Source: Alphaproteobacteria bacterium UBA6411 (lineage in GTDB: Bacteria > Pseudomonadota > Alphaproteobacteria > CAAGCB01 > CAG-977). From it: a stretch of 64,000 bases of DNA. Under the pieces are notes generated by a model, which was not told the origin of the DNA, did not search any database, and saw only the letters and a list, made by a program, of their open reading frames with translations. Positions 1 through 64,000 of the stretch are shown here, piece by piece. Both the position numbers and the translations under genes were made by a program. The stretch covers positions 61,684 through 125,683 of the forward strand of contig DJPN01000021.1 in assembly GCA_002438565.1 (NCBI GenBank), given 5' to 3'. Numbering within the stretch: position 1 is the stretch's first letter; the number at the start of each line of letters is the position of its first letter.

Positions 1-201
1 GCAGAGCCGCAAAGCCCTTTTCAATGTCCCACACCATACGGCGCGCCGTCCGTTCACAGAAATCCGTTTCAATATAGTCGCCCAATTCGGGAAAAAACGC
101 CGACAACGTATCCCAAAGCATGTCGATTTCCTCGACGGCTTCCATCGGCGTATTCATGTAATCCGCCTGTTCATCGGTAACGGTATTCATATCAATCATG
201 A
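1..201 (-). CDS. Partial CDS running off the left edge, hypothetical protein (N-terminus MIDMNTVTDEQADYMNTPMEAVEEIDMLWDTL...)
   Basis: Minus-strand ATG at 201-199 preceded by ggagaaaaatc RBS; open frame continues to the window edge; not in the ORF track because it is truncated. Confidence 0.35.
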
Positions 202-249
202 TTTTTCTCCTTCTCAAATTCAATACAGTTATTATAAAATAATGATGTG

Positions 250-1533
250 TCAAAACTTGTCGCGCTTGTAAACGGTTCGCCAAAGCATTGCTTCATTTTC
301 ATAGATTAGATTACCGAACCCTTCCAGAAACGGCAGATACTCGTTTTCTCGGATACCGACGGGATCGGCGCCGAACAGTTCCGCCAATTTTCGGCTTAAA
401 TAAGAACAATATTCCTCAACGTTTTCTTTTGGTTGGTTCGCTCTGATTAAAACACTCCGTTTGACCGTCTGTTTCATCCAAAACAGACATTTATATAAAA
501 ATTGGCAGAGATTTCTGATTTGTATAATCTGATTTTCGGAAATGGATGTGTTCTGTTGCGCCGAAAGGGAAAAATAGAAATCGTCCTTTGGTTTCGAGAG
601 AGTCAAAACTTCCTCGTGACACGTTTCCAACAACATGAACAAATCGGGCTTCACGTCGAACGCTTCCGCTTTTTTGTCGTTCATCAGTTGATTAAAAATT
701 TGAAAAGACGCTTTGTATTTCTTTGAATTTTTCCTGAAATAGACCCGATTGAGTTTGTAAAACAAATCACTCAAACCGTTTCGTTTTTTTTATCGAAGCG
801 ATGTATTCAACATTATCGGACAAAGACGCATCCGGATATATGAAACGATATGACTGCTTTTTTACCAGCTGTTGTCCCGCAAAAACGGTTTTATCCAGAA
901 ATTCCAGCTGTCGGCAAACCGTATCGACAGCCTGCCGATCGACAACGACACGCGTTCCGTCATAATATGGATAACCGGCCCATTTCCCGTCTTTCTTTTT
1001 TTCAAAGCCGACCACATTCTTATGCCATAAAGAAGGCGTGCCGTTAATAAACCTGAAAAACGGCTCAAAATCATAGGAAACGTTCATCACTCCGTAGGAA
1101 TCGTCTTTTTCACGAATGGCGGCATATCCGCACTTTTCCAAAGTCGGAATGATCTTTTCGGCGAACTTTTGCGTTGCTTCCGTATAGCCCATCCAATCCC
1201 GTGTGACCAATCCGATTTTTGACGTTTCCTTCCGGAATACTTTTCCGTGAACATCTTCATCGACGAAGACGTGAACGATTTCATGCGCGATAATCTCTGC
1301 AACATGCACCCCGTCGTTTTTATACCGGTTGTTGATGACGGACGCGGTTTTTTGTATGTAGCACACCAACCGCCAGACGATTCCAACGGCTTCATTTCAA
1401 TGCTGAACGTCAGTTCTTTATCGGAAAAAAAGGTTTCGACAACACCCGATACCAGCGTTTTAAACCATTCGTCCGTTGTTTTGAAAATGATTGTGCTTTT
1501 GGCAACGGATACCGTTTCTTCTATTTGCCGCAT
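250..1533 (-). pseudogene. Frameshifted paralog of the 426-aa gene at 2041-3321, split into three ORFs (1087-1533, 767-1369, 250-774)
   Basis: The three ORF products align colinearly to the N-terminal, middle (AHEIVHVF vs VHEIIHIV) and C-terminal (EEYCSYLSRKLAELFGADP identical) parts of the 426-aa protein, but lie in different frames. Confidence 0.6.
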
Positions 1534-2048
1534 AGTTTTTTTCTTTCTTCCTGTTCGCGTTCAATGGAAAAATCTATGTAAAAATCCATCAGTTGTCCCG
1601 ACAAAGAACGCAGTTCGCCGGTGATTTTTTCAATATTCAAACTGAATTTCGGATTTTTCTGTTTTATTTCATTCAACGGTAAAAACGCATGAGAGAAGCG
1701 TTCAATCTCTCCGCTCACGATTTTTTGTTCCGCCGTACTCCAAAACGAACAGGAATTCATGCCTGACAAAGGCGAACCCGCCATGTGAATCAGGTATCTG
1801 GTATCTTCGCCCTGATTGAATTTCCACGCGTCCTGATATAACAGCATCAATTCCCCCAGACAAGCGGAGCATTCTCCCAAAAACAGACCGCAAATTCCCA
1901 TTCCGGAAATCGGTATGCGATACAGATCTTCACATTGCAGAATTTGTTCCTTATGGTTCAGGAAATTCTCTAAGTGTTTGAAGAAAAACTCAATACCCGC
2001 GTAATCCTTTTCCGGCGAGATCGCATAGATTTTTATAGCTTTAGACAT
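1521..2048 (-). CDS. Hypothetical protein, 175 aa, in the minus-strand paralog array
   Basis: ORF with 8-nt overlap to the upstream gene (coupling); no recognisable motif. Confidence 0.45.
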   Translation of the reverse strand: MSKAIKIYAISPEKDYAGIEFFFKHLENFLNHKEQILQCEDLYRIPISGMGICGLFLGECSACLGELMLLYQDAWKFNQGEDTRYLIHMAGSPLSGMNSCSFWSTAEQKIVSGEIERFSHAFLPLNEIKQKNPKFSLNIEKITGELRSLSGQLMDFYIDFSIEREQEERKKLCGK

Positions 2049-3321
2049 AATGTCCTCCCTTTAGTTGATGATTAACGTGCGCAACAAGCGAAGCCAAATC
2101 CGCACGATTTAAGTTGGAATATGCCGCGGATGTGCGACGAAATCTGACGTATCTGTAAACAGGCCGCTTATAAACAAGGTAAGGAAAGAATCTTTTTTCC
2201 TTTGCAACGAACAAATCGCCGAAATCATCCAGAAACGGCAGATACTCGCTTTCACGGACGCCGGCGGGATCGGCGCCGAACAGTTCAGCAAGTTTTTTGC
2301 TTAAATACGAACAGTATTCCTCAACGCTTTCTTTCGGATGATTGATCCGAAGCAAAACGTCGGATTTGACCGGCTGTTTTGAGGGAAACAAACATTCGGT
2401 TAAAAACCGGCATAACGCCCTGATTTGATCAATCGGAACCATCGAGAGATTCGTCTGTATTTGCGGCAAAAGCAAAAAATCGTTAGCCTGGCGGGACAAA
2501 GACAGAAATTCCCCGACGGGTCTTTTTTCCAATACCGAAACAAATTCTGGTTTTTCATCGTTCAATTCATCGCTTTTATCTTTTATCAGTTGCTCGAATA
2601 TCCGACGCGCTTCTTCTTTTGATGATTTCTGCTGAAAATACAAATCGTTGAGCGATTGAAACAAACCGGTGAAATCCGTGTTTTCCAATCTGTATGATGT
2701 GAAAAAGGAAAATCGCAAATAGAACGGATCAATTTTCCCCTTCATAAAACGGAAGACGTTTTTATCAAGGAATTCAAGTCGGCGGCAAACTTTTTCTATG
2801 GCGTCCTTGTTGTAATGCGAATATGAACCGCTCCATTTTCCGTTATCGTTTTTGACAAAACAAACGTTGTCTTCGTTTGTCTTGTCTTTATCTTCAATCA
2901 GACAATGATTTTCCAAAAAACCGCTTTTTTCTAAAATCGGAATCACTTTTTCGCCGAATTCCTGCGATGGTACCGTATAGCCGTTCCAATGCGCCATGAT
3001 CAATCCGGCTTTACGCGCTTCTTTTTCAAAAGCAACAGTATGATCTCCTTTGACAACAATATGAATGATCTCGTGAACGATTACCCCCGCCAAACGTATT
3101 CCGTCATATTTCTGCCGCCAGTCTATCAGGATTTGATTATCCTCCGTATCGCATTCCCCGCCATGAAACGACAAGCTTGAAAAATCTATACCGAATGTCA
3201 TTTTCCGATCGGGGAAAAACGTTTCGACAAGCCCCGATACAAGCGTTACAAACCACGGCGTTTTTGTTTTGAAAATGATCGTGCTTTTGGCGACAGTGAC
3301 CTTTTCTTCTTTTTTCGGCAT
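2041..3321 (-). CDS. Hypothetical HExxH-motif protein, 426 aa (VHEIIHIV ... E ~18 aa downstream, zincin-like); intact member of a duplicated family
   Basis: Long ORF with an HEIIH motif and a paralogous degraded copy downstream. Confidence 0.55.
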   Translation of the reverse strand: MPKKEEKVTVAKSTIIFKTKTPWFVTLVSGLVETFFPDRKMTFGIDFSSLSFHGGECDTEDNQILIDWRQKYDGIRLAGVIVHEIIHIVVKGDHTVAFEKEARKAGLIMAHWNGYTVPSQEFGEKVIPILEKSGFLENHCLIEDKDKTNEDNVCFVKNDNGKWSGSYSHYNKDAIEKVCRRLEFLDKNVFRFMKGKIDPFYLRFSFFTSYRLENTDFTGLFQSLNDLYFQQKSSKEEARRIFEQLIKDKSDELNDEKPEFVSVLEKRPVGEFLSLSRQANDFLLLPQIQTNLSMVPIDQIRALCRFLTECLFPSKQPVKSDVLLRINHPKESVEEYCSYLSKKLAELFGADPAGVRESEYLPFLDDFGDLFVAKEKRFFPYLVYKRPVYRYVRFRRTSAAYSNLNRADLASLVAHVNHQLKGGHYV

Positions 3322-3571
3322 AAGAAGTTCCTTTCACAAATATAGGTGATTAAAGCATACGGAAGCGTCAAAAGCCGACGTTTCATTTTGACGGTATGCT
3401 GAAAATCCCGTCAAATGCGGGAACGGCATTTCCCTGCCAGAAAACGCGGACGATGCCGTCTTCTTCCCGCAAATCCAAACCTTTCACTTTAGCGGCTTTA
3501 AGATTTTCCGCCGAAGAAAAAGCGTGATCGACCTTGCCGCTTTTCGGGAAAGTTTTTTCAAAATCCGGCGC

Positions 3572-4357
3572 TTAGTTTTTTTCAATCATTCGCACCCAAG
3601 CGGCATATCTGCCTTCGTTGAAATAAATCCGCCGCAACGGGGCGATCAGGCGTTCGCGGTCTGGAAAACGCGCGGCGATCAGGTATCGGAAAAAACACAA
3701 AGCAAAACGTTCGAACCGTCCGGAACAACACGAATGAAGTACAAGCTTTTTTTGTTTCAAATCGTAATCCGGCAAAGGTTCCGTTTCGTTAAACCGAAAA
3801 TCCCGAACGACCGAAGGCCAAAATTCCCACGCCCCGATTTCATCGATGGTTCCGTCCGCAAAATCCGATATCCAGGCATCAAACTCCGCATCGCTTCCGC
3901 CCCAATACGGTCTGACAAAGTTTTTAAAATCCACCCCCCATTTCTTCAGGATATACGTTTTTCTTTTCTTCAGCCGTTCTTCGTAAAAGGACGTGTCCAG
4001 CGTTTCCGGTTTTGCGTAATAACTGTCCCGCGCGGCGTTAAAAGCCTGTTTTTCGGGATAAAAGACCTGTTCGATTTTGTTTCTCTGATTGCAAAACGCG
4101 ATCCAGTATTCCGGCTCGTTCACGAAAACGCGACCAAGATGACGATTGATTCTGTATCCTTTAAACGGCACATGGGAAAACGCTATCCTGCACCCATGCG
4201 ACAAATGCGTTAAATCGGCAAAACCTCCCGATCCTCTGTTTATCCGCAACAAAAAGTAATTGCACAAGCTTGACAAATCATCACCGACATAACGCACAAA
4301 AGCCGGACATTGCTCTTTCAGCCATTGATGGATTTCTTCTTGCGTTTCCAAAATCAT
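3572..4357 (-). CDS. Hypothetical protein, 261 aa, paralog of 4399-4941 (shared N-terminus MILETQEEIHQWLKEQCP)
   Basis: The first ~25 aa are near-identical to the neighbouring ORF; the antisense ORF 3524-4213 is therefore rejected. Confidence 0.5.
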   Translation of the reverse strand: MILETQEEIHQWLKEQCPAFVRYVGDDLSSLCNYFLLRINRGSGGFADLTHLSHGCRIAFSHVPFKGYRINRHLGRVFVNEPEYWIAFCNQRNKIEQVFYPEKQAFNAARDSYYAKPETLDTSFYEERLKKRKTYILKKWGVDFKNFVRPYWGGSDAEFDAWISDFADGTIDEIGAWEFWPSVVRDFRFNETEPLPDYDLKQKKLVLHSCCSGRFERFALCFFRYLIAARFPDRERLIAPLRRIYFNEGRYAAWVRMIEKN

Positions 4358-4398
4358 GTTTCACCTCTCAATTTTTTTCAGAATAGCATTCCACTGCA

Positions 4399-4941
4399 TC
4401 AGAACCTGACGCCGCGGCGATGCCGTTTCTTTTTCTTCTTTTCGGGAGGTTTCCTTTTATAGAAACGAAGATGAAGTCTTTTGAACATTTTTCTTATGTC
4501 GCGCTCACTTTCTTCGCTCATTCTTCTTTCGTAAAAAGAAGTGTCCAGCGTTGTCGGAACCGAATAAAAATCCACCGTCTTTTCGAAATCCTCTTTGCCG
4601 TCCTCTTCGCGGAAACGAACGGTTTCTACATTGTTTTCCTGATTAAGAAAATAAATAACGTATTCCGATTGATCCTTCCGCCAACGCCCGAACATATTAC
4701 AGACAACCCCGTGATACGGCCATTCCCGTCCGGTCATTCTCCGCCCGTGCGATAAATGGGTTAAATCGACAAGCGTTCCCCTGCGTTCTTTGATCAAACA
4801 AGACGTTAAATCACTCACTCCGATTCTGCGTTTCAAAACGTAATCGATTAACCAGTCCAAATCATCGCCGAGCCACCGCACATACACGGGACATTGCTTT
4901 TTCAGCCATTGATGGATTTCTTCTTGCGTTTCCAAAATCAT
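4399..4941 (-). CDS. Hypothetical protein, 180 aa, paralog of 3572-4357; lysine-rich C-terminal tail
   Basis: Shared N-terminus MILETQEEIHQWLKKQCP; first gene of the leftward-transcribed array. Confidence 0.5.
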   Translation of the reverse strand: MILETQEEIHQWLKKQCPVYVRWLGDDLDWLIDYVLKRRIGVSDLTSCLIKERRGTLVDLTHLSHGRRMTGREWPYHGVVCNMFGRWRKDQSEYVIYFLNQENNVETVRFREEDGKEDFEKTVDFYSVPTTLDTSFYERRMSEESERDIRKMFKRLHLRFYKRKPPEKKKKKRHRRGVRF

Positions 4942-5124
4942 GTTTCGCCTCTCAATTTTTTTTCAGGCTAACATCTTGGCGCGACAGAACATGTCGTTTG
5001 AAAAACGGCGTTCCGGTTTTTGAAAGACGACTGTTTTTGTCGCATCGTTATCCCATACTGTTGAAAAGAACGCTTTACGGAAAGCTTGTCGCCCGTTATC
5101 ATTTTTAACAGAAAGGAAAACCTC

Positions 5125-6450
5125 GTGTATTTATCCAAATCGAATTTTTTAGACGGCTTGTTTTGCCCGAAACGGTTATGGCTTTCAAAAAACCGCAAAG
5201 ACCTGATTCCCGATTTTGATGATGCGACTTTGGCGCGCTTTGACGCGGGCGAAAAGATCCACTTGTTGGCGCGCCGTTTCTTTGGCGAAGGCGCCGATTT
5301 GGAAGGCGAATTATGGGACATTGTGAACAACGCCCAAAAAACCGCCGAAGCCGCAAAGGAAAACAATCTTTTGTTTGAAGCGACGGCGTTGACGGAAGAC
5401 GGGTGTTTCTGCCGGATTGACGTTCTGGAAAAGAACGGTCGCGGGTGGGATATGATTGAAATCAAATCGTCTTCCAAAGTCAAAGATTACCACATCGACG
5501 ACTTGTCCTTTCAAGGCTATGTCTATGAACAGACCGGTTATAAAATCAAAAACTTTTACGTTTTGCATTTGAATTCCGACTATGTCCGCGGCAAAAGACT
5601 GAACGTTAAGAAGCTGTTTGAAAAGCGGGACGTCACACGGGAAGTCCGTGAACGACAAGACGAAAACATTGCGAAAATCCCGTCCTTTCTGAAATTGATT
5701 CATCAAAAGAAAGAATCCGTCGCCGAAACGGACAAACGTTGCGCGGATTGTCCTTTTGCCGGATATTGCGGCTATGAAGCTGAACCGAGCGACGAAAAAA
5801 GCCGGTGCGACAAAGCGGCGTTAAAGGAATGGCTGAACGAACTGGAATATCCGCTTTATTATCTGGATTACGAAACGGTTATGCTCCCCGTTCCCGAATT
5901 TGAAGGAACAAACCCGTATCAGCAGGTTCCGTTCCAGTTCTCTCTGCATATTCAACAGGAAAAAGGCGGAAAGGCCGAACATTCAGGCTACTTGCACAAA
6001 GACCGCTCCGATCCCCGCCGCGCGTTGGCGGAAGCTCTGGTCAAACAGTGCGGAAAGAAAGGTTCCGTCATCGTGTATAACGCCGCCTTTGAACGGACGA
6101 GAAACAAGGAATTGGCGGAGGCTTTTCCCGATTTGAAAAAGCAAATCCTCGCAATCAACGACCGCATGATCGATCAGCTTGCGCCTTTCAAAAAAAGAAT
6201 GCTGTATTCCAAAAAACAGGACGGCTCCGCGTCAATCAAACGCGTCTTGCCCGCCTTTACGAAATTGAGCTATGACAATCTCGGCATTAAAAACGGCGGG
6301 GAAGCAACCGATCTGTACGCGGCGTTCCTGAACGGCGTTTTGTCGGAAGCGGAAACGAAAGAGATGTTTAAAAACCTTGACATTTATTGCGGTCAGGACA
6401 CTTACGCGATGGTACTGTTAATGAACGTTTTGTACCAAAAAGCAAAATAA
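5125..6450 (+). CDS. DUF2779-like protein: Cas4/PD-(D/E)xK-type nuclease N-domain with an Fe-S cysteine cluster (CADCPFAGYC) and a C-terminal DEDD/RNaseH-like region (YYLDYETV)
   Basis: N-terminal YLSKSNF..G.FCPKRLWL motif; four-Cys cluster; the ORF opens at TTG 5086 but GTG 5125 has an aaaggaaaa RBS 7 nt upstream. Confidence 0.6.
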   Translation: MYLSKSNFLDGLFCPKRLWLSKNRKDLIPDFDDATLARFDAGEKIHLLARRFFGEGADLEGELWDIVNNAQKTAEAAKENNLLFEATALTEDGCFCRIDVLEKNGRGWDMIEIKSSSKVKDYHIDDLSFQGYVYEQTGYKIKNFYVLHLNSDYVRGKRLNVKKLFEKRDVTREVRERQDENIAKIPSFLKLIHQKKESVAETDKRCADCPFAGYCGYEAEPSDEKSRCDKAALKEWLNELEYPLYYLDYETVMLPVPEFEGTNPYQQVPFQFSLHIQQEKGGKAEHSGYLHKDRSDPRRALAEALVKQCGKKGSVIVYNAAFERTRNKELAEAFPDLKKQILAINDRMIDQLAPFKKRMLYSKKQDGSASIKRVLPAFTKLSYDNLGIKNGGEATDLYAAFLNGVLSEAETKEMFKNLDIYCGQDTYAMVLLMNVLYQKAK

Positions 6451-6532
6451 CCCCCAAATTGGTAAATCGATAATTTTGTATATGAAAACCAGTCGGTTGT
6501 CGGGTGGTTCCTTTTGCAAAAGGACATATACA

Positions 6533-6853
6533 ATGTTTGAAAAGAAATTTAACAACTACAGTTATGTCGGGTGCGGAGAATGCGGCATCACAGGGAAAAA
6601 GAAATCCGCTCAAACCCTTTATCGTAATCAGGATTTGAAAACGTATCTGACAAGATATCAATGGGCTTACAGGAACGGGTGTTTTCTCCCCCGTTTGCCT
6701 GACAATTTACGGGAAATCTTTTATGAACTCAAAGGCATGTTCAATGTCGCGGCGGCTTCTATTGATGAAATGCTTGAAGCCGGTCGTTGGTTAAGGCAAG
6801 CCGCTTCTGAAAGTGCAAAACGCAACAAGAGAGTTCAAGGAAAAAGGAGATAA
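6533..6853 (+). CDS. Hypothetical small protein (about 106 aa from MFEKKF)
   Basis: ORF with an aaagga RBS-like sequence upstream of the internal ATG; weak support. Confidence 0.25.
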   Translation: MFEKKFNNYSYVGCGECGITGKKKSAQTLYRNQDLKTYLTRYQWAYRNGCFLPRLPDNLREIFYELKGMFNVAAASIDEMLEAGRWLRQAASESAKRNKRVQGKRR

Positions 6854-6858
6854 CAGCC

Positions 6859-7371
6859 ATGACACAATATAAACAAATGGAAGACCTGTTCGGGTCTTAT
6901 TTTTTAAGCAAACGCGATACGGATATCGCTTTTCGGAACATAAACAAAAACGCGTTACTCAAAGTCGTCAAAGGATATAATGATTATCTGAGTGGAAAAC
7001 TTATGTTTCCTGAAGACACTTACTACGAGGGAATCGGGATAGAAAGCAATGATGAGCAGATTTTGTTTTCGATAAACAATTTGTACCGTTTGTGGGAGAA
7101 ATCACCCTACTGGCTGCAGAAGAAAGACGGGCAAACCTTATACGTCTTCGGCATTAGTTTTTGCGAAAAGCTGAACTCTTTTATTATCGGCGGATACCTT
7201 GAAAACAAAAAAGACGAAGGGCGATTTGTTGCAATCGCGTGGAGTCAACCTGTAAATACCATAGGACTTTTGGGGGACGCTATCATTGCCGATTATATTC
7301 CGGATGGCGTTCGCCTCAAAAAGCGGACTCCGCTTTATCGGCTGTTCACATTCGCTTGCATTGAAAAATAG
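6859..7371 (+). CDS. Hypothetical protein, 170 aa
   Basis: Strong aaggag RBS 9 nt upstream of the ATG; no recognised domain. Confidence 0.5.
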   Translation: MTQYKQMEDLFGSYFLSKRDTDIAFRNINKNALLKVVKGYNDYLSGKLMFPEDTYYEGIGIESNDEQILFSINNLYRLWEKSPYWLQKKDGQTLYVFGISFCEKLNSFIIGGYLENKKDEGRFVAIAWSQPVNTIGLLGDAIIADYIPDGVRLKKRTPLYRLFTFACIEK

Positions 7372-7552
7372 CAACCTATTGAAAACAGACGATAATTTGA
7401 CTTTTCGGAAAACTTTTGATATACTATACCTACCATCGAAAAATCGGTGGTAGGTATTTTTTTGGAGCAATCACGCACAATTTGGAACTGAAACAACCGC
7501 ATTCGCGCGGCAGGATACTTTTGTGCGTTTTTCAGTGGTGGGGGTTAAAAAT

Positions 7553-7906
7553 ATGACTGATAAAAACGAACGTCATTTTGACGAAAAAACACTAAAAATA
7601 CAGGCATTAAACGATCGGTTTCGACGAACGTTTAATGGGGGAAAGGTTTTGATGAGCTCCTGTGTGAGCGAACTCCCTTTACCGCAGCAAATAACACTGA
7701 TGAACCTCGTCCGAACTTTTGACGATTTCAGTGAAAACAACGATCCGTACGGCGAGCACGACTTTGGGAAAATCGAATTCAAGGGCACAGCTTACTTTTG
7801 GAAAATCGACTATTACGACATGGATTTTGAGTGTTTGTCTCCCGACCCAAGCGATGAAACCGTTACCAACCGCGTTTTAACAGTGATGAGGGCCGATGAG
7901 TATTAA
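7553..7906 (+). CDS. DUF3768-like protein (plasmid/ICE-associated family; DPYGEHDFG ... WKIDYYD signature)
   Basis: Motif match to DUF3768 recalled from plasmid annotations; start at the internal ATG with an upstream G-rich RBS. Confidence 0.45.
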   Translation: MTDKNERHFDEKTLKIQALNDRFRRTFNGGKVLMSSCVSELPLPQQITLMNLVRTFDDFSENNDPYGEHDFGKIEFKGTAYFWKIDYYDMDFECLSPDPSDETVTNRVLTVMRADEY

Positions 7907-8429
7907 GCCGTACAAACAAGGAACATTCGACCGACTTTGCAGCATTTACGCCCTGCTCAATGCGGTTCAATCTATGGGGTTTAAACTGACACACACGCAA
8001 GCGCAGAGCCTTATGGACGGTATTATTGAAAATATCCCTTCGAGCGATTTAACGGCGTTGATGCTGGGCGGAGCCGAACACAAAGACCTAATGAAATTGG
8101 CACGCCGCTTAAACAAAGCGCTTAACGCTCTGTTTGACAAGCAGGTTGAACTGACGCGTCCCTATAAACGCACTCGGCCGGATCTTTCGACGGCTTTGCG
8201 GGAAATGACCGAAGCGCGGTTAAACAATGCGGGGGTTATCGTGCGAATATCTTCCGACAGGTTTGACCACTATTCGGTTTTTAATCAAATTGAACGGGAA
8301 AAGGTGCGTTTTATCGACAGCGACCACATGCCGAGTTTGCCTTTGAACGAGTTATCGGTCGACGGGAAGAAAAAGTATGAGCTGCACCTTGAAAATATTT
8401 ACTGTCTGCAAATCAGAAAATCTGAATAA
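7896..8429 (+). CDS. Hypothetical protein, 177 aa, translationally coupled to the DUF3768 gene (11-nt overlap)
   Basis: ORF overlapping the upstream stop. Confidence 0.4.
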   Translation: MSIKPYKQGTFDRLCSIYALLNAVQSMGFKLTHTQAQSLMDGIIENIPSSDLTALMLGGAEHKDLMKLARRLNKALNALFDKQVELTRPYKRTRPDLSTALREMTEARLNNAGVIVRISSDRFDHYSVFNQIEREKVRFIDSDHMPSLPLNELSVDGKKKYELHLENIYCLQIRKSE

Positions 8430-8567
8430 ATGCACATTAATTCAGATTTTTGAGGTTTTTCGCAGAATCCTGCGGTTTTTTGAAAGGTCAAAAACAGGGG
8501 TAAAAAACGACACATTCATTAACGTCAAGTTTTTTTACTTTAATGAAGATTTTAGGGAGGCAAAGCC

Positions 8568-9164
8568 ATGAAACGAGGCAAGGCCAAGTTATTAAGTGAA
8601 ATCGATATCAAAAACTGTTTGCGGTACATTGATATGATGCCCAACGGAGAACGCAACCGCGCAATGTTTGAAATGATGCTGAACACGGCTCTGCGGATTC
8701 ACTCGATTCAAAAATTGACCATCGGTCAGGTCTATGACGACGATTTCAAACCGCGCGACAGCTTCCTGCTGCAACCGGAGCAAAACAAGGGGCATAAAAA
8801 GGCGTTACAGGTTTATATAAACGACGCGTTGAGCAAAGAGCTGAAACGATATGCAAAGCATCTGACAAGTTTGCACCCGTCGGTTATTCCTGATGATTAC
8901 CTGTTTCGGTCGAACAAGGGCGGCGGCTTCCTATCCAAGCAGCAAATCATATACACGTTCCGGCAAATATTTGACGGTGTGGGGCTTGATAAACAATATC
9001 GGTGCCACAGTCTTCGCGCGACCACTCTGACCAAGTTGATGGATGCCGGATACCCTTTGCCATTGATTAAAGAAATCTCCGGTCATTCATCGATTTCGAC
9101 ACTCTCGATCTATTACCGTGCTAACCCCAGAAATATCATGGAAGCTTTAAAGGTTATCGGGTAG
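8568..9164 (+). CDS. Small tyrosine recombinase (catalytic domain only, 198 aa)
   Basis: C-terminal phage-integrase catalytic motifs: ALRIHS (R), HSLRAT (HxxR), GHSSISTLSIYY (H...Y); gggagg RBS. Confidence 0.6.
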   Translation: MKRGKAKLLSEIDIKNCLRYIDMMPNGERNRAMFEMMLNTALRIHSIQKLTIGQVYDDDFKPRDSFLLQPEQNKGHKKALQVYINDALSKELKRYAKHLTSLHPSVIPDDYLFRSNKGGGFLSKQQIIYTFRQIFDGVGLDKQYRCHSLRATTLTKLMDAGYPLPLIKEISGHSSISTLSIYYRANPRNIMEALKVIG

Positions 9165-9341
9165 TCCGCAGTACACAGGAAGAAAACACGCGCATGAAAT
9201 TTCGTATATACCGGTAATGACAGACACTGTCATCGGGTAAAATGAACAAATCCTTAGTTGGAGGGTTAAAACGGTATGTCAGGGGCAAAGAAGCGGTAAA
9301 TGATGTCGAATTTTGATTGAACACAAGGGTATGGCAAAACC

Positions 9342-10010
9342 CTATACCGAACCCCTTTTTTTCTTTGTCTGTATCTTCAGAAGGCCCAGTTCCCGCATCA
9401 CCATTTTGACAATTCGTCGATTTGTTGAGCCTCCGTAAATATCGACTGACCTAGATGTCGTTTTTCCAATTAAAACAATGAAGTTTTCATCCGCATTTTT
9501 GAATTTTGTTATAGATCGCGCTTTTTTTCTGAAGCCGGGTATTTTTTGAATAGGTCGATCATTTTTTTCTGTCAAATACTGCTGGTGGAGTTTGGCAATG
9601 CCCTTTTCCGATAACTGCCGTGACAATTCGACGACAGTCCAGTTATGCTTGAGGGCGAAGGATAAAATTTTTGCATATTTTGTTTCGGTATTCTTTTTAA
9701 ACCTCCCTGAAAACAAGCCTCGTATGATGACCAAAGGCTTATTCATTTTCCCTCGCGATTTTCTCGCTACTGTATTGGGAAAAAGAGTGTCCAATTTCTT
9801 TTTGCACGCTCTTTGATATAGAATATATGACAGACAGATCGCTTCATATGAAGAAGCGTTTCGGGTATATTTTTCTAATTCTGTTTTCACTCCTCTTAGG
9901 TTTTTCAATGATTGGCATGCCAAAGTTATTTTCGCTAAATCCATAAGCCACATCTCCATTTTTATCCTAGGATAAAATATAAAAATCCAGCTGAAAAGAA
10001 ATTTTTGCAA
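9342..10010 (-). CDS. Hypothetical protein, 222 aa, basic C-terminus
   Basis: ORF convergent with the recombinase gene; no motif recognised. Confidence 0.35.
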   Translation of the reverse strand: MQKFLFSWIFIFYPRIKMEMWLMDLAKITLACQSLKNLRGVKTELEKYTRNASSYEAICLSYILYQRACKKKLDTLFPNTVARKSRGKMNKPLVIIRGLFSGRFKKNTETKYAKILSFALKHNWTVVELSRQLSEKGIAKLHQQYLTEKNDRPIQKIPGFRKKARSITKFKNADENFIVLIGKTTSRSVDIYGGSTNRRIVKMVMRELGLLKIQTKKKRGSV

Positions 10011-10137
10011 ATCGCTCGCTCGCGGTTGTCAAAAATATCCCAGGATATAATTTTCCAAAAAACCGAAAAAACAAAAATTGTAAATAACGCCACAGTTGCA
10101 ATGGCTGTGATGTTAAATTTTTGATGAAAGAAAAAAC

Positions 10138-10719
10138 ATGACTAAAAAAAGCAATAACAGGTTGGAACAAACCTGTATCAAATCCATCAACGAAATCTGC
10201 GAATGCAGAAAAACATGCCGCCAGGCCGCATTGAAATTTGTGTGCCAGGTTACGGTGCTCGCCGTGAAACGCAAGGCATCGACTCCTGCTTCAATCGATA
10301 AGTTGCTAAAGGAGCTTTTTACTAAAGCAAGAAGAAAACTGTCGTCGGATTTAAAGACGAGATATCGTCAGGCGGTTTTGTATCTTTTTTTAAAAAAGGG
10401 GCTTGGAACCGAGCAAGCGCTGTGGGAACTATGCCACAAGCTGAGCTTGACTTCTTGTCGGAAATTGTCAGACGCTTACACAAGCCAAACGAAAAAAGTT
10501 CCGGCTGCGACATCGGGCAAGTCTGCAAAGGCAAAACATACAAGCTCTGCCAGCAAGTCCTCTGCAAGTTTGAAAAAGGTGCCGCAAACGGCTGAAAAAT
10601 CGATGGCGGACAGCTTTAAACAGGTGAAAAGGCTTATACAACAGGTTTCCAAGACCAAAAAGAAGGGCTCGTTCGTTCTGAAAAAGATGAATCTCAAAAT
10701 CACCGTTACGCCTGTGTAA
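10138..10719 (+). CDS. Hypothetical lysine/serine-rich protein, 193 aa
   Basis: ORF immediately upstream of the Rep/RecQ-like gene; low complexity. Confidence 0.3.
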   Translation: MTKKSNNRLEQTCIKSINEICECRKTCRQAALKFVCQVTVLAVKRKASTPASIDKLLKELFTKARRKLSSDLKTRYRQAVLYLFLKKGLGTEQALWELCHKLSLTSCRKLSDAYTSQTKKVPAATSGKSAKAKHTSSASKSSASLKKVPQTAEKSMADSFKQVKRLIQQVSKTKKKGSFVLKKMNLKITVTPV

Positions 10720-10780
10720 ACAGGACTGCTCCGAAGGGCGGAACTCTCGCCCTTTGGAGCTTATCAAAGAGGAACTTGGG

Positions 10781-12784
10781 ATGAAAAAATATAATACCGA
10801 AACAGAGCTGAACCAGCGTATTGCAATGTTAGATTACGAAATAAATCGGACAGAAGCCGGCAGCAACCGAAAAACCGCATTACTGAAACTAACGAAAAAA
10901 CTCGCAAAAGGAGAAGAAACCTTTGCCAATCCGATATATGCCGAACAGTTTCAACGGGAATGTCTGAATAAAGCCTGGCCTTTGTTCAATCGTGCGTTAA
11001 AAGAAGGCATTCCTGTTTGTTTTTCAACAGTCAACATTTGTCGGGGGCAGGGAAAAAACAAAGCGACGCATTGGCTGTCTTGTGATGATATCGAATCTTT
11101 CAACGTGCGACAGGCAGTCAATACGCTGCGAAAGCAACTTGGGTCTTTGCCAGAATGTTGCGGTTTCATTACTGTGGAAATCAAATGGGACGAGCGTTTT
11201 GAACGTTTCCTGCCGCACGTCCATATTTTGTCTTTTGGCGCGACGGCGACAAGTTTGAGAAAAATGTTCAAAACATTATATCCGACCCAAGAAACAAAAC
11301 GAATATGCCGTTCGTTTTACGATAAAAAGAACGAACGGAACTACATCGATCCGCTAGCTTTACAGTATCCGACACCGATTAAATTGGCACTTGTCGAGGA
11401 TGTCGTTTCGAAAAAAAGGGATTTTCACCGAGTCTCGACTTACATGACCAAATTGAAGAGCTATTGTTCCAAATATTGGATTCGACATTTAAAACCGATT
11501 CAATACAAGCACAAGGCCTGTCGCCCGGCTCCGAAAGTGCATAACACGCATTTGTTATTTTTGGATAGCTTGCCGTCCACAGCCGTTTTTGCGCCATTCA
11601 ATGCGCAATTGATGCAGTCAATGACGACGGCCATCGGTCAGGCTGACGGATTTGACGACAGCCCCTTGACTGAAAAAAACGCTTTGCATTTATTGGGGTG
11701 TTCCTTTTTTCGTTCGGAACAAAAGGCTGTTATCGCCCGTATATTGAAATATAACCGAACTTTTTTTCGGTTGCGAACCGGATTTGGGAAAAGTTTATGT
11801 TTCCAAATGGCGGCTCTTTGCCAAAGCGGCGTGTGTGTCGTAATCGAACCTTTGATCGCCGTAATGAACGATCAAGTCGAGAAACTGAATACGGTTTTAC
11901 CGCATAGTGCCGTAACAATCAACGGCAACACCGGCGATAAAAAGGCGATATATAAGCAGATCAAGCAGGGAAAATACAAGTTTCTATACGTTACGCCCGA
12001 GACGTTTTGTCAGGATGCCTTTCAAGACGTTCTTCGGCAAACAGAAACATGCCAAATCGTTGTCGACGAAGCTCATTGCATTGCTTTTTATGGAGAGAAT
12101 GACTTTCGCCCGAAATACCTGAAAATCGGAGAAACCATTCAAAAGATGAAGTCGTCCGCAAAAGTCGTAGCTCTTACAGGAAGTGCTGACGCAAGAACAA
12201 TAAAAGTGATCCGGAAATCTTTGAAAATTTCTGAAAAAGCCTGCTTTGTCGGGAACATTGATCGTCCGGAAATAACCTATTTGGTAAAAAAGCGAAAAGG
12301 AAACGGACGAAAACAACTGTGTCGCATGGTAGAAAGTTGTGCAGGAACCGTAATTGTTTTTTGCACTTTGCGTGATACGGCAATGGCAGTTTCGGCAATG
12401 CTTCGCAAAAAAGGGATTGCAACAGAGTTGTTTTTGGGAAAAGGAAAAAACAATGCCGACATTATCGCAAAAAGTAAAAGAGAACGGTTGGTAATTGTTG
12501 CAACTTCGGCTTTGTGCATGGGCGTTGATATTCCCCACGTCGAGTTGGTTATTCACTTTGAGCCGCCTTTGTCGTTAGCCGAATACTCTCAAGGTTCTGG
12601 TCGCGGGGCACGAGAACAGGGCTCCTGCGCAAAAGCCGTTATGATGTACACGGAAAACGATTTAACATATATCCGCAAATGTTTTTGCAAGACAAAATCC
12701 GACAACAGATCGTTTGATTCGGTGTGCCGCTATATTGAAAAAACGGGGAATCACAGGCGGATGCTGTCGGACGCTTTAAATTAA
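10781..12784 (+). CDS. RecQ-family SF2 helicase core fused to a ~300-aa N-terminal domain carrying an HUH-like motif (PHVHILSF) and a Y..K/Y motif (STYMTKLKSYCSKY); putative replication/mobilisation protein
   Basis: RecQ motifs TGFGKSLCFQ (motif I), VVDEAHCIAFYGENDFRPKY (DEAH), VATSALCMGVDIPHVELVIHFEPP...YSQGSGRGAR (motifs V-VI); agagga RBS before ATG 10781. Confidence 0.65.
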   Translation: MKKYNTETELNQRIAMLDYEINRTEAGSNRKTALLKLTKKLAKGEETFANPIYAEQFQRECLNKAWPLFNRALKEGIPVCFSTVNICRGQGKNKATHWLSCDDIESFNVRQAVNTLRKQLGSLPECCGFITVEIKWDERFERFLPHVHILSFGATATSLRKMFKTLYPTQETKRICRSFYDKKNERNYIDPLALQYPTPIKLALVEDVVSKKRDFHRVSTYMTKLKSYCSKYWIRHLKPIQYKHKACRPAPKVHNTHLLFLDSLPSTAVFAPFNAQLMQSMTTAIGQADGFDDSPLTEKNALHLLGCSFFRSEQKAVIARILKYNRTFFRLRTGFGKSLCFQMAALCQSGVCVVIEPLIAVMNDQVEKLNTVLPHSAVTINGNTGDKKAIYKQIKQGKYKFLYVTPETFCQDAFQDVLRQTETCQIVVDEAHCIAFYGENDFRPKYLKIGETIQKMKSSAKVVALTGSADARTIKVIRKSLKISEKACFVGNIDRPEITYLVKKRKGNGRKQLCRMVESCAGTVIVFCTLRDTAMAVSAMLRKKGIATELFLGKGKNNADIIAKSKRERLVIVATSALCMGVDIPHVELVIHFEPPLSLAEYSQGSGRGAREQGSCAKAVMMYTENDLTYIRKCFCKTKSDNRSFDSVCRYIEKTGNHRRMLSDALN

Positions 12785-12849
12785 ACGGCCGGAACTAAAC
12801 CGAATTACGGAGAGGCTTTGAAAAAAAAGCCTCCCTTCCCGTTTAAGGA

Positions 12850-13415
12850 TTATTCCCTCTTAATCCCGAAACGTTTTGCAACAGCTTTAAAATCGTCATC
12901 GGTGATGTTTGCACCTTTGCCGTTGACCAATGCGGTGTGTTCGCCGTTAATCCCCTCGGACGGCGTTAAATCATAGGCGGGCGACATTTTCCATTCGCCA
13001 TCTTCATTCATCACAAAAGAAAAATTCTTGCTGTGGTCGTCTTTGTTGCCGATGCGCACGTTAAACATCATCAAGCGGAACATTTTTTCGACTTCGCGAA
13101 CGTCACGGGTCAGAGCCTGCGTCAGCCGCAAAAGCCCTCAGTCCGAAAACTTTGGCAAAATACTCGTGCGTCGGCGGCGGACCGAAGTTCCGCAAGTTCG
13201 GCAGAATGCGCGTCGTCTATAAAATCGCCGACTTGGACGAATGGATTGAGCAGCGACTGTCCAATACTTTTGCGGCGACAAATATCCTTTGTAACGACGC
13301 GTCAAGTGTGCGAAATAAGGAATAGCAAGTTTGCGATGTATTTTTTCCCGGAAAACAATTCCCAAAGTTTTCTTTTGATTGCTCAAAATCAACCTGAAAC
13401 AATTCCTTGTACCCA
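12850..13415 (-). pseudogene. HipA-like kinase remnant; the intact C-terminal 93 aa at 12850-13131 carry NKDDHSKNFSF and SPAYDLTPS motifs
   Basis: HipA_C-type motifs in a 93-aa ORF lacking the N-terminal two-thirds; upstream sequence is broken into short out-of-frame ORFs. Confidence 0.5.
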
Positions 13416-14309
13416 TCAACCGTCGTTTTTATCCCAATCGACAGGAAAGCCCATTTGAAGCGGCTTGACGATATCCGAAAATTCATTGATTGTTTCTTTC
13501 AGGCGTAGCGTCCAGGTCGGCGTCTGAACAATTCTGTTTAACAAGATATCGATGATTAAAGCAAAACAGTAAAACCGTTCCGCTGTGTCCAGTTCCGGAA
13601 AAGCGTTCGCCTTTTTGATTTTGAACGGATATTTTCTGTTCCAGATACGGGAATGATGCGCGCATGAATTACGCAAAACGGACAAGGCGTGAAACCACGA
13701 TTGCAAAATGGATTCCTCTATGCCGAATTTTTCTGCCACAGCTTTTCTGTAAGGACGTTTCAGATTTTCGTAAATTCGGGAAACGCATCCGAACGGCAGT
13801 ATTTCAAAAACAATCCACGCCGGAGGGATTTCGGGGGTGGAATACGTTTGATAATAATGCTCCAGGCTCGGAGCGGTTTTCTGCTGTTCAATCTGTTTTC
13901 GGATTTCTTCAAGCATGGACGCTTGCGTGTTGCGTTTATTCTTATCGTGAAAACAATCCGGATTTTCCAGCCAGAACGCACCGCATTTTTCAGACAGACA
14001 ATTTACGATCACGGTTCTGAACGCGACTTCAATCCGCTCCAAAGCGTCCATAGATAAAAGACGCAACCGGCGATCAAACGAATAAAGCCGCAAAATCTTT
14101 TCAAACGAAACGGGCGTTTTGAAAGAGTGGCGTTCTTCTTGGAACGGAAACATATAAACGGATAAGCGGTAATACGATATGAAATCCAAGTAATGTTCCG
14201 CCCGTTCCGGATTGTCAATAATCATTCCCCGTTCGGACAGCAGACGGATTATTTCTTTGTTGGATAAAGGCGTTTTGTCAAACGGAATGCCGAACGGATT
14301 GTTTTTCAT
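13416..14309 (-). CDS. Abi_2 family (AbiD/AbiF-like) abortive infection protein
   Basis: N-terminal signature ...LSERGMIIDNPERAEHYLDFISYYRLSVY... typical of Abi_2. Confidence 0.65.
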   Translation of the reverse strand: MKNNPFGIPFDKTPLSNKEIIRLLSERGMIIDNPERAEHYLDFISYYRLSVYMFPFQEERHSFKTPVSFEKILRLYSFDRRLRLLSMDALERIEVAFRTVIVNCLSEKCGAFWLENPDCFHDKNKRNTQASMLEEIRKQIEQQKTAPSLEHYYQTYSTPEIPPAWIVFEILPFGCVSRIYENLKRPYRKAVAEKFGIEESILQSWFHALSVLRNSCAHHSRIWNRKYPFKIKKANAFPELDTAERFYCFALIIDILLNRIVQTPTWTLRLKETINEFSDIVKPLQMGFPVDWDKNDG

Positions 14310-14601
14310 AGATTTTTTCCAAAAAAAGACTCGGGGTGGTGCGCATTGTTAAGAGGCGTCCCGAGTGTTGTTACAGATTATATAACCGATTCCGATGAAA
14401 AAATCAACTGCTTTTTTAGGGAAAAATTAGTAGGTTCTTTATGCTACATAATTTACTCCCTTTTAGTTTTTTTTAAAATAAGTCATGAAAGCTTCAATGT
14501 TTTGTTTTGTAGAAAAAAGAAAAAATAAATCAAATTTTGTTGTGTTTGATTCTATTTAATAAAATTTATATGGAAATCGTTTTCAGAATAATTATCTTTT
14601 T

Positions 14602-15366
14602 CTAAACACTTAAAAAGTCTTTGTATTGTTTTTCTAGGTAATCCCGATTTGGAATAAACCGATTTGGCAATCTGATTTTTGAATTGTTCCGTTCAAGGAA
14701 AAGACGTGAAAATTCAGGATCATTTGTTTTTTCTTTCTCAAATTTTTTAGAAACAACAAATTTGAAATCCGGAGAAATTGAGAAAATACCAGCATCATAC
14801 GCTTTATGATAGAGGGTGCTCATACATAAGCCGTTATGCGGATTTGTTCTTAAATCAACTTCATTAGCCCACCCTAAAATATGTGCCGCTTCTAGTAATG
14901 ACGTAACGGATAAATTTGAAATACAGCATTTGTTTTCATAAGAAGAAAGAACCATTTGTCTGAAAAAAGACTGATTTACGCGTCGCTTGGTTATTGTTTC
15001 GCGGTCTTCTCCTTTTGGGAAATCAATTCTTTCTATATCTTCAATATGGTTTCGTTCTTTGTATAAAGTCAGAAGCTTTTCTGATTTAAAAGCTAATTCA
15101 TCCCAATTTTTTGAAAATTCTTCCCAAATTTGTTGATCTAATACACTTGTGTTAGTTAATCCTGTTACACCTCTTGCTTTTAGTTCTGGATCAAACGCTC
15201 CAAAATTTCCAAGTTTCATAGCTACGGCTGATGGTGTTCTTCCAATCAATTTTGCTACTTCAATAACTTTAGGATTTGTTTTTACACATTGGCTAAAAGG
15301 AATTTTGCAATAGAGATTGAAGGCTAATATTTCTTCGTCTCTTGTCCATTTTTTTCTTTCATTCAT
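14602..15366 (-). CDS. HNH endonuclease family protein (HNH_2-like), 254 aa; AT-rich gene
   Basis: C-terminal ...LEAAHILGWANEVDLRTNPHNGLCMSTLYHKAYDAGIF... HNH motif; markedly lower GC than its neighbours, with an AT-rich flanking spacer. Confidence 0.55.
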   Translation of the reverse strand: MNERKKWTRDEEILAFNLYCKIPFSQCVKTNPKVIEVAKLIGRTPSAVAMKLGNFGAFDPELKARGVTGLTNTSVLDQQIWEEFSKNWDELAFKSEKLLTLYKERNHIEDIERIDFPKGEDRETITKRRVNQSFFRQMVLSSYENKCCISNLSVTSLLEAAHILGWANEVDLRTNPHNGLCMSTLYHKAYDAGIFSISPDFKFVVSKKFEKEKTNDPEFSRLFLERNNSKIRLPNRFIPNRDYLEKQYKDFLSV

Positions 15367-15616
15367 CTGGCGGCACCCTTTTAGAGAAACATCTCTAAAA
15401 CTCTATCAATGTTTTACAATTTTGCAAGTTTGATGTCGCCTAAGAATTTAAAATATTCTGCGGCTTTGAGAGACCGCGAACGGATATTCATTCTGTTTGC
15501 GATCCCGTTTATATGTTCCTGTTCGGTTGCTGTAATACACCGCTACCAAGTTATGAATCTCCGTTCGGAGATTGGCAAACCCATTGCAAATCCCGCCATG
15601 TTTTTTCTTCGAGAGA

Positions 15617-15856
15617 TTACTTTTTCATCAGCGTTGTGTTCAATATGCGGACGGTTTGATAGGTGTTGATACCGACCTTTCGGACTTGTTCTTCAAGTTT
15701 TGTCAGCAAGAGGATTTCGTCATAATGCGGAATTTTTATCTGATCCTCCCTGCAAAAATGGACAACCGGATCAGGCGGGACAAGGCATTGTTTTTCGGCG
15801 ATAAGAGTGTCCCAGATTTCTTGTTCTATTCTGAACGACTTGACAATACGCGCCAT
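15617..15856 (-). CDS. Possible ribbon-helix-helix (CopG/antitoxin-like) small protein
   Basis: N-terminus MARIVKSFRIEQEIWDTL resembles RHH beta-strand/helix patterns; it conflicts with an overlapping plus-strand ORF, so the call is weak. Confidence 0.25.
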   Translation of the reverse strand: MARIVKSFRIEQEIWDTLIAEKQCLVPPDPVVHFCREDQIKIPHYDEILLLTKLEEQVRKVGINTYQTVRILNTTLMKK

Positions 15857-16080
15857 AAATGCCTCGCAGAGTTAAGCGTTCAAATGTGTGTGACAAAAGT
15901 ATTATAGCCGAACGAAAATTTGAACACAACGCCCGCTTTTCGTCATACGAAAAGGCTATCCTGCCCAAAGACCACCCTCAATAAAATCAATCACTTGCGG
16001 CGGGGCGGAAAAGGCGTTTTTTTCGTTTTGTCGGACAAACGGGGTATCCCGCACCGACAAAACACCCCGTTTGCTTCTTG

Positions 16081-16401
16081 TCATATTTCCATCAATTCCG
16101 CGATTTTTTCACTGACAATGTTTGCGGCTTGAATGACAGGTTTCAGCGACAAATGCGTGTAGCGGTGCGTGATCGAATTGATGCTGTGTCCCAACATTCC
16201 CGCAATAATGTTATCCGAATATCCCATTTCCGCCGCCATCGTCGCGAAACTGTGCCGCAACGCGTGAGGGCAAAATTCCGCTTGTCCGACCGCCGCTTTG
16301 ATATGCTTTTCAAAGAACGCGACCAACGCCATCTTTTGCGGTTTGCCGAAGACGTATTCGTCCGCCGCCGGCGGCTGTTTTTCCTCTTTCAGCTTTTCCA
16401 T
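16081..16401 (-). pseudogene. C-terminal fragment of a second tyrosine recombinase (HALRHSFATMAAEMG ... GHSINSITHRYTH)
   Basis: Catalytic HxxR and H...Y motifs present, but the ORF is only 106 aa. Confidence 0.5.
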
Positions 16402-16622
16402 AAACCGCTTTGCCCCGGAGCCGAAAGGTCTGTCTTGCGCTCCGGTTTCTGATCGGAGACAAACAAGTTTTCAAAATCGCCAAGCCGTCCCAACGCGTTC
16501 GCCAAACGCAATAACGAATCAAAAGCGATCAGTCCTGTTCTTTCAAACCAGCGCAAAGACGCAAGCGTAACATCGGAACGGTCGCAAAGTCCTTGCTGAG
16601 ACAGGTTTTGCTCCAACCGCAA
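16389..16622 (-). CDS. XRE-type helix-turn-helix protein (possibly N-terminally truncated)
   Basis: LEQNLSQQGLCDRSDVTLASLRWFERTG resembles the XRE HTH; the start context is unclear. Confidence 0.35.
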   Translation of the reverse strand: MRLEQNLSQQGLCDRSDVTLASLRWFERTGLIAFDSLLRLANALGRLGDFENLFVSDQKPERKTDLSAPGQSGLWKS

Positions 16623-16844
16623 CGCCGAACGCCGGTCACAATCTTGACCAGATCATTTTGCCCCGCCCATTTCGATAAATCCTGAAGGTATTTAGGTCTG
16701 TCAATAAGCTGTATCGAAGCGTTTCCCATTGAAGAATCCTCCATTTATATAAGCACTTGACACTTTGTACTTTTTGTAAAATCAATGGTTTCGTAAAACG
16801 CAGTTTACAAAATATGATTTTTATCGTTTTTGAAAAGCGGTCCT

Positions 16845-18584
16845 TTATTCCCGATACAAGTGGCTTAAATCCAACCCGTCGTATTTCAGCTTGCAATTCA
16901 CCGTTTCGCGCAGGACTTTAAGGCTGACTTCTCCATAATGTTCGGAAAGGCTTGAGCCGCGCTCCCATCCTTGAATACGCGTTACAAACTCCGGATTGGC
17001 TTCATTATTCCGAAACTCGGTACGCACCGTATGACGGAAACTGTGGAAGACGTGACCTTCTTCAAACTTATCCGCTTTGGCTTTGATCCCTTTGTTCAAG
17101 CTGTCTAAAAAACGACCGAACCATTTGGAAATATCATCGGAATAATGTCCTCGTGCATTGACGCGCAGTTCGGGAAACAGCCTCTTTTCTTTGCGCATTT
17201 CTTTCACATAGTTCAAAAAACCGATCTTTATCAATTCATTGTGTAGGGGAACAAGGCGAATCCCCGCCTTTGTTTTGACATGCTTTTCTCCTTCATCGTT
17301 AATGCTGATGACCCAAACATCGTCAATTTGTCGGACATCGTTCGGGCTCAGTTGGCATAATTCGTTACATCTCGCGCCTGTGAAAATCCCCAACAACGGA
17401 ATCCAAAAACGCGCATGTCTCGGATGTGCGTTGCCTTTGATTGCATATCCACGTTTGTCGTCCCGACACCCTGTGTAAATTGGAGCGTTGAAGATATAAC
17501 TCAGTTGCCTTGCCGAAAAAGACAAACGTTTTATTTCGTCTTTTTCATTGGTTGCACACGGAACATCAACCGTATCATACGGATTCTCGATCAGATATTT
17601 ATACTTAACCGCCCAATCGAAAAAGCGTTTGATGACAACGAAGTAATCACCCAATGTTTTTGATCCGATGCATTCCGTCGGGTGTTTCTTTCCCCGTTCT
17701 ATATCTTTCAATACGTTGTATGTATCAGGTTTGCTGCGCGCGCTGTTTTTCGTGATGAACGGTAACAGTTCGACGGCATGTTGCAAGTCTTCCGTCGTTA
17801 CGGAACGCACCGTTTTATCTTTGCCCAAGATCTCTTGTAAAATATGGATTTTCTTGCTGACACGGTTTTTGGAATCGGCGGATTTGTTCTTGCGGGAATT
17901 CTGGTTGTTGTACACCTCCGCCAATGCGTCCAATGTCATATCGGGTTTTAACGGCGTTCTTAACAACATCGGAGAAGAAACGATATTCTCCCCGGTCAGT
18001 CCCGAAGGGACGCCCACAGTCAGACGTTGAGGAGGAATATCTGCTAATCCGATAGCGCAATGATGCATAAAATCGCAAAACTGCATTTCAGCGCGCATAA
18101 ATGCTTCTTCTAAGACTCGTTTGGAAGATTCTGTGGGAAACGGATAATTATTCCGCAGTAAAAAGGACTGACACTTCCGTTCAATAATCACGTAATCCGC
18201 CACGGCATATTTTGAACGCAACTGCGCAAACCGTTCCATATACGGTTCCGGTAACAACGGTTTTCCTGCGCAATTTTCCCGTTCTTCCGCAATTCGGGTC
18301 AGCAAATATTCGTATGCGAACGTTTCCGCTTGACTGCGGTCATAATCCAGCGTGTGTTCGTCCTTGTCGTATCCCATTTTTTTTGCCGTTTTTCCTCTGA
18401 AGTCCAACCGTTCGTACAAGTCCGACATTACCATGATATAGCGTCTTTGCGCAATTTGCTTATTCTTGGTTCTGAGGGACACCCACAGTTGTCTTTTGCC
18501 GACCAGACTACGGAAAGCAGTCGGTACATTCAATACCGCATAATACGATGTCCCACGATTATAAAGGCTCATCGTTACCTGCAA
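16845..18584 (-). CDS. int: Tyrosine integrase (phage/island integrase) adjacent to the tRNA-Gln 3' end
   Basis: N-terminal arm-type DNA-binding-like region; C-terminal HSFRHTVRT ... SEHYGE catalytic motifs; located ~100 bp from the tRNA 3' end, the classic island arrangement. Confidence 0.7.
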   Translation of the reverse strand: MQVTMSLYNRGTSYYAVLNVPTAFRSLVGKRQLWVSLRTKNKQIAQRRYIMVMSDLYERLDFRGKTAKKMGYDKDEHTLDYDRSQAETFAYEYLLTRIAEERENCAGKPLLPEPYMERFAQLRSKYAVADYVIIERKCQSFLLRNNYPFPTESSKRVLEEAFMRAEMQFCDFMHHCAIGLADIPPQRLTVGVPSGLTGENIVSSPMLLRTPLKPDMTLDALAEVYNNQNSRKNKSADSKNRVSKKIHILQEILGKDKTVRSVTTEDLQHAVELLPFITKNSARSKPDTYNVLKDIERGKKHPTECIGSKTLGDYFVVIKRFFDWAVKYKYLIENPYDTVDVPCATNEKDEIKRLSFSARQLSYIFNAPIYTGCRDDKRGYAIKGNAHPRHARFWIPLLGIFTGARCNELCQLSPNDVRQIDDVWVISINDEGEKHVKTKAGIRLVPLHNELIKIGFLNYVKEMRKEKRLFPELRVNARGHYSDDISKWFGRFLDSLNKGIKAKADKFEEGHVFHSFRHTVRTEFRNNEANPEFVTRIQGWERGSSLSEHYGEVSLKVLRETVNCKLKYDGLDLSHLYRE

Positions 18585-18647
18585 AATTCAAAGAGTGTTT
18601 ATTAGCAGGTCTATTAACAGTGCTAATAGATTCCACAGTACAAAAAA

Positions 18648-18682
18648 GCCAAGTTCGTTTTTTTTCAACGACTTGGCCTTTG
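18648..18682 (-). terminator. Rho-independent terminator downstream of tRNA-Gln
   Basis: Imperfect hairpin gccaagttcg/cgacttggc followed by a T-run on the minus strand. Confidence 0.45.
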
Positions 18683-18685
18683 AAG

Positions 18686-18760
18686 TGGCTGGGGCGGCTG
18701 GACTCGAACCAGCGAATGACGGAGTCAAAGTCCGTTGCCTTACCGCTTGGCTACGCCCCA
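18686..18760 (-). tRNA. tRNA-Gln (anticodon UUG)
   Basis: Manual fold: 5' TGGGGCG acceptor, GTAGCCAAGCGGTAAGGC D-arm, anticodon loop CTTTGAC, TTCGAGTCC T-arm, 3' CGCCCCA-G-CCA; 75 nt. Confidence 0.85.
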
Positions 18761-18875
18761 ACAAAGTTATTTTTCTGTATCCTATTTTCCCAATGCCGTC
18801 AAGCATTTTTATGCTTTTGGAAAAATTTTGATTGTTTTTTCCGCCAAATCGGCTATTGTGTCTGTTATTCAAAAC

Positions 18876-18952
18876 GCGCTCGTAGCTCAGCTGGATAGAG
18901 TATCGGCCTCCGAAGCCGAGGGTCGTGGGTTCGAATCCCGCCGAGCGCGCCA
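18876..18952 (+). tRNA. tRNA-Arg (anticodon CCG)
   Basis: Manual fold: GCGCTCG acceptor, GTAGCTCAGCTGGATAGAGT D-arm, anticodon loop CTCCGAA, GTGGGTTCGAATCCCGC T-arm, CGAGCGC-G-CCA; 77 nt. Confidence 0.85.
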
Positions 18953-18956
18953 ACTT

Positions 18957-18985
18957 AAAAAAAATCCCCAAAAGGGGATTTTTTT
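18957..18985 (+). terminator. Rho-independent terminator after tRNA-Arg(CCG)
   Basis: aaaaaaaatcccc-aaaa-ggggattttttt perfect hairpin with a T-run. Confidence 0.6.
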
Positions 18986-19000
18986 GTTGGGGCAAAACGG

Positions 19001-19113
19001 CGCGGAGAAGAACCCGCGGCCGTGGGTTCGGTGAGCGTCAGCGAACGACGCCGTCAGGCGGTCCCGTCAGGGACGAAGCGCATAGCGATGAGCAATCCCG
19101 CCGAGCGCGCCGA
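19001..19113 (+). repeat. tRNA-Arg-associated structured element, copy 1 (homologous to 24411-24517); ends with a copy of the cognate tRNA 3' end
   Basis: Contains ccgtgggttcgg (T-arm-like) ... conserved core gcgaacgacgccgtcaggcgg-hairpin-gacgaagcgcatagcga-gagc ... aatcccgccgagcgcgcc (18/18 identical to the tRNA-Arg(CCG) 3' end). Confidence 0.6.
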
Positions 19114-19126
19114 CTTTTCTCGTTTT

Positions 19127-19879
19127 TTATGCTTTCAGACTTTTTTCAATCGCTTTGACAGCCGCGGGCAGCTGAGAAAACGCCATGATTTCGGCGTCGG
19201 CTTTCGTGCCGCAGTATTCCTGTTCGCCTTGATTTGACCTAAACAGCACCGTTTTAATTCCCAGTTGCGCCGCCCCGAACACGTCGCGGTACATATCGTT
19301 GCCGACAAAGACGACCTCGTCCGCCGTCATTTCCATTTTTTTCAGCGCTTTTTTAAACAACCGTTCGTCGGGCTTGCGGTATCCGTAATCCCCCGACACG
19401 ACAAACGGCCGGAAATAACCGCCCAATCCGACGGAAGCCAATTCCGCCTCCGCCCATTGAGCCTGCCCGTCCGACACGGCCGCCAGTTTGTATTTCTTTT
19501 TCAACCCGTCCAGTGTTTTTTTCACATCGGGATACAGCTGCAGCCGGCGGCGCGACGCCGCGCGAAACACTTCGGCGGTGATTGCGGGCAAAAGCTTGCG
19601 TTTTTTGTGCGGCAATTTGCGGGTGAAATCCGTCGCATGCCCCTCAATCACTTCGGCGAACAAAGCAACTATGTCGAATTCGGGATACGGTTCGTTACTG
19701 TCCGCGCGCTGCCGCTTGTTGATTTCAAAGTATAATTCTTTGAGCTTCTCGGGCTTGATTTTAATCCCTTGATAATCCAGAAAAACAGACACCATGCGGT
19801 AAGCATCCAAGCTTTCCTCGTCCGTCCAAATGTCGCTCAGCGTTCCGTTGATATCAAAAATCAAACCGCGAATCATGCC
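19127..19879 (-). CDS. HAD-superfamily hydrolase (motif I FDINGTL variant)
   Basis: HAD motif I near the N-terminus (MIRGLIFDINGTL); start taken at the internal ATG. Confidence 0.6.
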   Translation of the reverse strand, partial: GMIRGLIFDINGTLSDIWTDEESLDAYRMVSVFLDYQGIKIKPEKLKELYFEINKRQRADSNEPYPEFDIVALFAEVIEGHATDFTRKLPHKKRKLLPAITAEVFRAASRRRLQLYPDVKKTLDGLKKKYKLAAVSDGQAQWAEAELASVGLGGYFRPFVVSGDYGYRKPDERLFKKALKKMEMTADEVVFVGNDMYRDVFGAAQLGIKTVLFRSNQGEQEYCGTKADAEIMAFSQLPAAVKAIEKSLKA

Positions 19880-20940
19880 TGCAGTCCTCCTTGCAGGCAT
19901 TTTTCCGCCTCGTCAATCAAACGGCGGCGATAACCGCGGTCAATCCAAAAATTGCGTCCGATGCGCAACAAAGTCGTTCCCATATAAAACGGCACGCGTT
20001 TTGTTACGGCGTTGAATGCGGCTTCCGCATCGGGAAAGCGGCTGGCATATTCGCGCAAAAAGTGGTCAATGAACGGCTCGGCGGCCAGTCCGTCTTCCTT
20101 GGCGGACATAAAAAAATGCTTCAGCTCGCCCGCCATGCGTCCGATATCCGACGCGCGGTCTGCATACTGGCAGCGTTCCAAATCAAACGTTTTCACAACG
20201 TCGAAATCCCCGAAAACAAAGTTCGCGGGCGTTGCGTCGCCGTGTATCAGAACTTGGCAGTCTTCGCCCATTTCCGTTTTATCGCGCCATTGATCGCGCA
20301 AAGCGTAAAGAACATCTGCTTCGCCGTCCGCCAGCAAACTTTCATCCTGTTCAATGACTCGGTTCATATATTGGCACGCTTCGCTAAAGTCGGCGGGAAC
20401 ATCTATCGCCGTCCTGTTGTGCAGCTCCGCAAAGAAATGCGCCAGCGCGCCCAGTTTGTCATACAGCAACTGTTCGTCCTTGTCGTCAATGGCGCGGGAA
20501 ATGATATCGCCCAGCAGTTCGCCCGTACAAAATTCGACCGCCAGAAAGTTGCTCAAATTTTCATTTTTGCCCAAAGGCGCGGCAACGTAAAACGGTTCTT
20601 CGTCAAAGCCGTACGACCGCACTTTGACCAAATTTCCGTATTCGCGTTCCAAGCGTTTTTCGTCCTCGAAAAACTTGCCGATGATGCGCGCGCCCGTTTG
20701 GCGTTCTTCGTACAAAAACACGTCGTTCGATCCGTTCAGCCGCCAGACGTGATAACAGGGGTCTTCACAAAAATCCGCAATTTGCGGCTGAATGTCGTAT
20801 TTCAAATAGCCGTACAAATCATCGTCCGTTTCAACCGTACCCAAATAAATCATTGCCGTCCTCCTGTTTAGAAAGCGTATTGAACCGCCGCAGACAAAGT
20901 TGATATCACATTGTTGTCCGACCTTTTTTGATCCGCCCAC
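19873..20940 (-). CDS. Phosphotransferase-family (APH/choline-kinase-like) kinase
   Basis: Brenner-type catalytic motif VLIHGDATPANFVF and a D..D..G pattern characteristic of APH-fold kinases. Confidence 0.55.
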   Translation of the reverse strand: MGGSKKVGQQCDINFVCGGSIRFLNRRTAMIYLGTVETDDDLYGYLKYDIQPQIADFCEDPCYHVWRLNGSNDVFLYEERQTGARIIGKFFEDEKRLEREYGNLVKVRSYGFDEEPFYVAAPLGKNENLSNFLAVEFCTGELLGDIISRAIDDKDEQLLYDKLGALAHFFAELHNRTAIDVPADFSEACQYMNRVIEQDESLLADGEADVLYALRDQWRDKTEMGEDCQVLIHGDATPANFVFGDFDVVKTFDLERCQYADRASDIGRMAGELKHFFMSAKEDGLAAEPFIDHFLREYASRFPDAEAAFNAVTKRVPFYMGTTLLRIGRNFWIDRGYRRRLIDEAEKCLQGGLQA

Positions 20941-23900
20941 AGTTTCAGCCGCGTCCTGCGCGACAGATTGCTTTCCAGCCCGACCGACAAGGATAAATAG
21001 TCTTTGTCCGCGTCTTCCGCAAGCGATTCAAAGCTTGTCCGCGACGCGTCGTTGATAAAGTAAGCGGTCGTTGTCGGATTTCCGCCTGTCAGCAGTCTTT
21101 GCCAGCCGGCATCCAAAGTCAGAACGGCGTCCGCCCATATATAGCTCAGCTGCACCCCGGGCTGAATGGAAACGGACGTGTCGTTCGCGTCCGAAACCGA
21201 CAGGTTGATTGCGGACACTTCGCCTTTTTCCTTATAAGCGTCTTGATGCGTATAAGCTACATTCGCGCCGACATAAGGCCTCAATCCGAATGAATGGTCG
21301 CGGCGCGGCAAGAGCCCCAAAGTGTAACCGGCATTGATTCCGCCCTCGACCGTGTATCCGTTATATGACGATTTGCTGATGGCGGAAAGTCCCGTGATAT
21401 CGGTTTTGCGTCGTCCTTCGTAACGCTGGACGCCGCCCAAAACAACCGCATCCACATTGACGCGGCCAAAGCGCGTCCCTGCGTAAACGCCCGCGCGGTA
21501 ATCCTGCACAATCATTCTGTCGCCGTCTTGGGCCGAACGCGTATGGGCGAATCCCGCCGTCAAACCAAGCAAAAAGTCGTCGGACGATTGCCAATCAAAT
21601 CCGAACTGTCCGCCGACCGTATCCGATTTTTGCGTGCTGCGGCTTGTCTTTCCGGACACGCCGAAACGCGCATGACCGCCCAAAGCTTGCGCCCAAATTT
21701 TTGCCGTCGAAACGTCGTCGCCGCCCGACCTGCCGCGGTAATAACGCCCCCGATACCGGAATTGCGGCGTTTGATTGCGCAAAGCGGGAATGACTTCGCG
21801 CTGACTGCGGATTTGAAACAAATGCGAATAAACGTTGTTCGCCACAGTCCCCGACAGCGGCAGGCTTTGATTCCGCACGGCTTGAATTTGGTCGCGCACG
21901 GTGTTTATCGTTTTTTTCAGTTCCGTTCCCGATTGATAATAATAGCCGCGGAATTCTTTGTTGCCGTCCGTTTTAAACATTTTGTCGATTGCTTTGGCAA
22001 CGGACAGTTCTTTCGCGTCCAGTTCGGGCATGTTTGCCGGATCGCTCATATTCAAATAGGTAACCGTCATATTCAAACTGTTCCCGCTTTTGACCATCTT
22101 GCCGTCAACCAGCCCGATTAAGCGGATGGAGTCTTTGAAACCGCTCCCCACGGTCAAAGAGGACGACGCTTCCAGCACAGTATAAGTCTTTTCATCGTTG
22201 TACATCGCCAAAACCGATGTCGCCGCCGTAAATTGGCCTTTTGTCAAGACCGCCTCTTCCACGGTCATTTTCAGCAAATCGCCGTTCGCGTCGGTCAGCA
22301 AGGCGATATTGCCTTCGTTCGTAAACTTTTTCACGGAAAACGACGAACCGATTGTCGCCCCTTCCTTGTTGTTCAGCTCGCCGCCGGAAACGGCGACGGT
22401 TTCAAGCACGCCGTGGTTGTTGAAAACCGCCGAATCCGTATTTTGAATCGTCCCGCCCAAAGTTCCCGCATAATAATTGAACGTTCCCTCGTTAATCAAA
22501 ACCGCCGTTTCGGACGCCGTCGCCGCAAGCGAACCACCTTTCATCGTAAACGCCGATTGATTTTTCAAACCGCCCGTCAGCGCGCCGCCCGTCATGGTCA
22601 AAACGCCCGCGTTGCCGACTTCCCCCGACAATGTTCCGCCGGAAACTTCGGTTTTGCCCGAATTGCTCCACGCCCCCGCAACCGAACCTTTGCTGATTGA
22701 AGCCGTCGTTCCCGCCGCGATGTCCACCGCGCCCGCAATCGCCGCGCCGTCGACAACCAGTTTTCCCGTTCCGCCTGTTTTTGCGCCGCCTTCCAAAGCT
22801 CCAGTCAGCTTCAACGTTCCCGCGGAAACGGACGTGTCACCTTTATAAGTGTTTTTGCCGCTCAGCGTCAGCGTTCCCTCGCCCGTTTTTTCAAAACCCA
22901 ATTCCTCTGTCGTGTTTCGCTGGGAAATATCATTTGAAAACACAACGTCGAATTTCGTCGGAATTTCCAGCGTATATACGGCGGAATCCATGCGCGAACC
23001 GTCCAAAGCCCCCAATCCTTTCAAAGCTTTGCCGACATCCAAAATGCCCGCGCCGTACGCCTGCGCATAAGTAATTGACGCAAATTCGTACATTTCTCCG
23101 TCTTTCGTGCAGGATGTCTTTCCTTCGTTGCAGGTCAAGCCCAACTGCTTGATAACATCGTCTTGCGTAACAACCGCTTCGTTTTCGCCCGCCTTGTTGT
23201 CCGTAAAATAAACAATTCTGTATGCCGTATCGCCGTCTTCATCGGTCAGCTGCTGTTCCGCATAGGCCGAAAAGCCCGAAAAATCATTATTGGCCGTCGT
23301 CAGCAATACGTCACCGATTTGCTTGCCGCTCAGAAACGAAAACTTTTCCTGCACCAAAGCCGCCGCGCCCGATACAATCGGAGCCGCCGCCGACGTCCCG
23401 CTGACAGCCTCGTAACCGTTATTCCCTTCTCCGCCCGTTGCCGCGTAAATACCGACACCGGGGGCGGAAATCGTCCAATTCGCCGCATCCCCCGCCAAAT
23501 TTGTAAAGCTTGCCAAAAAAGAGGAACTGCTTTTGTCTTGCGAGGAATCAAACGCGACAACGTTAATCACATTTTTCAGCGTGCCGTCTGCAATCGGCGC
23601 CGCCGCGGGCAATAACGGATTGACGCCCATTTCGTTTCCCGCAGAAGCGACCAGCAGCTTGTTGGACACTTTACGCGCCAAATCCGCATATGCCTTTTTT
23701 GCCTCTTCGGTCAAAGAACTGCCCCAACTGGCATTAATAATTTTAACGTCTTTGTACGCATCCGACGCCAATGTATCGAAAATAGAGCTTATCGTCTGAC
23801 AGGTCGTGCAAACCGAATTGTCTTCGCTGGCTATGTCCTTTCCCGAAAAAGCCAGCAAATACGAATTGTACGCCACCCCCTGCAAACCCAGATCGTTTTG

Positions 23901-24185
23901 CGCCGCACCGATAACCGAAGCAACCGCCGTGCCGTGATTTTGCCGATGATCGCCCGACAGCGTCATTTTGTCCTTAAATTCCTGATGCGTCGCCCAAAAA
24001 CCGTTGTCAACGATTGCGACGCGCACATCCTTGCCGGACAGCCCTTCTTCATACGCCGAGGACAAGTTGATGGCGTCCCACGCGGATTTATTGACATTGT
24101 ATTCGGCATCCGAAGCCGACGCGGCGGCGGGGAACACCAACAAAGACAAAACAAACGGCAGTTTATTCATAGCGGCAACTTTCAA
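20868..24185 (-). CDS. Subtilisin-like (S8) serine protease autotransporter, NalP/AspA-like, 1105 aa
   Basis: Signal peptide; S8 catalytic triad motifs VAIVDNGF (D), HGTAVASVIGA (H), GTSAAAPIVSGAAAL (S); C-terminal beta-barrel ending ...AAVQYAF. Confidence 0.8.
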   Translation of the reverse strand: MKVAAMNKLPFVLSLLVFPAAASASDAEYNVNKSAWDAINLSSAYEEGLSGKDVRVAIVDNGFWATHQEFKDKMTLSGDHRQNHGTAVASVIGAAQNDLGLQGVAYNSYLLAFSGKDIASEDNSVCTTCQTISSIFDTLASDAYKDVKIINASWGSSLTEEAKKAYADLARKVSNKLLVASAGNEMGVNPLLPAAAPIADGTLKNVINVVAFDSSQDKSSSSFLASFTNLAGDAANWTISAPGVGIYAATGGEGNNGYEAVSGTSAAAPIVSGAAALVQEKFSFLSGKQIGDVLLTTANNDFSGFSAYAEQQLTDEDGDTAYRIVYFTDNKAGENEAVVTQDDVIKQLGLTCNEGKTSCTKDGEMYEFASITYAQAYGAGILDVGKALKGLGALDGSRMDSAVYTLEIPTKFDVVFSNDISQRNTTEELGFEKTGEGTLTLSGKNTYKGDTSVSAGTLKLTGALEGGAKTGGTGKLVVDGAAIAGAVDIAAGTTASISKGSVAGAWSNSGKTEVSGGTLSGEVGNAGVLTMTGGALTGGLKNQSAFTMKGGSLAATASETAVLINEGTFNYYAGTLGGTIQNTDSAVFNNHGVLETVAVSGGELNNKEGATIGSSFSVKKFTNEGNIALLTDANGDLLKMTVEEAVLTKGQFTAATSVLAMYNDEKTYTVLEASSSLTVGSGFKDSIRLIGLVDGKMVKSGNSLNMTVTYLNMSDPANMPELDAKELSVAKAIDKMFKTDGNKEFRGYYYQSGTELKKTINTVRDQIQAVRNQSLPLSGTVANNVYSHLFQIRSQREVIPALRNQTPQFRYRGRYYRGRSGGDDVSTAKIWAQALGGHARFGVSGKTSRSTQKSDTVGGQFGFDWQSSDDFLLGLTAGFAHTRSAQDGDRMIVQDYRAGVYAGTRFGRVNVDAVVLGGVQRYEGRRKTDITGLSAISKSSYNGYTVEGGINAGYTLGLLPRRDHSFGLRPYVGANVAYTHQDAYKEKGEVSAINLSVSDANDTSVSIQPGVQLSYIWADAVLTLDAGWQRLLTGGNPTTTAYFINDASRTSFESLAEDADKDYLSLSVGLESNLSRRTRLKLWADQKRSDNNVISTLSAAVQYAF

Positions 24186-24287
24186 AAATTTTTTAGGATT
24201 ATTATAAAATCAAAGAGGATAACAAAAACTTAAAAATCAAAAAAAGCTTGCGCTTGTGAATAAAACGGGCTAAAAACAACAGCGGTG

Positions 24288-24364
24288 CGGTCCCGTAGCT
24301 CAGCTGGATAGAGCAACAGCCTTCTAAGCTGTGGGTCCCGCGTTCGAATCGCGGCGGGATCACC
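24288..24364 (+). tRNA. tRNA-Arg (anticodon UCU)
   Basis: Manual fold: GGTCCCG acceptor, GTAGCTCAGCTGGATAGAGC D-arm, anticodon loop CTTCTAA, CCGCGTTCGAATCGCGG T-arm, CGGGATC-A-CCA; 77 nt. Confidence 0.85.
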
Positions 24365-24410
24365 AAAATAAAAACCCTCGACTTGTTCGGGGGTTTTTGT
24401 TTTATGTGAA

Positions 24411-24517
24411 ATCCGCCGGCGAGAAGGACGCGGGACGCGTTCGGCCGCCCTTGGCGACGACGCCGTCAAGCGGGGGCGAAAGCCCCGAGCGTTAGCGAGC
24501 AACCGCGGCGGGGTGAT
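24411..24517 (+). repeat. tRNA-Arg-associated structured element, copy 2 (homologous to 19001-19113)
   Basis: gcgagaaggacgcgggacgcgttcgg ... gcgacgacgccgtcaagcgg-hairpin(gggggcgaaagcccc)-gagcgttagcgagc ... aaccgcggcggggtgatac (degenerate copy of the tRNA-Arg(UCU) 3' end). Confidence 0.6.
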
Positions 24518-24548
24518 ACTTTTTATTTTTTGATTTTGGCTCTAAAAT

Positions 24549-24560
24549 CAAAAAAAAAAA
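24549..24560. repeat. Homopolymeric A12 tract within an AT-only inverted repeat (ttttttgatttt / aaaatcaaaa)
   Basis: Direct count of 12 consecutive A. Confidence 0.8.
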
Positions 24561-24819
24561 ACGCACTTAAATCAAAGCGTTACAACTAATCAGATTTAAC
24601 GTCCGTTTGATTCGGGAATTTCGGGCAAAATCTGCCGCCACTCGAAATGATAGAAAATTTGTCATTCTTGCAAAATATTATTGCAATCAAAAGCTAAGTT
24701 TGCTATATGCAATAAAAACGGAGGATATCTTTGAAAAAATCTTTCGTTCAAACGAGGAAGGCAGGGGGATAAAATCGAATGAACACAGCATTTGTCAGAT
24801 ATTGCGGATATATAAAATG

Positions 24820-24831
24820 CCCCCCCCCCCC
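24820..24831. repeat. Homopolymeric C12 tract ~120 bp upstream of hldE, just downstream of a TTGTCA-15-TAAAAT promoter-like sequence
   Basis: Direct count of 12 consecutive C; lies in the intergenic/5' leader region of the heptose operon. Confidence 0.8.
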
Positions 24832-24951
24832 TATACGAACGGGAAGCCCCGCTTATGTCCAGAGCAATCAGCTTAAAACACGGGGGAAAAGTGCCGTCAA
24901 CGCGCTTCTCAATCTAAATCCCGTTCACTTGATAAATTGAGGAGAGGCTTC

Positions 24952-26424
24952 ATGCCCTTACTGGCTTCGTATATTAGAAATTTCAAAAATTTACGCATTC
25001 TGGTTATCGGAGACATTATGCTGGATCGTTTCGTATACGGCAAAGTCGAACGCATTTCGCCCGAAGCGCCTGTCCCCGTGTTTGATTTCAAAAAATCGTC
25101 CGACATGCTGGGTGGAGCGGGAAACGTTGTCGCAAATTTAGTGTCTTTGGGGGTGAAGACCTCTTTTATCGGCGTGGTCGGGCAAGATGACAGCGCGCGG
25201 GAAATTTCATCCTTGTTGGGAAAATTGGGGGCGTGTCATCATTTGATTCGGCTGAAAAACTATCCGACAATCGTCAAAACGCGCTTGATTGCCGGCAACA
25301 CGCATTTGCTGCGCGTCGATTGCGAAGAAAAATGGTTTACGCCGGATTCTGTTTTGCCGACCATTCGTTCCATTATTGAAAAAGCGGTAAAAAATGCGGA
25401 TTTGGTTCTTTTGTCGGATTATGCCAAGGGTGTTTTGGCCAAATCGACGGCGCAGGCGATTATCGCCGAATGTTGCAAAGCGGGTAAAAAAGTCCTTATA
25501 GATCCGAAAGGTTCCGATTGGTCGAAATACGAAAACGCAACTCTGGTCAAGCCGAATTTGAAAGAATTCAAAGAAGTGTGCGGACTTTCCGTCAATCCGT
25601 CGGATTCCGATTTTACGAAACATCTGTCCGACGGCGCAAAGCTGATTTTTAAACGCTATAAAATCAAAAGCCTGCTGATTACCTTGTCCGAACACGGTAT
25701 GGCGTACATTCATTCGTCCTCTCCCGACGAGGTTTATCAAATTCCCACCCAAGCCAAAGAAGTTTTCGACGTATCGGGTGCGGGGGATACGTCTTTGGCG
25801 ACCTTTGGCGCGGCATTCGGCGCGGGCGCTTTGCCCAAGGATGCGATGAAGCTGGCAAACACGGCGTCGGGCATAGTCGTCGGCAAAGTCGGAACGGCGT
25901 GCATTTCCGCAAACGAATTGGAAAACGCCCTGTCCGAACGCAATCCGGCCGCCGTGCCGAAAAGCAAAATCGTATCGCCGGAACAAGCCGCCGAAATCGC
26001 CGTTGAATTAAAGAAAAGCGGCAAAAAAACGGGCTTTACCAACGGCTGTTTCGATTTATTGCATTTGGGACATTTGCGATCGTTTGAAAATGCCAAAAAG
26101 GAATGTGACGTTTTGTTCGTCGGCGTGAATTCGGATGCGAGCGTCAAGCGCCACAAAGGCGATTCCCGCCCGATCCAAGATGAAAAAACGCGCGCTTTGC
26201 TGGTCGCTTCATTGGAAACGGTGGATTATGTCATCGTTTTTGACGACGACACGGCGCTTCCTTTGGTCGAAAAAATCCGTCCCGACGTTATCGCGAAAGA
26301 GGGTTATTTGCTTCAAAACTGGCCGGAGGCGCAATTCGTCGTTTCTTACGGCGGCCGCGCCGTTACGTTAAAGCGCGTTGACGGCTATTCCACCACGCAA
26401 ACCGTTGAAAGGATTAAACACTGA
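24952..26424 (+). CDS. hldE: Bifunctional D-beta-D-heptose 7-phosphate kinase / D-beta-D-heptose 1-phosphate adenylyltransferase
   Basis: N-terminal PfkB-like kinase domain and C-terminal cytidylyltransferase-like domain (GCFDLLHLGHLRSFENAKKECDVLFVGVNSD); gaggagagg RBS before the internal ATG. Confidence 0.85.
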   Translation: MPLLASYIRNFKNLRILVIGDIMLDRFVYGKVERISPEAPVPVFDFKKSSDMLGGAGNVVANLVSLGVKTSFIGVVGQDDSAREISSLLGKLGACHHLIRLKNYPTIVKTRLIAGNTHLLRVDCEEKWFTPDSVLPTIRSIIEKAVKNADLVLLSDYAKGVLAKSTAQAIIAECCKAGKKVLIDPKGSDWSKYENATLVKPNLKEFKEVCGLSVNPSDSDFTKHLSDGAKLIFKRYKIKSLLITLSEHGMAYIHSSSPDEVYQIPTQAKEVFDVSGAGDTSLATFGAAFGAGALPKDAMKLANTASGIVVGKVGTACISANELENALSERNPAAVPKSKIVSPEQAAEIAVELKKSGKKTGFTNGCFDLLHLGHLRSFENAKKECDVLFVGVNSDASVKRHKGDSRPIQDEKTRALLVASLETVDYVIVFDDDTALPLVEKIRPDVIAKEGYLLQNWPEAQFVVSYGGRAVTLKRVDGYSTTQTVERIKH

Positions 26425-26990
26425 TGCAGCAGGAAATCATTGCTTCGTTTCAGGAAAACGTTGCCGGTTTTACGGAAATCCAAACTTTGGCGCCCGTTAT
26501 CGAAAAAATCGCGCTGATATGCATTGACGCGATCCGCAACAACCGCAAAGTGATGTTTTGCGGCAATGGCGGTTCGGCGGCGGATTCGCAGCATTTGGCG
26601 GCGGAGCTGGTCGGGCGGTATAAAATGAACCGCCCCGCAATGAATGCGATAGCTTTGACAACGGACAGTTCGATTTTGACGGCGATCGGGAACGATTACG
26701 GTTATGACACGATTTTTGAACGCCAGGTCGAAGGCTTGGGGCAAAAAGGCGACGTTTTGGTCGGCATATCGACTTCGGGCAATTCAAAAAATGTGCTGCG
26801 CGCTTTTGAAATGGCGCGCAAAAAAGGCGTTTCGACGGTTGCTTTTACGGGAAAATCGGGCGGCAGAATGAAAGAAACGGCCGATATTTGCGTCAACGTG
26901 CCGTCCGACGTCACAAACCATATTCAAGAAATGCACATTGCCGTCGGGCATTTGATTTGCGGATTGGTCGAAAGGGTTGTCAATGGCTAA
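26424..26990 (+). CDS. gmhA: Phosphoheptose isomerase (SIS domain)
   Basis: SIS-domain motifs ...VMFCGNGGSAADSQHLAAEL ... GISTSGNSKNV...; start overlaps the hldE stop. Confidence 0.85.
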   Translation: MQQEIIASFQENVAGFTEIQTLAPVIEKIALICIDAIRNNRKVMFCGNGGSAADSQHLAAELVGRYKMNRPAMNAIALTTDSSILTAIGNDYGYDTIFERQVEGLGQKGDVLVGISTSGNSKNVLRAFEMARKKGVSTVAFTGKSGGRMKETADICVNVPSDVTNHIQEMHIAVGHLICGLVERVVNG

Positions 26991-27495
26991 AGCTTTGTTT
27001 TTGGATCGCGACGGTACAATCAACATTGATTACGGATACGTTTTTGAACCCGAACGGTTTGAATTCGTTGACGGAATCTTTGATTTATGCCATGCGGCGC
27101 AATCCAAAGGCTTTAAAATCATTGTTTGCACGAACCAATCGGGCATTGCGCGCGGGTATTTCACCGAAGCCGACTTTCAAAAAATTACGGCGCATATGGT
27201 GAAAAAGTTTTCTGAACAACGCATTGAAATCGCGGACGTTTTTCATTGTCCGACATTGGACGGCATTGACCGCAAGCCCAATACGGGAATGTTCGTCAAA
27301 GCGCGCGACAAACACGGAATCAATATGGCGGCAAGTATTTCCTTGGGTGACAGCGAACGCGACGTGATTGCGGGAATAAACGCAGGCGTCGGAACAAATT
27401 ATTTGTTGTCGAAAAAGAAAATCGCCGCTCCGATTTGCCCCGTTGTTTCAAGCTGCCGCGAATTGGCGGAACTCATTGAAAAAGGTGTCGAATGA
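26977..27495 (+). CDS. gmhB: D,D-heptose 1,7-bisphosphate phosphatase (HAD, histidinol-phosphatase-like)
   Basis: ALFLDRDGTIN motif I, CTNQSGIARGYF motif; overlaps the gmhA end. Confidence 0.8.
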   Translation: MSMAKALFLDRDGTINIDYGYVFEPERFEFVDGIFDLCHAAQSKGFKIIVCTNQSGIARGYFTEADFQKITAHMVKKFSEQRIEIADVFHCPTLDGIDRKPNTGMFVKARDKHGINMAASISLGDSERDVIAGINAGVGTNYLLSKKKIAAPICPVVSSCRELAELIEKGVE

Positions 27496-28616
27496 ATTAT
27501 TTTGACAAGCTGGACCATCGATCCGCCCGCATGCGCGAAAAATATCCGACTCGTCCGCGCAAAGCCGCCGCGTCAATGTTGATGTGGACTGTTAAAAACC
27601 TGTTTCCAAAGGCGGACAAAACCGTTTTTACGGATGGCAGGCTGCATATTGCCGTCAGCGTTTTGGGCGGATTGGGCGATTTGTTTTTTGCCGCGCGGTA
27701 TGTCGAAAGGCTGTCCCGTTATTTTGGACAAAAAGTTACCGTTTGCATGGAAAATAGCGCGGCGTACGCTCAGCCTGTTTTTGGCGGATTAAGCGGCGTT
27801 GAAGCGATTGTTGCCCCAAACGGCGCGCCGTGCGATATTAAAATTCGATTGGTTCGTTTTCCGGAAATCGTTTTTTGCGACTTTAAACGCTTAAAAGCCG
27901 TCGGCGACAGCAAAATCAAAGCTTATGTGCAGTCTTTGCTTGATTTTCGATCCGGCTTTCCTCTGGTATACAACAACGATTATTTTGGGTATCGCTATGC
28001 CCAAGCAAAGGGCAAAAAACGCGAAGATCAACCGGATATTGACGGGATTTTGCATTTGGCGGACGTTTCGCTGAACATACCTGCGGCCGATCCGCAAATT
28101 GGCAAGCCTTTTATCACGATTCAAACTGGATACGGCGAACATTTTAAGGGTGTGGAATCCGAAACGCGCCAATGGGGTGTCGAAAAATATGAACGGCTGA
28201 TTGAATTGCTAAAGCAGGAATACCCGCGTTTTAAGACTGTTCAAATCGGGGCGGATTATCATCCGCGCATCCAAGAAACGGATTTCGATTTGCGTGGCAA
28301 AACATCAATTCCGGAAGTGTTCGGTTTGCTGAAAAACGCCGCTCTGCATATTCAGCAGGAAGGCGGATTTGCAATCGCGCGGCACTATTTGTGCGGCAAA
28401 CCGTCGGTCGTTTTGTTCGGCCCGACGGATGAAAAATTCTTGGGGTTTCCGGAAAATTTAAATCTTCGCGCGCCGGGATTCGAATGCATATGCGAAGGAC
28501 TGACCCAAAAATGGTATCAAAAATGTTTGAAAACGGGCGGTTGCGCGGCGTGCATGCGGGCGTTGTCCGCACAAACCGTGTTTGAAAAAATCAAAGAAAG
28601 CAAAATATTGGAGTAA
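27492..28616 (+). CDS. Glycosyltransferase family 9 (LPS heptosyltransferase-like) with a ~60-aa N-terminal extension
   Basis: GT9-type C-terminal region (...LRGKTSIPEVFGLLKNAALHI...GPTD...); operon position after gmhB. Confidence 0.65.
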   Translation: MNYFDKLDHRSARMREKYPTRPRKAAASMLMWTVKNLFPKADKTVFTDGRLHIAVSVLGGLGDLFFAARYVERLSRYFGQKVTVCMENSAAYAQPVFGGLSGVEAIVAPNGAPCDIKIRLVRFPEIVFCDFKRLKAVGDSKIKAYVQSLLDFRSGFPLVYNNDYFGYRYAQAKGKKREDQPDIDGILHLADVSLNIPAADPQIGKPFITIQTGYGEHFKGVESETRQWGVEKYERLIELLKQEYPRFKTVQIGADYHPRIQETDFDLRGKTSIPEVFGLLKNAALHIQQEGGFAIARHYLCGKPSVVLFGPTDEKFLGFPENLNLRAPGFECICEGLTQKWYQKCLKTGGCAACMRALSAQTVFEKIKESKILE

Positions 28617-28619
28617 TTT

Positions 28620-29828
28620 ATGAAAAATTATTTTGAAAAACTTGAACGCAGAGTTCAAAAATATAAAACAAAATATGCAAATCGCCCGCGCAAAGCCGCA
28701 TTCAAACTCGCCTTGTGGAATACATTGTGCGTGTTTAAACGGCACAAACGTCAAGATATCGTTGATTTACAAAGCATAACAAAACCTGTCAACAAAATTG
28801 CACTTGCAATTAACGGCGGCATAGGCGATTACATCACAGCAATAAATTATGCTGCATACCTTTATAATTTTTTAAACAAACAAACACCGATAGATATTTT
28901 TGTAAAAAATCCCAAAAGCATGAAAACTCTTTTCAGCAAATCTGTCAATTTTGATTTTTTTGAACGGGATTCCATTCATGAAAAAAAGGAATATCCGCTT
29001 AAACTGAATTTGAATAGATTTCCAGAGATACTATACTGCAATGAAACCGCCCTGCATGAAATGATGCCGAATGTTATTCCTTTGCTCAACGCTTGGGAAA
29101 AAATTAAAAAAGAAGCGGGGTTGTATTTTGAAATTGACCCCCGCGCAGACGCCTTAACCGTGCAGTACGCGCAAGTTAACGGTGCCAAAAAAAGAATACA
29201 GCAACCGGATATTGACGGAATATTAGGTGTTAAGGAAGAACACCTTATAAAACTTTATCCCGAAAGTACAACGGAAGTTTTAGAAAAATTCGGATTAAAC
29301 GATTGCGTTTTTATCACAATGAACCGCGGAACGGATACAGGCAACAAAGATAACGAAGTTACGCGTATGTGGCCCTTGGAAAATTATGCAAAACTTGTAA
29401 AATTGATAAAAAACAAATATCCTCGATGCAAAATCGTGCAGTTGGGATATTCCCCCGAATGGTGCAGGCTCATAGACGGCATTGATATTGATTTGCGCGG
29501 AAAAACAACGCTTTTTGAACTGAAGTCCCTGCTTTTTGCATCCGCCTTGCACATAGATTACGAAGGAGGAATGGTTCATTTACGAAAAGCGTTAGGGGTG
29601 GGAAAATCCATAGTCCTGTTTGGTCCGACAAACCCTAACTGGCTAGGATATGATACAAATATCAATATCTGCACAAACAAATGCTGTTTTTGTGAAAATC
29701 TCACTCCGAATTGGCAAAAATATTGCTCGAATCATAAATTTCCACACATTTGCATGGAAAGCATAACTCCTGAAATGGTATTCAATAAAGTCAACGCAGT
29801 TTTATCTTCTGTAAAAAGCCGAGTGTAA
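28620..29828 (+). CDS. Second, paralogous GT9-like glycosyltransferase; AT-rich codon usage
   Basis: N-terminus MKNYFEKLERRVQKYKTKYANRPRKAAFKLALW parallels the N-terminus of the upstream gene; noticeably lower GC. Confidence 0.65.
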   Translation: MKNYFEKLERRVQKYKTKYANRPRKAAFKLALWNTLCVFKRHKRQDIVDLQSITKPVNKIALAINGGIGDYITAINYAAYLYNFLNKQTPIDIFVKNPKSMKTLFSKSVNFDFFERDSIHEKKEYPLKLNLNRFPEILYCNETALHEMMPNVIPLLNAWEKIKKEAGLYFEIDPRADALTVQYAQVNGAKKRIQQPDIDGILGVKEEHLIKLYPESTTEVLEKFGLNDCVFITMNRGTDTGNKDNEVTRMWPLENYAKLVKLIKNKYPRCKIVQLGYSPEWCRLIDGIDIDLRGKTTLFELKSLLFASALHIDYEGGMVHLRKALGVGKSIVLFGPTNPNWLGYDTNINICTNKCCFCENLTPNWQKYCSNHKFPHICMESITPEMVFNKVNAVLSSVKSRV

Positions 29829-29842
29829 AACACTCGGCTTTT
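29812..29842. terminator. Bidirectional rho-independent terminator (agccgagtg-taaaa-cactcggct flanked by A- and T-runs)
   Basis: Perfect 9-bp stem with a 5-nt loop between convergent genes. Confidence 0.6.
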
Positions 29843-29849
29843 CCCTGTT

Positions 29850-30206
29850 TCAGTATGGATATTTCAGACGAATTTCCGCTTTTGTGTTCAGCCACAGCGT
29901 TTTCTTTTCATCCGCATCCGGACTGTTTGTCGCAACCGCTTCATCATAGTCGAATTTCAACGGATCGGCGAATGTGCAAAAAGCTTGCTGTCTGTTTTTG
30001 CGGGCGGTTTCCCTCGCGATTTCAAGCGGAACGGACGGCAACGCGCTTTTCGCATAATATCCGCCGTCATATCCGACAACGATTTCTTCATCGGTTTGCG
30101 ACACGGTGAAATCGTTTAATCCGATAATTTTGCAGTTTTCGGTCAATTCCGCTTCCGTTTTGTTAAAAGCGACGATTTTCCCGTTTTTGGTTGCTGTATG
30201 CATCAG
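29850..30206 (-). CDS. Small protein (~118 aa from MHTATKNG) translationally coupled to the tail-fibre gene; possible tail-fibre chaperone/assembly factor
   Basis: TGATG stop/start overlap with the upstream tail-fibre gene; the longer ORF-track version (start 30380) overlaps the fibre gene and is unlikely. Confidence 0.4.
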   Translation of the reverse strand: MMHTATKNGKIVAFNKTEAELTENCKIIGLNDFTVSQTDEEIVVGYDGGYYAKSALPSVPLEIARETARKNRQQAFCTFADPLKFDYDEAVATNSPDADEKKTLWLNTKAEIRLKYPY

Positions 30207-31072
30207 TTGTTTTCCCCTTGTGCGTAAATAAATCTGAACACGTTTGTTTTGCCCTGCAGGCTGTAGCCGATTGCAACGGAACTTCCTTTTCGCGCAGGCA
30301 AAGCCACAGAGAGCTCGTATCCCGCATGCGACGATACGATGTTGTATCCCAAATTCGACATGTCTTTGATACACACCCATTCACCGGCGTATTTGGCGTC
30401 TTTTGCCAACACGAACCACCCGTCCGCGGGTGCCGTGTAAAAATGCCCGCTTTCCTGCAATGTCAAATCAACGTATTTACCGCTCGGCATGCTTAAATTT
30501 GAAACAACGGATTTCCCCTCTGCTGTCAAATTGCCCAAATCCGCATTTGCTTTTGTTTCCAGCATCGCCGCCGTATTGACCTCCGATGACGCGGCGTTCG
30601 CTGCAGACGCTGTTGCGGCGGCCGCTTTCTCGACAGCCGTTTGGGCGGCCGCAGTGCAATCGGAAACCGCTTTTCTAATGCTGGGAATCAAGCTGTCCGC
30701 CGCCGTGTCGTCGAAAATATCCACTGTTACGGCGCGCGCGGATTTTTCCGCCAGCTGTTGCACCTGCATCGTCAGCTTGTCAAAGTTGCGTTCCAGCGTT
30801 TCGGCGTGCAAAATCTCGTTGTCGCGGTAGTCCGTTTCCTGCGTCAAAGGCACTTCGCGCACAATCGCGATTTCCGCCCCGTTTTCGGGAGCGTCCGCAA
30901 ACACCAGATTGCCGCCTTTGACCGTCCAGTCCGTCCGTTCCGTCTGTATGTCGTTCTTTTTCTGCCTGACTTTGATATGCTCCTTTTCCAAAAAGGAAAA
31001 CGGGATTGCAAACTCTTTCGCAACCCCGTTTCCGATATAAATCACCTTGTTTGTTTGACTGCTTACCGTCAT
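30203..31072 (-). CDS. Phage T7-type tail-fibre protein (N-terminal Phage_T7_tail-like domain, Ala-rich shaft, C-terminal tip), 289 aa
   Basis: KVIYIGNGVAKEFAIPFSFLEKEHIKV and DNEILHAETLERNFDKLTMQVQQLAEKSA resemble the T7 gp17 N-terminal region as recalled from memory; gagagga RBS 7 nt upstream. Confidence 0.6.
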   Translation of the reverse strand: MTVSSQTNKVIYIGNGVAKEFAIPFSFLEKEHIKVRQKKNDIQTERTDWTVKGGNLVFADAPENGAEIAIVREVPLTQETDYRDNEILHAETLERNFDKLTMQVQQLAEKSARAVTVDIFDDTAADSLIPSIRKAVSDCTAAAQTAVEKAAAATASAANAASSEVNTAAMLETKANADLGNLTAEGKSVVSNLSMPSGKYVDLTLQESGHFYTAPADGWFVLAKDAKYAGEWVCIKDMSNLGYNIVSSHAGYELSVALPARKGSSVAIGYSLQGKTNVFRFIYAQGENN

Positions 31073-31086
31073 TTTTTATCCTCTCA

Positions 31087-31112
31087 ATAAAAAAGCGGGG
31101 ATTTTCCCCGCC
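31087..31112 (-). terminator. Rho-independent terminator after the adenosine-deaminase gene (gcgggga-tttt-ccccgc plus T-run on the minus strand)
   Basis: Hairpin plus T-run read on the minus strand. Confidence 0.55.
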
Positions 31113-31182
31113 GTTCACAGTCAACGCACTTTCTCAATCTTACAGCATATTGTGATTATTTTTTCATGGATGTCAAGGCGCT

Positions 31183-33447
31183 TTACTTAAACCGGCAATC
31201 ATTTTGATTTTCTTCCTTGACAAAGCTTTGTTCCAGCGAGCTTTTGCGCAGGTATTCCACAAAATCGTACACTTCTTCCGCAGAAGCTCCGTTTTCCAAC
31301 AAAGTTTTGGCAATCACGGCATATTCCATCCCCAAACTGGTCTGGAACACCGCGCTGTCATCCGTGTTGACGCATACCGGCACATCGCAATCCGCCGCGG
31401 CCAAAGAATAAAGGCCGTGCCTGTTCAGCGCAAACAGCGGCAAATCCGCAAAGTTGTCTATCGGCGATATTTTCCGGTTTGACGACGGATTGGCTTCAAC
31501 GGCTATTCCTTTTTCCGCAATCAGCTTTTTCAGAAAAGACTGACATTCGGACAGAACTTTCAAATACGTTTCGTCAACGCGGATTTTAACCTCTTTGTTC
31601 CTTTGTTTTTTATATTTTTCATCGTAAAAATAGCACCAATTCAGCTTGCGCGCCGTTTCGCTTCGGACAGCTTCGCGATAAGCGGCATTTCCACCGTTTT
31701 GCCGCCAAACTTCGAGAGAATTCGGGGCGTCCCCTTCTTGATTGTACAGTTCGGGATCATCCGCCCTCAACCGCCATGAAGCCAGATAAGTGTCTATATC
31801 CACGGCGCAAAAATCGCCCCGTCCTTCAAAAATCACATTTCTGATTTCCGTAAAGCGGTTTGAAACCTCAAACGACAGCAAAGGGTCAGCCCCCTGTTTC
31901 CTCAGCATGAAAAACAGCCACGCCAGATTGTCCAGATATTCCCCCGCCGGTATGACGACACATTCCATTCGTGTTTGCGCCAGCTGCCGCGGGCATGCCC
32001 CCAAAGCCAATGCATGTCCCAATCTGTCCCCGCGCCGGAAATTAAAGAAATCAATCACTTCATAGATGGCGCGCAAACCGGAACACAGCGACGTGTACAC
32101 TTCCCCGACATGGTAAGTAAACGATAAATCCGCCTTTTCGGCGCGGCATCGTCTGAAATACGGCGCATACAATTCGGGCTTCACGCACAATTCATCCCCC
32201 GCCGCGTCAATGCCGACGACATATTGAGAATAGGAACTGTTCAGCAGTCCTAAAATTTTTCTTGATTGATTGTTTATATCGCTTGTTTGGTGTAAAAGCG
32301 TTTTTCCTTTTTTCTTTATAAAGTGAAATATATACCCGCAATTCGGTTTGTTTTCGCCGTAAACGGATGTCAGCGAAGCGTCCATTTCGCTTTGAATATA
32401 TTTGAACTTTCTTTTTGTTTGAGGTGCGATTCTGAATTCGATTTTTGAAACAATATTTTCTTCGCTATACTTTTCAGCTATGCTTTTGTAAAGTTCTCCT
32501 TTGCCGCTGAACAGCAAATCTTTTTTAGCTTGACACTTTTGGAATTTTTCAAACCCCATGCCTATATTGTCCTGTGTAAACATAAAGAATTTTTGCACAA
32601 AACCTGTCAGATACAGATTGAATAAATCTCTGAACAATGGCTGAAAATCGTCTGTTTTTAAAAAACAGTTTTTCAAAAATCGCCGCTCACATTCGTAAAT
32701 TTGTCCGTTTTTATTTTTTTCGTCCAAACAATGCTGCATCCAGCGAAAATTATCCATATATTGCGCAACATTTCCATAATCTTTCGCGTCAAGAATGTTC
32801 ATGATGTCTTTCCGCGATAAAAAATTTTCATTCATAATATAATATTCAAGATATATTCTCAGCATTTTTAATTTCAGAGAAAAAATATCATCAAATTCTT
32901 TTATTTTGCAATAAAATGGCTTTTTGTAAATAAACGCGTACCAATTCAGCTCCGTCGAATATCCCGAAGCGTTCAAATGCATGTGGTTTTCGGCAACACC
33001 TTTTTCTTTCAAAGTGCTGCACAGCCGATGATTGTCATGTCCCGGCAAAAAAGAAAGCGGCAAATCTTTGGACGGGAACGCTGCGATATAAATATCGGCG
33101 GGCGCAACATTGATAAAATCATTCCATTCCAATAAATTGTCAAAGTTGATTTCGAGCTTTCTCCCTTTCGGGATCAAGTATTTTTTTGCCGCTTTAACAA
33201 ACATCTCATCGGCAAAGAAATGTTGCTTATCCCCGATTTTTTCATTGATGATGTTGTCCAGCAAAGCTTCCGAATAATTGTTTGGAAACAGCCTCAAGTA
33301 CCGGTCTTTAACCGTTTGATACGTTTTTTCATCTTTTAAATCAAAAGCCTCGCCGTCCGTATAGTCCGCGGAAACAATCCGTTCGCACAGATTGTTAAAA
33401 TCCGCGTCCTTATACGCACAACGAATCAATCGCTCCAAGTTCCTCAT
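31183..33447 (-). CDS. Large divergent adenosine-deaminase-family protein (RADAR RdrB-like), 754 aa
   Basis: All four ADA-fold metal/catalytic motifs in order: NHMHLNAS (HxH), YHVGEVY (HAGE-like), DRLGHALALG (GH), CVNTDDSAV (SLNTDD); large insertions and a ~130-aa N-terminal extension; AT-rich. Confidence 0.7.
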   Translation of the reverse strand: MRNLERLIRCAYKDADFNNLCERIVSADYTDGEAFDLKDEKTYQTVKDRYLRLFPNNYSEALLDNIINEKIGDKQHFFADEMFVKAAKKYLIPKGRKLEINFDNLLEWNDFINVAPADIYIAAFPSKDLPLSFLPGHDNHRLCSTLKEKGVAENHMHLNASGYSTELNWYAFIYKKPFYCKIKEFDDIFSLKLKMLRIYLEYYIMNENFLSRKDIMNILDAKDYGNVAQYMDNFRWMQHCLDEKNKNGQIYECERRFLKNCFLKTDDFQPLFRDLFNLYLTGFVQKFFMFTQDNIGMGFEKFQKCQAKKDLLFSGKGELYKSIAEKYSEENIVSKIEFRIAPQTKRKFKYIQSEMDASLTSVYGENKPNCGYIFHFIKKKGKTLLHQTSDINNQSRKILGLLNSSYSQYVVGIDAAGDELCVKPELYAPYFRRCRAEKADLSFTYHVGEVYTSLCSGLRAIYEVIDFFNFRRGDRLGHALALGACPRQLAQTRMECVVIPAGEYLDNLAWLFFMLRKQGADPLLSFEVSNRFTEIRNVIFEGRGDFCAVDIDTYLASWRLRADDPELYNQEGDAPNSLEVWRQNGGNAAYREAVRSETARKLNWCYFYDEKYKKQRNKEVKIRVDETYLKVLSECQSFLKKLIAEKGIAVEANPSSNRKISPIDNFADLPLFALNRHGLYSLAAADCDVPVCVNTDDSAVFQTSLGMEYAVIAKTLLENGASAEEVYDFVEYLRKSSLEQSFVKEENQNDCRFK

Positions 33448-34076
33448 TGGTCTTCCGGCATAAACTGCGGGTATTTTTTCAGAAGTTCTGTCAAATCTTT
33501 ATAATACCAGCTTTTGTATGATTTTTTACCGACATTTTTCAAATGGTTTGAAATATTCTTCGCTTTTGAAGCATCATCGTCTAAAAGAGCTTTAGACATT
33601 TTGTTTGAAATATCTTTCCAATCTTCGAACGTGATATTTACCAAGAAGTTTCTTACTTTTTCTTCATCAGCACTAAGAATAGGATTATCAAGTTTCATAT
33701 TTTCAAGAATTCTAACATCATGTATATTAAATAATTCACTACAATTATCTTGGCAAAATTTCATTTTTGACAACATTTTTTTTAAACCGATCTCATATTG
33801 AGAATGATTTTTAGAATCTCCTTTCTCATCCAGCAACCAGTTAATTTTTTCATAAATTTTCTCAACAAAGCAACTTTTCTTATTATAAAATGTAACTCGC
33901 ATAAACACATCCACATCAAACAAAGAATAAAACAAATATCCGCCATTCTGAATGGCTTTCAACAGATAATTTTTCTTCAGAACAGCGCTCAACGGATCCG
34001 ACCTATAATTTATGTTATTATTATCATTCCATTCAGATTTTTCATCATTTTCAATAACTATTTGATCATGATACAT
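33444..34076 (-). CDS. Hypothetical 210-aa protein within the RADAR-like cassette (no TM segment, no known motif)
   Basis: ORF overlaps the upstream NTPase gene by 19 nt and the downstream deaminase gene by 4 nt; very AT-rich. Confidence 0.45.
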   Translation of the reverse strand: MYHDQIVIENDEKSEWNDNNNINYRSDPLSAVLKKNYLLKAIQNGGYLFYSLFDVDVFMRVTFYNKKSCFVEKIYEKINWLLDEKGDSKNHSQYEIGLKKMLSKMKFCQDNCSELFNIHDVRILENMKLDNPILSADEEKVRNFLVNITFEDWKDISNKMSKALLDDDASKAKNISNHLKNVGKKSYKSWYYKDLTELLKKYPQFMPEDQ

Positions 34077-35986
34077 ATGTTTTTAAAGCTTGAGAAATCT
34101 CTCTTTTCCGAAAAACTTTTAGGACGAGCTGATTTCCACGTTCTTTCATTCTTTATTCTTGAATAGCAAATTTGCTTTACAATTTGCTTCAAACCTTCAG
34201 CAGTTTTATGCGTTTTTAAAACAGAAACATGGTCAACAAGATTACTATCCTTTTGAGCATAAAAATAATCATCAGGCATAAATTTGCAATTTACAAGTTT
34301 ACTGTAAGCATTGTCAGGCAAACAATATTCGTCTCCATCACGTCCAATATCTTCATTAGATTTTATTAAATCTGCATTTGTACTTTCGTCTTTATTTTTT
34401 TCTTCATCTTTTTCATTTTTAACATTTTCTATATCATGCTTTTCATCATCCAAAAAATCATCTGCATCAACAGGAGCTTCTTTATTTTCAGTCAAATCAT
34501 CTTCTTTTAGAAGCATTAAATTGTTCAACAAAGAAATTGAGTAAAGCAATTTTATTAAATAGCAAAAATACATAACCTGTTCATCAAAAGGAATGCATCT
34601 CTTTACAACTCCCGTGAATTGAATTACATCACCCAACATAACATTGTACGGTTCCGTTCGTTCAATATAAATCAAATCGCCGTTATGGTATTTTTCAACC
34701 AGCACTCCGTATTCACTTTCACCTTGGGATGCATAGTAATCTCTAAGCAATTTATCCAATTTTGAGCACATGTAATAATTTTTATTTTCAACACTTGTTT
34801 TGATCCACTCATCTAAAACAGAATAATATTTATCGTCCAAATTAGCTTTTGCTCTGGAAAGTACATAATTTTGATAATTTTTCAAATTTTGTTGTAAGCT
34901 TTCTTTTAAAACACTTCCCTTTTCATCTCGCATTTCGGGCATTTCAACCAACATACGGACAAAGGCCAACATTTCGCGCAACCCGTTCGGATAAATCAAA
35001 TGCACGCGTTCCTTTTCATCTACAGGATCCAAAGGAAGTGCGACTTTGTCCCGAACCAGCTTTTCCATAAAATCATGAAAATTTGTTTTTTCGTATTCTT
35101 TTTGTTTTTCATCGGAAATTTTATTAACAAACGGCTTCAAAATATCCCATGAGGTTTCATTGAAAAATTCTTTCTGCCCCTTCAAGTAGATGCGGCGGGA
35201 AACGGGCATTTGTTTTTCATAAAATTGAATGGCTTGATCTCTGATTTCCGAAATTGAAATAATTTCTTTATCAATCAAATTTATATTCTGTTTTATGAAT
35301 TGATCTTGAATGATATTCAAAAGCTGAACTTCGCGAAATGACAGAATCACGATGCAGTTTTTATTCAGCCATTTTTGAATATCTTCAATCATGCGGTAAA
35401 CATATTTGTTCGACACCAAATCCAAATCGTCGATGCAAACAATCATTTTCGTATCTTTGTCTTTTCCGATTGCTTTGTAAAAGCTTGTTATCAATTCTTT
35501 TAATAATTCGTCAAAGCGGTAACGCTTTTGGATCGTCCGTACAATATCGGAAGGATGATTGTCTTCGTAAAAACGTTCCTTGTTTGATTTGATATGTGAA
35601 ATCACTTCCATGATTTCATTCAATTTTTTATGGAATTCAGCAAATTCACCACTACCGTTTTCTTTAGACTTTTCAACCTGTTGAGCCAAAACACTGATGA
35701 AAAATTCCGGAATCAACAAAGTATCGTCAAAAATGCTGGGATCTATCGTATCAGTTACATAAAAGTTTTTATTTTCATCAAAATGTTTTTGAACAGCTTT
35801 AATCAAGGATGTTTTGCCGCATCCGCGATTGCCGACAATGCTGATGACATTGCTGCTGTTCTTTTCAAAATCATATCCTTTGCAAAGCTTTTCAATCCGC
35901 TCTATTTCATCTTTGAAAATATCTTCGGTTTCGCCCAACGGCCCCGTGATTTTTTCCCAATCGAATTGAACAGCATTTTCAGCCAT
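34058..35986 (-). CDS. P-loop NTPase (RADAR RdrA-like/KAP-like), ~642 aa, with an acidic low-complexity C-terminal region
   Basis: Walker A GNRGCGKTSL; Walker B IVCIDDLDLV (DDLD as in KAP NTPases); start assigned to the MAENAV ATG (gaaagg RBS 9 nt upstream) rather than the ORF-track start, which overlaps a terminator. Confidence 0.65.
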   Translation of the reverse strand: MAENAVQFDWEKITGPLGETEDIFKDEIERIEKLCKGYDFEKNSSNVISIVGNRGCGKTSLIKAVQKHFDENKNFYVTDTIDPSIFDDTLLIPEFFISVLAQQVEKSKENGSGEFAEFHKKLNEIMEVISHIKSNKERFYEDNHPSDIVRTIQKRYRFDELLKELITSFYKAIGKDKDTKMIVCIDDLDLVSNKYVYRMIEDIQKWLNKNCIVILSFREVQLLNIIQDQFIKQNINLIDKEIISISEIRDQAIQFYEKQMPVSRRIYLKGQKEFFNETSWDILKPFVNKISDEKQKEYEKTNFHDFMEKLVRDKVALPLDPVDEKERVHLIYPNGLREMLAFVRMLVEMPEMRDEKGSVLKESLQQNLKNYQNYVLSRAKANLDDKYYSVLDEWIKTSVENKNYYMCSKLDKLLRDYYASQGESEYGVLVEKYHNGDLIYIERTEPYNVMLGDVIQFTGVVKRCIPFDEQVMYFCYLIKLLYSISLLNNLMLLKEDDLTENKEAPVDADDFLDDEKHDIENVKNEKDEEKNKDESTNADLIKSNEDIGRDGDEYCLPDNAYSKLVNCKFMPDDYFYAQKDSNLVDHVSVLKTHKTAEGLKQIVKQICYSRIKNERTWKSARPKSFSEKRDFSSFKNICIMIK

Positions 35987-36043
35987 TATCATCATCCTTT
36001 CGTTGATATGCAACTTATCGGATGATGATAAGACGTTTTGTCG

Positions 36044-36065
36044 CCATTGACTATATAGGCAATGG
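36044..36065. promoter_or_regulatory. Inverted repeat CCATTG-N10-CAATGG surrounding a TATATA -10-like element, 58-80 bp upstream of the NTPase start
   Basis: Perfect 6-bp arms; positioned in the only intergenic space that can hold the cassette promoter. Confidence 0.35.
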
Positions 36066-36093
36066 TTGTACGCCTTTCGGCTATATTGGCGCA

Positions 36094-36130
36094 CAAAAAA
36101 AACGCGGGCAAACAAAACCCGCGCTTTTTA
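36094..36130. terminator. Bidirectional rho-independent terminator (cgcgggcaaacaaaacccgcg flanked by A8 and T5)
   Basis: Perfect 7-bp GC-rich stem between the PfkB kinase 3' end and the RADAR-like cassette. Confidence 0.6.
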
Positions 36131-36144
36131 TAACGAAAGCCTTC

Positions 36145-37167
36145 TTACGGGCGCATGCTGTCCAAGTAACCTTTCAGCTTTTCGGCCAAGCTGCTTTCGG
36201 GTCTGCCGCCCCAAATGTGGATGATTTCCGCCGCAGACAGCGCCGCCAGCTTGCCCGCCGCGGGCAGACTGAAGCCCTGCGCCAATCCGAACAGGAAACC
36301 GCCCGCGAACGCGTCGCCCGCGCCCGTACTGTCCACAACGGATTGATGGTTTTCGGATGCAATCGCCGCTACCCCTTCGTCCGAGAAAATGCACGCGCCT
36401 TTCGCCCCGCGCGTCATTGCCAAAATTTGATGACGGCTGTGCAGAATTTCCATAAAGGAATTTAAATCCGTGTTTTCCTTGTCAATATCGAAACAGCCGC
36501 GAATCTCGCGTTCGTTGCCGATAAGGATATCCGCCTGCGTGCGGATTGTTTCGATGACTTCCTGCACCGCCACCGCGCGGAAATTCAAGTCGTGCATGTT
36601 GAAAGCGACCTTGATGCCCGCCTGCTTTGCGGTTTCCAAAGCCAGCGTCACGGCGGCGCGGGCGCGGCGGGACACCAGCATTTGCCCGTCGATGAACAAA
36701 ATCTTGGACGCGCGAATCGTTTCGATGTCGATGTCGGCTTCGTCGATTTCCTCGCAAACGCCGAAGTTGAAAGCAAATGTGCGGTCGTGGTCGGGGGTCA
36801 CCAGCACCAGACAGCGCGCCGTCGCTTTGTCGATGTCGCGGTCGAACTGCACCAAAGGCACGCAGGATTTCACGCCATCCTTGTCAAAAGCGGCTTTGAA
36901 GTTGTCGCCCGTCGTGTCGTTGCAGGCTTTGCCGATGAAAGCCGCCTTGCCGCCCAAGGAAGCGACCGTCGCGACGGCGTTCGCCACCGTGCCGCCCGGA
37001 ATGACGCGGGAATCGGTCAGTTCGCGGCGAATGTCGCGCAAAACAGGAATGGGTAGGACGTTGCCCTGTCCTTTGATTAAGGAATAGCGTTCCAGAAAAT
37101 CTTCCGTAACATTGGCTACGACATCGACAAATGCTGTCCCGATTGCGGTGACGTCAAAATTGGTCAT
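36145..37167 (-). CDS. PfkB-family carbohydrate/nucleoside kinase (ribokinase/adenosine-kinase-like)
   Basis: N-terminal GG motif region and C-terminal DSTGAGDAFAGGF anion-hole motif. Confidence 0.8.
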   Translation of the reverse strand: MTNFDVTAIGTAFVDVVANVTEDFLERYSLIKGQGNVLPIPVLRDIRRELTDSRVIPGGTVANAVATVASLGGKAAFIGKACNDTTGDNFKAAFDKDGVKSCVPLVQFDRDIDKATARCLVLVTPDHDRTFAFNFGVCEEIDEADIDIETIRASKILFIDGQMLVSRRARAAVTLALETAKQAGIKVAFNMHDLNFRAVAVQEVIETIRTQADILIGNEREIRGCFDIDKENTDLNSFMEILHSRHQILAMTRGAKGACIFSDEGVAAIASENHQSVVDSTGAGDAFAGGFLFGLAQGFSLPAAGKLAALSAAEIIHIWGGRPESSLAEKLKGYLDSMRP

Positions 37168-37251
37168 AAGGAAACTCCGTTTGATTCGCGTTATCGGGAT
37201 TTCTTTATACAGTCCCCCGATACAAAAGGCGAGTCAAAAAACGAAAAAGTT

Positions 37252-39504
37252 TCACAGCAGCATCAATTCTTCCTCGGCTTTCGCGTTTTTGCGCGGGGCA
37301 AGGGGCGGACGGCAGACGACCAGCAGCTTGCCGTCTTTGGCGGAAATGCGGACGCGCCCGCCTTTGGTCAACTGCCCGAACAGCATTTCTTCGGCAAGGG
37401 GCTTTTTGATATGCTCTTGAATCACCCGCGCCAGCGGACGCGCGCCGTTTTTGTCGTCGAATCCTTTTTTCAGCAGCCATTCTTTTGCCGAAAAAGCGAC
37501 GTCAAGCGTGATTTTCTTTTCGCTCAGCTGTTTTGCCAGCTGGTCAAGGAATTTGTCCGCGACGCGGCGCATGATTTCCGCGTCCAGCTTGGCGAACGGA
37601 ATCACCGCGTCCAAACGGTTGCGGAATTCGGGCGTGAACAGGCGTTCAATCGCTTCCTTGTCGTCGCCCGTGCGTTCCATGCTGCCGAAGCCCATGGCGG
37701 GTTTCGCCATATCCGCCGCGCCCGCGTTTGTCGTCATAATCAAAATCACGTTTGAAAAATCGACCGTTTTGCCGTTGGAGTCGGTCAGTTTGCCGTAATC
37801 CATGACTTGCAGCAAAATGTTGTATAAATCGGGATGCGCCTTTTCGATTTCGTCCAGCAGCAAAACCGCGTAAGGGTGCTGGTCGGCCGCGTCGGTCAGC
37901 AAACCGCCCTGTTCAAACCCGACATACCCCGGCGGCGTGCCGATTAAGCGCGACAAAGAATGCTTTTCCATATATTCCGACATATCGAAGCGCAGAAGTT
38001 CGACGCCCAAAGTTTTCGCCAGCTGGCGCGCGGCTTCGGTTTTGCCGACCCCCGTCGGCCCCGAAAACAGATAACAGCCAATCGGTTTGCCCGCGTCGCG
38101 CAACCCCGCCCGCGCCATTTTAATCGAGGACGACAAAGCCTCCAATGCCTTATTCTGTCCGAACACCGCTTTTTTCAAGTCCTGTTCCAAGTTCCGCAAA
38201 GCTTCGCGGTCGTCGGAGGAAACGGCTTTAGCGGGTACGTTCGCGATTTTGGAAACGACTTCCTCGATGTCGTGCGCGGTGATTTGCTTTTTCTTTTTGC
38301 GCGACAAAGCGAACGCCGCCCCCGCTTCGTCCAAAACGTCAATTGCCTTGTCGGGCAGTTTGCGGTCGTGAATGTAGCGCACCGACAAATCGACGGCGTT
38401 TTTCAACGCGTCCGCCGTAAACACAACCCCGTGATGCTTTTCATAAGCGGCTTTCAGCCCGCGCAGGATTTTCAGCGTTTCGTCCGCGCTGGGTTCGTTG
38501 ATGTCGATTTTCTGAAAACGGCGCAGAAAAGCGCGGTCTTTTTCCATGTGGTTGCGGAATTCCTTGTACGTCGTCGACCCGATGCAGCGCACCCGTCCTT
38601 CGCTCAGCGCGGGCTTCAGCAGATTCGACGCGTCCATCGTGCCGCCTGTCGTCGCCCCCGCGCCGATAAGCGTGTGAATTTCGTCCACGAACAGCAGAAT
38701 ATTCGGGTCGGCTTCCAGTTCTTCCAGCACCATTTTCAGGCGTTCTTCAAAATCGCCGCGATACCGCGTCCCCGCCAGCAAAGCCCCGACGTCCAGCTGG
38801 TAAATCACCGCGTTTTTCAGCTGGCTCGGCACTTTTCCGTTTTCGATTTTCAGCGCCAAGCCCTCCGCCAGCGCGGTTTTGCCGACCCCCGGATCGCCGA
38901 TAAGCAGCGGATTGTTCTTCGTGCGGCGGCAAAGCACCTGCATCATGCGTTCGATTTCGCGTTCCCGTCCGATAAGCGGATCGACCCTGCCCGCTTTGAC
39001 TTTTTCGTTCAGATTGATGCAGAATTCCTCCAGCGGATCAATGTCGTCCATATAGTCGTCATCCACGCCCGAAACGGGGGAGGAATCGCTTAAAAAGTTC
39101 ATGACGGCAAGGCGTTCGACCCCGTATTTTTGCAAAAAGTAAACGGCGTAAGAATCCTTTTCGGCGAACATTGCGATAATCAGATGCAAAGCCGTCACCA
39201 TGTCGCGCCCGCTGGACTGCACCTGCAGCGCCGCGCGCTGAAACACCCTTTGCATGGCGACCGTGGGTTTCGGCTGAACATCGGCGTTTTTCAAAACCAG
39301 ATAAGACAAATCCTTGTCAATGAAATCGGTCAGTTCCTGTTCCAGCTTTTCCAGCGGCAGCTTCATTTTCATAAAGAACGGCACGGCGTCCCTGTCATCC
39401 AGCATCGCCAGCAGCAAATGTTCCAAAGTCGCGAATTCCTGATTGCGTTCGCCCGCGAACGTCAACGCCAGCTGTAAAGTTTGTTCCAAGCTCGGGGACA
39501 GCAT
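37252..39504 (-). CDS. clpA: ATP-dependent Clp protease ATP-binding subunit ClpA
   Basis: Two AAA modules ([18 protein letters not shown] Walker A motifs), N-domain repeats; clpS immediately upstream. Confidence 0.9.
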
Positions 39505-39507
39505 TGT

Positions 39508-39831
39508 TTATTCCTTTTCGACTTTGCAGCGCAAGGGGTGCTGCGACCGCTTCGCCATTTCGATTGTCTGCGCGGCTTTGGTTTCGGCGACTTCCAGCGT
39601 GTAAACGCCAGCGACGCCCGCGCCCGAACGGTGCACCTGCAGCATGATGTCGGTCGCTTCCGCCGCCGATTTGTCAAACACGCTTTGAAGCACGGAAATC
39701 ACGAAATCCATCGGCGTAAAGTCGTCGTTCAGAATGACCACGCAGTACAAAGGCGGACGCTTTGTCTGCGGCTTCGCTTTTGTCGCAACGCCGCCTTGAG
39801 TTTCCGTATCGGGATTCGACCGTTTCGCCAT
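39508..39831 (-). CDS. clpS: ATP-dependent Clp protease adaptor ClpS
   Basis: YCVVILNDDFTPMDFVISVLQSVF conserved ClpS core. Confidence 0.85.
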   Translation of the reverse strand: MAKRSNPDTETQGGVATKAKPQTKRPPLYCVVILNDDFTPMDFVISVLQSVFDKSAAEATDIMLQVHRSGAGVAGVYTLEVAETKAAQTIEMAKRSQHPLRCKVEKE

Positions 39832-39897
39832 TTCCAGCTCCTTTCTGTGAAACCCCTTGCCAAAAAAAGGGAAAACCGCGTATGATGGTGTCGGAAA

Positions 39898-40920
39898 ATG
39901 TTTAAATTAGAGTATAGAAAAGTGCTTTTTTTTCGCTTCCTGCTCGCTTTTTTGCTGATGACCGCGACCGCCAACGCGCAAAGCCGCCAGTCGTCCCTGC
40001 TGATTGAAGCGGAAACGGGGCGCGTCCTGCAATCCGAAAACGCGACCGAAAAGCGCTATCCCGCGTCTTTGACCAAAATGATGACGCTGTACATGGTCTT
40101 TGACGCTTTGGAAAAAAAGGAAATCCAAATCGACCAGCTGCTGCCCGTGTCCGTCCACGCCGCCAAACAGCCGAAATCGCGCATGGGACTGAAAGCGGGG
40201 ACAACAATCTCCGTCGAAAACGCGATTTTCGCCATGATTTCACGTTCCGCCAACGATGCCGCCGTCGTGGTGGCGGAGGGATTGGGCGGCTCGGAAGCGC
40301 AATTCGCCGACAAAATGACGCGCGTCGCCCATGAATTGGGCATGAAAGACACGCGGTTCAAAAACGCGTCGGGACTGCATAACAAAGACCAAGTCACTTC
40401 CGCCCGCGACATGGCGATTCTGTCCATGGCCTTGATTCAGCATTTTCCCAAGTATTACAAGCTGTTTTCCGTCAAAGGCTTCCGCTACGGCAGACGCTAT
40501 TACGGCAACCACAACCTTGTCGCGCGGTTTTACAAGGGCGGCGACGGATTGAAAACAGGCTATGTTGACGCGTCGGGCTATCACGTCGTCGGTTCGGCCA
40601 AGCGCAACGGCAAACGGCTTATCGGCGTGGTTATGGGACGCAATTCGGTTCGCGAACGCGACCGGCATATTTTCAAACTGCTGGATTTCGGTTTTGCCGC
40701 CTTGAAAAAAGAAGCGCCAACCCTAGCCACCATGAACGAAGAGCCGCTGTTTTCGTCAACCCCCGTCCCGCCCAAAACGGAACGGGAATACAGACAGTCG
40801 CGCATCAAAGCCCGCCAAATCACCGAAGAGCTTGACGCCGTCGCGTCCCTGTCCGACAGCTTGACGATGCAGGACAAGGACAAAATCACCAAAAAAGCAA
40901 TTGTCGAGTGGCGGTATTAG
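39898..40920 (+). CDS. D-alanyl-D-alanine carboxypeptidase (S11 penicillin-binding protein)
   Basis: SxxK (ASLTKMMT), SxN (SRSAND), KTG (LKTGY) motifs; signal peptide. Confidence 0.8.
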   Translation: MFKLEYRKVLFFRFLLAFLLMTATANAQSRQSSLLIEAETGRVLQSENATEKRYPASLTKMMTLYMVFDALEKKEIQIDQLLPVSVHAAKQPKSRMGLKAGTTISVENAIFAMISRSANDAAVVVAEGLGGSEAQFADKMTRVAHELGMKDTRFKNASGLHNKDQVTSARDMAILSMALIQHFPKYYKLFSVKGFRYGRRYYGNHNLVARFYKGGDGLKTGYVDASGYHVVGSAKRNGKRLIGVVMGRNSVRERDRHIFKLLDFGFAALKKEAPTLATMNEEPLFSSTPVPPKTEREYRQSRIKARQITEELDAVASLSDSLTMQDKDKITKKAIVEWRY

Positions 40921-41402
40921 TCGCGGAAATTCACAAATTGCAGCGGCTGATCGATGCCCAGCGTTTTCACGAAAGCGATAACCGCCTGCAAATCGTCGCG
41001 TTTTTTGCCCGAAACACGCAGTTCGTCGCCTTGGATTGACACCTGCACTTTGGCTTTGGAATCTTTAATCGCTTTGGAGATTTTCTTGGCGATTTCCTGT
41101 TCGATGCCCTGCTTGACGGCAACGGCTTGGCGCACCATCGCGCCGGCGGCTTTTTCCTCTTTGCCGAAGCTCAAAGCCGACGTGTCCAGCTTGCGCCGCG
41201 TAACATAAGTCACCAGCAATTCATGCAGCTGTTTCAGCTTTAAATCGTCGTCGGCAAGCAGAATGATTTCCTTGTCTTTCAGTTCAACCGAGCTTTTCGA
41301 CCCTTTGAAATCGAAGCGGGTTGAAATTTCGCGCGCCGCGCCGTTGACGGCGTTTTGAATTTCGGTCATATCGGTTTTGGATACAATATCGAATGAAGGC
41401 AT
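40917..41402 (-). CDS. yajQ: YajQ-family nucleotide-binding protein
   Basis: MPSFDIVSKTDMTEIQNAVNGAAREISTRFDFKGS conserved YajQ N-terminus. Confidence 0.8.
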   Translation of the reverse strand: MPSFDIVSKTDMTEIQNAVNGAAREISTRFDFKGSKSSVELKDKEIILLADDDLKLKQLHELLVTYVTRRKLDTSALSFGKEEKAAGAMVRQAVAVKQGIEQEIAKKISKAIKDSKAKVQVSIQGDELRVSGKKRDDLQAVIAFVKTLGIDQPLQFVNFRD

Positions 41403-41484
41403 GATGCTACTCCTGTCAGTTTTTCGACATCATACCCGTCAATCGTTCCGCCGTCAAGCCGCCGAGCCGAAACGCGGCGCCGCT

Positions 41485-43584
41485 TTAGCCGTTGTCTAAA
41501 AACGAACGCAGTTTGCGTGAACGGCTGGGATGTTTCAGCTTGCGCAACGCTTTGGCTTCGATTTGGCGGATGCGTTCGCGGGTAACCGAAAACTGCTGTC
41601 CGACTTCCTCCAGCGTATGATCGGTGTTCATCCCGATGCCGAAGCGCATGCGCAGCACGCGTTCTTCACGCGGGGTCAAACTGGACAGAACCGCCGTGCA
41701 GGTCTGGCGCAAGTTCGTCTGAATCGCCGCGTCCAAAGGCTGAATGACGTTGCGATCCTCGATGAAATCGCCCAAATGGCTGTCTTCCTCGTCGCCGACG
41801 GGGGTTTCCAAAGAAATCGGTTCTTTGGCGATTTTCAGCACTTTGCGCACTTTTTCCAAAGGCATGGACAGCTTTTCGGCCAATTCTTCCGGCGTCGGTT
41901 CACGCCCGATTTCGTGCAGCATCTGGCGGCTGGTGCGAACCAGCTTGTTGATTGTTTCAATCATGTGAACGGGGATGCGGATGGTGCGCGCCTGATCGGC
42001 AATCGACCGCGTAATCGCTTGGCGAATCCACCATGTCGCATAGGTCGAAAATTTATAGCCGCGGCGGTATTCAAATTTATCGACGGCTTTCATCAAGCCG
42101 ATGTTGCCCTCTTGAATCAAATCCAAAAACTGCAGACCGCGGTTTGTGTATTTCTTCGCAATGGAAATCACCAAACGCAGATTGGCCTCAATCATTTCCT
42201 TTTTGGCGCGGGTGGATTCCTGTTCACCCTTTTTGACCATCGAGCAAACGCGGCGATATTCAAAAATCGGCATGCCGATTTCGTCCGCCATTTGCGAAAT
42301 TGCCGTTTGAATTTCTTGAATTTCCTTGGAATACTTTTCGACAAACACCTTCCAGTATTTGCCCGACATCTTTTCAATCCAATGCGAATCGAATTCTGAA
42401 TTCTTGTAGGCTTCCAAAAAGTCTTCGCGCTTGATGCGGCAGCTTAACGCCAGACGCAGCAGCTTGCCTTCAAACGTCATCAAACGTTTGTTGTAGTCGT
42501 TCAGCTGATCGACCAGCATTTCAATGCGCGCGGGGTTCAGCTGGACTTCCTCCATCAGCGCAATCAATTCCTGTTTGATTTTCTGGAATTTCTTTTCGGT
42601 CGCGGCAGGAACGGGTTTGGACGTGCGCAGACAGGACAAGCGCTGATCCTGCACTTTTTTCAGTTTTTGATAAGTGGTGGAAATCTGTTCAAACTGTTCC
42701 AGCACTTTGGGCATCAAAGACTGTTCCATTTGCTGCAGGGATACCGCAGCGGGTTCGTCTTCATCGTCCGCATCGGCGGATTCGTCGTCCGAGGAGGAGT
42801 CTTCCTCTTCCTCATCATCGATAAAATCGTCGGCGGATTCGTCGCCGTCGTCTTCGCCGTCGGAATCTTCATCATCGTCAAAACTGTTCTGCGGTTCGGG
42901 AATATCCTCGCTTTCCTCGTCCTCTTCAGCTTCCTCGGGTTCTTCGTGTTTTTCCTCAACGACGGCCGGCGCCGCTGTTTCGGGAATGGTTGACGTGAAC
43001 GTCGCCGACAAAGGCAGTTCCCCGTCCCCCGAATCTTCGCCCGAACCGTACGTCGCGTCCAAATCGATAATGTCGCGCAGCAGCATCTTGCCCGACACCA
43101 AAGCGTCATGCCAGCCCGTCAAAGCTTTAATCGTCAGCGCGCTTTCGCACAATCCGCCGATCATCAAATCGCGGCCGGCTTCGATTCGTTTCGCAATGGC
43201 GATTTCGCCTTCGCGCGACAGCAGTTCGACCGCGCCCATTTCGCGCAGGTACATGCGGACGGGATCGTCCGTGCGCGACGTTTCGACTTCGTCCAATTTA
43301 AAGCCGTCATCCTCGGGTTCGTCGGCGGAATCGGACGAATCGTCGTCCGTTTCTTCGTTTTCGACCAAATTGATTCCCATATCGGAAATCATGGTCATCA
43401 CGTCTTCGATTTGTTCCGACGATTCTTTTTCGGGGGGCAAAGCCGCGTTCAATTCGTCCACGGTGATATAGCCGCGCGATTTTCCTTTGTTCAGCAGTTT
43501 TTTTAACGAAGCGCTGAGCGAATCCAACAAAGCGTCTTCATTGTTTTCGTTTTCGCCGATTTCATCGTCCGCAGTCGTATTCAT
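41485..43584 (-). CDS. rpoD: RNA polymerase sigma-70 factor RpoD (alphaproteobacterial type with an acidic non-conserved region)
   Basis: Regions 1.2-4.2, e.g. [30 protein letters not shown], ...[67 protein letters not shown]... Confidence 0.95.
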
Positions 43585-43724
43585 AGAAAAATCCCTTCCG
43601 TTGCGTCACGCGCATATCACAAAGCACCGATTTTTTGATAAATCGGATAATCTTGCAACATTTAGGGCGTTGACACCAATTTGTCAACCTTTAAATAGGT
43701 TGACTTGGCTTTTTATTCAAGGTC

Positions 43725-45485
43725 TTATCCGCTTTTGGACAGGGTTTGATATTTTTCCCACAGGGCTTTGGCTTTGTCGGCATCCGTTTCCGATTCGATT
43801 TGCCGCGCCAAAGCGGACAGTTCGGCTTTCAAGGCTTTTTGCCGTTCGCCCTCCAGCAAAGCGGCAAAATCGGCTTTGATGTCGGCGGGCGTTGTTTTTT
43901 TGCGCTTCAGCATTTCGATTTCGTCGGCGACGGCATCGTACAGTCTGCCGTTTTGATTGGCGCGGAAATAATCCTCCAGCTCCGCCGCCGTCAAGTCGGG
44001 ATTATCCGCCAGCGCATTGATGATGCTGCGAAACGCATCCGCCAAAAAAGCGTCGGCGGGGGTGATGTCCGCCAGCTCCTCCAGAGAATCGGAAGCAATA
44101 TCCGGATACAGCAGGACATAGGCCAGAATCATTCTGTCCTCGCCCGCCTGCGGTCTGGGTTTTGCGGGTTTGACATAGTCCTGCTTTGCAACGGATTTGG
44201 AACTTTTTTTGTTAAAAACGGGGGCGGTCGCCTCCCACAGTTCGGCGCGGAAAGTCTGCCTGTAATAAGAACGCACGGATTCGTCGGCGATTTTTGCCAG
44301 CGTTTCGTTCACATCCTTTTCCAAAGCGGCTTTGCGTTCCGGCGTGTCAAGGCTTTTGCCCTGCAGCAGCATTTGCCACAGCTGCCGGAACAAGGGGCGG
44401 CTTTGGGTGCGGATGAAATCCTCGAACGCCTGTTTGCCGCGTTCTTGAATGAATTCGTCGGGATCGTCGTCGTCGGGCAAAGTCATAAAACGCAGGGACT
44501 TGCCCGCTTTCAATAAAGGAAGCACCCTGTCCGCCGCGCGGTTCGCCGCCCGAATCCCCGCGCCGTCGCCGTCGAAACAGCAAATCGGTTCCGGCGCGTA
44601 TTTCCACAGCTGTTCGATTTGGCGTTCGGTCAAAGCCGTGCCGCACGACGCAACCGCGCGCGTTATCCCGACGCTGTGAAGCGCGATGACGTCCATATAG
44701 CCCTCGACGACCAAAATTTCCTGCATTTTGCGCGCCTGTTCCGCCGCAAAGTGCGCTGCGTAAAGGGTGTCGCCTTTGGAAAACAGCGCCGTTTCGGGGG
44801 AATTCAAGTACTTCGGTTCGCCATCGCCCAGCACGCGCCCGCCGAAAGCGATGACGCGCCCGCGCTTGTCGCAAATCGGATACATCACGCGGTCGTGGAA
44901 ATAGTCGTAAGCCCGCCCGTCCGACGAAACGCCGATAACGCCCGTCTGCTTCAGCTGTTCGACGGTCAAACCTTCGCGTTCCAGCATCGCTTTGACGGGA
45001 TTGCCGTTCGGCGCAAAACCCAAGCGGAAATGCTTGATGACCTCGTCGGTCAGCCCGCGCCGCTGCAGGTAAAACAAGCCGTCGCGCCCGACGGGTTTGT
45101 ACAGCTGTTCTTGATAATAGGCGCAGACTTTTTCCAAAACGTCGTACAGCGTGCCGCGTTTTTTTTCGCGTTCGACCTCGGCGGCGGACGCTTTGGGCAT
45201 TTCCAGCCCCGCCTCGTTCGCCAACTGTTCAACCGCGTCGACAAAGCTCAGTCCCTGCGATTTCATCACGAACGTAATCGCGTCGCCGTGTTCGCCGCAG
45301 CCGAAGCAATGAAAAGCCTCGCGTTCGTCGCTGACGGTGAACGACGGCGTTTTTTCGTGGTGAAACGGACAGCACCCCCAGTATTCCTTGCCTTTGCGCG
45401 TCAGTTTGACGGCTTTGCCGACAATCGAAACAATCGACAGTCTTGAACGCAGCAGTTCCAGAAATTCGGGGGTGATTGTGGGCAT
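43725..45485 (-). CDS. dnaG: DNA primase DnaG
   Basis: Zn-ribbon CCPFHHEKTPSFTVSDEREAFHCFGCGEHGD, TOPRIM domain (EGYMDVIALH...); upstream of rpoD. Confidence 0.9.
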   Translation of the reverse strand: MPTITPEFLELLRSRLSIVSIVGKAVKLTRKGKEYWGCCPFHHEKTPSFTVSDEREAFHCFGCGEHGDAITFVMKSQGLSFVDAVEQLANEAGLEMPKASAAEVEREKKRGTLYDVLEKVCAYYQEQLYKPVGRDGLFYLQRRGLTDEVIKHFRLGFAPNGNPVKAMLEREGLTVEQLKQTGVIGVSSDGRAYDYFHDRVMYPICDKRGRVIAFGGRVLGDGEPKYLNSPETALFSKGDTLYAAHFAAEQARKMQEILVVEGYMDVIALHSVGITRAVASCGTALTERQIEQLWKYAPEPICCFDGDGAGIRAANRAADRVLPLLKAGKSLRFMTLPDDDDPDEFIQERGKQAFEDFIRTQSRPLFRQLWQMLLQGKSLDTPERKAALEKDVNETLAKIADESVRSYYRQTFRAELWEATAPVFNKKSSKSVAKQDYVKPAKPRPQAGEDRMILAYVLLYPDIASDSLEELADITPADAFLADAFRSIINALADNPDLTAAELEDYFRANQNGRLYDAVADEIEMLKRKKTTPADIKADFAALLEGERQKALKAELSALARQIESETDADKAKALWEKYQTLSKSG

Positions 45486-45495
45486 AAGCCGTCCT

Positions 45496-45954
45496 TTATT
45501 TCTGCGCCAAAATTGTCTTGACCACGCCCGACGCCTGACCGAAGTCCATGCGTCCCGCGTACTGTTCGCGCAAAGCCGCCATGACCGCGCCCATGTCTTT
45601 CAATCCCGCCGCGCCCGTTTTGGCGACGATTTCGCGCACGGCGGCTTCGGTTTCGGCCGCGTCCATCTGTTTGGGCAGGAACGAACGGATGATGTCGATT
45701 TCCGCCTGTTCGCTGTCGATTAAGTCTTGACGGCCTCCCTTTTGATACATGGCGATGCTGTCGTTGCGCTGTTTAATCATGGACTGCAGCAGCTGCAAAA
45801 TGTCGTCGTTGGTGATTTGGCCGTCCTTCGCCGACCCGCGGGAAGCGATGTCGCGGTCTTTGATTGCCGCCAAAATCAGACGCAAAGTGGATACTTTCGC
45901 GGTATCTTTTTCCAACATGGCGTTTTTCAACGCGGCTTTCAACTGTTCACGCAT
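45496..45954 (-). CDS. GatB/YqeY domain protein
   Basis: MREQLKAALKNAMLEKDTAKVSTLRLILAAIKDRD typical of the YqeY family. Confidence 0.75.
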   Translation of the reverse strand: MREQLKAALKNAMLEKDTAKVSTLRLILAAIKDRDIASRGSAKDGQITNDDILQLLQSMIKQRNDSIAMYQKGGRQDLIDSEQAEIDIIRSFLPKQMDAAETEAAVREIVAKTGAAGLKDMGAVMAALREQYAGRMDFGQASGVVKTILAQK

Positions 45955-46131
45955 AACGAATACTCCTCATAGATAAAAAACTTTCCGTCATAAAACACCG
46001 TTTTTTTGTTTTTGGCAAGTTACGCTTGAAGAAAAAAACAAAGCCTTGTATGATGCGCGGCAGATGAAATTGCTTCTTTCGCCCGAAACGGGGTGAAAGG
46101 GGTGTTTTTTTATTATTATGAGGATGTCGAA

Positions 46132-46605
46132 ATGCAAAAAGTACCGATGACCAAAAAGGGCGCGGAACGCCTGCAACAGGAATTGACCAATCTGAAAAGC
46201 GTGGAACGTCCCGCCATTATCGCGGCGATTGCCGAAGCGCGCGAACACGGCGATTTGTCCGAAAACGCCGAATACCACGCCGCCCGCGAAAAACAAAGCT
46301 TTATCGAAGGCCGTATTCAGGAACTGGAATCCGCAATGTCCTGCGCCGACATTATCGACACGGCGGCTTTGTCGGGCGACACCGTCGTTTTCGGCGCGAC
46401 CGTGTCCTTGATGGATGAAGACACCGAAGACGAACTGAAATATCAAATCGTCGGACAGTACGAAGCCGATTTGGAACACGGCCGCATTTCCGTTTCCGCC
46501 CCGCTGGCGCGCGCTTTAATCGGAAAATCCGTCGGCGACACGGCGGAACTGGCTTCGCCCAAGGGTAAAAAATCTTACGAAATTCTGGAAATCGAATACA
46601 TTTGA
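46132..46605 (+). CDS. greA: Transcription elongation factor GreA
   Basis: [18 protein letters not shown]...[35 protein letters not shown] closely parallels canonical GreA. Confidence 0.9.
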
Positions 46606-47087
46606 TGGTCAAAAAGGCAAACAGGGATTTGATTGCGGGAACAGCGGCTTTACTGACCGTCGCTTTGCTGTTTTGCGCCATCAGCTTCAAACGGGACATC
46701 GGCCGGCGTTCGACGGCCGGCTATACGCTGTCCGCCCGATTCAACCACACGGACGGGCTGAACACGGGCGCGCCCGTGCGTCTGGCGGGAATCGAGGTCG
46801 GCAAAATCACCGGTTTGACTTTGGACGAGGATTATGGCGTAACAGTCCGCTTTTCTTTGCCCGAATCCGTGCAGCTGCCCGATGACAGCGGCGTTTCCGT
46901 CCAATCCCAAAGTTTGTTGGGAAACAAGTATTTGGAACTGACCCCCGGCGGATCGGAGGACATGCTGTCCGACGGCGATTTTATGGACTTTACCGAAGAT
47001 TCCCCCGATTTGGTCAAGCTGTTGGACAAGGTGGTTTCCGCCGCCAAAGCCAATCGTAAAAACAACACATGCGCCAAAGGAAAATAA
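46602..47087 (+). CDS. MCE/MlaD-family protein (single TM plus MCE domain)
   Basis: N-terminal TM then MCE-domain motifs ([20 protein letters not shown]...LLGNKYLEL). Confidence 0.7.
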
Positions 47088-47540
47088 ATGAAAAAAAATC
47101 CGATTGAAACCGTGCTGGGCATACTGGTGATTTTGGTCGCGGGGCTGTTCGTTTATTATGCCGAACAGCGGCTGTCCGTGCGTCCTCAGCAGGGATACAC
47201 GCTGACGGCGACGTTTTTAAAGTCGGGCGGACTGGAAAGCGGCAACGACGTGCGCATCAACGGCATCAAAGTCGGCTCTGTTACAGGCATCGAGCTGACG
47301 CCCGATTATACGGCGCGCATCAGCATTGACGTCAAAAAATCCGTTTCCCTGCCCGCCGATACGGTTGCGGCGGTTGTTTCGGACGGATTGATGGGCGGCA
47401 TTTTCCTGCAGCTGGAACCGGGGAAATCGGCCGACATGTTAAAAGACGGCGATGCGATAAAGCAGACGCGCGATTTCAAATCGCTGGAAAGCATGATCGG
47501 CGACGTTATCTTTTTGGCAACGGGCAAAGAGGACGAATAA
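47088..47540 (+). CDS. Second MCE/MlaD-family protein (tandem paralog)
   Basis: Same architecture (LESGNDVRINGIKVGSVTGIEL...); ATGA-type junction with the previous gene. Confidence 0.7.
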   Translation: MKKNPIETVLGILVILVAGLFVYYAEQRLSVRPQQGYTLTATFLKSGGLESGNDVRINGIKVGSVTGIELTPDYTARISIDVKKSVSLPADTVAAVVSDGLMGGIFLQLEPGKSADMLKDGDAIKQTRDFKSLESMIGDVIFLATGKEDE

Positions 47541-48224
47541 ATGAAAAAATCCGTGTTTTCCGCAGTCTTGTTAGGGATGTGCGCGGCGACTCTGCCCGCA
47601 AAGGCCGAAGACCTGTCTTTGGAACAGGTGGTTTTGCGCGGACTTGACAAAGTAACGGGACGCATCAGCACGATGACCGTCAACGTCGGCGAAAAGGCGC
47701 AATTCGGCGCTTTGGATGTTTATGTGCGCGTCTGCTACGCTCACCCGCCCGAAGAAACGCCCGAAAACGCCGCCTATCTGGACATTGTCGAAAAAAAGCA
47801 GGAAGGACAGCTGAAACTGTTTTCGGGGTGGATGTTTTCATCGTCGCCCGCGCTGTCCGCCATGGAACACCCCGTTTTCGACGTTTGGGTAATCCGGTGC
47901 CAGGGCGAACAAATCACGCCGCCCATTCCCGAACCGCTGATGCTGGAAAACCAAATCGAAGCCGTCCCCGTTCAGCCCAAAGTCAAAATCGTGCTGGATG
48001 AAAACGAGGAAAACATCGAAAAACCCGTCAATCCCGAAGAATTGCCTGCGGAACCGTCCGATTCGGATGAAAACGATTCGGACGCGGCGGTGTTGGTTCC
48101 TTTGCCGGAACCCGCCGAAGAAAACGACATTCCGCCCGAAACGGCAGAACAGCCGTCCTCCGAACCGGTTAATGCTCCGGCTGAAGAGTTTTCTGACGAA
48201 GACGCAACGGAAAACGACATTTAA
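47541..48224 (+). CDS. Secreted DUF2155-like protein with an acidic proline-rich disordered tail
   Basis: Signal peptide MKKSVFSAVLLGMCAATLPAKA; LRGLDKVTGR motif; common MCE-DUF2155 neighbourhood in alphaproteobacteria. Confidence 0.5.
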   Translation: MKKSVFSAVLLGMCAATLPAKAEDLSLEQVVLRGLDKVTGRISTMTVNVGEKAQFGALDVYVRVCYAHPPEETPENAAYLDIVEKKQEGQLKLFSGWMFSSSPALSAMEHPVFDVWVIRCQGEQITPPIPEPLMLENQIEAVPVQPKVKIVLDENEENIEKPVNPEELPAEPSDSDENDSDAAVLVPLPEPAEENDIPPETAEQPSSEPVNAPAEEFSDEDATENDI

Positions 48225-48241
48225 CGACGAAAGGCTTTTCA

Positions 48242-49900
48242 ATGCCGCATGCCCGCTTTCAGCCCCGTTTTCAAATTTCCAGCCGTTTTTTAATTCTGTC
48301 GTCAACTTTGTATTTCGGGTTGGTTTTGAATTGCGCCTTGTGGCGTTATCTGTTTGAAAAGCTGAATTTTTCAAGCTTTTTGGAATGTTCTTTGGCAATT
48401 GTTGTGCCGGTTCTGGTTTGTATTCCGCTGTATCTGGCGTTCAATCTGCTGCTGATGCCCAAAACGGCAAAACCTTTGCTGATTGTCTTGCTACTGATTT
48501 CAAGCACGACAAATTATCTGATGACAAATCTGGGCGTTTACATCGACAGCGATATGATTCGCAACGCGTTTGAAACAAACACGCGCGAAGCTTTGGATTT
48601 GGCGACATGGTCGGGCTGTTTGTGGGTGTTTTTCACGGGTGTTCTGCCGGCGGTCGCTTTGGTGTTCACGCGCGTTGAATTCGATTCGTTCAAAACCGAA
48701 TGTAAAAGCCGCCTTTTCGGACTGCTGATTGCGCTGGCAATCGTCGGAAGCATCGGCGCAACGTCGTATAAAACGCTGTCCGCCGTCGGACGCAACAACA
48801 AAGCCGCGCGCAAAATCATCAACACGCAAAACTACATTTATTCGACGTTCCGCTATATCCAGCGCAAAATCAACAGCCGCCGTCCCTTTGTCCCGCTGGA
48901 TGAAAACGCTCAAATCACCCCTTACGAAGACCACACTAAAACCGTTTTGGTTTTCGTACTGGGCGAAACGGCGCGGTCGGCGAATTTTTCACTGCAAGGG
49001 TATGAACGGCAAACCAATCCGCTGTTGGCGAAACAAAACATCGCCTACTTTAAAAACGTAACGTCGTGCGGAACGGCAACGGCGATTTCCGTACCGTGCA
49101 TGTTTTCGTCCGTACCGCGCGCCGCTTTTGACGTCGACGACGCGCCGTATACGGAAAATCTGATTGATTTGCTGCGAAAAGCGGGCTACGACATCCTGTG
49201 GCGCGACAACGACGACGGCTGCAAAGGCGTGTGCCAGCGCGTTCGCAACGAAGAAATGAAATACTCCAACCACCCGAAATACTGCTTCGGCAGCTACTGC
49301 CATGACGAAGTTTTGCTGGACGGACTGGAGGACATCATCAAAAACATCAAACAGGATACGGTGATTTTTCTGCACACCATGGGCAGTCACGGCCCGACGT
49401 ATTTCAACCGTTATCCCGATAAATTCAAAAAGTTTTTGCCGACGTGCGACACGGCGGACATGCAGAAATGCACGAAAGAACAGATTGTCAACACATACGA
49501 CAACACGATTTTGTATACAGATTTTATCGTTTCGTCGGCAATCGATATTTTGAAAAAGTTTCCGCAGTACGAAGCGGGACTGATTTATGTTTCCGACCAT
49601 GGCGAATCTTTGGGTGAAAACAATATGTACCTGCACGGTTTCCCGTACGCCCTTGCCCCGAAAGAACAAATCGAAGTTCCGATGCTGGTTTGGATGAACG
49701 GCACCATGAAAAAATGGGATTATATTGACTTTTCATGTTTGAAAAAAGAAGCCGCATCCCAATCTTTTTCACACGACAACATCTTTCATTCGCTGGTCGG
49801 GCTGTTGGAAATCGACACAAAAGAATATGACAAAAACTTGGATATGTTCAATCCGTGCCGCAAAAAGAAACTGCCTTTTATGGAAAGGGATAAGAAATGA
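48242..49900 (+). CDS. eptA: Phosphoethanolamine transferase (EptA/LptA family, lipid A modification)
   Basis: Five N-terminal TM helices and a sulfatase-fold periplasmic domain (...TMGSHGPTYFNRYP..., ...YVSDHGESLGENN...). Confidence 0.8.
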   Translation: MPHARFQPRFQISSRFLILSSTLYFGLVLNCALWRYLFEKLNFSSFLECSLAIVVPVLVCIPLYLAFNLLLMPKTAKPLLIVLLLISSTTNYLMTNLGVYIDSDMIRNAFETNTREALDLATWSGCLWVFFTGVLPAVALVFTRVEFDSFKTECKSRLFGLLIALAIVGSIGATSYKTLSAVGRNNKAARKIINTQNYIYSTFRYIQRKINSRRPFVPLDENAQITPYEDHTKTVLVFVLGETARSANFSLQGYERQTNPLLAKQNIAYFKNVTSCGTATAISVPCMFSSVPRAAFDVDDAPYTENLIDLLRKAGYDILWRDNDDGCKGVCQRVRNEEMKYSNHPKYCFGSYCHDEVLLDGLEDIIKNIKQDTVIFLHTMGSHGPTYFNRYPDKFKKFLPTCDTADMQKCTKEQIVNTYDNTILYTDFIVSSAIDILKKFPQYEAGLIYVSDHGESLGENNMYLHGFPYALAPKEQIEVPMLVWMNGTMKKWDYIDFSCLKKEAASQSFSHDNIFHSLVGLLEIDTKEYDKNLDMFNPCRKKKLPFMERDKK

Positions 49901-50265
49901 AGTCGCCTTATCACGGCATCCGCCGCATTTTAAACGCTTTTGCATACTCCGCCGCGGGTTTTGCCGCCGCGTTCAAAAGCGAAGCCGCTTTCCGTCAAGA
50001 CTTGGCGGTGTTTGTCATCGGAACGGGCGTCGCGCTGTATTTGCCATTGTCGTTTATCGAACGGGTGTGTCTGATTTCGCCGCTGCTGCTGGTTTTGCTG
50101 ATGGAACTGGCCAACACCGCGATTGAAGCCGTCGTCGACCGTATTTCGGACGATTTTCATCTGCTCAGCAAAAAAGCCAAAGACATCGGCAGTTTGCTGG
50201 TGCTAATCGCTTTTATCAATGCAATTTTGTGGTGGACGGCCATATTATGTCCTCTGTTCATCTGA
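49897..50265 (+). CDS. dgkA: Diacylglycerol kinase
   Basis: 122-aa three-TM protein with conserved ...ELANTAIEAVVDRIS... motif; ATGA overlap with eptA. Confidence 0.8.
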   Translation: MKSPYHGIRRILNAFAYSAAGFAAAFKSEAAFRQDLAVFVIGTGVALYLPLSFIERVCLISPLLLVLLMELANTAIEAVVDRISDDFHLLSKKAKDIGSLLVLIAFINAILWWTAILCPLFI

Positions 50266-50711
50266 TTTGCGGCTTTATGGGAACGGGCAAGACAACGATT
50301 GCCCGCAGGCTGGCCATGCAAATGAACGCCGTTCGGCTGACGCATGACGAGTTTATGGCGGATTTGTACGGGAACGACATTCCCGAATCCGAATTTCAAG
50401 CCAAATGGAATAAAGTGGACAAGCTGATTTGGAATCTGGCGGAACAAATCGTTTGCGCCGGCGGAAACGTCATTTTGGATTACGGATTTTGGAGCCGTGA
50501 AAGCCGCCGAAAAGCGGCGGAACGCGCAAAAATCTTTTGCGACAATATTACGTTTCATCAAGTCGAATGTGACTTTGAAACCGCCAAACGGCGTTTGCGC
50601 GAACGCGACGCGGGACGATTGGACGAAGAAGCGTTCAACGCTTTGGCGAAAAAATACGAACCGATAGACACCGACGAACGTTTTGATGTGATTTATTATC
50701 GCAACGTTTAA
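50247..50711 (+). CDS. P-loop ATPase/kinase (AAA_33-like)
   Basis: Walker A GFMGTGKTT near the N-terminus; start moved to the internal ATG. Confidence 0.5.
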   Translation: MSSVHLICGFMGTGKTTIARRLAMQMNAVRLTHDEFMADLYGNDIPESEFQAKWNKVDKLIWNLAEQIVCAGGNVILDYGFWSRESRRKAAERAKIFCDNITFHQVECDFETAKRRLRERDAGRLDEEAFNALAKKYEPIDTDERFDVIYYRNV

Positions 50712-51613
50712 ACGCATATTTCAATTTGGTTCAGCCGTCCATCTTCGGACATATTTTTCAGATGCTGAATCAAGGCTTGGATTTTCGGCGTTTTTTCGGA
50801 AGCCGTATTGCATACGCCGTAAAACGGACGGGTCAGTCCGAAATCCAAATTCAGCCGCGTCAGCTCGGGATTGCGCGCCGCATCCCAATCATGCAGCAAG
50901 GCGATGCCGTCGCCCGAACGAATCAATGAAAAAACGACGGCTTCCGAATCGGATGTCGTGTTCAGATGTTTGGCTTTTTTCAAAATCAATCGGCAGGACG
51001 GATCGTCCAAATGGCGCTGCTGCACGCATATATCGAAATTCTGCACCAAATCCGCCATATCCCGCGGCACACCGTGTTTATCCAAATAGCTTTTCGATGC
51101 GTACAGGCTCATTTTGCTTTCGGTTTTAAAAACCATTTTGCCTTTCATCGGAAACGACAAATCACTGACAATCGCGAAATCGATATCGGGCGGATTGACT
51201 TTTGCGTTCGTCACAATATCCAGTCTGATTTTTAAATGGCGCGCATAAAACAACGACAGTTCTTTCAGCAGTCCGTTTCCCAAAAAACCGTCCGAAACAT
51301 AAACCGTTACATAACCCGCCAAATCTTCGGCGGCTTCAAACATTTTTGAAATCCGGTCCAGACTTTTGACAATGTTGTCGATATCCGTATACAGCAGGCG
51401 GGCGGTATTTGTCGGTTCGACGCCCTTTGGCGAACGCTGCAGCAGCGTCGTGTTCATCGAACTTTCCAAATCCGTAATGATTTTCGACAAATTGGACTGT
51501 TTGATGCCGTTTCTGCGCGCCGCGCCTTGAATCCGCCCGGCGTCAATCACTTCTTTAAGGGCAAGCAGATCCCTTAAAAAAGACAACCTGGATTTGAATG
51601 TCGCCATAAACAT
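50708..51613 (-). CDS. LysR-family transcriptional regulator
   Basis: N-terminal HTH (LRDLLALKEVIDAGRIQGAARRNGIKQSNLSKIITDLE) plus LysR substrate-binding domain; start trimmed to MFMATFKS. Confidence 0.75.
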   Translation of the reverse strand: MFMATFKSRLSFLRDLLALKEVIDAGRIQGAARRNGIKQSNLSKIITDLESSMNTTLLQRSPKGVEPTNTARLLYTDIDNIVKSLDRISKMFEAAEDLAGYVTVYVSDGFLGNGLLKELSLFYARHLKIRLDIVTNAKVNPPDIDFAIVSDLSFPMKGKMVFKTESKMSLYASKSYLDKHGVPRDMADLVQNFDICVQQRHLDDPSCRLILKKAKHLNTTSDSEAVVFSLIRSGDGIALLHDWDAARNPELTRLNLDFGLTRPFYGVCNTASEKTPKIQALIQHLKNMSEDGRLNQIEICV

Positions 51614-51871
51614 ATACCCCTTATATAAAAGCAGGGACTTTTCAAAGCCCGTGCCATCCCCTACAGTGTAGTTATGGTGTTTCATTTCGAGGCGGTTGTC
51701 AATCGGAAATAAACGCTTTTCCGGCAAAGCGGAGGGGAAAAAGATTGCTTTGCTGACGCCGCCTTGAACACCTGCTTTGCATTGACTTGACTTTTATTCC
51801 TTGAATATCGGTTGGACATCCGAATTATCGGCGCGTTTTCGCGCGTGCAAAAAACAGAAAAGGGGAAGGAA

Positions 51872-52069
51872 ATGACCTGTCATTTGACACCAAAACAGCT
51901 GGAAGTTTTACATTGCTTGTCGCAAGGCATGCAAAACAAGCAAATCGCTTCGGAAATGGGCGTCAGCTTGTCTACGGTTAAAATCCACTTGAACAGGATT
52001 TACATGCGGTTGAATGTTTCTAACCGGTTGCAAGCCCTGTTGTGGATGAACGACAACGATTTGGTCTGA
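51872..52069 (+). CDS. Solo LuxR-type C-terminal HTH protein (65 aa)
   Basis: LTPKQLEVLHCLSQGMQNKQIASEMGVSLSTVKIHLNRIYMRL is a canonical LuxR/GerE HTH; aaggggaagga RBS. Confidence 0.55.
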   Translation: MTCHLTPKQLEVLHCLSQGMQNKQIASEMGVSLSTVKIHLNRIYMRLNVSNRLQALLWMNDNDLV

Positions 52070-52082
52070 CACGAGTAAAAAA

Positions 52083-52110
52083 ACACCCCGTCAAAGGGGT
52101 GTTTTTTTTA
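52083..52110. terminator. Bidirectional rho-independent terminator (aacacccc-gtcaaa-ggggtgtt plus T-run)
   Basis: Perfect hairpin between convergent genes. Confidence 0.65.
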
Positions 52111-52123
52111 TTTGCCGTCTTTT

Positions 52124-52318
52124 TTATTCGGCGGCGTGATCCAAACAGGCGCATTTTTCAACAGCCAGAGATTCCTTGAAATAGCGGCGTTCGGCAAATT
52201 CGCTTTTTTTACCGATGTTGAATTCGGACATCGGACGGAAATACCCCATAACGCGCGTCCAGATTTCGCAGGGCTGGCGTTCTTCGTCTTTGAGGGTGAT
52301 TTCTGCGTTTTCAGTCAT
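52124..52318 (-). CDS. Stand-alone NrdD-C-terminal-like glycyl-radical domain protein (~64 aa)
   Basis: CEIWTRVMGYFRPMSEFNIGKKSEFAERRYF matches the class III RNR C-terminal glycyl radical loop (RVxGY ... N.GK..E...R); no nrdD body upstream. Confidence 0.45.
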   Translation of the reverse strand: MTENAEITLKDEERQPCEIWTRVMGYFRPMSEFNIGKKSEFAERRYFKESLAVEKCACLDHAAE

Positions 52319-52458
52319 TTGCAAGGTCTTTCAGTTAAGTGTTCAAAATCAATCTTTGGGGACGTCTTGTCGTCTGTAACCACTATATATGGGGTTTTAC
52401 GGAAATGACAAGAGGTATTTTCGACTATTTTGCAACACGTTGAAATCACTGTCCTTTT

Positions 52459-55400
52459 TTAAAACATAAAGCGCAGCGTCGCCGTCAGAGTGTGCGACAG
52501 CCAATCGGGGCGTGCTTCCAACCCGTAGCGTGCTGAAATATCCCAGTTGTCCCCCAGAATATACGCCAGCGAAGCGCCCAATTCGGCACCGTAAGGATCC
52601 ATATCCTTGCCGGTTACCGTATAACTGGCTCCGTTGGGCAGGTTAACCGTCGCCGAATCTTCGGAACGTGAAAAATCATACGTCAGCCCCGCCGACAATT
52701 CGCTCAGCCAGACGCCGTTTTCCGATTGCGACAGCATATATTCCTTACGGATTTCCGCCACCGCCGAAAACACGGAATTTGAAAACGACTGAATATTCTG
52801 TCCGACGGAGTCTTCGTGCGCGGCGCGTGAAACGGACGCGTAGCGCACGCCGATTTCCGGACGCCACGCCGCCGCATCGTATCCCCACATCAGCTGACCG
52901 CCGGTTGTTTTGACATCGTAGTTGTCCGCAACCGTTATCCCCGACACGTCTTTTGTTTCATCAAAACTGCTTTTTGTATAATCCAGAACCGCCGACAAAT
53001 ACCAGTCCGCGGGTTTGTACATGCCGTACAAAAAGAACGTATCGCCCGAAACATCCGTTGTTCTTTGCAGTGTTTTCAAATCGGACGAAGTGCGCGCATA
53101 GCCGACCCCGACGGCGAACACGTCGGCGAATGTGGCGTCCAGCCCCATAGCCACGCCCGTCGAATCGCCGCTGAAGCCGTCTTCGTCGGAATCGGATTTG
53201 TATTCGTTCGTATTGTACAACGCCTGCGCCCACATTCCGATTGCGGGACGAACGCCATAGAACGCACCGTAGTTCGCCTGTCTTTGCGAACGATACTTGG
53301 CGACTTTGGGCGCGGGTTCGGCGTCTTCGTATCCGAACGAACGGTATTCGCGCTTCTGCTGCGACGGCTGATACGTCGGATAAGCCCGCCCCGTCGACGG
53401 CATATCATCGTACGAACGGTATTCGCGCGTCGACCGCGACGGCTGATATGTCGGATAAGCCCGCCCCGTCGACGGCATATCACCGTATCCCGCTTGTTTA
53501 TAGTAGTCTTTTGTCCGCATCACACGGCTTTTGTAAGGCGAACCGCCGGAACGCCCGTACATTTCGCGCATTTTGCGGTATTTGTCGGAACGGTTGCCCA
53601 TTTTTTTCTGCAAACCTCGCATCCGCTTGAACGCCATGCCCGCGACCTGCGTTTGCGTCTGCAAAGACCGAGCCGTCATCGACCCCGACACGTCTGGCGC
53701 AATCGCCGTCAAAGCGTTCAAATAAGCGCGGCTTCCCTTTTGCGACAAAGCATCCAAATGTTTTGCCACGGCAAACAGTTTGTCGTTTTCGTTGAACAGC
53801 CCGCCGTCCAAAATCGCCGCCGCCGTATTTTGATTGTTTTGCGAACCCTTTTCGATAATGACGACTTCCTGCGCGTTGGACGCTTGAATTAAATTATAGC
53901 ACAGCCCTTTGCCCGAAGCGCAGTCGACTTTTTCCAGTTTGTAGCGGCTGTTCGCAAACGAAAATTCGCCGGAATCGACCGTTCCCGAAATCAGCTCGAA
54001 CGTTGTGCCATTTTCCGCCGTGTGCAACCCGTAATCGACCGTCATGTCCAGCCGCGCGTTTTTGCTGATTTTAACGGTATCGGCATCGATATGCCCGAAG
54101 CCGCCGCCCCGCAATTCGCCCGCGTCGTTTGTCGCCCCCGCCGAAAAGCGCAGCTTCAACACGGAATTGTCCGCAAATTCCAACCCGCCCGTCACGGTCA
54201 GATTTCTAACGCCGATATCCAGCGTGCCGCCGATGAGCGCCCCGTTGGAAACCGTTGCGTTGTGATTGAACGTCGCTTTGCCCGCGCCCGTCATCGACAG
54301 TCTGCCGATTGTCGTATTCGCGCCGTCAAAAACCACATCGCCCGCGCCGACGGTCAAAGAATCTGAAATGTCCGCATTGCTTCCGAAATACGCCGTTCCG
54401 TTCCCGACAAAAACGTTTTTGACGGCAACGTCTTTGGTGAACGTCAAAACCCCCGAATTCGTCGCGATTGTTCCGAAGCCGGACAGCGTTTTTTGGAAAG
54501 CGCCGCCGTTTTCCAGCATCAGCGTGCCATTTCCCGCCAAGTTGCCCGTTACATTCAATTTATCGGAAACCGTCAAAGTTTTTCCCGTTTCGACGTTCAG
54601 CGTACCGTTTCCGGATTCAAAGACCAACGCGCCCGCTGCGGAATTGCCGGCTATGTCGACCGTTCCCGAACCGACATATACAGCCCCGATGCGGTTTCCG
54701 CCCGTCGACAGCTTGCCGCCTTTGATTTTCAGCACCCCGCCGCCCGACAGAGTCCCGAGTGTTCCGCTTTTTTGAACCAAATCGGAAATCGACAGTTCCG
54801 CGCCGTTTTCGATGATTGCCGAACCGCCTTCAAACGTCAGTTTATCCACATTTGCGTTTTTGTTAAAGCTTGCACTGCCGCCGCTGATGTAAATTTCGCC
54901 CAAGGACGCAATCGGCGCATTGAACACACTGCCCGAACCGTTCAGCCGCAAAGTCCCCGCGCCCGTTACGGTATTGGACGCCGCGGTTGAAATGGTCGAC
55001 AAGCTTAACGTTTTACCCTGCCCGACGGACAGCGTGCCATTGTTTCCGGAAAAAGCGACGGATGCCATTGTCGTATCGCCCGTAAAACTTGCCGTTCCCG
55101 AACCGACAATCAAATGCCCGCTTGCAAACGAAGCCGCCGTGGCAAACGAACCGTTCGCGCCGCCCGACAGCTTAATCGTTCCCGAACCGTTTACCATGTT
55201 TGCGCCCGCGTTGATATTTTGAGTGATATTCAGCGTTTTGTTGACGGTCAGCGTCGAACCGCTGTTCGCGCCGAAAGAAACCGTCCCGACCGTCATGTCT
55301 GCGTTTTGAATCAAACCCGCCCCGTTTGCGATTGAAACAGTGCCCGCCTGCGCCGCGGCATTGACGGTCAAGGTTGCGCCGCCCGCCGCCGTGATTGTGC

Positions 55401-58400
55401 CGACTTGCGCCGTATTGGCCAATGTCGCCGATTGATTGACGGTCAAAGTTCCCAAACCGGAAAGCTTTGAATTGACGGTCATGCCGTTTTGGTTCAAAGA
55501 CAGAACGCCCGCGCCCGTAAACAGGCTGCTGCCGTCCGCGCCGACGGCATCCTGCGCCAAAGTCAAAGTTGCCCCGCCGTTGATTGAAACAGCGGAATTT
55601 GCCGCCAAATCCAGTTTCTTTAGCGCATTATTGCCCGCGAATGTCGCTTTTGCGCCATTCGACAAAGACAGCGCGTTCGTTTGCACCGCATTTGCGGCAA
55701 ACGTTCCCGTCCCCGCCAAAATCAAGGTATCCCCCGTAAACGCCGCGCCGTTTGCCGTCGAAAGCGTTCCCGAAACGGTCAGCGTTTTCGCGATGTTGAT
55801 TTTAGCGTTTTCCAAAGCGCTCAAATCCTTGACAGCGGAAGTGTCCGTCAGCGAAACGTTTCCGCCCGTCGTCAGCCGCAAAGCGCCGTTCGCCGCGAAA
55901 GTTCCGCCGTCCGTCAGCGACAAAACGCCGCCGCCCGACACCGTTCCGCCGTTGACGGTCAATCCGTCTGCCACATTCAGCGTGCCGTTGACCGTCAAGT
56001 TTCCGCCCGTCAAGGTCAGTCCGTTCGACACGCTCAGAGTGCCGTTGTTGACGGCCATGTCCGCCGTTCCGGAAATCGTGCCAACGGTCGACGTTTGCCC
56101 GTAATTGAAATCGACTTTTCCCGAAAATTCCAGTTCACCCAAATCCTTGACCTGCCCGCCGAACGTTGACGCTCCGGTCAAGCTCAGCTTCCCTTTGCCG
56201 GTAACAACGTTTTTCCCCGCCGTCGTGATTTCTTTCAACTCCAACGTTTTACCCTTGGCAATGCTCAAAGTGCCGCCTTCCACCGTTCCGAACTTGACCG
56301 CGCCAATGCCGATTGTTCCCGAAATCGTCGCCGTTCCCGTGCCGATTTCCAGCGTTCCCAATCGGTTGATAAGGTTGTTGCCGCCGAAGTTGACGCTGGT
56401 ATTGTCGACCAGCCGTAGAGTACCCTCGCCGCCGATGCTACCCGTCCCGGAAATAATGTCCGTCACATCGTCCTTGCCGCTGGCATCCAAAGCCAGCGTC
56501 CCGCCCAAAGCGATGTCGATGTTGCCGTCCGTTCCCGTTCCGAATGTCAAGCTTTTAACCGTTAAAACACCGGCGTTCAGCGTCAAGTTTGTTTTGTTGC
56601 TTCCCGTAAAAACCAGCTTGTCCAGCGTGGCGTCGCCCGTCTGGCCTGCGTAATTCAGCATAACTTCCTTGGCCGAACCGTCGATTTGCAAAGTGCCGAA
56701 ATTGTCGAATTTGCCGTTAAACGTTGACAAAGTCCCCGTTACTTTCAGCGTTCCCTTGCCTTTAAAAGTGGAAGCCGTGGCGGTATTGCCCAAAACTTCC
56801 CCGCTGTTCAGAATCAGCGTTCCCTTTTCGGCGATATTGAATTCCGATCCCAGCGCCGCAGAAATTTGACCAACACTCACGGAAACGCCGTCGGCAATAT
56901 TGACAACCGTTTTTTGGGATTCGTTCGCTTGCCCTATTTGGGCGAAACTGAACGCCGAATCCCCTTTGTTAAAATTCAATGTCGCTTGCGAAGCCGACAA
57001 TTCATCCAAGGTCACGCCCAGTTCTTGATTGAAATTGACAATTGTTCCTTTTTCGACGATCAAGCTGAGACGGTCGTTTTCAAATTTTTTGGAAACGCCC
57101 TGTTTGTCATTGAAATTCAGCGTCCCGCCCGTAAACTGCAAAGTGCCGTAAACGTTTTCGGCAAAAGTGAATGACGCGTCGTTTGTAATTGTCGAATCCG
57201 CCGACAAAGTCAGCTTTGAACCGTTTTTGGCAAAATTTATCGTCCCGCTGTCAAAATTCAAGGACGACACAATCAGCTCTTGCGTGATATTGGCAACGGC
57301 TTGATTTTCCAACACCAGAGTACCCACGGTCACTTGAGCCTTGATGTCCAATGTTCCCTTGTCTATCGTAATGTTGTCAACGGACGACTGTGCTTCAAAG
57401 GTCAAAGTCCCTTCGTGCGCGATAATCGTTCCGAAGTCGCTTAATTTTTTGAACGTGGCGTCTGCGCCATTTTGCAGGTTCAGCGTTCCTTTGCCGCTCA
57501 AAGACGAGTTTGACTCCATTATAAAATCGGACGTAACAGTCAGCGTATTGTCCTTCTCAATCGTCAGCGCCCCGCTGTCAAAATCGAACTTTTTAACGGA
57601 TACGTCGGCTTTTAAATCCATTGATCCGCCGGCCAAACGCAAATTCCCCGTATCCCATGAAATTTTGGATGAAATCGTCGTCGCACCGTCAAATGAAAGC
57701 GTTCCCGTCCCGTCCAAAAAAATGGTTTTTCCGCCCGTGCTTTCAAAGGTAATGTTTTGTCCCTGCAAATTCAGCGTGCCGTTAATATAATACCGTCCGC
57801 CGGAAACGGACAAATCCTGCAGATATTCCCCTGTTGTCGACCTTGCGCCCGACCCGATTGTTACCAAAACCCTGTCGTTGACAACAAATTCGCCGCCCGT
57901 CAAAGAAAAGGAACCCGTCGCGCTTCTTTTCATCAACAGTTCGCTTGTATCCGTAAAATCAAAAGTCCCACCGCTGATTCGGAAATTTCCGGCGGAAATG
58001 ACATCGGCGTCTTGTTCTTCTTGGGCGTCTTTCGGCAAGAATTTAACCGTATCGACATCCAGCCCTTTATACATTTTGATTGCGCCGCGAAATTTACCGC
58101 CCTCAATTTCAAAATCGCTGGTAATGCTCTCGTTCCCCGTAAGAGAAGTGTTGGCATATCCCCCTACCGAAACAGTCGGGGACGACCCTTCGCCGCCCGT
58201 GCGGTAACCGGCATAATCCCAAATCACACCGCCGTCGAAAGTCAAATCCGCATTATCATAAATTTGAATACCGCCGGATTCCGCCCCGTTAAACTTATCT
58301 ATTGTTTCCGCCGCATTAAACTCTCTTGCGCTCGCTTCATACGGAAGCGCTACGGTCAAAGCGGTTGTCAGCAGCAAAAATTTTTTCAAGGCGCGCATCA

Positions 58401-58404
58401 TCAT
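52459..58404 (-). CDS. Giant autotransporter adhesin (type Va), 1981 aa, with a highly repetitive Gly/Thr-rich beta-helical passenger and a C-terminal beta-barrel
   Basis: Signal peptide MMMRALKKFLLLTTALTVALPYEASA; hundreds of GTL/GxxT repeats; C-terminal ...ATLRFMF terminal Phe typical of OMP barrels. Confidence 0.8.
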   Translation of the reverse strand: MMMRALKKFLLLTTALTVALPYEASAREFNAAETIDKFNGAESGGIQIYDNADLTFDGGVIWDYAGYRTGGEGSSPTVSVGGYANTSLTGNESITSDFEIEGGKFRGAIKMYKGLDVDTVKFLPKDAQEEQDADVISAGNFRISGGTFDFTDTSELLMKRSATGSFSLTGGEFVVNDRVLVTIGSGARSTTGEYLQDLSVSGGRYYINGTLNLQGQNITFESTGGKTIFLDGTGTLSFDGATTISSKISWDTGNLRLAGGSMDLKADVSVKKFDFDSGALTIEKDNTLTVTSDFIMESNSSLSGKGTLNLQNGADATFKKLSDFGTIIAHEGTLTFEAQSSVDNITIDKGTLDIKAQVTVGTLVLENQAVANITQELIVSSLNFDSGTINFAKNGSKLTLSADSTITNDASFTFAENVYGTLQFTGGTLNFNDKQGVSKKFENDRLSLIVEKGTIVNFNQELGVTLDELSASQATLNFNKGDSAFSFAQIGQANESQKTVVNIADGVSVSVGQISAALGSEFNIAEKGTLILNSGEVLGNTATASTFKGKGTLKVTGTLSTFNGKFDNFGTLQIDGSAKEVMLNYAGQTGDATLDKLVFTGSNKTNLTLNAGVLTVKSLTFGTGTDGNIDIALGGTLALDASGKDDVTDIISGTGSIGGEGTLRLVDNTSVNFGGNNLINRLGTLEIGTGTATISGTIGIGAVKFGTVEGGTLSIAKGKTLELKEITTAGKNVVTGKGKLSLTGASTFGGQVKDLGELEFSGKVDFNYGQTSTVGTISGTADMAVNNGTLSVSNGLTLTGGNLTVNGTLNVADGLTVNGGTVSGGGVLSLTDGGTFAANGALRLTTGGNVSLTDTSAVKDLSALENAKINIAKTLTVSGTLSTANGAAFTGDTLILAGTGTFAANAVQTNALSLSNGAKATFAGNNALKKLDLAANSAVSINGGATLTLAQDAVGADGSSLFTGAGVLSLNQNGMTVNSKLSGLGTLTVNQSATLANTAQVGTITAAGGATLTVNAAAQAGTVSIANGAGLIQNADMTVGTVSFGANSGSTLTVNKTLNITQNINAGANMVNGSGTIKLSGGANGSFATAASFASGHLIVGSGTASFTGDTTMASVAFSGNNGTLSVGQGKTLSLSTISTAASNTVTGAGTLRLNGSGSVFNAPIASLGEIYISGGSASFNKNANVDKLTFEGGSAIIENGAELSISDLVQKSGTLGTLSGGGVLKIKGGKLSTGGNRIGAVYVGSGTVDIAGNSAAGALVFESGNGTLNVETGKTLTVSDKLNVTGNLAGNGTLMLENGGAFQKTLSGFGTIATNSGVLTFTKDVAVKNVFVGNGTAYFGSNADISDSLTVGAGDVVFDGANTTIGRLSMTGAGKATFNHNATVSNGALIGGTLDIGVRNLTVTGGLEFADNSVLKLRFSAGATNDAGELRGGGFGHIDADTVKISKNARLDMTVDYGLHTAENGTTFELISGTVDSGEFSFANSRYKLEKVDCASGKGLCYNLIQASNAQEVVIIEKGSQNNQNTAAAILDGGLFNENDKLFAVAKHLDALSQKGSRAYLNALTAIAPDVSGSMTARSLQTQTQVAGMAFKRMRGLQKKMGNRSDKYRKMREMYGRSGGSPYKSRVMRTKDYYKQAGYGDMPSTGRAYPTYQPSRSTREYRSYDDMPSTGRAYPTYQPSQQKREYRSFGYEDAEPAPKVAKYRSQRQANYGAFYGVRPAIGMWAQALYNTNEYKSDSDEDGFSGDSTGVAMGLDATFADVFAVGVGYARTSSDLKTLQRTTDVSGDTFFLYGMYKPADWYLSAVLDYTKSSFDETKDVSGITVADNYDVKTTGGQLMWGYDAAAWRPEIGVRYASVSRAAHEDSVGQNIQSFSNSVFSAVAEIRKEYMLSQSENGVWLSELSAGLTYDFSRSEDSATVNLPNGASYTVTGKDMDPYGAELGASLAYILGDNWDISARYGLEARPDWLSHTLTATLRFMF
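53346..53495. repeat. 75-bp x 2 perfect-ish tandem repeat inside the autotransporter gene (encodes YDDMPSTGRAYPTYQPS...REYRS twice)
   Basis: Direct DNA repeat cgaacggtattcgcgc...gtcgacggcatatca read twice in tandem. Confidence 0.7.
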
Positions 58405-58466
58405 TCTCCGTCGGTAGACGCATTTTTGCCCTATCTTAAACAGGAATGATTAAAAGAATGGAAAAA

Positions 58467-59210
58467 TCAGCCCGAAAATCGCCCCAGTAGCAAAAATTCG
58501 GTGTTGCCTTCGGCACCTTTTATCGGACTTTCGACAATGCCCGCAACCGTCCAGCCCGCGCGCGAAGAAAGCCAGTCCCGCATATCGTCGCAAACCTGTT
58601 TGTGCAAAGCGGGATCGCGGACGATTCCGCCTTCGCCCACTTGGTATTTTTCGACCTCGAACTGCGGTTTTATCAGCGCAATCAAATACGCGCCGTTCGG
58701 ATCGGCGAAGCTCAACGGCACGTCCAAAACGGTGCGCAATCCGATAAAGCTCGCGTCGCAGACAATCATCCCGACGGGTTCGTGGATTTGTTCCTTGGTC
58801 AAGTATTTCGCGTTGGTGCGTTCCAAAACGACGACGCGCGAATCGACCCGCAGCTTTTGCGCCAGCTGCCCGTAACCGACATCGACGGCGTAGACTTTCT
58901 TTGCGCCGTTGTACAGCAAAACGTCCGTAAAGCCGCCCGTTGAACACCCGACGTCCAAACAAACCAATCCCGCCGGGTCGAAACCCGATTCGCTCAATCC
59001 CTTAACCAGCTTGAAGCCCCCGCGCGACACCCACGGAATCGCCTTGCTTTTCAGCCGCAGCTGCGTTTCGGGCTTCAGCATTTCGCCCGCCTTTTCAATG
59101 CGGCGTTCGGCGGCGCAAACCTGCCCCTCCATAATTAAAGCAGCGGCTTTGGCTTGATTTTCAGCCAATCCTTGGGCAACCAGCAGCACATCGGCGCGCT
59201 GTTTTTTCAT
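58467..59210 (-). CDS. tlyA: TlyA-family rRNA 2'-O-methyltransferase (hemolysin A-like)
   Basis: S4 domain ([31 protein letters not shown]) plus FtsJ-like MTase ([16 protein letters not shown]). Confidence 0.8.
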
Positions 59211-61117
59211 CGCACCATTTCCAACACGCGGTCGGCAATCGAACGCGCGTCCAATCCCGCCTGTTCGTATTGCCTGTCCATGCTCGCCTGTTCGATAAAG
59301 CGGTCGGGAATCGTCAAAAAACGCACTTTCGTTTTTTCCAACAGCCCGTTGTTCGCCAGCCACGTCATCACCAAAGAACCGAATCCGCCCTCGACGCCCT
59401 CTTCAACCACGGCCAGGCCTTGATGCCCCTCCGCCAGTTCGCGCAGCAGCTTTTCGTCAAACGGCTTGGCAAAACGCGCGTCGGCAACGGTTGCGGAAAC
59501 GCCCTCCAGCGCCAGCATATCCGCCGCGGCAAGGCACGCTTCCAACCGCGTCCCAAGGCTTAAAATCGCGACGCGGTTGCCCTCGCGCACGATACGTCCT
59601 TTGCCGATTTCCAACGGCTGCGGGTCGTCAAGCAGTTCGAACAGACTGCCCGACCCGCGCGGATAGCGCACGGCGGACGGACGGTCGTTGATCTGTCCCA
59701 TGGTTATCAGCATCCGTTGCAGTTCGGCTTGGTCGCTGGGCGCCATGACAACCATATTCGGCACGGGGCACAGCATCGCCAAATCGAAAATGCCGTGATG
59801 CGTCGCGCCGTCTTCGCCGACAAAGCCCGCGCGGTCTATCGCGAAACGGACGGGCAGGTTTTGCAAAGCGACGTCGTGCAGCACTTGGTCGTACGCGCGC
59901 TGCAAAAAGCTGGAATACAAAGCGACGAAAGGCTTAACGCCCTCGCACGCCAATCCCGCCGCGAACGTTACCGCGTGCTGTTCGGCAATGCCCACATCGA
60001 AAAACCGTTCGGGGTAATGTTCCGCAAAAGCGTCCAGTCCCGTCCCCGACGGCATCGCCGCCGTAATCGCCGCTATGCTTTTATCCTGTTCCGCCATTTT
60101 CAACAAAGTTTGCGAAAACGCTTCGGTATACGTCGGCTTGTTGTTCTTTTTCGGCGCGAATTCCCCCGTTTCAATGTCAAAGCACGACACGCCGTGATAC
60201 TTGGACGGCGCTTTTTCGGCGGGTGCATAGCCGTGTCCCTTTTTGGTCACAACGTGAACCAGAATCGGGTAATCTTCGGGCGCGTCGCGGATGTTGGTCA
60301 AAATCGGAATCAACTGGTCAAAGCTGTGTCCGTCAATCGGTCCGATATAGTACAGCCCCATTTCCTCGAACAGCGTGCCGCCCGTTACAAAACCTTTGGC
60401 GTGGTGTTCGACTTTCAGCGCCGCGCGCTTGACAAACTGAGGCAGACGGTCGGAAATGTCCAAAGCGACCTGACGCAGAGTCATATACTGCTTGGACGAC
60501 AGGATTTGCGACAAATGGTGGCTGAGCGCGCCGACGGGACGCGCAATCGACATGTCGTTGTCGTTTAAAATGACAATCATGCGGCGGTTGGTGTCGCCCG
60601 CGTTGTTCAGTGCTTCAAAGACCATGCCCGCGCTCATCGAGCCGTCGCCGATGACGCTGATGACGTTGTTTTTTCGCCCCTGCAAATCGCGTCCCGCCGC
60701 CATGCCGACCGCCGCCGAAACGGACGTCGAGCTGTGTCCCGCGCCGAACGGGTCGTACACGCTTTCGGAACGTTTGGTAAAGCCGGACAAGCCGCCCTCA
60801 CGCCGCAAACCGTCAAAGCGGTCTTTGCGTCCCGTCAGCAGCTTGTGGGCGTAGCATTGATGCCCGACGTCCCAAATCAGTTTGTCGTCGGGGGTATTGA
60901 AAACATAATGAAGCGCAATCGCCAGTTCGACAACACCCAAGCTCGCGCCCAGATGTCCGCCGTTTTTGGAAACAACGCGGATGATTTCATCGCGGATTTC
61001 CTGCGCCAGTTCGGGCAGCCGTTCCGTCGGTAAAGCGCGCAAATCGACAGGGGACGCGATTTTATCCAAAAGCGACGTTTCGGATTGACCCCCGTCCGCC
61101 TTTTTTTTGAAACTCAT
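59207..61117 (-). CDS. dxs: 1-deoxy-D-xylulose-5-phosphate synthase
   Basis: MSFKKK... start parallels E. coli Dxs; TPP motif [18 protein letters not shown], transketolase C-domain. Confidence 0.95.
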
Positions 61118-62004
61118 GCCTTGCGTTCCACGATAAAGCGCGCCAAATCGCGCAAACAATCGGCTTTTTCGTCAAAACATTCCAAAGACGCAATCGCTTG
61201 ATACGACAGGGCGTTCGCCTGTTCTTTCGCCTGTTCCAATCCCAGCAGGGAAATAAAGGTCGCCTTGTGCGCGTCCAAATCCTTGCGCACCGCCTTGCCC
61301 ATGGATTCGGCGTCGCCTTCGACGTCCAGAATGTCATCCGCAATTTGGAAAGCCAGCCCGATATCGCGCGCATACGCTTTCAGCACCTGCCGCTGTTCAT
61401 AGCCCGCTTTGCCCATAATCGCGCCCGCTTCGCACGCGTAAGCGAACAAACGTCCCGTTTTCATCTGCTGCAAACGGATGATTTCGGGCAAATCCATATC
61501 GTCCATGTGTTCCGCCAGAATGTCCAGCATCTGACCGCCGATCATGCCGCTCATCCCCGCGGCTTTGGACAATTCCGCAACCAGCTGGCAGCGAACGGCG
61601 GGCTCAAACAGGCAATCGTCGCTGGCAATCACGCCGAACGCGCGGGTCAGCAAAGCGTCGCCCGCCAAAATCGCGGTCGCTTCGTCGAATTTTTTGTGGC
61701 AGGTCGGCTGTCCGCGGCGCATGTCGTCGTTGTCCATCGCGGGCAAATCGTCGTGAATCAAAGAATAGCAATGCACCATTTCCAGCGCCACCGCAACGCG
61801 CAAAGCTTTCGCCCGTTCAACGCCGAACAGCCCCGCGCTCTGCATCACCAAAAACGGACGCAACGCCTTTCCGCCCGCCAGAACGGAATAGCGCATGGCC
61901 TCGACGACGCGTTTTTCGGGCGTCGACGGCACGGGCAGCAGGCGGTCGATTTCGGCGCGGACTTCGGCGGCGGTTTCTTTGATTTCGGCTAATAAATTCG
62001 GCAT
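61114..62004 (-). CDS. ispA: Farnesyl diphosphate synthase (polyprenyl synthetase)
   Basis: FARM motif [17 protein letters not shown] and SARM motif FQIADDILD. Confidence 0.9.
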
Positions 62005-62008
62005 AGTT

Positions 62009-62254
62009 TTACTCCATAGGCAGAGGGGAAATTCCGGTTGCCTCCCCGTTCGGGGAAGCGGTGATTTTGTCGATTTTCAAACGCGCGTCCGCCAGTTTTT
62101 TTTCGCAGTGCTTGCGCAGCATCGTGCCCTGTTCGTAACAAGCAATGGCATCATCCAGCTTGACCTTGCCCGTTTCCATGCGGCGCACGATTTCCTCCAA
62201 AGCGGCCAAAGCCTCTTCAAAGCTCATCTGTTCAACGGTCGCGTTATCAATCAT
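62009..62254 (-). CDS. xseB: Exodeoxyribonuclease VII small subunit
   Basis: 81-aa protein SFEEALAALEEIVRRMETGKVKLDDAIACYEQG; classic xseB-ispA-dxs operon. Confidence 0.85.
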   Translation of the reverse strand: MIDNATVEQMSFEEALAALEEIVRRMETGKVKLDDAIACYEQGTMLRKHCEKKLADARLKIDKITASPNGEATGISPLPME

Positions 62255-62314
62255 CGATTATAATCCTTTTGCTTGATTGTAATCCCACCCAAGGGGGGTA
62301 GGTCAAAGACTTTT

Positions 62315-63283
62315 TTAAACAATATCCTTTTTTTGCGACAAAGCGAAAACTTCGGGCGGTTTGATGCCCTTTTTCCACAACTTGCGCTCACGATACAGTT
62401 TTATCCACATATCCTTTGAATCCGGCCAGCGTTTATGCACCCACAGCCATTGTTCGGGTTTCAGCCGTATCCAGTTTTCGACGATTTTGTTCGCTTTGGT
62501 CATATAGGCTTCAACATCTTTTTCCATGTCGCCCGTTCTTTCAATCGTCAGCAGCGGCTCGGGAGTCAAACGGAAATGCGCGCCTTTCAGCCGTTCGCAC
62601 CGCATCGGCAAAGCGGGATAATCGTATTTCAGAACCAGCTTTGCCAAAGACGGCGTCGTTTTGACGGGAAAGCCGAAGAAATCCACCCAAATTCCTTCGT
62701 TCATCTTTTGGTCGATAAGCAGCGCGAAATGCCCGCCTTTGCGCATTTCGGACACGATTTGGCGGAAACCGCTTGTGCCTTTTTGCACCAAATCGCCCTT
62801 GATTTTCAGACGGAAATAGCGAAAAGCCCATTCGACGTAAGGGTTGTTCGCCCCGCGGTAAACGCGGTGCAAAGGCATATTCAGCTTGCATCCCAAAACG
62901 GACGCGATTTCCCAGTTGCCGATATGGGCGGAAAACAAAATGCCCGCCTTTCCGTCATCGCGCATTTGAACGCTTTTTTCATAATCGACAAATTCGATTC
63001 TGTCGTCGTAATGCGAACACAAACGGCGCAAATGCGGATATTCGGCAAACGTTCTGACCAGATTGTCCCACATCCCCACGACTATCGCGTCGATTTCGGC
63101 AACCGTTTTTTCGGGAAACGCTTTCATCAGGTTATAGCGCGCAACCCACGACACTTTCAGCTTCGGGCCGATTTTGCGCCCCAGAAAACCGCCGACGCCC
63201 GACGCCCAATCCAGCGGCATCAGCCGGAACACAACGCAGAAAAACACCATTCCGACAAATTCGATCGGATAGCGAACAGTCAT
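62315..63283 (-). CDS. lpxL: Lipid A biosynthesis lauroyl/myristoyl acyltransferase (LpxL/HtrB family)
   Basis: N-terminal TM, HxxxxD-type acyltransferase region (SAHIGNWEIA), C-terminal EQWLWVHKRWP motif. Confidence 0.8.
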   Translation of the reverse strand: MTVRYPIEFVGMVFFCVVFRLMPLDWASGVGGFLGRKIGPKLKVSWVARYNLMKAFPEKTVAEIDAIVVGMWDNLVRTFAEYPHLRRLCSHYDDRIEFVDYEKSVQMRDDGKAGILFSAHIGNWEIASVLGCKLNMPLHRVYRGANNPYVEWAFRYFRLKIKGDLVQKGTSGFRQIVSEMRKGGHFALLIDQKMNEGIWVDFFGFPVKTTPSLAKLVLKYDYPALPMRCERLKGAHFRLTPEPLLTIERTGDMEKDVEAYMTKANKIVENWIRLKPEQWLWVHKRWPDSKDMWIKLYRERKLWKKGIKPPEVFALSQKKDIV

Positions 63284-63314
63284 ATTGAACAAATGTTTTA
63301 GCCGCCGCACCAAA

Positions 63315-64000
63315 TCAATCTTTCCTGTTCAAAAAACGGGACAACAATCCGCACAGCACGTCCGGCGTATCCCAAACGGTGTACGCTTCCACAATGCGGA
63401 TTTCCGGCAAAAAGCGTTTGGGAACGCGCACGGCGTCTTTGGCCGTCGTCACCAAAACGGCGTTTTGTTCGCGCGCCATATCCGCCAGCTTTATCAAATC
63501 GTCGTCCGTATACGGATAATGATCCGAAAACGCCTGCGTTCCGACAACATCGCATCCGTAGTCTTTAAGCATGTCAAAAAACTTGGCAGGCAATCCTATT
63601 CCCGCAAAAGCGAACAGTTTTTTGCCCAACAGCGGCTGAATGATTTTTTGATCCTGCTCGATATGCACGGCGGCAAACGGCAAAGCGGGAAAATCCGCGG
63701 CTATTTTTTCCTTGACGCCCGCCAAATCCTTGCCGACGACAATAAAAGCATTCGCGCGCGCCAATCCGTCCGCCAACGGTTCGCGCAGCGGCCCCGCAGG
63801 AAACACTTTGCCGTTGCCGCAGCCGTACCGCCCGTCAAACACGGCGAACGACAAATCCTTTTCCAGCTTCGGATTTTGGAATCCGTCATCCATAATAATG
63901 ACTTCCGCGCCGATTTTTTCAGCAAAAGCAGCGCCTTTCGCACGATCGGCATTAACAACCGTCGGAGCGACGCGCGCCAAAATCATCGCTTCATCGCCGA
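63315..64000 (-). CDS. lpxK: Tetraacyldisaccharide 4'-kinase (C-terminal part; the gene continues past the right edge)
   Basis: ...VIIMDDGFQN..., ...GNGKVFPAGPLREP... LpxK core motifs; the open frame continues to the window end. Confidence 0.75.
   Translation of the reverse strand, partial: GDEAMILARVAPTVVNADRAKGAAFAEKIGAEVIIMDDGFQNPKLEKDLSFAVFDGRYGCGNGKVFPAGPLREPLADGLARANAFIVVGKDLAGVKEKIAADFPALPFAAVHIEQDQKIIQPLLGKKLFAFAGIGLPAKFFDMLKDYGCDVVGTQAFSDHYPYTDDDLIKLADMAREQNAVLVTTAKDAVRVPKRFLPEIRIVEAYTVWDTPDVLCGLLSRFLNRKD

Follow-up and report, generated by a model that had tools for sequence, protein, structure and literature searches.

As far as we are aware, a HUH initiator works either with an SF1 helicase recruited from the host or with a motor fused to it, which is of the SF3 type in viral Reps and of the SF1B type in relaxases and Helitrons. 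The HUH-SF3 Reps of CRESS-DNA viruses, parvoviruses (AAV Rep68/78) and pCRESS plasmids carry an N-terminal Rep-class HUH domain and a C-terminal 3'-5' helicase in one polypeptide. The Rep_1 (PF01446) initiators of pC194/pUB110-type plasmids recruit host PcrA. In the integrative element ICEBs1, NicK, which is related to rolling-circle initiators, nicks the element after excision and a 3'-5' helicase unwinds it, for both maintenance and transfer (PMC5357655). What is the function of a protein that joins a HUH domain to a RecQ-type helicase in a bacterial island? The protein studied here, Rep-RecQ, is encoded in a genomic island of an uncultured gut alphaproteobacterium, within the window (the whole 64-kb stretch of DNA that was analysed; Table 1). 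We propose, with a probability of about 0.6, that Rep-RecQ is a self-contained rolling-circle initiator-helicase of a small tRNA-integrating island. With it, the island can probably replicate by rolling circle and need not borrow a host helicase.

The Rep-RecQ reading frame is preceded by an AGAGGA ribosome-binding site 8 nt 5' of its ATG. This start agrees with the gene calls for metagenomes, in which 10 contigs encode an identical protein; samples that contain it include ERZ808299 and SRR5325861. No source searched gives the protein a name. An earlier note on this DNA had read the gene as a HUH domain fused to RecQ in a replication or mobilisation protein of an island, a reading that is supported overall. 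All the strings that it quoted are located in the protein (GFITVEIKW at residues 128-136, PHVHILSF with HVH at 146-148, STYMTKLKSY at 219-228, TGFGKS at 333-338, DEAH at 429-432 and HCIAFYGENDFRPKY at 432-446), and the DUF3768 gene and small tyrosine recombinase that it named as neighbours are present.

Table 1. Features of the Rep-RecQ island in window coordinates.
Feature	Position	Strand	Remarks
DUF3768 gene	7523-7906	+	Backbone
g177	7896-8429	+	Backbone
Small Xer-like tyrosine recombinase	8568-9164	+	198 aa, catalytic domain alone; Phage_integrase 4e-23; XerA/C/D-like
g200, divergent gene	9342-9944	-	Co-occurs with TATCCNNGGATA palindromes
Operator-like region	9963-10047		Two exact TATCCNNGGATA palindromes, 9963-9974 and 10036-10047
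g193	10138-10719	+	Same operon, 5' of Rep-RecQ; each locus has a 200-220 aa positional counterpart directly abutting the start of Rep-RecQ
Stable hairpin	10728-10760	+	Between g193 and Rep-RecQ start; 13-bp stem, 7-nt loop
Rep-RecQ fusion gene	10781-12784	+	ORF and translation; ATG 10781, stop 12782-12784, 667 aa
N-terminal three-helix region	10781-11005	+	Residues 1-75; model helices 6-23, 29-43, 51-74
TFANPIYAEQFQ in helical region	10919-10954	+	Aligned with Rep_1 CPxCxWRR zinc-ribbon and CGSLACPVCNRQRQ of P0014
HUH (Rep-class) nuclease domain	11006-11599	+	Residues ~76-273
Motif I, CFSTVNI	11018-11038	+	Residues 80-86; model strand 79-85; aligned to Rep_1 FLTLT (hhalign)
Beta-hairpin GFITVEIKWDERFERFLPHVHILSF	11162-11236	+	Invariant E133 (11177-11179), R139, P145; model strands 127-137, 142-152
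Motif II, H146-V-H148	11216-11224	+	On model strand 142-152
Motif III, STY221MTK224LKSY228	11435-11464	+	Aligned to Rep_1 KYxxK
Minimal RecQ SF2 core	11687-12715	+	Residues ~303-645; TIGR00614, PDB RecQ, DEAD and Helicase_C domains
RecQ motif 0	11690-11722	+	
Walker A, TGFGKS	11777-11794	+	
DEAH	12065-12076	+	
RecQ aromatic loop	12074-12118	+	
Motif VI, QGSGRGAR	12590-12613	+	
HipA_C fragment	12850-13131	-	Variable cargo
AbiD/Abi_2	13416-14309	-	Variable cargo
HNH protein	14602-15366	-	Variable cargo
Island integrase (DUF6538 + Phage_integrase)	16845-18584	-	Adjoins 3' end of tRNA-Gln
tRNA-Gln(TTG)	18686-18760	-	GC ~0.43 changes to 0.50-0.53 on its right

Motif III of the HUH superfamily is a catalytic tyrosine in a Yx2-3K arrangement on an alpha-helix C-terminal to the HUH motif (PMC10962738). 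The N-domain of Rep-RecQ contains all three superfamily motifs in the Rep-class order, with HUH before Tyr. Its usable model, obtained with AlphaFold from a 10-sequence alignment, displays the HUH fold, an antiparallel sheet with the Tyr-bearing helix packed on it. Y221, predicted to be the catalytic tyrosine, lies at the end of helix 212-222 of this model, and the nuclease domains of HUH-SF3 Reps are among the structural matches of the N-domain. An H-x-H tripeptide by itself means little. H146-V-H148 is invariant in two alignments (14/14 and 10/10 sequences); K224 is invariant and Y228 near-invariant in homologue alignments, as are T83 and N85 of motif I (at least 90% conserved). It is the invariance of H146, H148, E133, Y221 and K224 among homologues of just 25-36% identity that goes beyond chance. 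Fold and invariant residues support the N-domain as a Rep-class HUH nuclease, whose cleavage chemistry would be that of the superfamily, a metal-dependent cut in ssDNA by way of a covalent 5'-phosphotyrosine intermediate. The three-motif layout described in the earlier note stands for motifs II (HVH) and III (Y221/K224) but not for GFITVEIKW, which is a beta-strand that bears E133 and leads into the HUH strand; CFSTVNI is motif I. For residues 1-300, AlphaFold with a single sequence as input gave a model of no use (pLDDT 37.5). An HMM search of the N-domain profile against PDB sequences returned a spurious SAM-domain match and nothing else, and in plasmids and phages tBLASTn detected nothing that matches the N-domain.

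Profile-profile comparison relates the N-domain to Rep_1 over the catalytic region. The N-domain family aligns with Rep_1 in hhalign at 88.7% (E 2.6e-6, 198 columns), with controls at 20 or below; the value is 77.7% without the standalone homologue P0014, and the fused members alone reach a probability of 61.5%. Structure prediction and comparison with Rep families, proposed as a check in the earlier note, favour its HUH reading. The two families share the same order of a uuTuu strand, an E-x-T/K-y-n...pHxHuu hairpin and a KYxxK helix, and hairpin GFITVEIKWDERFERFLPHVHILSF aligns with g-R-tEvTyn..pHxHvl of Rep_1. However, the Rep-RecQ family does not reach the PF01446 gathering threshold of 33.2 bits: its best member, P0014, scores 20.3 bits (E 4e-4), and the window protein has no match to Rep Pfam models even at E<=1. 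The five plasmid Reps taken for comparison have an N-terminal CPxCxWRR zinc-ribbon, which is intact solely in the standalone homologues P0014 (as CGSLACPVCNRQRQ) and Sal290; the fused proteins lack its cysteines, and the window protein, with TFANPIYAEQFQ in its place, has none at all. Nor is the acidic residue 4 positions before the Rep_1 catalytic Tyr conserved in the Rep-RecQ family. A comparison of the N-domain with the single phiX174 gpA sequence by hhalign was negative, as was that of Rep_1 with gpA. Unlike Rep_1 proteins, which reside on small plasmids of Firmicutes, Rep-RecQ carries its own fused helicase and resides in a chromosomal integrative island of Alphaproteobacteria. SIRV1 ORF119 (PDB 2x3g) is the HUH Rep of a rudivirus, a dsDNA virus of archaea. 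This dimeric nuclease of 119 aa stands alone and differs in having neither a helicase nor the N-terminal helical region.

The C-terminal half of Rep-RecQ is a genuine RecQ SF2 motor, as the earlier note had claimed. It belongs to the RecQ subfamily TIGR00614 (240.5 bits against a curated cutoff of 219.8), with motifs 0, I, II and VI present, and residues 285-636 match E. coli RecQ structures in the PDB at 1e-49. The helicase motifs are conserved in all fused homologues in the alignment. On the bacterial RecQ equivalog TIGR01389 the protein scores 250.7 bits against a cutoff of 640, matching profile positions 8-347 of 591, and falls outside that group. Because the RecQ match stops at about RecQ position 350, the Zn-binding, RQC and HRDC regions are absent, in agreement with the earlier claim for the latter two; the protein ends about 30 residues past helicase lobe 2. 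Bacterial RecQ, in contrast, has the Zn-binding cysteines, the RQC winged helix and HRDC. Canonical RecQ enzymes need the Zn-binding and winged-helix modules for efficient unwinding, so the Rep-RecQ core may be just a translocase. The motor also separates Rep-RecQ from other HUH-helicase fusions. HUH-SF3 Reps use a hexameric AAA+ helicase and belong to small viruses or plasmids, whereas Rep-RecQ has the two RecA-like lobes of SF2, a RecQ type that is normally monomeric, and belongs to an integrase-bearing bacterial island. In TraI/TrwC and in Helitrons the helicase is of the SF1B type and moves 5'-3' along the nicked strand; the HUH domain of relaxases is a circular permutation in which Tyr precedes HUH, and Helitrons have two tyrosines. 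With HUH before Tyr, an SF2 helicase and no conjugation genes in 11 loci, Rep-RecQ does not belong to the TraI/TrwC group.

The genes around Rep-RecQ describe an integrative element. The tRNA-Gln(TTG) gene is the probable integration target and right island boundary, and homologues of the adjoining integrase occur in 9 of 11 related loci. No copy of the tRNA-Gln 3' end as an att repeat lies within the window, so the left boundary could not be placed there and falls outside it. Between Rep-RecQ and the integrase, a variable cargo zone spans 12850-15366; in one related locus (L007) AbiD and HNH are missing, and the integrase lies about 1.5 kb 3' of Rep-RecQ with zero cargo genes between. The DUF3768 gene and g177 accompany Rep-RecQ even in loci that are about 30% identical. 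The small Xer-like recombinase is a candidate multimer resolvase, and a serine resolvase replaces it in L011, L014 and L015. The operator-like region is invariant in six loci. Its palindromes are the sole exact copies in the 64 kb, the homologous spot in L004-L009 also has copies, and the second palindrome overlaps a TATAAT, with an invariant TTGTAAATA box just downstream. The divergent gene g200 is a candidate regulator. Searches for families and structures gave no matches for g200, g193, g177 and g170, apart from a weak sub-threshold Pepco match for g193. Megablast returned no match to the island in E. coli genomes or plasmids. No circular form of the island was detected, and the contig covering window positions 4917-15845 (L002), considered as an excised circle, has no terminal overlap and is not circular.

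A search for a nearby origin, also proposed in the earlier note, found neither an origin nor a nick site; a hairpin lies 5' of the gene. The hairpin folds as DNA at -15 kcal/mol (z -4.4), a value that none of 200 shuffled sequences equalled, and may act as an attenuator or as an origin element. L007, L008, L009/L010, L011 and L015 each have a hairpin at this spot whose stem is unrelated in sequence, and none is present in L012-L014 (three clades). The nick consensus of pC194 and phiX is CTTGATA. This sequence and the nick consensus sequences of other rolling-circle replicons are no more frequent than expected by chance and show no positional conservation, and a TTGATA beside the upstream hairpin is conserved among close relatives but not beyond. 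The k-mers shared by all clades are A-rich low-complexity sequence and nothing else. The conserved non-coding blocks at 16441-16844 were rejected as origin evidence, given that they overlap gene debris (an integrase fragment and an ATPase fragment).

Rolling-circle replication driven by Rep-RecQ would proceed as follows. Judging from the gene content, the DUF6538-type tyrosine integrase would cut the island out of tRNA-Gln to give a double-stranded circle, and the g193/Rep-RecQ operon would be freed from a repressor bound at the TATCC(N2)GGATA palindromes. The Rep_1-like HUH domain would bind a divalent metal via H146 and H148, with E133 of the adjacent strand probably joining, and, as in the HUH superfamily, would nick one strand at a putative origin and leave Y221 covalently joined to the 5' phosphate. 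The tethered RecQ motor, by the established polarity of such helicases, would translocate 3'-to-5' on the intact template strand and open the duplex for a host polymerase, which would follow and extend the 3'-OH. The host Rep, PcrA and UvrD helicases recruited by standalone HUH initiators and the SF3 helicases fused to viral Reps have the same polarity. Because nuclease and motor form one polypeptide, we propose that the 5' end moves with the fork, as in the 'looped rolling circle' of phiX174. After one round, the regenerated origin would be cut and the displaced strand ligated to a circle, with Y228 or a second subunit as candidates for the second nucleophile, and multimers would be resolved by the small resolvase, of the tyrosine type here and of the serine type in distant relatives. 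The excised island would in this way be maintained without a host helicase, be amplified in copy number or produce single strands; a helper conjugation system could also use the nick for transfer. Against this scheme stand the negative results on the origin and on a circular form, the absence of the hairpin from three clades, the window protein's lack of a Pfam Rep match, the lower hhalign probability of the fused members and the pared-down RecQ core; the lack of conservation at the acidic position before the Tyr makes the termination chemistry less certain. This scheme, proposed here from genes, resembles the post-excision rolling circle of ICEBs1 with NicK, host PcrA and HelP. However, NicK is Rep_trans-like (MobT) and not HUH, the ICEBs1 helicase is a separate host SF1 enzyme, and ICEBs1 encodes a full conjugation apparatus, which is not seen in the Rep-RecQ island.

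Rep-RecQ could instead be a mobilisation relaxase-helicase, in which HUH nicks an oriT and RecQ unwinds the strand exported via the pore of a co-resident conjugative element. The island would then be an integrative mobilisable element, with replication secondary or absent. Rep_1 initiators of small plasmids double as relaxases for ICEBs1 mobilisation, and RCR-type proteins are the relaxases of many such elements (PMC5357655). The island also has integrase(s) but no recognisable partner for replication, for instance a primase, and a 79-aa ORF at 15617-15856 shows a weak sub-threshold MobC_2 match (E 0.007). That ORF, however, sits in gene debris outside the conserved backbone, and no coupling protein, T4SS or canonical MOB accessory gene was found in the window island or ten related loci. 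The HUH-before-Tyr order is unlike the permuted MOBF/MOBQ relaxases, and the resolvases beside Rep-RecQ suit a replicon better. We regard mobilisation as rather unlikely to be the principal role, although it is compatible with, and not exclusive of, rolling-circle replication.

Nuclease-helicase fusions are common in defence systems, and AbiD, HNH and a HipA fragment lie in the same island; Rep-RecQ might thus be cargo, an anti-phage or anti-plasmid effector whose DpdF/PsyrT-type motor loads on foreign DNA that HUH nicks. The helicase half scores 263 bits on the PADLOC DpdF model and 204 bits on PsyrT, and with every RecQ motif it reaches 240-263 bits on RecQ and DpdF models. Yet the PADLOC matches span the generic RecQ core alone and are equalled on housekeeping RecQ (250 bits, TIGR01389), the N-domain, which those systems lack, matches no defence model, and no neighbour matches the Dpd (DpdA-K) or PsyrA partners that mark them. 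Moreover, Rep-RecQ is the constant partner of the integrase whereas defence genes vary, and its relatives are replication initiators, making a defence role improbable. Some HUH-fold domains are known to bind origins without nicking. A catalytically inert, HUH-derived DNA-binding module, there to bring a RecQ-type helicase of repair or recombination to the island's DNA, would fit the degenerated zinc-ribbon and the lack of an above-threshold Rep match in the window protein, but the invariance of both His, Tyr, Lys and Glu, the candidate third metal ligand, at 25-36% identity is unexpected for an inert scaffold, and we consider such a module very improbable. Least credible of all is a Helitron- or IS91-like rolling-circle transposase, in which the HUH-helicase itself would move a DNA segment by peel-and-paste: a tyrosine integrase beside a tRNA gene already explains the mobility of the element, the helicase is a 3'-5' SF2 enzyme, unlike the 5'-3' Pif1-like SF1B type, the distance of 7 between the tyrosines is not the YxxxY spacing of two-tyrosine transposases, and the window holds one copy with no terminal hairpin signals seen.

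We therefore return to the rolling-circle initiator-helicase. The earlier note had called a HUH-RecQ fusion unusual, and no description of a HUH fusion to RecQ or another SF2 helicase was found in literature searches, in which many subscription papers, such as the 2013 HUH review, were beyond reach. It is about an even question whether Rep-RecQ is the first SF2 (RecQ)-powered HUH rolling-circle initiator, built from a Rep_1-type nuclease minus the zinc-ribbon and a RecQ core minus the Zn-binding, RQC and HRDC regions, and defines an unrecognised class of small integrative replicons that are switched by an operator, have their own resolvase, need no host helicase and bring defence genes from one gut alphaproteobacterium to another. 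If so, RecQ-type SF2 would be a third helicase superfamily paired with HUH, and the coupling of nickase and motor would have been invented yet again. As a naturally occurring 'minimal RecQ' that receives its substrate from a covalently attached nuclease, the protein could aid the study of RecQ core loading and unwinding without accessory domains. HUH domains are in use as sequence-specific covalent DNA tags, and a new, very divergent family that comes with its own motor might find use as a reagent. Because the N-domain has no name in any database searched, Rep-RecQ genes are probably annotated as plain helicases. Recognition of the N-domain helps to find, in uncultured gut Alphaproteobacteria, a family of defence islands that integrate and probably also replicate.

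The Rep-RecQ protein joins an N-terminal domain (N-domain; residues 1–300) to a C-terminal helicase core in one uninterrupted reading frame. An AGAGGA Shine-Dalgarno sequence lies 8 nt 5' of its ATG, independent gene callers chose the same start codon on ten metagenome contigs encoding an identical protein, and all peptide strings quoted in the earlier note occur in the translation. The C-terminal half is, by its sequence, an SF2 helicase core of the RecQ family and contains the Pfam domains DEAD (residues 313–473) and Helicase_C (residues 512–611). It scores 240.5 bits against TIGR00614 (recQ_fam; cutoff 219.8) and far below the cutoff of the RecQ equivalog model (250.7 versus 640 bits), and residues 285–636 match RecQ crystal structures from E. 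coli and other sources (E = 1e-49). The match to the full-length RecQ profile ends at position ~347 of 591 and the protein stops ~30 residues further; it therefore lacks the cluster of Zn-binding cysteines, the winged helix of RQC and the HRDC domain, which bears out the earlier claim of a RecQ motor without RQC and HRDC. A RecQ core without its Zn and winged-helix modules may unwind DNA poorly.

What is the function of the N-domain? Residues 1–300 matched nothing in Pfam, NCBIfam, PHROGs, PADLOC or any PDB sequence, and the window protein reaches the threshold of no Rep model. Family members are rare: four close relatives came from a word-indexed search of 5.8 billion proteins, and only twelve from an exhaustive HMMER search of 1.84 billion cluster representatives. 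Six representatives of 667–711 residues (P0005, P0007–P0010 and P0015) carry the same RecQ core, P0011 (583 residues) differs at its C-terminus, and the remainder are fragments or standalone N-domains. In the alignment, the N-domains of P0011 and P0010 look the same to about residue 310, beyond which the C-terminus of P0011 is not RecQ but shows a CxxC...H...N...CxxC pattern that resembles HNH and has no Pfam match; P0011 arose either by a natural swap of domains or as a chimera of the assembly.

E133, R139, P145, H146, H148, Y221 and K224 are invariant among N-domain homologues only 25–36% identical to the window protein, including both histidines of the HVH tripeptide on which the earlier note had relied, and T83, N85, K135, D137, F143 and Y228 are at least 90% conserved. 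The resulting pattern, F-x-T-x-N followed by G-f-I-t-x-E-v-K-y-D-x-R-f-x-x-F-L-P-H-x-H-I-l and t-Y-x-x-K-x-k-t-Y, corresponds at the sequence level to the layout of motifs I (uuTuu strand), II (HUH strand) and III (Tyr helix) defined for Rep-class HUH nucleases (PMC10962738). The earlier note erred once, in taking GFITVEIKW for motif I; this segment is the E133 strand, and the real motif I is CFSTVNI.

Profile and plasmid comparisons point to the Rep_1 family. Sub-threshold Pfam matches were obtained between P0014, a standalone homologue, and Rep_1 (PF01446; E = 4e-4, residues 75–179) and between REP_ORF2-G2P (PF23343) and both P0005, the closest full-length relative in the representative search with 59% N-domain identity (E = 6e-3, residues 102–224, from HUH through Tyr), and P0007 (E = 0.012). 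A tBLASTn search of 72,556 plasmids with P0014 gave 125 weak matches; most of the matches listed are 'protein rep' genes on small rolling-circle plasmids of Staphylococcus and Streptococcus, and Bacillus plasmids also appear in the genus count. When A2, a ten-sequence N-domain alignment, was compared by hhalign with a Rep_1 alignment of five annotated rep genes (pUB110, pBT469-2, pPTDrAP2d, pSTHERMO and pE95_16_1), the probability was 88.7% (E = 2.6e-6, score 50.1, 198 columns), decreasing to 77.7% without P0014 and to 61.5% for RecQ-fused members alone with the register unchanged, all values being below 95%. The controls (reversed template, 20 column-shuffled templates and the RecQ half as query) scored 11–20 with probabilities of at most 0.7%. 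The register pairs f-T-l-N with FLTLT, E-v-K-y-D...P-H-x-H-i-l with E-v-T-y-n...p-H-x-H-v-l, and t-Y-x-x-K with K-Y-x-x-K. The acidic residue ahead of the Rep_1 catalytic tyrosine is not conserved in the N-domain family. The Rep_1 zinc-ribbon (CPxCxWRR), which P0014 retains intact as CGSLACPVCNRQRQ, aligns with residues 47–58, TFANPIYAEQFQ, so the fused proteins resemble Rep_1-type initiators whose zinc-ribbon has been lost. On the Salmonella plasmid CP101356 (L022, 3834–6774), a standalone 290-residue 'hypothetical protein' related to the N-domain (hhalign 93.2%), with an intact zinc-ribbon, sits in an integrase/AlpA/Rep-like arrangement, a context suggesting that small integrative elements of enterobacteria contain HUH Reps that have escaped annotation.

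AlphaFold2 produced a confident model from A2 (pLDDT 85.5, pTM 0.84), in which motif I occupies strand 79–85, Y221 ends helix 212–222, and E133 and H146/H148 lie on opposite arms of a beta-hairpin (strands 127–137 and 142–152). From the strand register, E133 would face H146 across the hairpin as a third metal ligand. Further down the list of structure matches are geminivirus, nanovirus, circovirus, vientovirus and parvovirus Reps and a Helitron transposase, mixed among generic ferredoxin-like proteins at much lower identity. Foldseek gave four matches with E < 1e-3 among viral models and no significant match in the PDB alone; the few viral matches that carry names stand lower in the list than these four and are microvirus and Vibrio filamentous-phage replication initiators. 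Together, the Pfam, plasmid, hhalign and structure tests support the prediction of an active, Rep_1-related Rep-class HUH nuclease, and the three-motif layout that the earlier note had read in the N-terminus stands.

Coordinates of Rep-RecQ and associated features in the window
Feature	Position	Strand	Remarks
Hairpin	10728–10760		13-bp stem; between g193 and the Rep-RecQ start codon; −15 kcal/mol, z −4.4
Rep-RecQ ORF	ATG 10781, stop 12782–12784	+	uninterrupted, 667 aa
Island integrase	16845–18584	−	DUF6538 + Phage_integrase, tyrosine type; terminates the low-GC stretch
tRNA-Gln	18686–18760	−	3' end immediately adjoins the integrase

Rep-RecQ lies within a low-GC stretch (about 0.37–0.46, versus 0.50–0.57 over much of the remaining window). 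The 64-kb window contains no repeat of the tRNA-Gln end, and the left end of the island was not found in it; the left boundary therefore lies outside the window or is very short. Ten Rep-RecQ loci were recovered from 185,579 species genomes, mostly in metagenome-assembled genomes (MAGs) labelled Alphaproteobacteria, several from human-gut assemblies; the exceptions are one Lactobacillaceae MAG and one 'uncultured proteobacterium'. In tBLASTn comparisons of the island proteins with related loci, the N-domain is collinear with the RecQ half in each of the ten loci with sufficient sequence, at identities as low as 30%, and 9 of 11 loci have the same type of integrase. Closer relatives share a module of a small tyrosine recombinase, g200 (opposite strand), g193, Rep-RecQ and a HipA_C fragment, and the most distant loci retain DUF3768 and/or its neighbour g177. 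An ORF of 193–221 residues abuts the Rep-RecQ start at every locus. A serine resolvase (182–184 residues; Resolvase + HTH_7) adjoins Rep-RecQ in L011, L014 and L015, where the window has a 198-residue Xer-like tyrosine recombinase; through this non-orthologous swap a small site-specific recombinase is thus retained, as expected for multimer resolution on a replicon. AbiD and the HNH gene are cargo, because they are missing from L007, in which the integrase gene follows Rep-RecQ by ~1.5 kb with nothing cargo-like between.

A DUF2779 protein at 5125–6450 (+), with an N-terminal PD-(D/E)XK/Cas4-like nuclease region (UU173 family), is probably cargo, because among the related loci it occurs only in L001 and L002, identical in sequence to the window. 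An ORF run in the left part of the island (250–4962, −; 174–426 aa, no family matches) contains paralogous repeats D1–D3 (72–147 nt, ~80% identity) and may represent a duplicated gene pair. Two fragments separate the cargo from the intact integrase, one of an integrase (16081–16401, −; the homologous L004 gene is called PF00589) and one from the N-terminus of an ATPase (16529–16744, −). The DNA of this interval is 84–94% identical to loci with much more divergent integrases, suggesting debris of successive tRNA-Gln insertions and mosaic exchange. In L004 (3035–5032) Rep-RecQ is decayed, its product being called from residue ~162 (P0003, 504 aa) beside a 106-residue integrase fragment, an apparent case of in-place erosion of the island. 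A block of very low GC (0.33–0.37) at 31183–36115 (−) encodes a 754-residue protein with a C-terminal adenosine-deaminase domain, a 210-residue protein and a 685-residue KAP/AAA NTPase, and resembles a RADAR-type anti-phage system.

The divergent intergenic region between g200 and g193, which shares an operon with Rep-RecQ, contains two exact palindromes, TATCCNNGGATA (three in L009), one overlapping TATAAT. These palindromes, like a TTGTAAATA box that is invariant, are conserved in each of the six loci possessing g200. The window has no further exact palindrome copy, and other loci have it at the homologous position only; the region looks like a repressor-operator switch of the Rep-RecQ operon. 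The search for an inverted-repeat or nick-site origin that the earlier note had proposed yielded the hairpin upstream of Rep-RecQ but not the nick site. Five other lineages have a hairpin at the same place with unrelated stems and three have none; the role of the hairpin may be that of an attenuator or of an origin element. Upstream hairpins of L009 and L010 have identical stems and an inverted 8-nt loop (AATTTAGC versus GCTAAATT). Beside the integrase fragment, two interleaved perfect 10-nt inverted repeats (16025–16073; A-B-A'-B', GTTTTGTCGG/CAAACGGGGT...CCGACAAAAC/ACCCCGTTTG) could form alternative hairpins. Known nick-site consensus sequences occurred at chance frequency only, a cross-clade k-mer search for an origin found nothing shared, and neither the origin nor the circular form of the island was found. 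Highly conserved DNA at 16.4–16.8 kb was rejected as an origin, since it overlaps pseudogene debris.

We propose, as the best-supported model, that Rep-RecQ is a self-contained rolling-circle initiator-helicase of the excised island. Following excision by the integrase and derepression of the operon, the HUH domain would nick the origin and join the 5' phosphate to Y221; the RecQ motor would then move 3'-to-5' along the intact template strand with host polymerase behind, the regenerated origin may serve as the termination site, and the small recombinase would resolve multimers. RecQ enzymes have 3'–5' polarity. Standalone HUH initiators recruit 3'–5' helicases: phiX174 uses Rep, whereas pC194- and pT181-type plasmids use PcrA. 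Viral Reps are fused to SF3 helicases, which share this polarity; TraI and Helitrons instead have SF1B helicases that move 5'–3' on the nicked strand. Because the polarity of RecQ is that of SF3 and opposite to that of SF1B, Rep-RecQ, placed by our model on the template strand, resembles the viral Rep solution, an HUH domain fused to a 3'–5' helicase, with RecQ instead of SF3 as the motor.

The earlier note had left replication and mobilisation side by side. Our analysis shows the fold, catalytic residues that do not vary, helicase motifs that are intact, and a fusion and backbone context that are conserved, whereas nicking, polarity, coupling and replication are inferred. Rep-RecQ has no conjugation-related neighbours: genes for relaxase accessories, coupling proteins, T4SS components or phage structural proteins are absent from all loci, and a dedicated mobilisation relaxase is unlikely. 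Rep_1 proteins also serve as mobilisation relaxases (PMC5357655), so mobilisation would be a compatible second role, not an exclusive one. That Rep-RecQ is a defence effector is very unlikely: its PADLOC matches, DpdF and PsyrT, are to the generic RecQ core only, and it is constant beside the integrase whereas the defence-type genes (AbiD, HNH, a Type I/IIG R-M fusion) vary between loci. The invariance of the catalytic residues makes an inert DNA-binding domain highly improbable, and a Helitron/IS91-like transposase is barely credible against the integrase, the tRNA site and the helicase class. ICEBs1 provides a precedent for post-excision rolling-circle replication of an integrated element by an RCR-type nickase and a 3'–5' helicase (PMC5357655).

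For three clusters of the Rep-RecQ family, no member is named in any source, and the N-domain is without a Pfam family. Relaxases and Helitrons provide examples of HUH domains joined to SF1B helicases. HUH nucleases have been described as partners of host SF1 helicases or as fusions with SF3 helicases (PMC10962738), and no report of an HUH-RecQ or HUH-SF2 fusion was found in the searchable literature, in which coverage of subscription journals is incomplete. We class Rep-RecQ with the HUH nuclease-helicase fusion initiators; its carrier is an apparently undescribed family of small integrative elements of uncultured gut Alphaproteobacteria.

Follow-up and report, generated by a model that had tools for sequence, protein, structure and literature searches.

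Probable distant members of the RtT family behind two tRNA-Arg genes of a human-gut alphaproteobacterium

Why should two different tRNA-Arg genes each be followed by a GC-rich sequence of about 110 nt that finishes in a copy, exact or degenerate, of the 3' end of the tRNA before it? The question is raised by the 64,000-nt stretch of DNA analyzed here (the window). A preliminary description of it had proposed homologous elements behind tRNA-Arg(CCG) and tRNA-Arg(UCU), with three candidates for their nature: att-site remnants, a small mobile element that copies its target, and a structured RNA that is transcribed together with the tRNA and cut out of its precursor. We conclude that the two sequences, named E1 and E2, are probably distant members of the RtT family (Rfam RF00391), found in a new bacterial class and behind new tRNAs. 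They are a fresh instance of a known element type and not a novel type. Of the three, the third candidate is the best supported, as it would agree with what is described for the homologous RtT of E. coli; the RtT family itself had gone unrecognised. RtT has been regarded as a peculiarity of enterobacteria that belongs to the tyrT operon, where it is classically a 178-bp sequence repeated 3.14 times. To our knowledge, no function has been assigned to it in the decades since it entered the databases.

When the window was searched with ARAGORN and the Rfam tRNA model, three tRNA genes were found (Table 1). E1 begins 46 nt past tRNA-Arg(CCG) and E2 45 nt past tRNA-Arg(UCU), both on the plus strand, and the coordinates first proposed for them were right to within a few bases. 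Same-strand placement directly downstream of the tRNA was also observed at 12 related loci. The interval between tRNA and element holds a hairpin between an A-run and a T-run in both cases, and the one behind tRNA-Arg(CCG) looks like a bidirectional intrinsic terminator. A consensus promoter and terminator scan gave no useful call at the E1 or E2 locus and left this hairpin uncalled, probably because its A-run pairs with its T-run.

Table 1 Features of the two tRNA-Arg loci in the window (positions count from the first letter of the window)
Feature	Position	Strand	Basis and remarks
tRNA-Gln(UUG)	18686-18760	-	ARAGORN; Rfam tRNA
tRNA-Arg(CCG), cognate tRNA of E1	18876-18952	+	ARAGORN; Rfam tRNA, 67.4 bits
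Spacer behind tRNA-Arg(CCG), A-run/hairpin/T-run	18953-18997	+	aaaaaaaatcccc-aaaa-ggggattttttt; fold -16.1 kcal/mol, z=-2.97
E1, RtT-like element, GC-rich, ~110 nt	18998-19113	+	Rfam RtT, nhmmer, models R1 and R2
E1 segment a, cggcgcgga	18998-19006	+	5' strand of closing helix, pairs with 19096-19103; read from sequence; resembles tRNA acceptor positions 6-7 fused to T-stem 5' strand, one bulged C
E1 b:c hairpin, gaacccgc-ggcc-gtgggttc	19010-19029	+	RNAalifold; helix 2 of pair counts; strand b gaacccgc, GAA plus T-stem 3' strand copy; loop ggcc; strand c gtgggttc, cognate T-stem 5' strand plus TTC of T-loop
E1 conserved core, in T-loop position	19030-19093	+	block order as in E. coli RtT
E1 H1, gagc-gtca-gcga	19033-19044	+	
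E1 H2, cgcc-gtca-ggcg	19049-19060	+	
E1 H3, gtccc-gtca-gggac	19061-19074	+	
E1 H4, cgc-ata-gcg	19079-19087	+	followed by junction atgagca
E1 segment d, AATCCCGCCGAGCGCGCC	19094-19111	+	18/18 exact repeat of tRNA 3' end
tRNA-Arg(UCU), cognate tRNA of E2	24289-24365	+	ARAGORN; Rfam tRNA, 66 bits
Spacer behind tRNA-Arg(UCU), terminator-like hairpin	24366-24409	+	aaaaaccctcgacttgttcgggggttttt; fold -19.1 kcal/mol, z=-5.75
E2, RtT-like element, GC-rich	24410-24519	+	model R2, 38.5 bits, full length
E2 segment a, tccgccggcga	24412-24422	+	
E2 segment b, ggacgcgg	24426-24433	+	
E2 segment c, cgcgttc	24436-24442	+	
E2 H1, cgcc-ctt-ggcg	24446-24456	+	
E2 shared core	24457-24473	+	
E2 H3, ggggc-gaaa-gcccc	24473-24486	+	
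E2 H4, gc-gtta-gc	24489-24496	+	
E2 segment d, aaccgcggcggggtgatac, degenerate	24501-24519	+	

The end of E1 is the exact copy of its tRNA's 3' end that had been proposed for it. Exactly two occurrences of the 18-mer AATCCCGCCGAGCGCGCC were found in the window, one inside the tRNA (18934-18951) and one at the end of the element; they lie about 140 bp apart, with the spacer and the conserved RtT-like core between them. The 18-mer takes in the 3' part of the T-loop, the T-stem 3' strand, the acceptor 3' strand, the discriminator and the CC of tRNA-Arg(CCG), and a G of the flank stands in place of the final A of CCA. In the case of E2, no second copy of the tRNA-Arg(UCU) 3' end was found in the window within 3 mismatches, so that its end is truly degenerate, as had also been noticed. 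Its counterpart in a relative (locus L002, 5553-5658) finishes in a perfect tRNA 3' end, cgcggcgggatcacca.

When the region 18600-19200 was scanned permissively with the Rfam RtT model, E1 aligned to the full model (1-130) with 25.3 bits and an E-value of 0.012, corrected for 4227 families, whereas the gathering score of RF00391 is 45 bits. No Rfam RtT match was obtained for E2 at an E-value of 10 or lower. The 45-bit cutoff is an operational and not a biological criterion. Since the curated consensus finishes with the 3' end of tRNA-Tyr, the model looks dominated by enterobacterial, mostly tRNA-Tyr-linked copies; these results show that it overlooks the copies described here.

A second model, R2, was built from 11 gut-alphaproteobacterial copies linked to tRNA-Arg(CCG) only, and was run over 72.6 kb with filters off. 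It aligned at full length with four E. coli tyrT RtTs (41-47 bits; E-values 2e-9 to 5e-8), with two proK RtTs (24-28 bits; 7e-5 to 8e-4) and with E2 (E-value 2e-7), although it contains no tRNA-Arg(UCU) copy. The next-best match after these scored 17 bits. E2 is thus about as distant from E1 as the E. coli elements are. Models R1 and R2 gave 127-136 bits for E1. A search for the core in the rest of the genome and in relatives had been suggested as a check; the two models matched only E1 and E2 in the 64-kb window, and all copies that they found in 67 kb of related loci were linked to a tRNA-Arg gene.

An nhmmer profile of five E. coli RtTs had E1 as its best match in the 64-kb window (E-value 6.4e-4), and a profile of the E. 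coli core from which the tRNA-derived parts had been removed found E1 at an E-value of 0.37 only, which means that part of the signal is generic T-loop sequence. When E1 and E2 were compared by plain sequence, only a core of about 21 nt aligned (z=4.0; nhmmer E-value 2.9), and the 17-mer ACGACGCCGTCARGCGG was found in the window only in E1 (19045-19061) and E2 (24457-24473). The homology of the whole elements, as proposed at the outset, rests on the structure-aware search with R2, on collinear blocks and on identical placement, and it holds on these grounds.

How far such elements extend was seen in one scan of a genome collection and one of metagenomes, in which the true matches outside the Enterobacteriaceae came from human-gut Alphaproteobacteria only. 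In the genome-collection pattern scan, 13 of the 19 loci were chance matches in GC-rich coding DNA with no adjoining tRNA. The metagenome scan used a broad E. coli RtT/E1 pattern with the tRNA-Tyr type excluded; 26 of its 32 loci were chance matches, the six true ones were all the same gut alphaproteobacterial tRNA-Arg(CCG) locus, and no third RtT lineage was found by this pattern. The relatives that carry elements are the MAGs HGM16788 and HGM16787, the 'Rhodospirillaceae' UMGS1296, several gut metagenome contigs and one contig that has evidently been binned in error as Limosilactobacillus.

The prototype of the family, at the tyrT-tyrV locus of E. coli K-12 (L001), was used for comparison. 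This locus contains four RtT copies (133-137 bits with the Rfam model), of which three distal ones are in tandem and one more lies between the two tRNA genes. Each tyrT unit reads ...ggggaaggatgagaagcttcgaccaaggttcga-[core]-aatccttcccccaccacca, that is, the 5' half of the tRNA-Tyr T-arm, an insert of about 68 nt and the tRNA-Tyr 3' end. Like tyrT RtT, E1 and E2 follow immediately on a tRNA gene and share its orientation. The family unit ends in a copy of about 19 nt of the tRNA 3' end including CCA, the relatives of E1 and E2 form tandem arrays with a final partial unit, and the covariance-model matches are reciprocal. The block order is also common to both: the closing helix comes first, then GAGAAG, a hairpin that ends in GGTTCG, the motif GAGCG.CAGCGA, a pair of small hairpins, CGAAGCGC..AGCG and lastly GAG.AATCC. 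Unlike tyrT RtT, the elements described here belong to a human-gut alphaproteobacterium, follow tRNA-Arg(CCG) and tRNA-Arg(UCU), and have a terminator-like hairpin between tRNA and element, which tyrT lacks; the units in the window are single and without CCA.

RtT copies behind other enterobacterial tRNAs complete the comparison. At E. coli proK (tRNA-Pro CGG), a terminator hairpin is followed by an RtT (101 bits), the hairpin again and a partial unit, and the RtT copy ends in AATCCTCTATCACCGACCA, the 3' end of tRNA-Pro itself. This order of tRNA, terminator hairpin and RtT with the tRNA's own 3' end is that of E1 and E2, but the proK-type sequence is highly divergent from theirs, as its R2 scores indicate. 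The proK copy is annotated as 'RtT sRNA' by the NCBI pipeline; K-12 also has it, unannotated, and it is present with at least 80 % query coverage in 2668 of 5426 E. coli genomes. The RtT between Klebsiella tRNA-Lys(UUU) genes (61-62 bits) is shorter; it finishes with the 3' end of tRNA-Lys and, unlike E1 and E2, is without the b:c hairpin and H1. The Tyr, Pro and Lys copies each terminate in the 3' end of the tRNA that they follow, which makes the cognate end a trait of the family.

When the four full-length types (Tyr, Pro, Arg-CCG and Arg-UCU) were aligned, the RtT-family element was seen to contain four tRNA-derived strands (a, b, c and d), and not two. In strand a, the final bases of the acceptor 5' strand run straight into the T-stem 5' strand (GGGGAAGGA in Tyr; CGGCGcGGA and CCGCCGgCG in the two Arg types, with a single bulged base in each), and a conserved GA(U)GAGAAG junction comes after it. 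Strand b joins GAA to a copy of the T-stem 3' strand, and a short loop separates it from strand c, in which TTCG follows the T-stem 5' strand. The core comes next, in the order GAGC-loop-GCGA (H1), H2, H3, a second GAGC-loop-GCGA-like motif (H4) and GAGYAA; GAGAAG and GAGYAA make up a conserved purine-rich junction. In strand d, which closes the unit, AAT is followed by the 3' strands of T-stem and acceptor and then by NCCA. The preliminary description had read the elements as a conserved insert of about 62 nt in the T-loop of a duplicated tRNA 3' half, a plan that they do have and that the E. coli tyrT units share. Of the tRNA-derived parts it had recognised strands c and d, but it had missed the two upstream segments, namely the 5' strand complementary to the 3' end copy and the copy of the T-stem 3' strand.

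RNAalifold and the minimum free energy (MFE) fold of the E. coli proK RtT (55 % of the ensemble) gave the same structure, in which a and d pair as the closing helix, b and c form a hairpin and there are four small hairpins besides. In a model-guided alignment, which was fitted to this structure for the pair counts, 92.7 % of the cells were paired and double changes were found at 15 of 29 pairs, a result reached by 0 of 500 shuffles; slid controls were 33-45 % paired. The single-sequence fold z-scores of E1 (-1.65) and E2 (-0.76) are unremarkable, and the MFE fold of E1 chooses a closing helix other than the comparative one.

Not all of the covariation has the same value. Strands a and d, as well as b and c, are copies of complementary tRNA strands and must therefore covary between tRNA types; such covariation is expected from descent and is not independent evidence of selection. 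The H3 hairpin is a different case. It was proposed from the start as covarying (gtccc-gtca-gggac against ggggc-gaaa-gcccc), and between E1 and E2 it indeed has three compensatory pairs at the same position in the element, which owe nothing to tRNA descent. Further independent evidence comes from H2, with its CG to UA changes, and from the tRNA-Arg(CCG) lineage, in which variants of strand b keep the b:c pairing at 89 % compared with 80 % for a:b; a:d is 89.8 % paired and c:d is invariant across the copies. Pairing of b with c is thus kept modestly better than that of a with b, and a:b together with c:d is a possible alternative pairing.

In the relatives, the tandem unit is spacer hairpin plus element, 162 bp in length, and a spacer of the type found behind tRNA-Arg(CCG) repeats along with every unit in L011, L013 and L002. 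The array of L011 has three full units and one partial unit, those of L013 and L040 have two units and a partial one, and those of L022 and L002 have one or two units and a partial one (at tRNA-Arg(UCU) of L002, one full and one partial unit). Full units in the relatives terminate in a complete CCA. The window has single units at both tRNA-Arg loci and no tandem array. Array ends fall at varying points relative to the same flank and the copy number varies between genomes, as expected of unequal crossover and deletion.

Three variants of the element 3' end were found: the window has CGAGCGCG, L011 has CGGGCGCG and most of the others have CGGGCGCA. In most genomes the variant is that of the local tRNA's own acceptor stem. 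This agreement between neighbouring sequences points to concerted evolution of the element 3' ends with the tRNA. The exceptions, L032, L013b and L039, differ from their own tRNA by one base, which means that homogenisation with the tRNA is incomplete.

Three other readings were weighed against membership of the RtT family with an RNA behind it. Scars of islands or prophages that target the tRNA 3' end or T-loop are suggested by the direct repeats themselves, which are a hallmark of such integrations: as in attL/attR pairs, a second copy of the T-stem 3' and acceptor 3' strands lies downstream of an intact tRNA gene. A gene for a 579-aa tyrosine recombinase also adjoins tRNA-Gln, and a 6.7-kb segment missing from L039 and L002 starts inside E2. 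The repeat, however, lies close to the tRNA and encloses a conserved structured core and not island DNA, and a crossover in the T-loop would keep the T-arm in one piece, whereas here 62 nt interrupt it. The recombinase gene is on the far side of tRNA-Gln, and neither tRNA-Arg has an integrase linked to it; a repeat of the tRNA-Gln 3' end, which might bound an island, was not found within 3 mismatches. Whole units, spacer included, are tandemly repeated and conserved across two bacterial classes, and the homologues at three E. coli/Klebsiella tRNA loci have no integrase nearby. There is also no similarity to phage records, nor to plasmid records outside the Enterobacteriaceae: BLAST of E1 against the plasmid and phage collections gave no match, that of E. 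coli RtT reached enterobacterial records only, and the sole match of a viral-contig scan was an E. coli tyrT fragment. The att-site candidate is largely refuted by these results and we regard it as very improbable. The other mobile candidate, a miniature non-autonomous element that inserts in tRNA T-loops or 3' halves, with the core as the element and the cognate segments as its target, would explain why the same core sits between TTCG and AAT of the cognate T-arm behind five tRNAs in two classes (Tyr, Pro and Lys in Enterobacteriaceae, Arg-CCG and Arg-UCU here). Its patchy spread in the pattern scans, Enterobacteriaceae and one gut alphaproteobacterial lineage, could reflect transfer, and in L040 tRNA-Arg(UCU) is without an element. 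Yet the core was never found inside an intact tRNA or apart from its cognate tRNA in the window and the relatives' loci (R1/R2), and no terminal inverted repeats, target-site duplications or associated transposase were observed. Simple insertion explains strands c and d only, since the cognate strands a and b lie upstream of the supposed insertion, and the tandem units take in the spacer, as unequal crossover predicts. We consider this candidate quite unlikely, though it is conceivable as an account of the family's spread to new tRNAs.

The remaining reading confines the elements to the DNA level, either as something left over from tandem duplication that started at the tRNA 3' end and was kept only by gene conversion, or as a terminator or insulator for convergent transcription, with no RNA role. 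It would account for the terminator-like hairpin ahead of each unit and for the position of E1, which abuts the 3' end of a convergent HAD-hydrolase gene with the stop codon 14 nt away. Copy number varies (1-14 places with RtT per E. coli genome), partial units are cut at differing points, and both copies in the window are without a proper CCA end. Against it, the block order and hairpins are conserved from Gamma- to Alphaproteobacteria with compensatory changes in H2 and H3, which unselected DNA should not show across classes. The E. coli homologue of the elements accumulates as RNA. In the K-12 tyrT-tyrV record, rttR is annotated as an ncRNA with the note 'processed from tyrT transcript', and it is reported as differentially expressed. 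A role confined to DNA is, in our opinion, of low probability.

Returning to the RtT reading, we propose that the direct repeat of 18-19 nt formed by the tRNA 3' end would drive gain and loss of units through unequal homologous recombination, and would also keep the element's copy homogenised with the tRNA by gene conversion. Read-through transcripts of E. coli tyrT are reportedly processed by the tRNA 3'-end machinery to a CCA-type end. By analogy, read-through tRNA transcripts of the elements described here would be trimmed in the same way, to yield a compact RNA that the a:d helix closes. In the window itself, the strong hairpin before each element may, according to the fold, make read-through transcription rare. 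No promoter-like site was found ahead of E1 or E2 by the consensus scan; the upstream hairpin, this result and the missing CCA argue against an abundant RNA at these loci. With the CCA end lost from both copies, E1 and E2 may be single units in decay. A coding function was considered and rejected. E1 has no ATG at the place equivalent to that of the E. coli Tpr mini-ORF, which is not conserved in it, and the E. coli Tpr frame meets a stop; length differences between copies are not multiples of 3.

The Arg-tRNA relatives in an uncultured gut alphaproteobacterium extend the RtT family to a second bacterial class and bring its cognate tRNAs to at least five. They also make explicit a property that stands unexplained, in that all four tRNA-like strands match the adjacent tRNA while the core stays conserved. 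The residual puzzle of the whole family is then how a single conserved core acquires a frame of four strands, all from the tRNA that happens to precede it. One answer would be a modular, tRNA-templated element, whose core and GA-rich junction acquire the four strands from the upstream tRNA; we hold this to be unlikely, though conceivable. If true, it would imply active retargeting or copying, for example by T-loop recombination or RNA-templated repair, as well as spread between gut Gamma- and Alphaproteobacteria, and the RNA could act as a mimic of the cognate tRNA in processing or starvation signalling. The new copies provide a comparative handle in the form of a wider covariance model, with which the strands that co-evolve with the tRNA could be identified. 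Such co-evolution matters for deciding whether RtT works as a mimic of tRNA, is a by-product of recombination or is something mobile.

The degenerate end of E2 probably goes back to a junction inside the element, which was located by comparison with two relatives. L039, which is 95-98 % identical to the window, and L002 align to it up to 24465 and then again from 31207. The arrays of both close with a partial unit cut exactly after ACGACGC(C), and in the window the remainder of the E2 unit runs on into the segment that the two relatives do not have. The 3' half of E2 is thus part of the indel, with the junction inside the conserved core, and most likely arrived, or was retained, via recombination within the element. 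The 6.7-kb segment carries hldE, gmhA, gmhB and a heptosyltransferase-like gene.

When the stretch behind tRNA-Arg(UCU) was compared with its relatives, a variable segment of about 6.7 kb was observed, and its left junction lies within the conserved core of E2 (the RtT-like element behind this tRNA), directly after ACGACGCC. In the related locus L039, whose contig is 95-98 % identical, 66 nt stand in the place of the segment, and the segment is missing from the related locus L002 too. It carries hldE, gmhA, gmhB and a heptosyltransferase-like gene, a gene set that looks like an ADP-heptose/LPS cassette. Adjoining the segment is the gene of a protein with a match to RdrB, the adenosine deaminase of the anti-phage system RADAR (E-value 5.5 × 10−44, under the curated cutoff), and GC is low (0.33-0.37) at 32-36 kb of the window. 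Most of the stretch separating the two tRNA-Arg loci is occupied by a protease gene.

Positions of the features observed
Feature	Sequence	Position	Strand	Remark
Tyrosine recombinase, 579 aa	window	16845-18584	-	immediately 3' of tRNA-Gln(UUG)
Serine protease, 1105 aa	window	20868-24185	-	subtilisin-type, autotransporter-like
Variable segment, ~6.7 kb	window	24466-31206		compared with L039 and L002
754-aa protein	window	31183-33447	-	match to RdrB
Array-interrupting repeat	L011	~6800-7000 and ~1000-1400	-	
Array-interrupting repeat	L013	~4700-5100	-	
Array-interrupting repeat	L040	~6900-7000	-	
RtT copies behind proK (tRNA-Pro)	L058 (E. coli K-12, NC_000913 3707600-3709400)	~800-985	-	one full, one partial

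On the tRNA-Gln side, no second copy of the 3' end of tRNA-Gln was found at up to 3 mismatches. The window left of 18675 showed no similarity to L039, and GC drops to 0.37 at 14-16 kb. Together with the tyrosine recombinase gene next to tRNA-Gln(UUG), this DNA probably represents an island that integrated at the tRNA-Gln gene.

In three relatives (L011, L013 and L040), the RtT-like arrays are interrupted by a different common repeat (ttcgtcatcg..gaagccctttaggg.tgtggcgatccatttgcag ... cccgtgcaag.at.gg), which may be a small mobile element inserting into or beside RtT-like units. L011 (CAVCSV010000040.1) is labelled Limosilactobacillus gorillae in its record; it is syntenic with the alphaproteobacterial window at 72-90 % identity and is almost certainly a mis-binned contig.

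In E. coli K-12, the full and partial RtT copies behind proK are unannotated in the curated record, and the partial unit is interrupted by a REP element (naRNA4 match). In other strains, the NCBI pipeline gives the proK-linked RtT the label 'RtT sRNA, processed from tyrT transcript'; for a copy linked to tRNA-Pro, this wording misleads.

Follow-up and report, generated by a model that had tools for sequence, protein, structure and literature searches.

Putative compound phase-variation region combining an invertible segment and a poly-C tract upstream of an ADP-heptose operon in an uncultured gut alphaproteobacterium

RESULTS AND DISCUSSION

Invertible segment upstream of hldE

The 385-bp non-coding stretch preceding hldE carries two elements that vary between near-identical assemblies, a 107-bp segment found in both orientations between fixed flanks and a poly-C tract of variable length. 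The sequence comparisons suggest that this stretch may be a functional compound phase-variation region with two independent stochastic switches in series, and we put the probability of this reading at about 0.55. The operon downstream is predicted from sequence and structural models to provide ADP-heptose synthesis and two GT9-fold transferases. The coordinates of the features within the window, that is, the whole 64-kb stretch of DNA that was analyzed, are listed in Table 1.

Table 1. Features of the hldE control region, the operon, and candidate recombinases in the window
Feature	Position	Strand	Remarks
Tyrosine recombinase, 198 aa, catalytic domain only	8568..9164	+	PF00589, E = 4e-23
Integrase, 579 aa	16845-18584		Beside tRNA-Gln
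tRNA-Arg(TCT)	24289..24365	+	ARAGORN; Rfam 66 bits; upstream neighbor in the lineage of the window
AT-only hairpin with A12	24520..24561	.	Arms 24520-24537 / 24544-24561, 18 nt, 94% complementary
Left inverted repeat	24590..24608	.	19 nt, imperfect; perfect core TCCGTTT 24602-24608
Invertible core, 107 bp	24609..24715	.	Ends 104 bp upstream of the C tract
Promoter-like TTTGCA-N16-TATCAT, in core	24674 to 24647	-	Faces hldE when flipped
Promoter-like TTGCAA-N16-CTATAT, in core	24681-24708	+	Faces hldE in the orientation of the window
Right inverted repeat	24716..24734	.	Core AAACGGA 24716-24722; GGAGG at 24720-24724
Fixed region between switch and C tract	24747..24818	+	Two promoter-like sites; possible uORF start
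Promoter-like TTCAAA-N17-TAAAAT	24747-24775	+	Fixed region; consensus scan, PWM 12.2
Promoter-like TTGTCA-N15-TAAAAT	24792-24818	+	Fixed region; PWM 11.8
Poly-C tract, hypervariable	24820..24831	+	C12 here; C13, C14 (3x), C24 in other assemblies
Structured leader RNA candidate	24834..24930	+	Conserved in switch-less relatives; RNAalifold with L012 and L005
hldE, heptose-7-phosphate kinase / heptose-1-phosphate adenylyltransferase	24952..26424	+	Pfam PfkB and CTP_transf_like
gmhA, sedoheptulose-7-phosphate isomerase	26424..26990	+	TIGR00441, 223.2 > 209.45
gmhB, heptose-1,7-bisphosphate phosphatase	26983..27495	+	TIGR00213, 155.1 > 149.6
GT9-like glycosyltransferase paralogue A, 374 aa	27492..28616	+	No Pfam or NCBIfam match
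GT9-fold glycosyltransferase paralogue B, 402 aa	28620..29828	+	PF01075, 29.2 bits > cut-off 22

The contigs used for comparison originated from independent metagenomes, belong to the same species as the window (99–100% HldE identity), and were obtained by exact-protein look-ups. They represented two lineages, one comprising the window, L001, and L002, and the other comprising L007, L008, and L009, which have a set of SNPs in common (three in the invertible core and five downstream). In the first lineage, the sequences agreed at every position in 200 nt of upstream DNA, in the core of 107 nt, in the 95 nt linking the switch to the C tract, and in 700 nt of downstream DNA; within each lineage, the flanks of the C tract were identical over about 1,100 nt. 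Further look-ups with the exact protein products of gmhA and gmhB, the 374-aa glycosyltransferase, and the neighboring autotransporter yielded no additional upstream regions. The 3' end of the operon differs between the lineages, as is typical of surface-glycan loci.

The invertible segment was absent from the original prediction, and we consider it at least as important as the C tract. The window and L009 carry orientation A, and L001, L002, L007, and L008 carry orientation B, for which BLAST reported reversed HSPs to window positions 24722->24602 with 97.5–100% identity; once re-oriented, the cores differ by 0–3 mismatches. The breakpoints coincide with the TCCGTTT/AAACGGA cores of the flanking repeats, whose 19-nt arms lie 107 nt apart, are 74% complementary, and match perfectly over only 7 bp. 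The flipped form was recovered in four assemblies from four samples, produced with two assemblers, and an assembly artefact is implausible because no assembler uses k-mers nearly as short as 7 bp. Each SNP lineage contains both orientations, which requires two or more independent inversions on backgrounds that are otherwise almost the same. As judged from these alignments, such recurrent inversion is the mark of a switch in active use, not of a single ancient event.

Two divergent promoter-like sites that share a central TTGCAA...TTGCAA region were predicted in the core. Their scores (9.15 and 9.29) are near the background median of 9.8 for the best site per 560-nt chunk and below those of the two sites in the fixed region, which correspond to about the 90th percentile of the same distribution in the PWM scan. 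The CTATAT hexamer of the forward site fits the alphaproteobacterial -10 consensus (CTATAT / GCTANAWC). TTTGCA of the reverse site becomes TTTACA in the second lineage. Assignment of ON and OFF orientations by promoter scoring was rejected as undecidable, and flipping may exchange one promoter for another rather than silence the operon. No orientation-specific terminator of the cwpV type was found, and the folds of the two orientations are unremarkable (z = -1.0 and -0.2).

Genes for recombinases were missing within 6 kb of the switch. A 198-aa tyrosine recombinase is encoded 15.4 kb away, with the same synteny in four other contigs; it is a candidate invertase only, scoring 23.5 bits against the NCBIfam model of tyrosine-type DNA invertases with a cut-off of 221. 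This protein or the 579-aa integrase might act on the switch in trans. The left repeat resembles the Bacteroides fragilis Mpi consensus ARACGTWCGT at 8 of 10 positions in one arm and 6 of 10 in the other, which was treated as chance. Neither the window nor the loci of relatives contained paralogous copies of the control module. A blastn search of positions 24400-24951 against plasmids and phages produced no match, and a known mobile promoter cassette was rejected on this basis.

Poly-C tract of variable length

A perfect run of 12 cytosines precedes the hldE start codon (24952) with a gap of 120 nt, exactly at the position named in the original prediction. According to the run-length count, no other C or G run in the 64 kb exceeds 6, and an order-0 model predicts 0.004 C runs of 12 or more in the window; thus, the tract is a strong outlier against the window background. 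The tract occupies the sole non-coding stretch able to hold a promoter and leader of the operon, whose reading frames are themselves free of repeats. It lies outside annotated ORFs and outside every predicted -35/-10 spacer, within a probable leader and a possible upstream open reading frame (uORF). Homopolymers of G or C of 8 or more bases were not found in 15 loci from relatives, and such runs as a general habit of the clade were therefore rejected.

Tract-length heterogeneity, the check suggested with the original prediction, was indeed observed between samples. The tract has 12 C in the window, 14 in L001, and 13 in L002, all on the same identical sequence of about 1,100 nt, and 14, 24, and 14 C in L007, L008, and L009 of the second lineage. 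These six full observations are lengths in consensus contigs and represent a between-sample comparison. One more contig, L010, begins within the tract and has at least 13 C. The tract was perfect and uninterrupted in 6/6 assemblies. Several of them have a coverage of only 2.7–4.7x (2.7–4.0x for L007–L009), and one-base differences could be noise, while the difference between C24 and C12–C14 cannot. A general homopolymer artefact is argued against by an A12 run located 258 nt upstream, an internal control that showed no variation in the three contigs carrying it. Assemblies tend to break at the C tract (several contigs, e.g., L010 and L011), and the switch yields alternative contigs.

The predicted TTGTCA-N15-TAAAAT element is present and ends one base before the tract. 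The accompanying idea that tract length could alter promoter spacing was not supported, since the tract is located downstream of the -10 hexamer of every promoter-like site and never between -35 and -10. This makes a promoter-spacing mechanism unlikely and an effect at the level of the leader likelier.

Boundaries of the control region

The A12 run had been the other tract singled out in the original prediction. It is real and, as proposed, lies within an AT-only palindrome, forming the 3' arm of the hairpin, but it occupies positions 24550-24561; the claimed interval (24549-24560) was one base too low. The next-longest A/T run in the 64 kb is 8, and the order-0 expectation for an A run of at least 12 is 0.003. 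Given the slow decay of A/T run lengths in AT-rich intergenic DNA, A12 is much less remarkable than C12. Its proposed role as a variable tract was not borne out: the run is unchanged in 3/3 contigs having it (the window, L001, and L002) and is missing from L007–L009, being replaced by A5 only in this second lineage. Its absence there places it outside the control region.

The homology of L007–L009 to the window starts at about 24557–24567, and the DNA to the left of this point differs. For this reason, a GC-rich block (24405-24515) and the A12 hairpin were regarded as lineage-specific junction DNA, and the shared control module spans from about 24567 to the hldE start codon. In L007–L009, the shared control sequence is preceded, at a distance of about 65 nt, by the end of a relaxase gene. 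Part of this relaxase-side element resembles the tRNA-Gln island of the window.

The upstream neighbor of the control region in the lineage of the window is tRNA-Arg(TCT). A hairpin (CCCTCGA/TCGGGGG) followed by a T-run at about 24375-24403, 3' of this tRNA, was read directly from the sequence, with no call made there by the terminator scan; it should insulate the operon from upstream transcription. Because the tRNA, the hairpin, and the T-run are located upstream, the promoter of the operon must lie in the stretch before hldE in this lineage. Beyond the tRNA, a subtilase autotransporter is encoded on the opposite strand. The autotransporter gene contains repeat pairs with CGTCCGTTT.

Conserved leader and possible upstream open reading frame

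In the relatives L012 (94% HldE identity) and L014 (87%), hldE directly follows an ABC-transporter gene, and neither the tract nor the switch is present. The leader from position 24834 onward is kept in L012 (94% identity) and in L005 (92%), the contig of which begins just after the position of the C tract and is informative for the leader only. According to these alignments, the block comprising the switch and the tract was added recently and in this species alone, in front of a leader that is older.

The leader probably folds into a structured RNA, in which stem P1 is formed by GAACGGGA (24837-24844) and TCCCGTTC (24919-24926), and stem P2 by CCCCG and CGGGG. The minimum free energy is -39.6 kcal/mol with z = -2.55. 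If transcription begins upstream, the C run is paired with GGGGG at 24764-24768 in the minimum free energy structure. Searches against Rfam, both of the whole window at gathering thresholds and of positions 24370-24990 at E <= 10, revealed only tRNAs and noise, and the assignment of the leader to a known riboswitch, leader, or sRNA was rejected. A scan of JGI metagenomes for the conserved leader gave no matches; a scan of genome contigs found only the 92% relative and a 55% match in Gastranaerophilales without a similar upstream region.

A possible uORF starts with ATG at 24779 and reads through the C tract, which encodes 4–8 consecutive prolines in any frame. With 12, 15, or 24 C, the uORF ends at a TGA located 11 nt before the hldE start codon, overlapping the Shine-Dalgarno sequence (GAGGAGAGG, 24939-24947). 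With 13 C, the stop is 75 nt before this codon, and with 14 C it is 34 nt before it.

Proposed mechanism and alternative explanations

The sequence comparisons show that both polymorphisms are real and arise repeatedly on otherwise unchanged backgrounds, that sister species have neither element, and which genes the operon contains; an effect of either polymorphism on expression, the orientation that would be ON, the start of transcription, and the recombinase belong to inference. The 107-bp core would be inverted between the TCCGTTT and AAACGGA sequences by site-specific inversion, and flipping would change which of the two back-to-back promoter-like elements faces the operon. Independently of the switch, slipped-strand mispairing would lengthen or shorten the C tract downstream. 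The location of the tract after all candidate -10 hexamers makes an action from the transcribed leader most likely, be it through the fold of the RNA, the frame of the uORF, or termination; possible contributors are RNA structure, the polyproline uORF, Rho loading on poly(C), and pairing with an sRNA partner. In this way, a population would have a self-contained accessory glycan module in several states of expression. An extended two-layer version, in which inversion picks the promoter and poly(C) works as a length-tunable attenuator (a Rho patch and/or the polyproline uORF) with a graded heritable output of ADP-heptose and the transferases, seems rather doubtful to us.

The same region can be read in other ways. 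As in a classical promoter with a simple sequence repeat, the operon could be driven by the fixed promoter TTGTCA-N15-TAAAAT, with the start site covered by the C tract and the inversion being secondary; tract length would then alter initiation through reiterative transcription, the discriminator, or the early leader. This site has the second-highest score in the region and adjoins the tract, and a start 5–9 nt after its -10 hexamer would fall within the C run. We nevertheless consider this explanation unlikely: the 15-nt spacer falls 2 nt below the optimum, spacing is unaffected by the length of a tract located after the -10, and beyond about 8 C the surroundings of the start site do not differ between C12 and C24, so that initiation would be little changed. 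In addition, sigma-70 initiation with CTP is disfavored. Attenuation in the leader, with a start upstream of 24779, appears still less probable. Here the uORF would be translated through the C tract, whose length would set the number of prolines and the position of the stop and would thus change translational coupling or the exposure of poly(C) to Rho. The computed frames do shift the stop with the number of C, GGGGGA is present 9 nt before the hldE ATG, and the leader contains 47 C versus 35 G. Poly(C) is a classic Rho ligand, and polyproline uORFs control the mgtA and mgtCBR leaders of Salmonella. On the other side, the uORF occurs only in this species, its 3' half overlaps the leader conserved as RNA and not as a peptide, and L009 reads AAG in place of its ATG, although in a contig of 2.7x coverage and beside the homopolymer.

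The polymorphisms could also be real but non-regulatory, the tract being a neutral, slippage-prone remnant of the rearrangement by which the operon came to lie beside the tRNA and the inversion an occasional product of template switching between short inverted repeats. The lack of an adjacent recombinase, the perfect repeat of only 7 bp, the young and species-specific nature of the module, and core promoter-like sites no better than background are all consistent with this. However, two independent precise inversions against 0–3 substitutions in the core imply that inversion is far more frequent than point mutation, and a neutral tract of C12–C24 would be expected to become interrupted over time, whereas all six assemblies have it intact. 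Moreover, two mutable devices share one 230-bp stretch before a surface-glycan operon, and we find the non-regulatory explanation improbable. Sequencing or assembly artefacts at the homopolymer are the least credible source of the length differences. Illumina errors do rise at long G/C runs, the coverage of L007–L009 is low, and the contigs L010 and L011 break at the tract; but C24 versus C12–C14 is far outside slippage noise and needs spanning reads, A12 is constant in the contigs carrying it, and three sequences that came from independent projects and had no other difference carried three different lengths. Artefacts at a homopolymer cannot explain the inversion at all.

Comparison with known phase-variable systems

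Each half of the proposed compound region is already known, the inverton on the one hand and the G/C homopolymer contingency tract on the other. Their serial combination on one operon, the host lineage, and a cargo that comprises a donor pathway together with transferases appear to be new; in a literature search that was not exhaustive, no description of an inverton and a simple sequence repeat in series on one operon was found.

The invertible segment resembles Escherichia coli fimS (FimB/FimE) and the capsule promoters of B. fragilis (Mpi) in being a short segment between genes, with short inverted repeats at its ends, present in both orientations directly 5' of a surface-structure operon. 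The repeats of fimS are 9 bp long, compared with a 7-bp core within 19 bp here, and a tyrosine recombinase similar in size to FimB/E, the 198-aa protein, is encoded in the neighborhood. Compared with fimS and invertons, the core is smaller (107 bp), an adjacent recombinase is missing, the promoter-like elements face both ways, and the host is an uncultured alphaproteobacterium with a second mutable element in series. The flgB and cwpV switches of Clostridioides difficile, inverted by RecV, consist of an invertible element of about 150–200 bp located between the promoter region and the first gene in a long leader, which in the case of flgB also has a c-di-GMP riboswitch. The likeness to these switches lies in the combination of inversion with a second leader-borne element and in possible action after initiation. 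In contrast to C. difficile, the hldE region has no orientation-specific terminator that we could find, and its second element is a mutable tract and not a ligand sensor. Invertible promoters (invertons) of gut bacteria have been surveyed by PhaseFinder/PhaVa (PMC11868660, PMC10403206).

The C tract shares with homopolymer systems a perfect G/C run of at least 12 before a surface-glycan or LPS-related operon and length polymorphism in near-identical genomes. Phase variation of this kind is known for the poly-C tract of Bordetella fim, for porA, opc, and fetA of Neisseria, and for the poly-G tract in the 5'-UTR of uspA1 of Moraxella. In porA, fetA, and fim, the tract is located between -35 and -10, which is not the case here. 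An arrangement of the Bordetella fim type, in which the C stretch fills the space from an activator site to the -10 hexamer, was not found, since the sole hexamer after the tract is TATACG, without the conserved final T, and no -35 or activator arrangement was seen. More similar are uspA1 and tlpB, because the tract in the hldE region is probably also part of a transcribed leader. The G-repeat in the tlpB/hp0102 leader of Helicobacter pylori is tuned by the sRNA RepG (PMC8295292), and in Haemophilus influenzae a simple sequence repeat is associated with a 5'-UTR RNase III element (PMC12721329). Unlike these homopolymer systems, the tract described here covers a wide range of 12–24, and the operon supplies the nucleotide-sugar donor itself, not a transferase alone. 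Stochastic switching of surface oligosaccharide decoration is also known for phase-variable LOS/LPS glycosyltransferase genes, such as Neisseria lgt, H. influenzae lic and lgtC, and those of Campylobacter jejuni and Pasteurella multocida (PMC9176279, PMC8355987). There the transferase ORF itself usually contains the repeat, whereas here the control elements stand upstream of a whole operon for donor synthesis and transfer.

Phase variation has been well mapped in a few pathogens and Bacteroides and hardly in uncultured gut Alphaproteobacteria, where the locus would show its use. With inversion and slipped-strand mutation stacked, a stretch of about 230 bp would be enough for more than two heritable states of expression.

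Operon products and genomic neighborhood

The hldE, gmhA, and gmhB genes named in the original prediction were confirmed by matches to Pfam (hldE) and NCBIfam models. Domain I of HldE exceeded the cut-off of TIGR02198 (351.4 > 345), while domain II (160.8 < 181.5) and the full-length model (456 < 521) were both below the cut-offs. The two glycosyltransferases are paralogues, as had been proposed, with 32% identity (E = 3e-54), but their common assignment to GT9 was supported in part, since only the 402-aa protein passed the Pfam threshold and the 374-aa one did not. The AlphaFold2 model of the 402-aa paralogue (pLDDT 91.6) has the GT9 heptosyltransferase fold. The best matching PDB folds for it were WaaF (1psw, E = 8e-13), a GT9 protein of Veillonella (3tov), TibC (4rap), and WaaC (2gt1), with E values from 8e-13 to 3e-8 and TM of about 0.5–0.6.

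Assignment of the transferases to the LPS core, part of the original prediction, was not upheld by the equivalog models: the 402-aa protein scored far below the WaaC/WaaF cut-offs (25.8 vs. 134.6 for TIGR02195 and 17.4 vs. 185.3 for TIGR02193), and the 374-aa protein gave no match. Homologues were found in Gilliamella and "Acetobacter sp. CAG:267," as well as in the Gram-positive Pseudobutyrivibrio and Clostridiaceae. A role in the LPS core is plausible. No match for either paralogue was obtained in a PDB sequence search, and TibC is one of several fold matches; the transferases were accordingly not regarded as autotransporter heptosyltransferases of the TibC/Aah type.

ADP-heptose is an innate-immune agonist sensed through the ALPK1-TIFA pathway. 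The position of the cargo among phage-defence genes suggests switching of a phage receptor or an immune epitope, possibly along with release of ADP-heptose. If true, the two-layer controller would mean a phase-variable soluble immune signal in a gut-associated alphaproteobacterium, beyond a surface epitope.

Defence and mobile genes surround the operon. RpoD, whose named close relatives all come from alphaproteobacterial MAGs, carries the proteobacterial non-essential region. Other products encoded in the window include LpxK, a lipid A acyltransferase, and EptA.

Leader RNA candidate and heptosyltransferase-like proteins

In relatives without the invertible switch, a candidate leader RNA ahead of hldE is retained (see the table). 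It contains two invariant helices, GAACGGGA/TCCCGTTC and CCCCG/CGGGG, and its loops AUGUCCAGAGC and GCUUAAAA are conserved. The z-score was -2.55, and no Rfam family matched the candidate. It may represent a cis-regulatory RNA of heptose operons that is as yet uncharacterised. Over 15 nt, positions 24893-24907 of the leader are perfectly complementary to 26371-26385 in the 3'-terminal part of hldE, shortly ahead of gmhA. This pairing is probably due to chance, because the leader half of it is not preserved in L012, a relative without the switch.

Alignment of the two GT9-fold paralogues (27492-29828) with 50 homologues revealed four shared, conserved cysteines near the C-terminus, which are C355, C358, C369, and C378 in the 402-aa protein. 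They are reminiscent of the metal-binding cluster of TibC-type heptosyltransferases. Carriers of homologues include Gram-positive bacteria, and therefore the acceptor of these enzymes may be other than LPS.

Variable genes at the heptose loci

Close lineages carry different genes at the 3' end of the operon, as found by comparing the window with L008, L012, L013, and L014; this region is a variable glycan-modification cassette. In the AT-rich contigs L019-L023 (relatives with 62% HldE), an Acyl_transf_3 gene located directly 5' of hldE encodes 372, 249, or 216 aa depending on the sample, owing to the loss of about 380 bp and to a TATT indel. The length differences of this gene add to the population-level variation among accessory genes of heptose loci.

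Coordinates of the features in the window and related contigs
Feature	Location	Strand	Context or content
Leader RNA candidate	window 24834-24930; L012 310-429; L005 1-118		upstream of hldE
Operon 3' end, window	28617-29828		second GT9-like gene
Operon 3' end, L008 and L014			NAD-dependent epimerase
Operon 3' end, L012 and L013			split Acyl_transf_3 gene
Autotransporter gene	20868-24185	-	
GC-rich block, ~110 nt	24405-24515		between tRNA-Arg terminator and AT hairpin
Defence-like gene group	31183-36115	-	RdrB-like adenosine deaminase (PADLOC RdrB, 1e-29), 210-aa ORF, KAP/P-loop NTPase
Mobile/defence island	5086-18760		
289-aa protein	30203-31072	-	phage T7 tail-fibre N-terminal domain (PF03906, 28.6 bits)

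Repeats and mobile elements in the neighbourhood

The 9-mer CGTCCGTTT, identical to the left repeat of the switch, occurs four times in the autotransporter gene region (20823-22836), arranged as two pairs in inverted orientation (20823/21170 with a spacing of 338 nt, and 21965/22826 with one of 852 nt). The pairs may represent intragenic invertons served by the same recombinase as the switch. Alternatively, they may reflect codon usage; the 7-mer is approximately 4-fold over-represented throughout the window.

The GC-rich block beside tRNA-Arg is identical in L001 and L002, contigs of the same lineage, and missing from L007-L009 of the second lineage. Neither an Rfam match nor a convincing ORF was found in it; an element that integrated at the tRNA may have left it behind.

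The group with the RdrB-like deaminase, which follows shortly after the operon, looks like a RADAR-like defence cluster. The mobile/defence island encodes a Cas4-like DUF2779 protein, a 198-aa tyrosine recombinase (8568-9164), a DpdF-like helicase, AbiD, an HNH nuclease, and a 579-aa integrase adjoining tRNA-Gln. Within it, 15998-15808 is matched at 93% by L007 694-883, part of the second-lineage relaxase element beside hldE. The gene for the PF03906 protein lies in a chromosomal context, with the glycan operon on one side and defence genes on the other.
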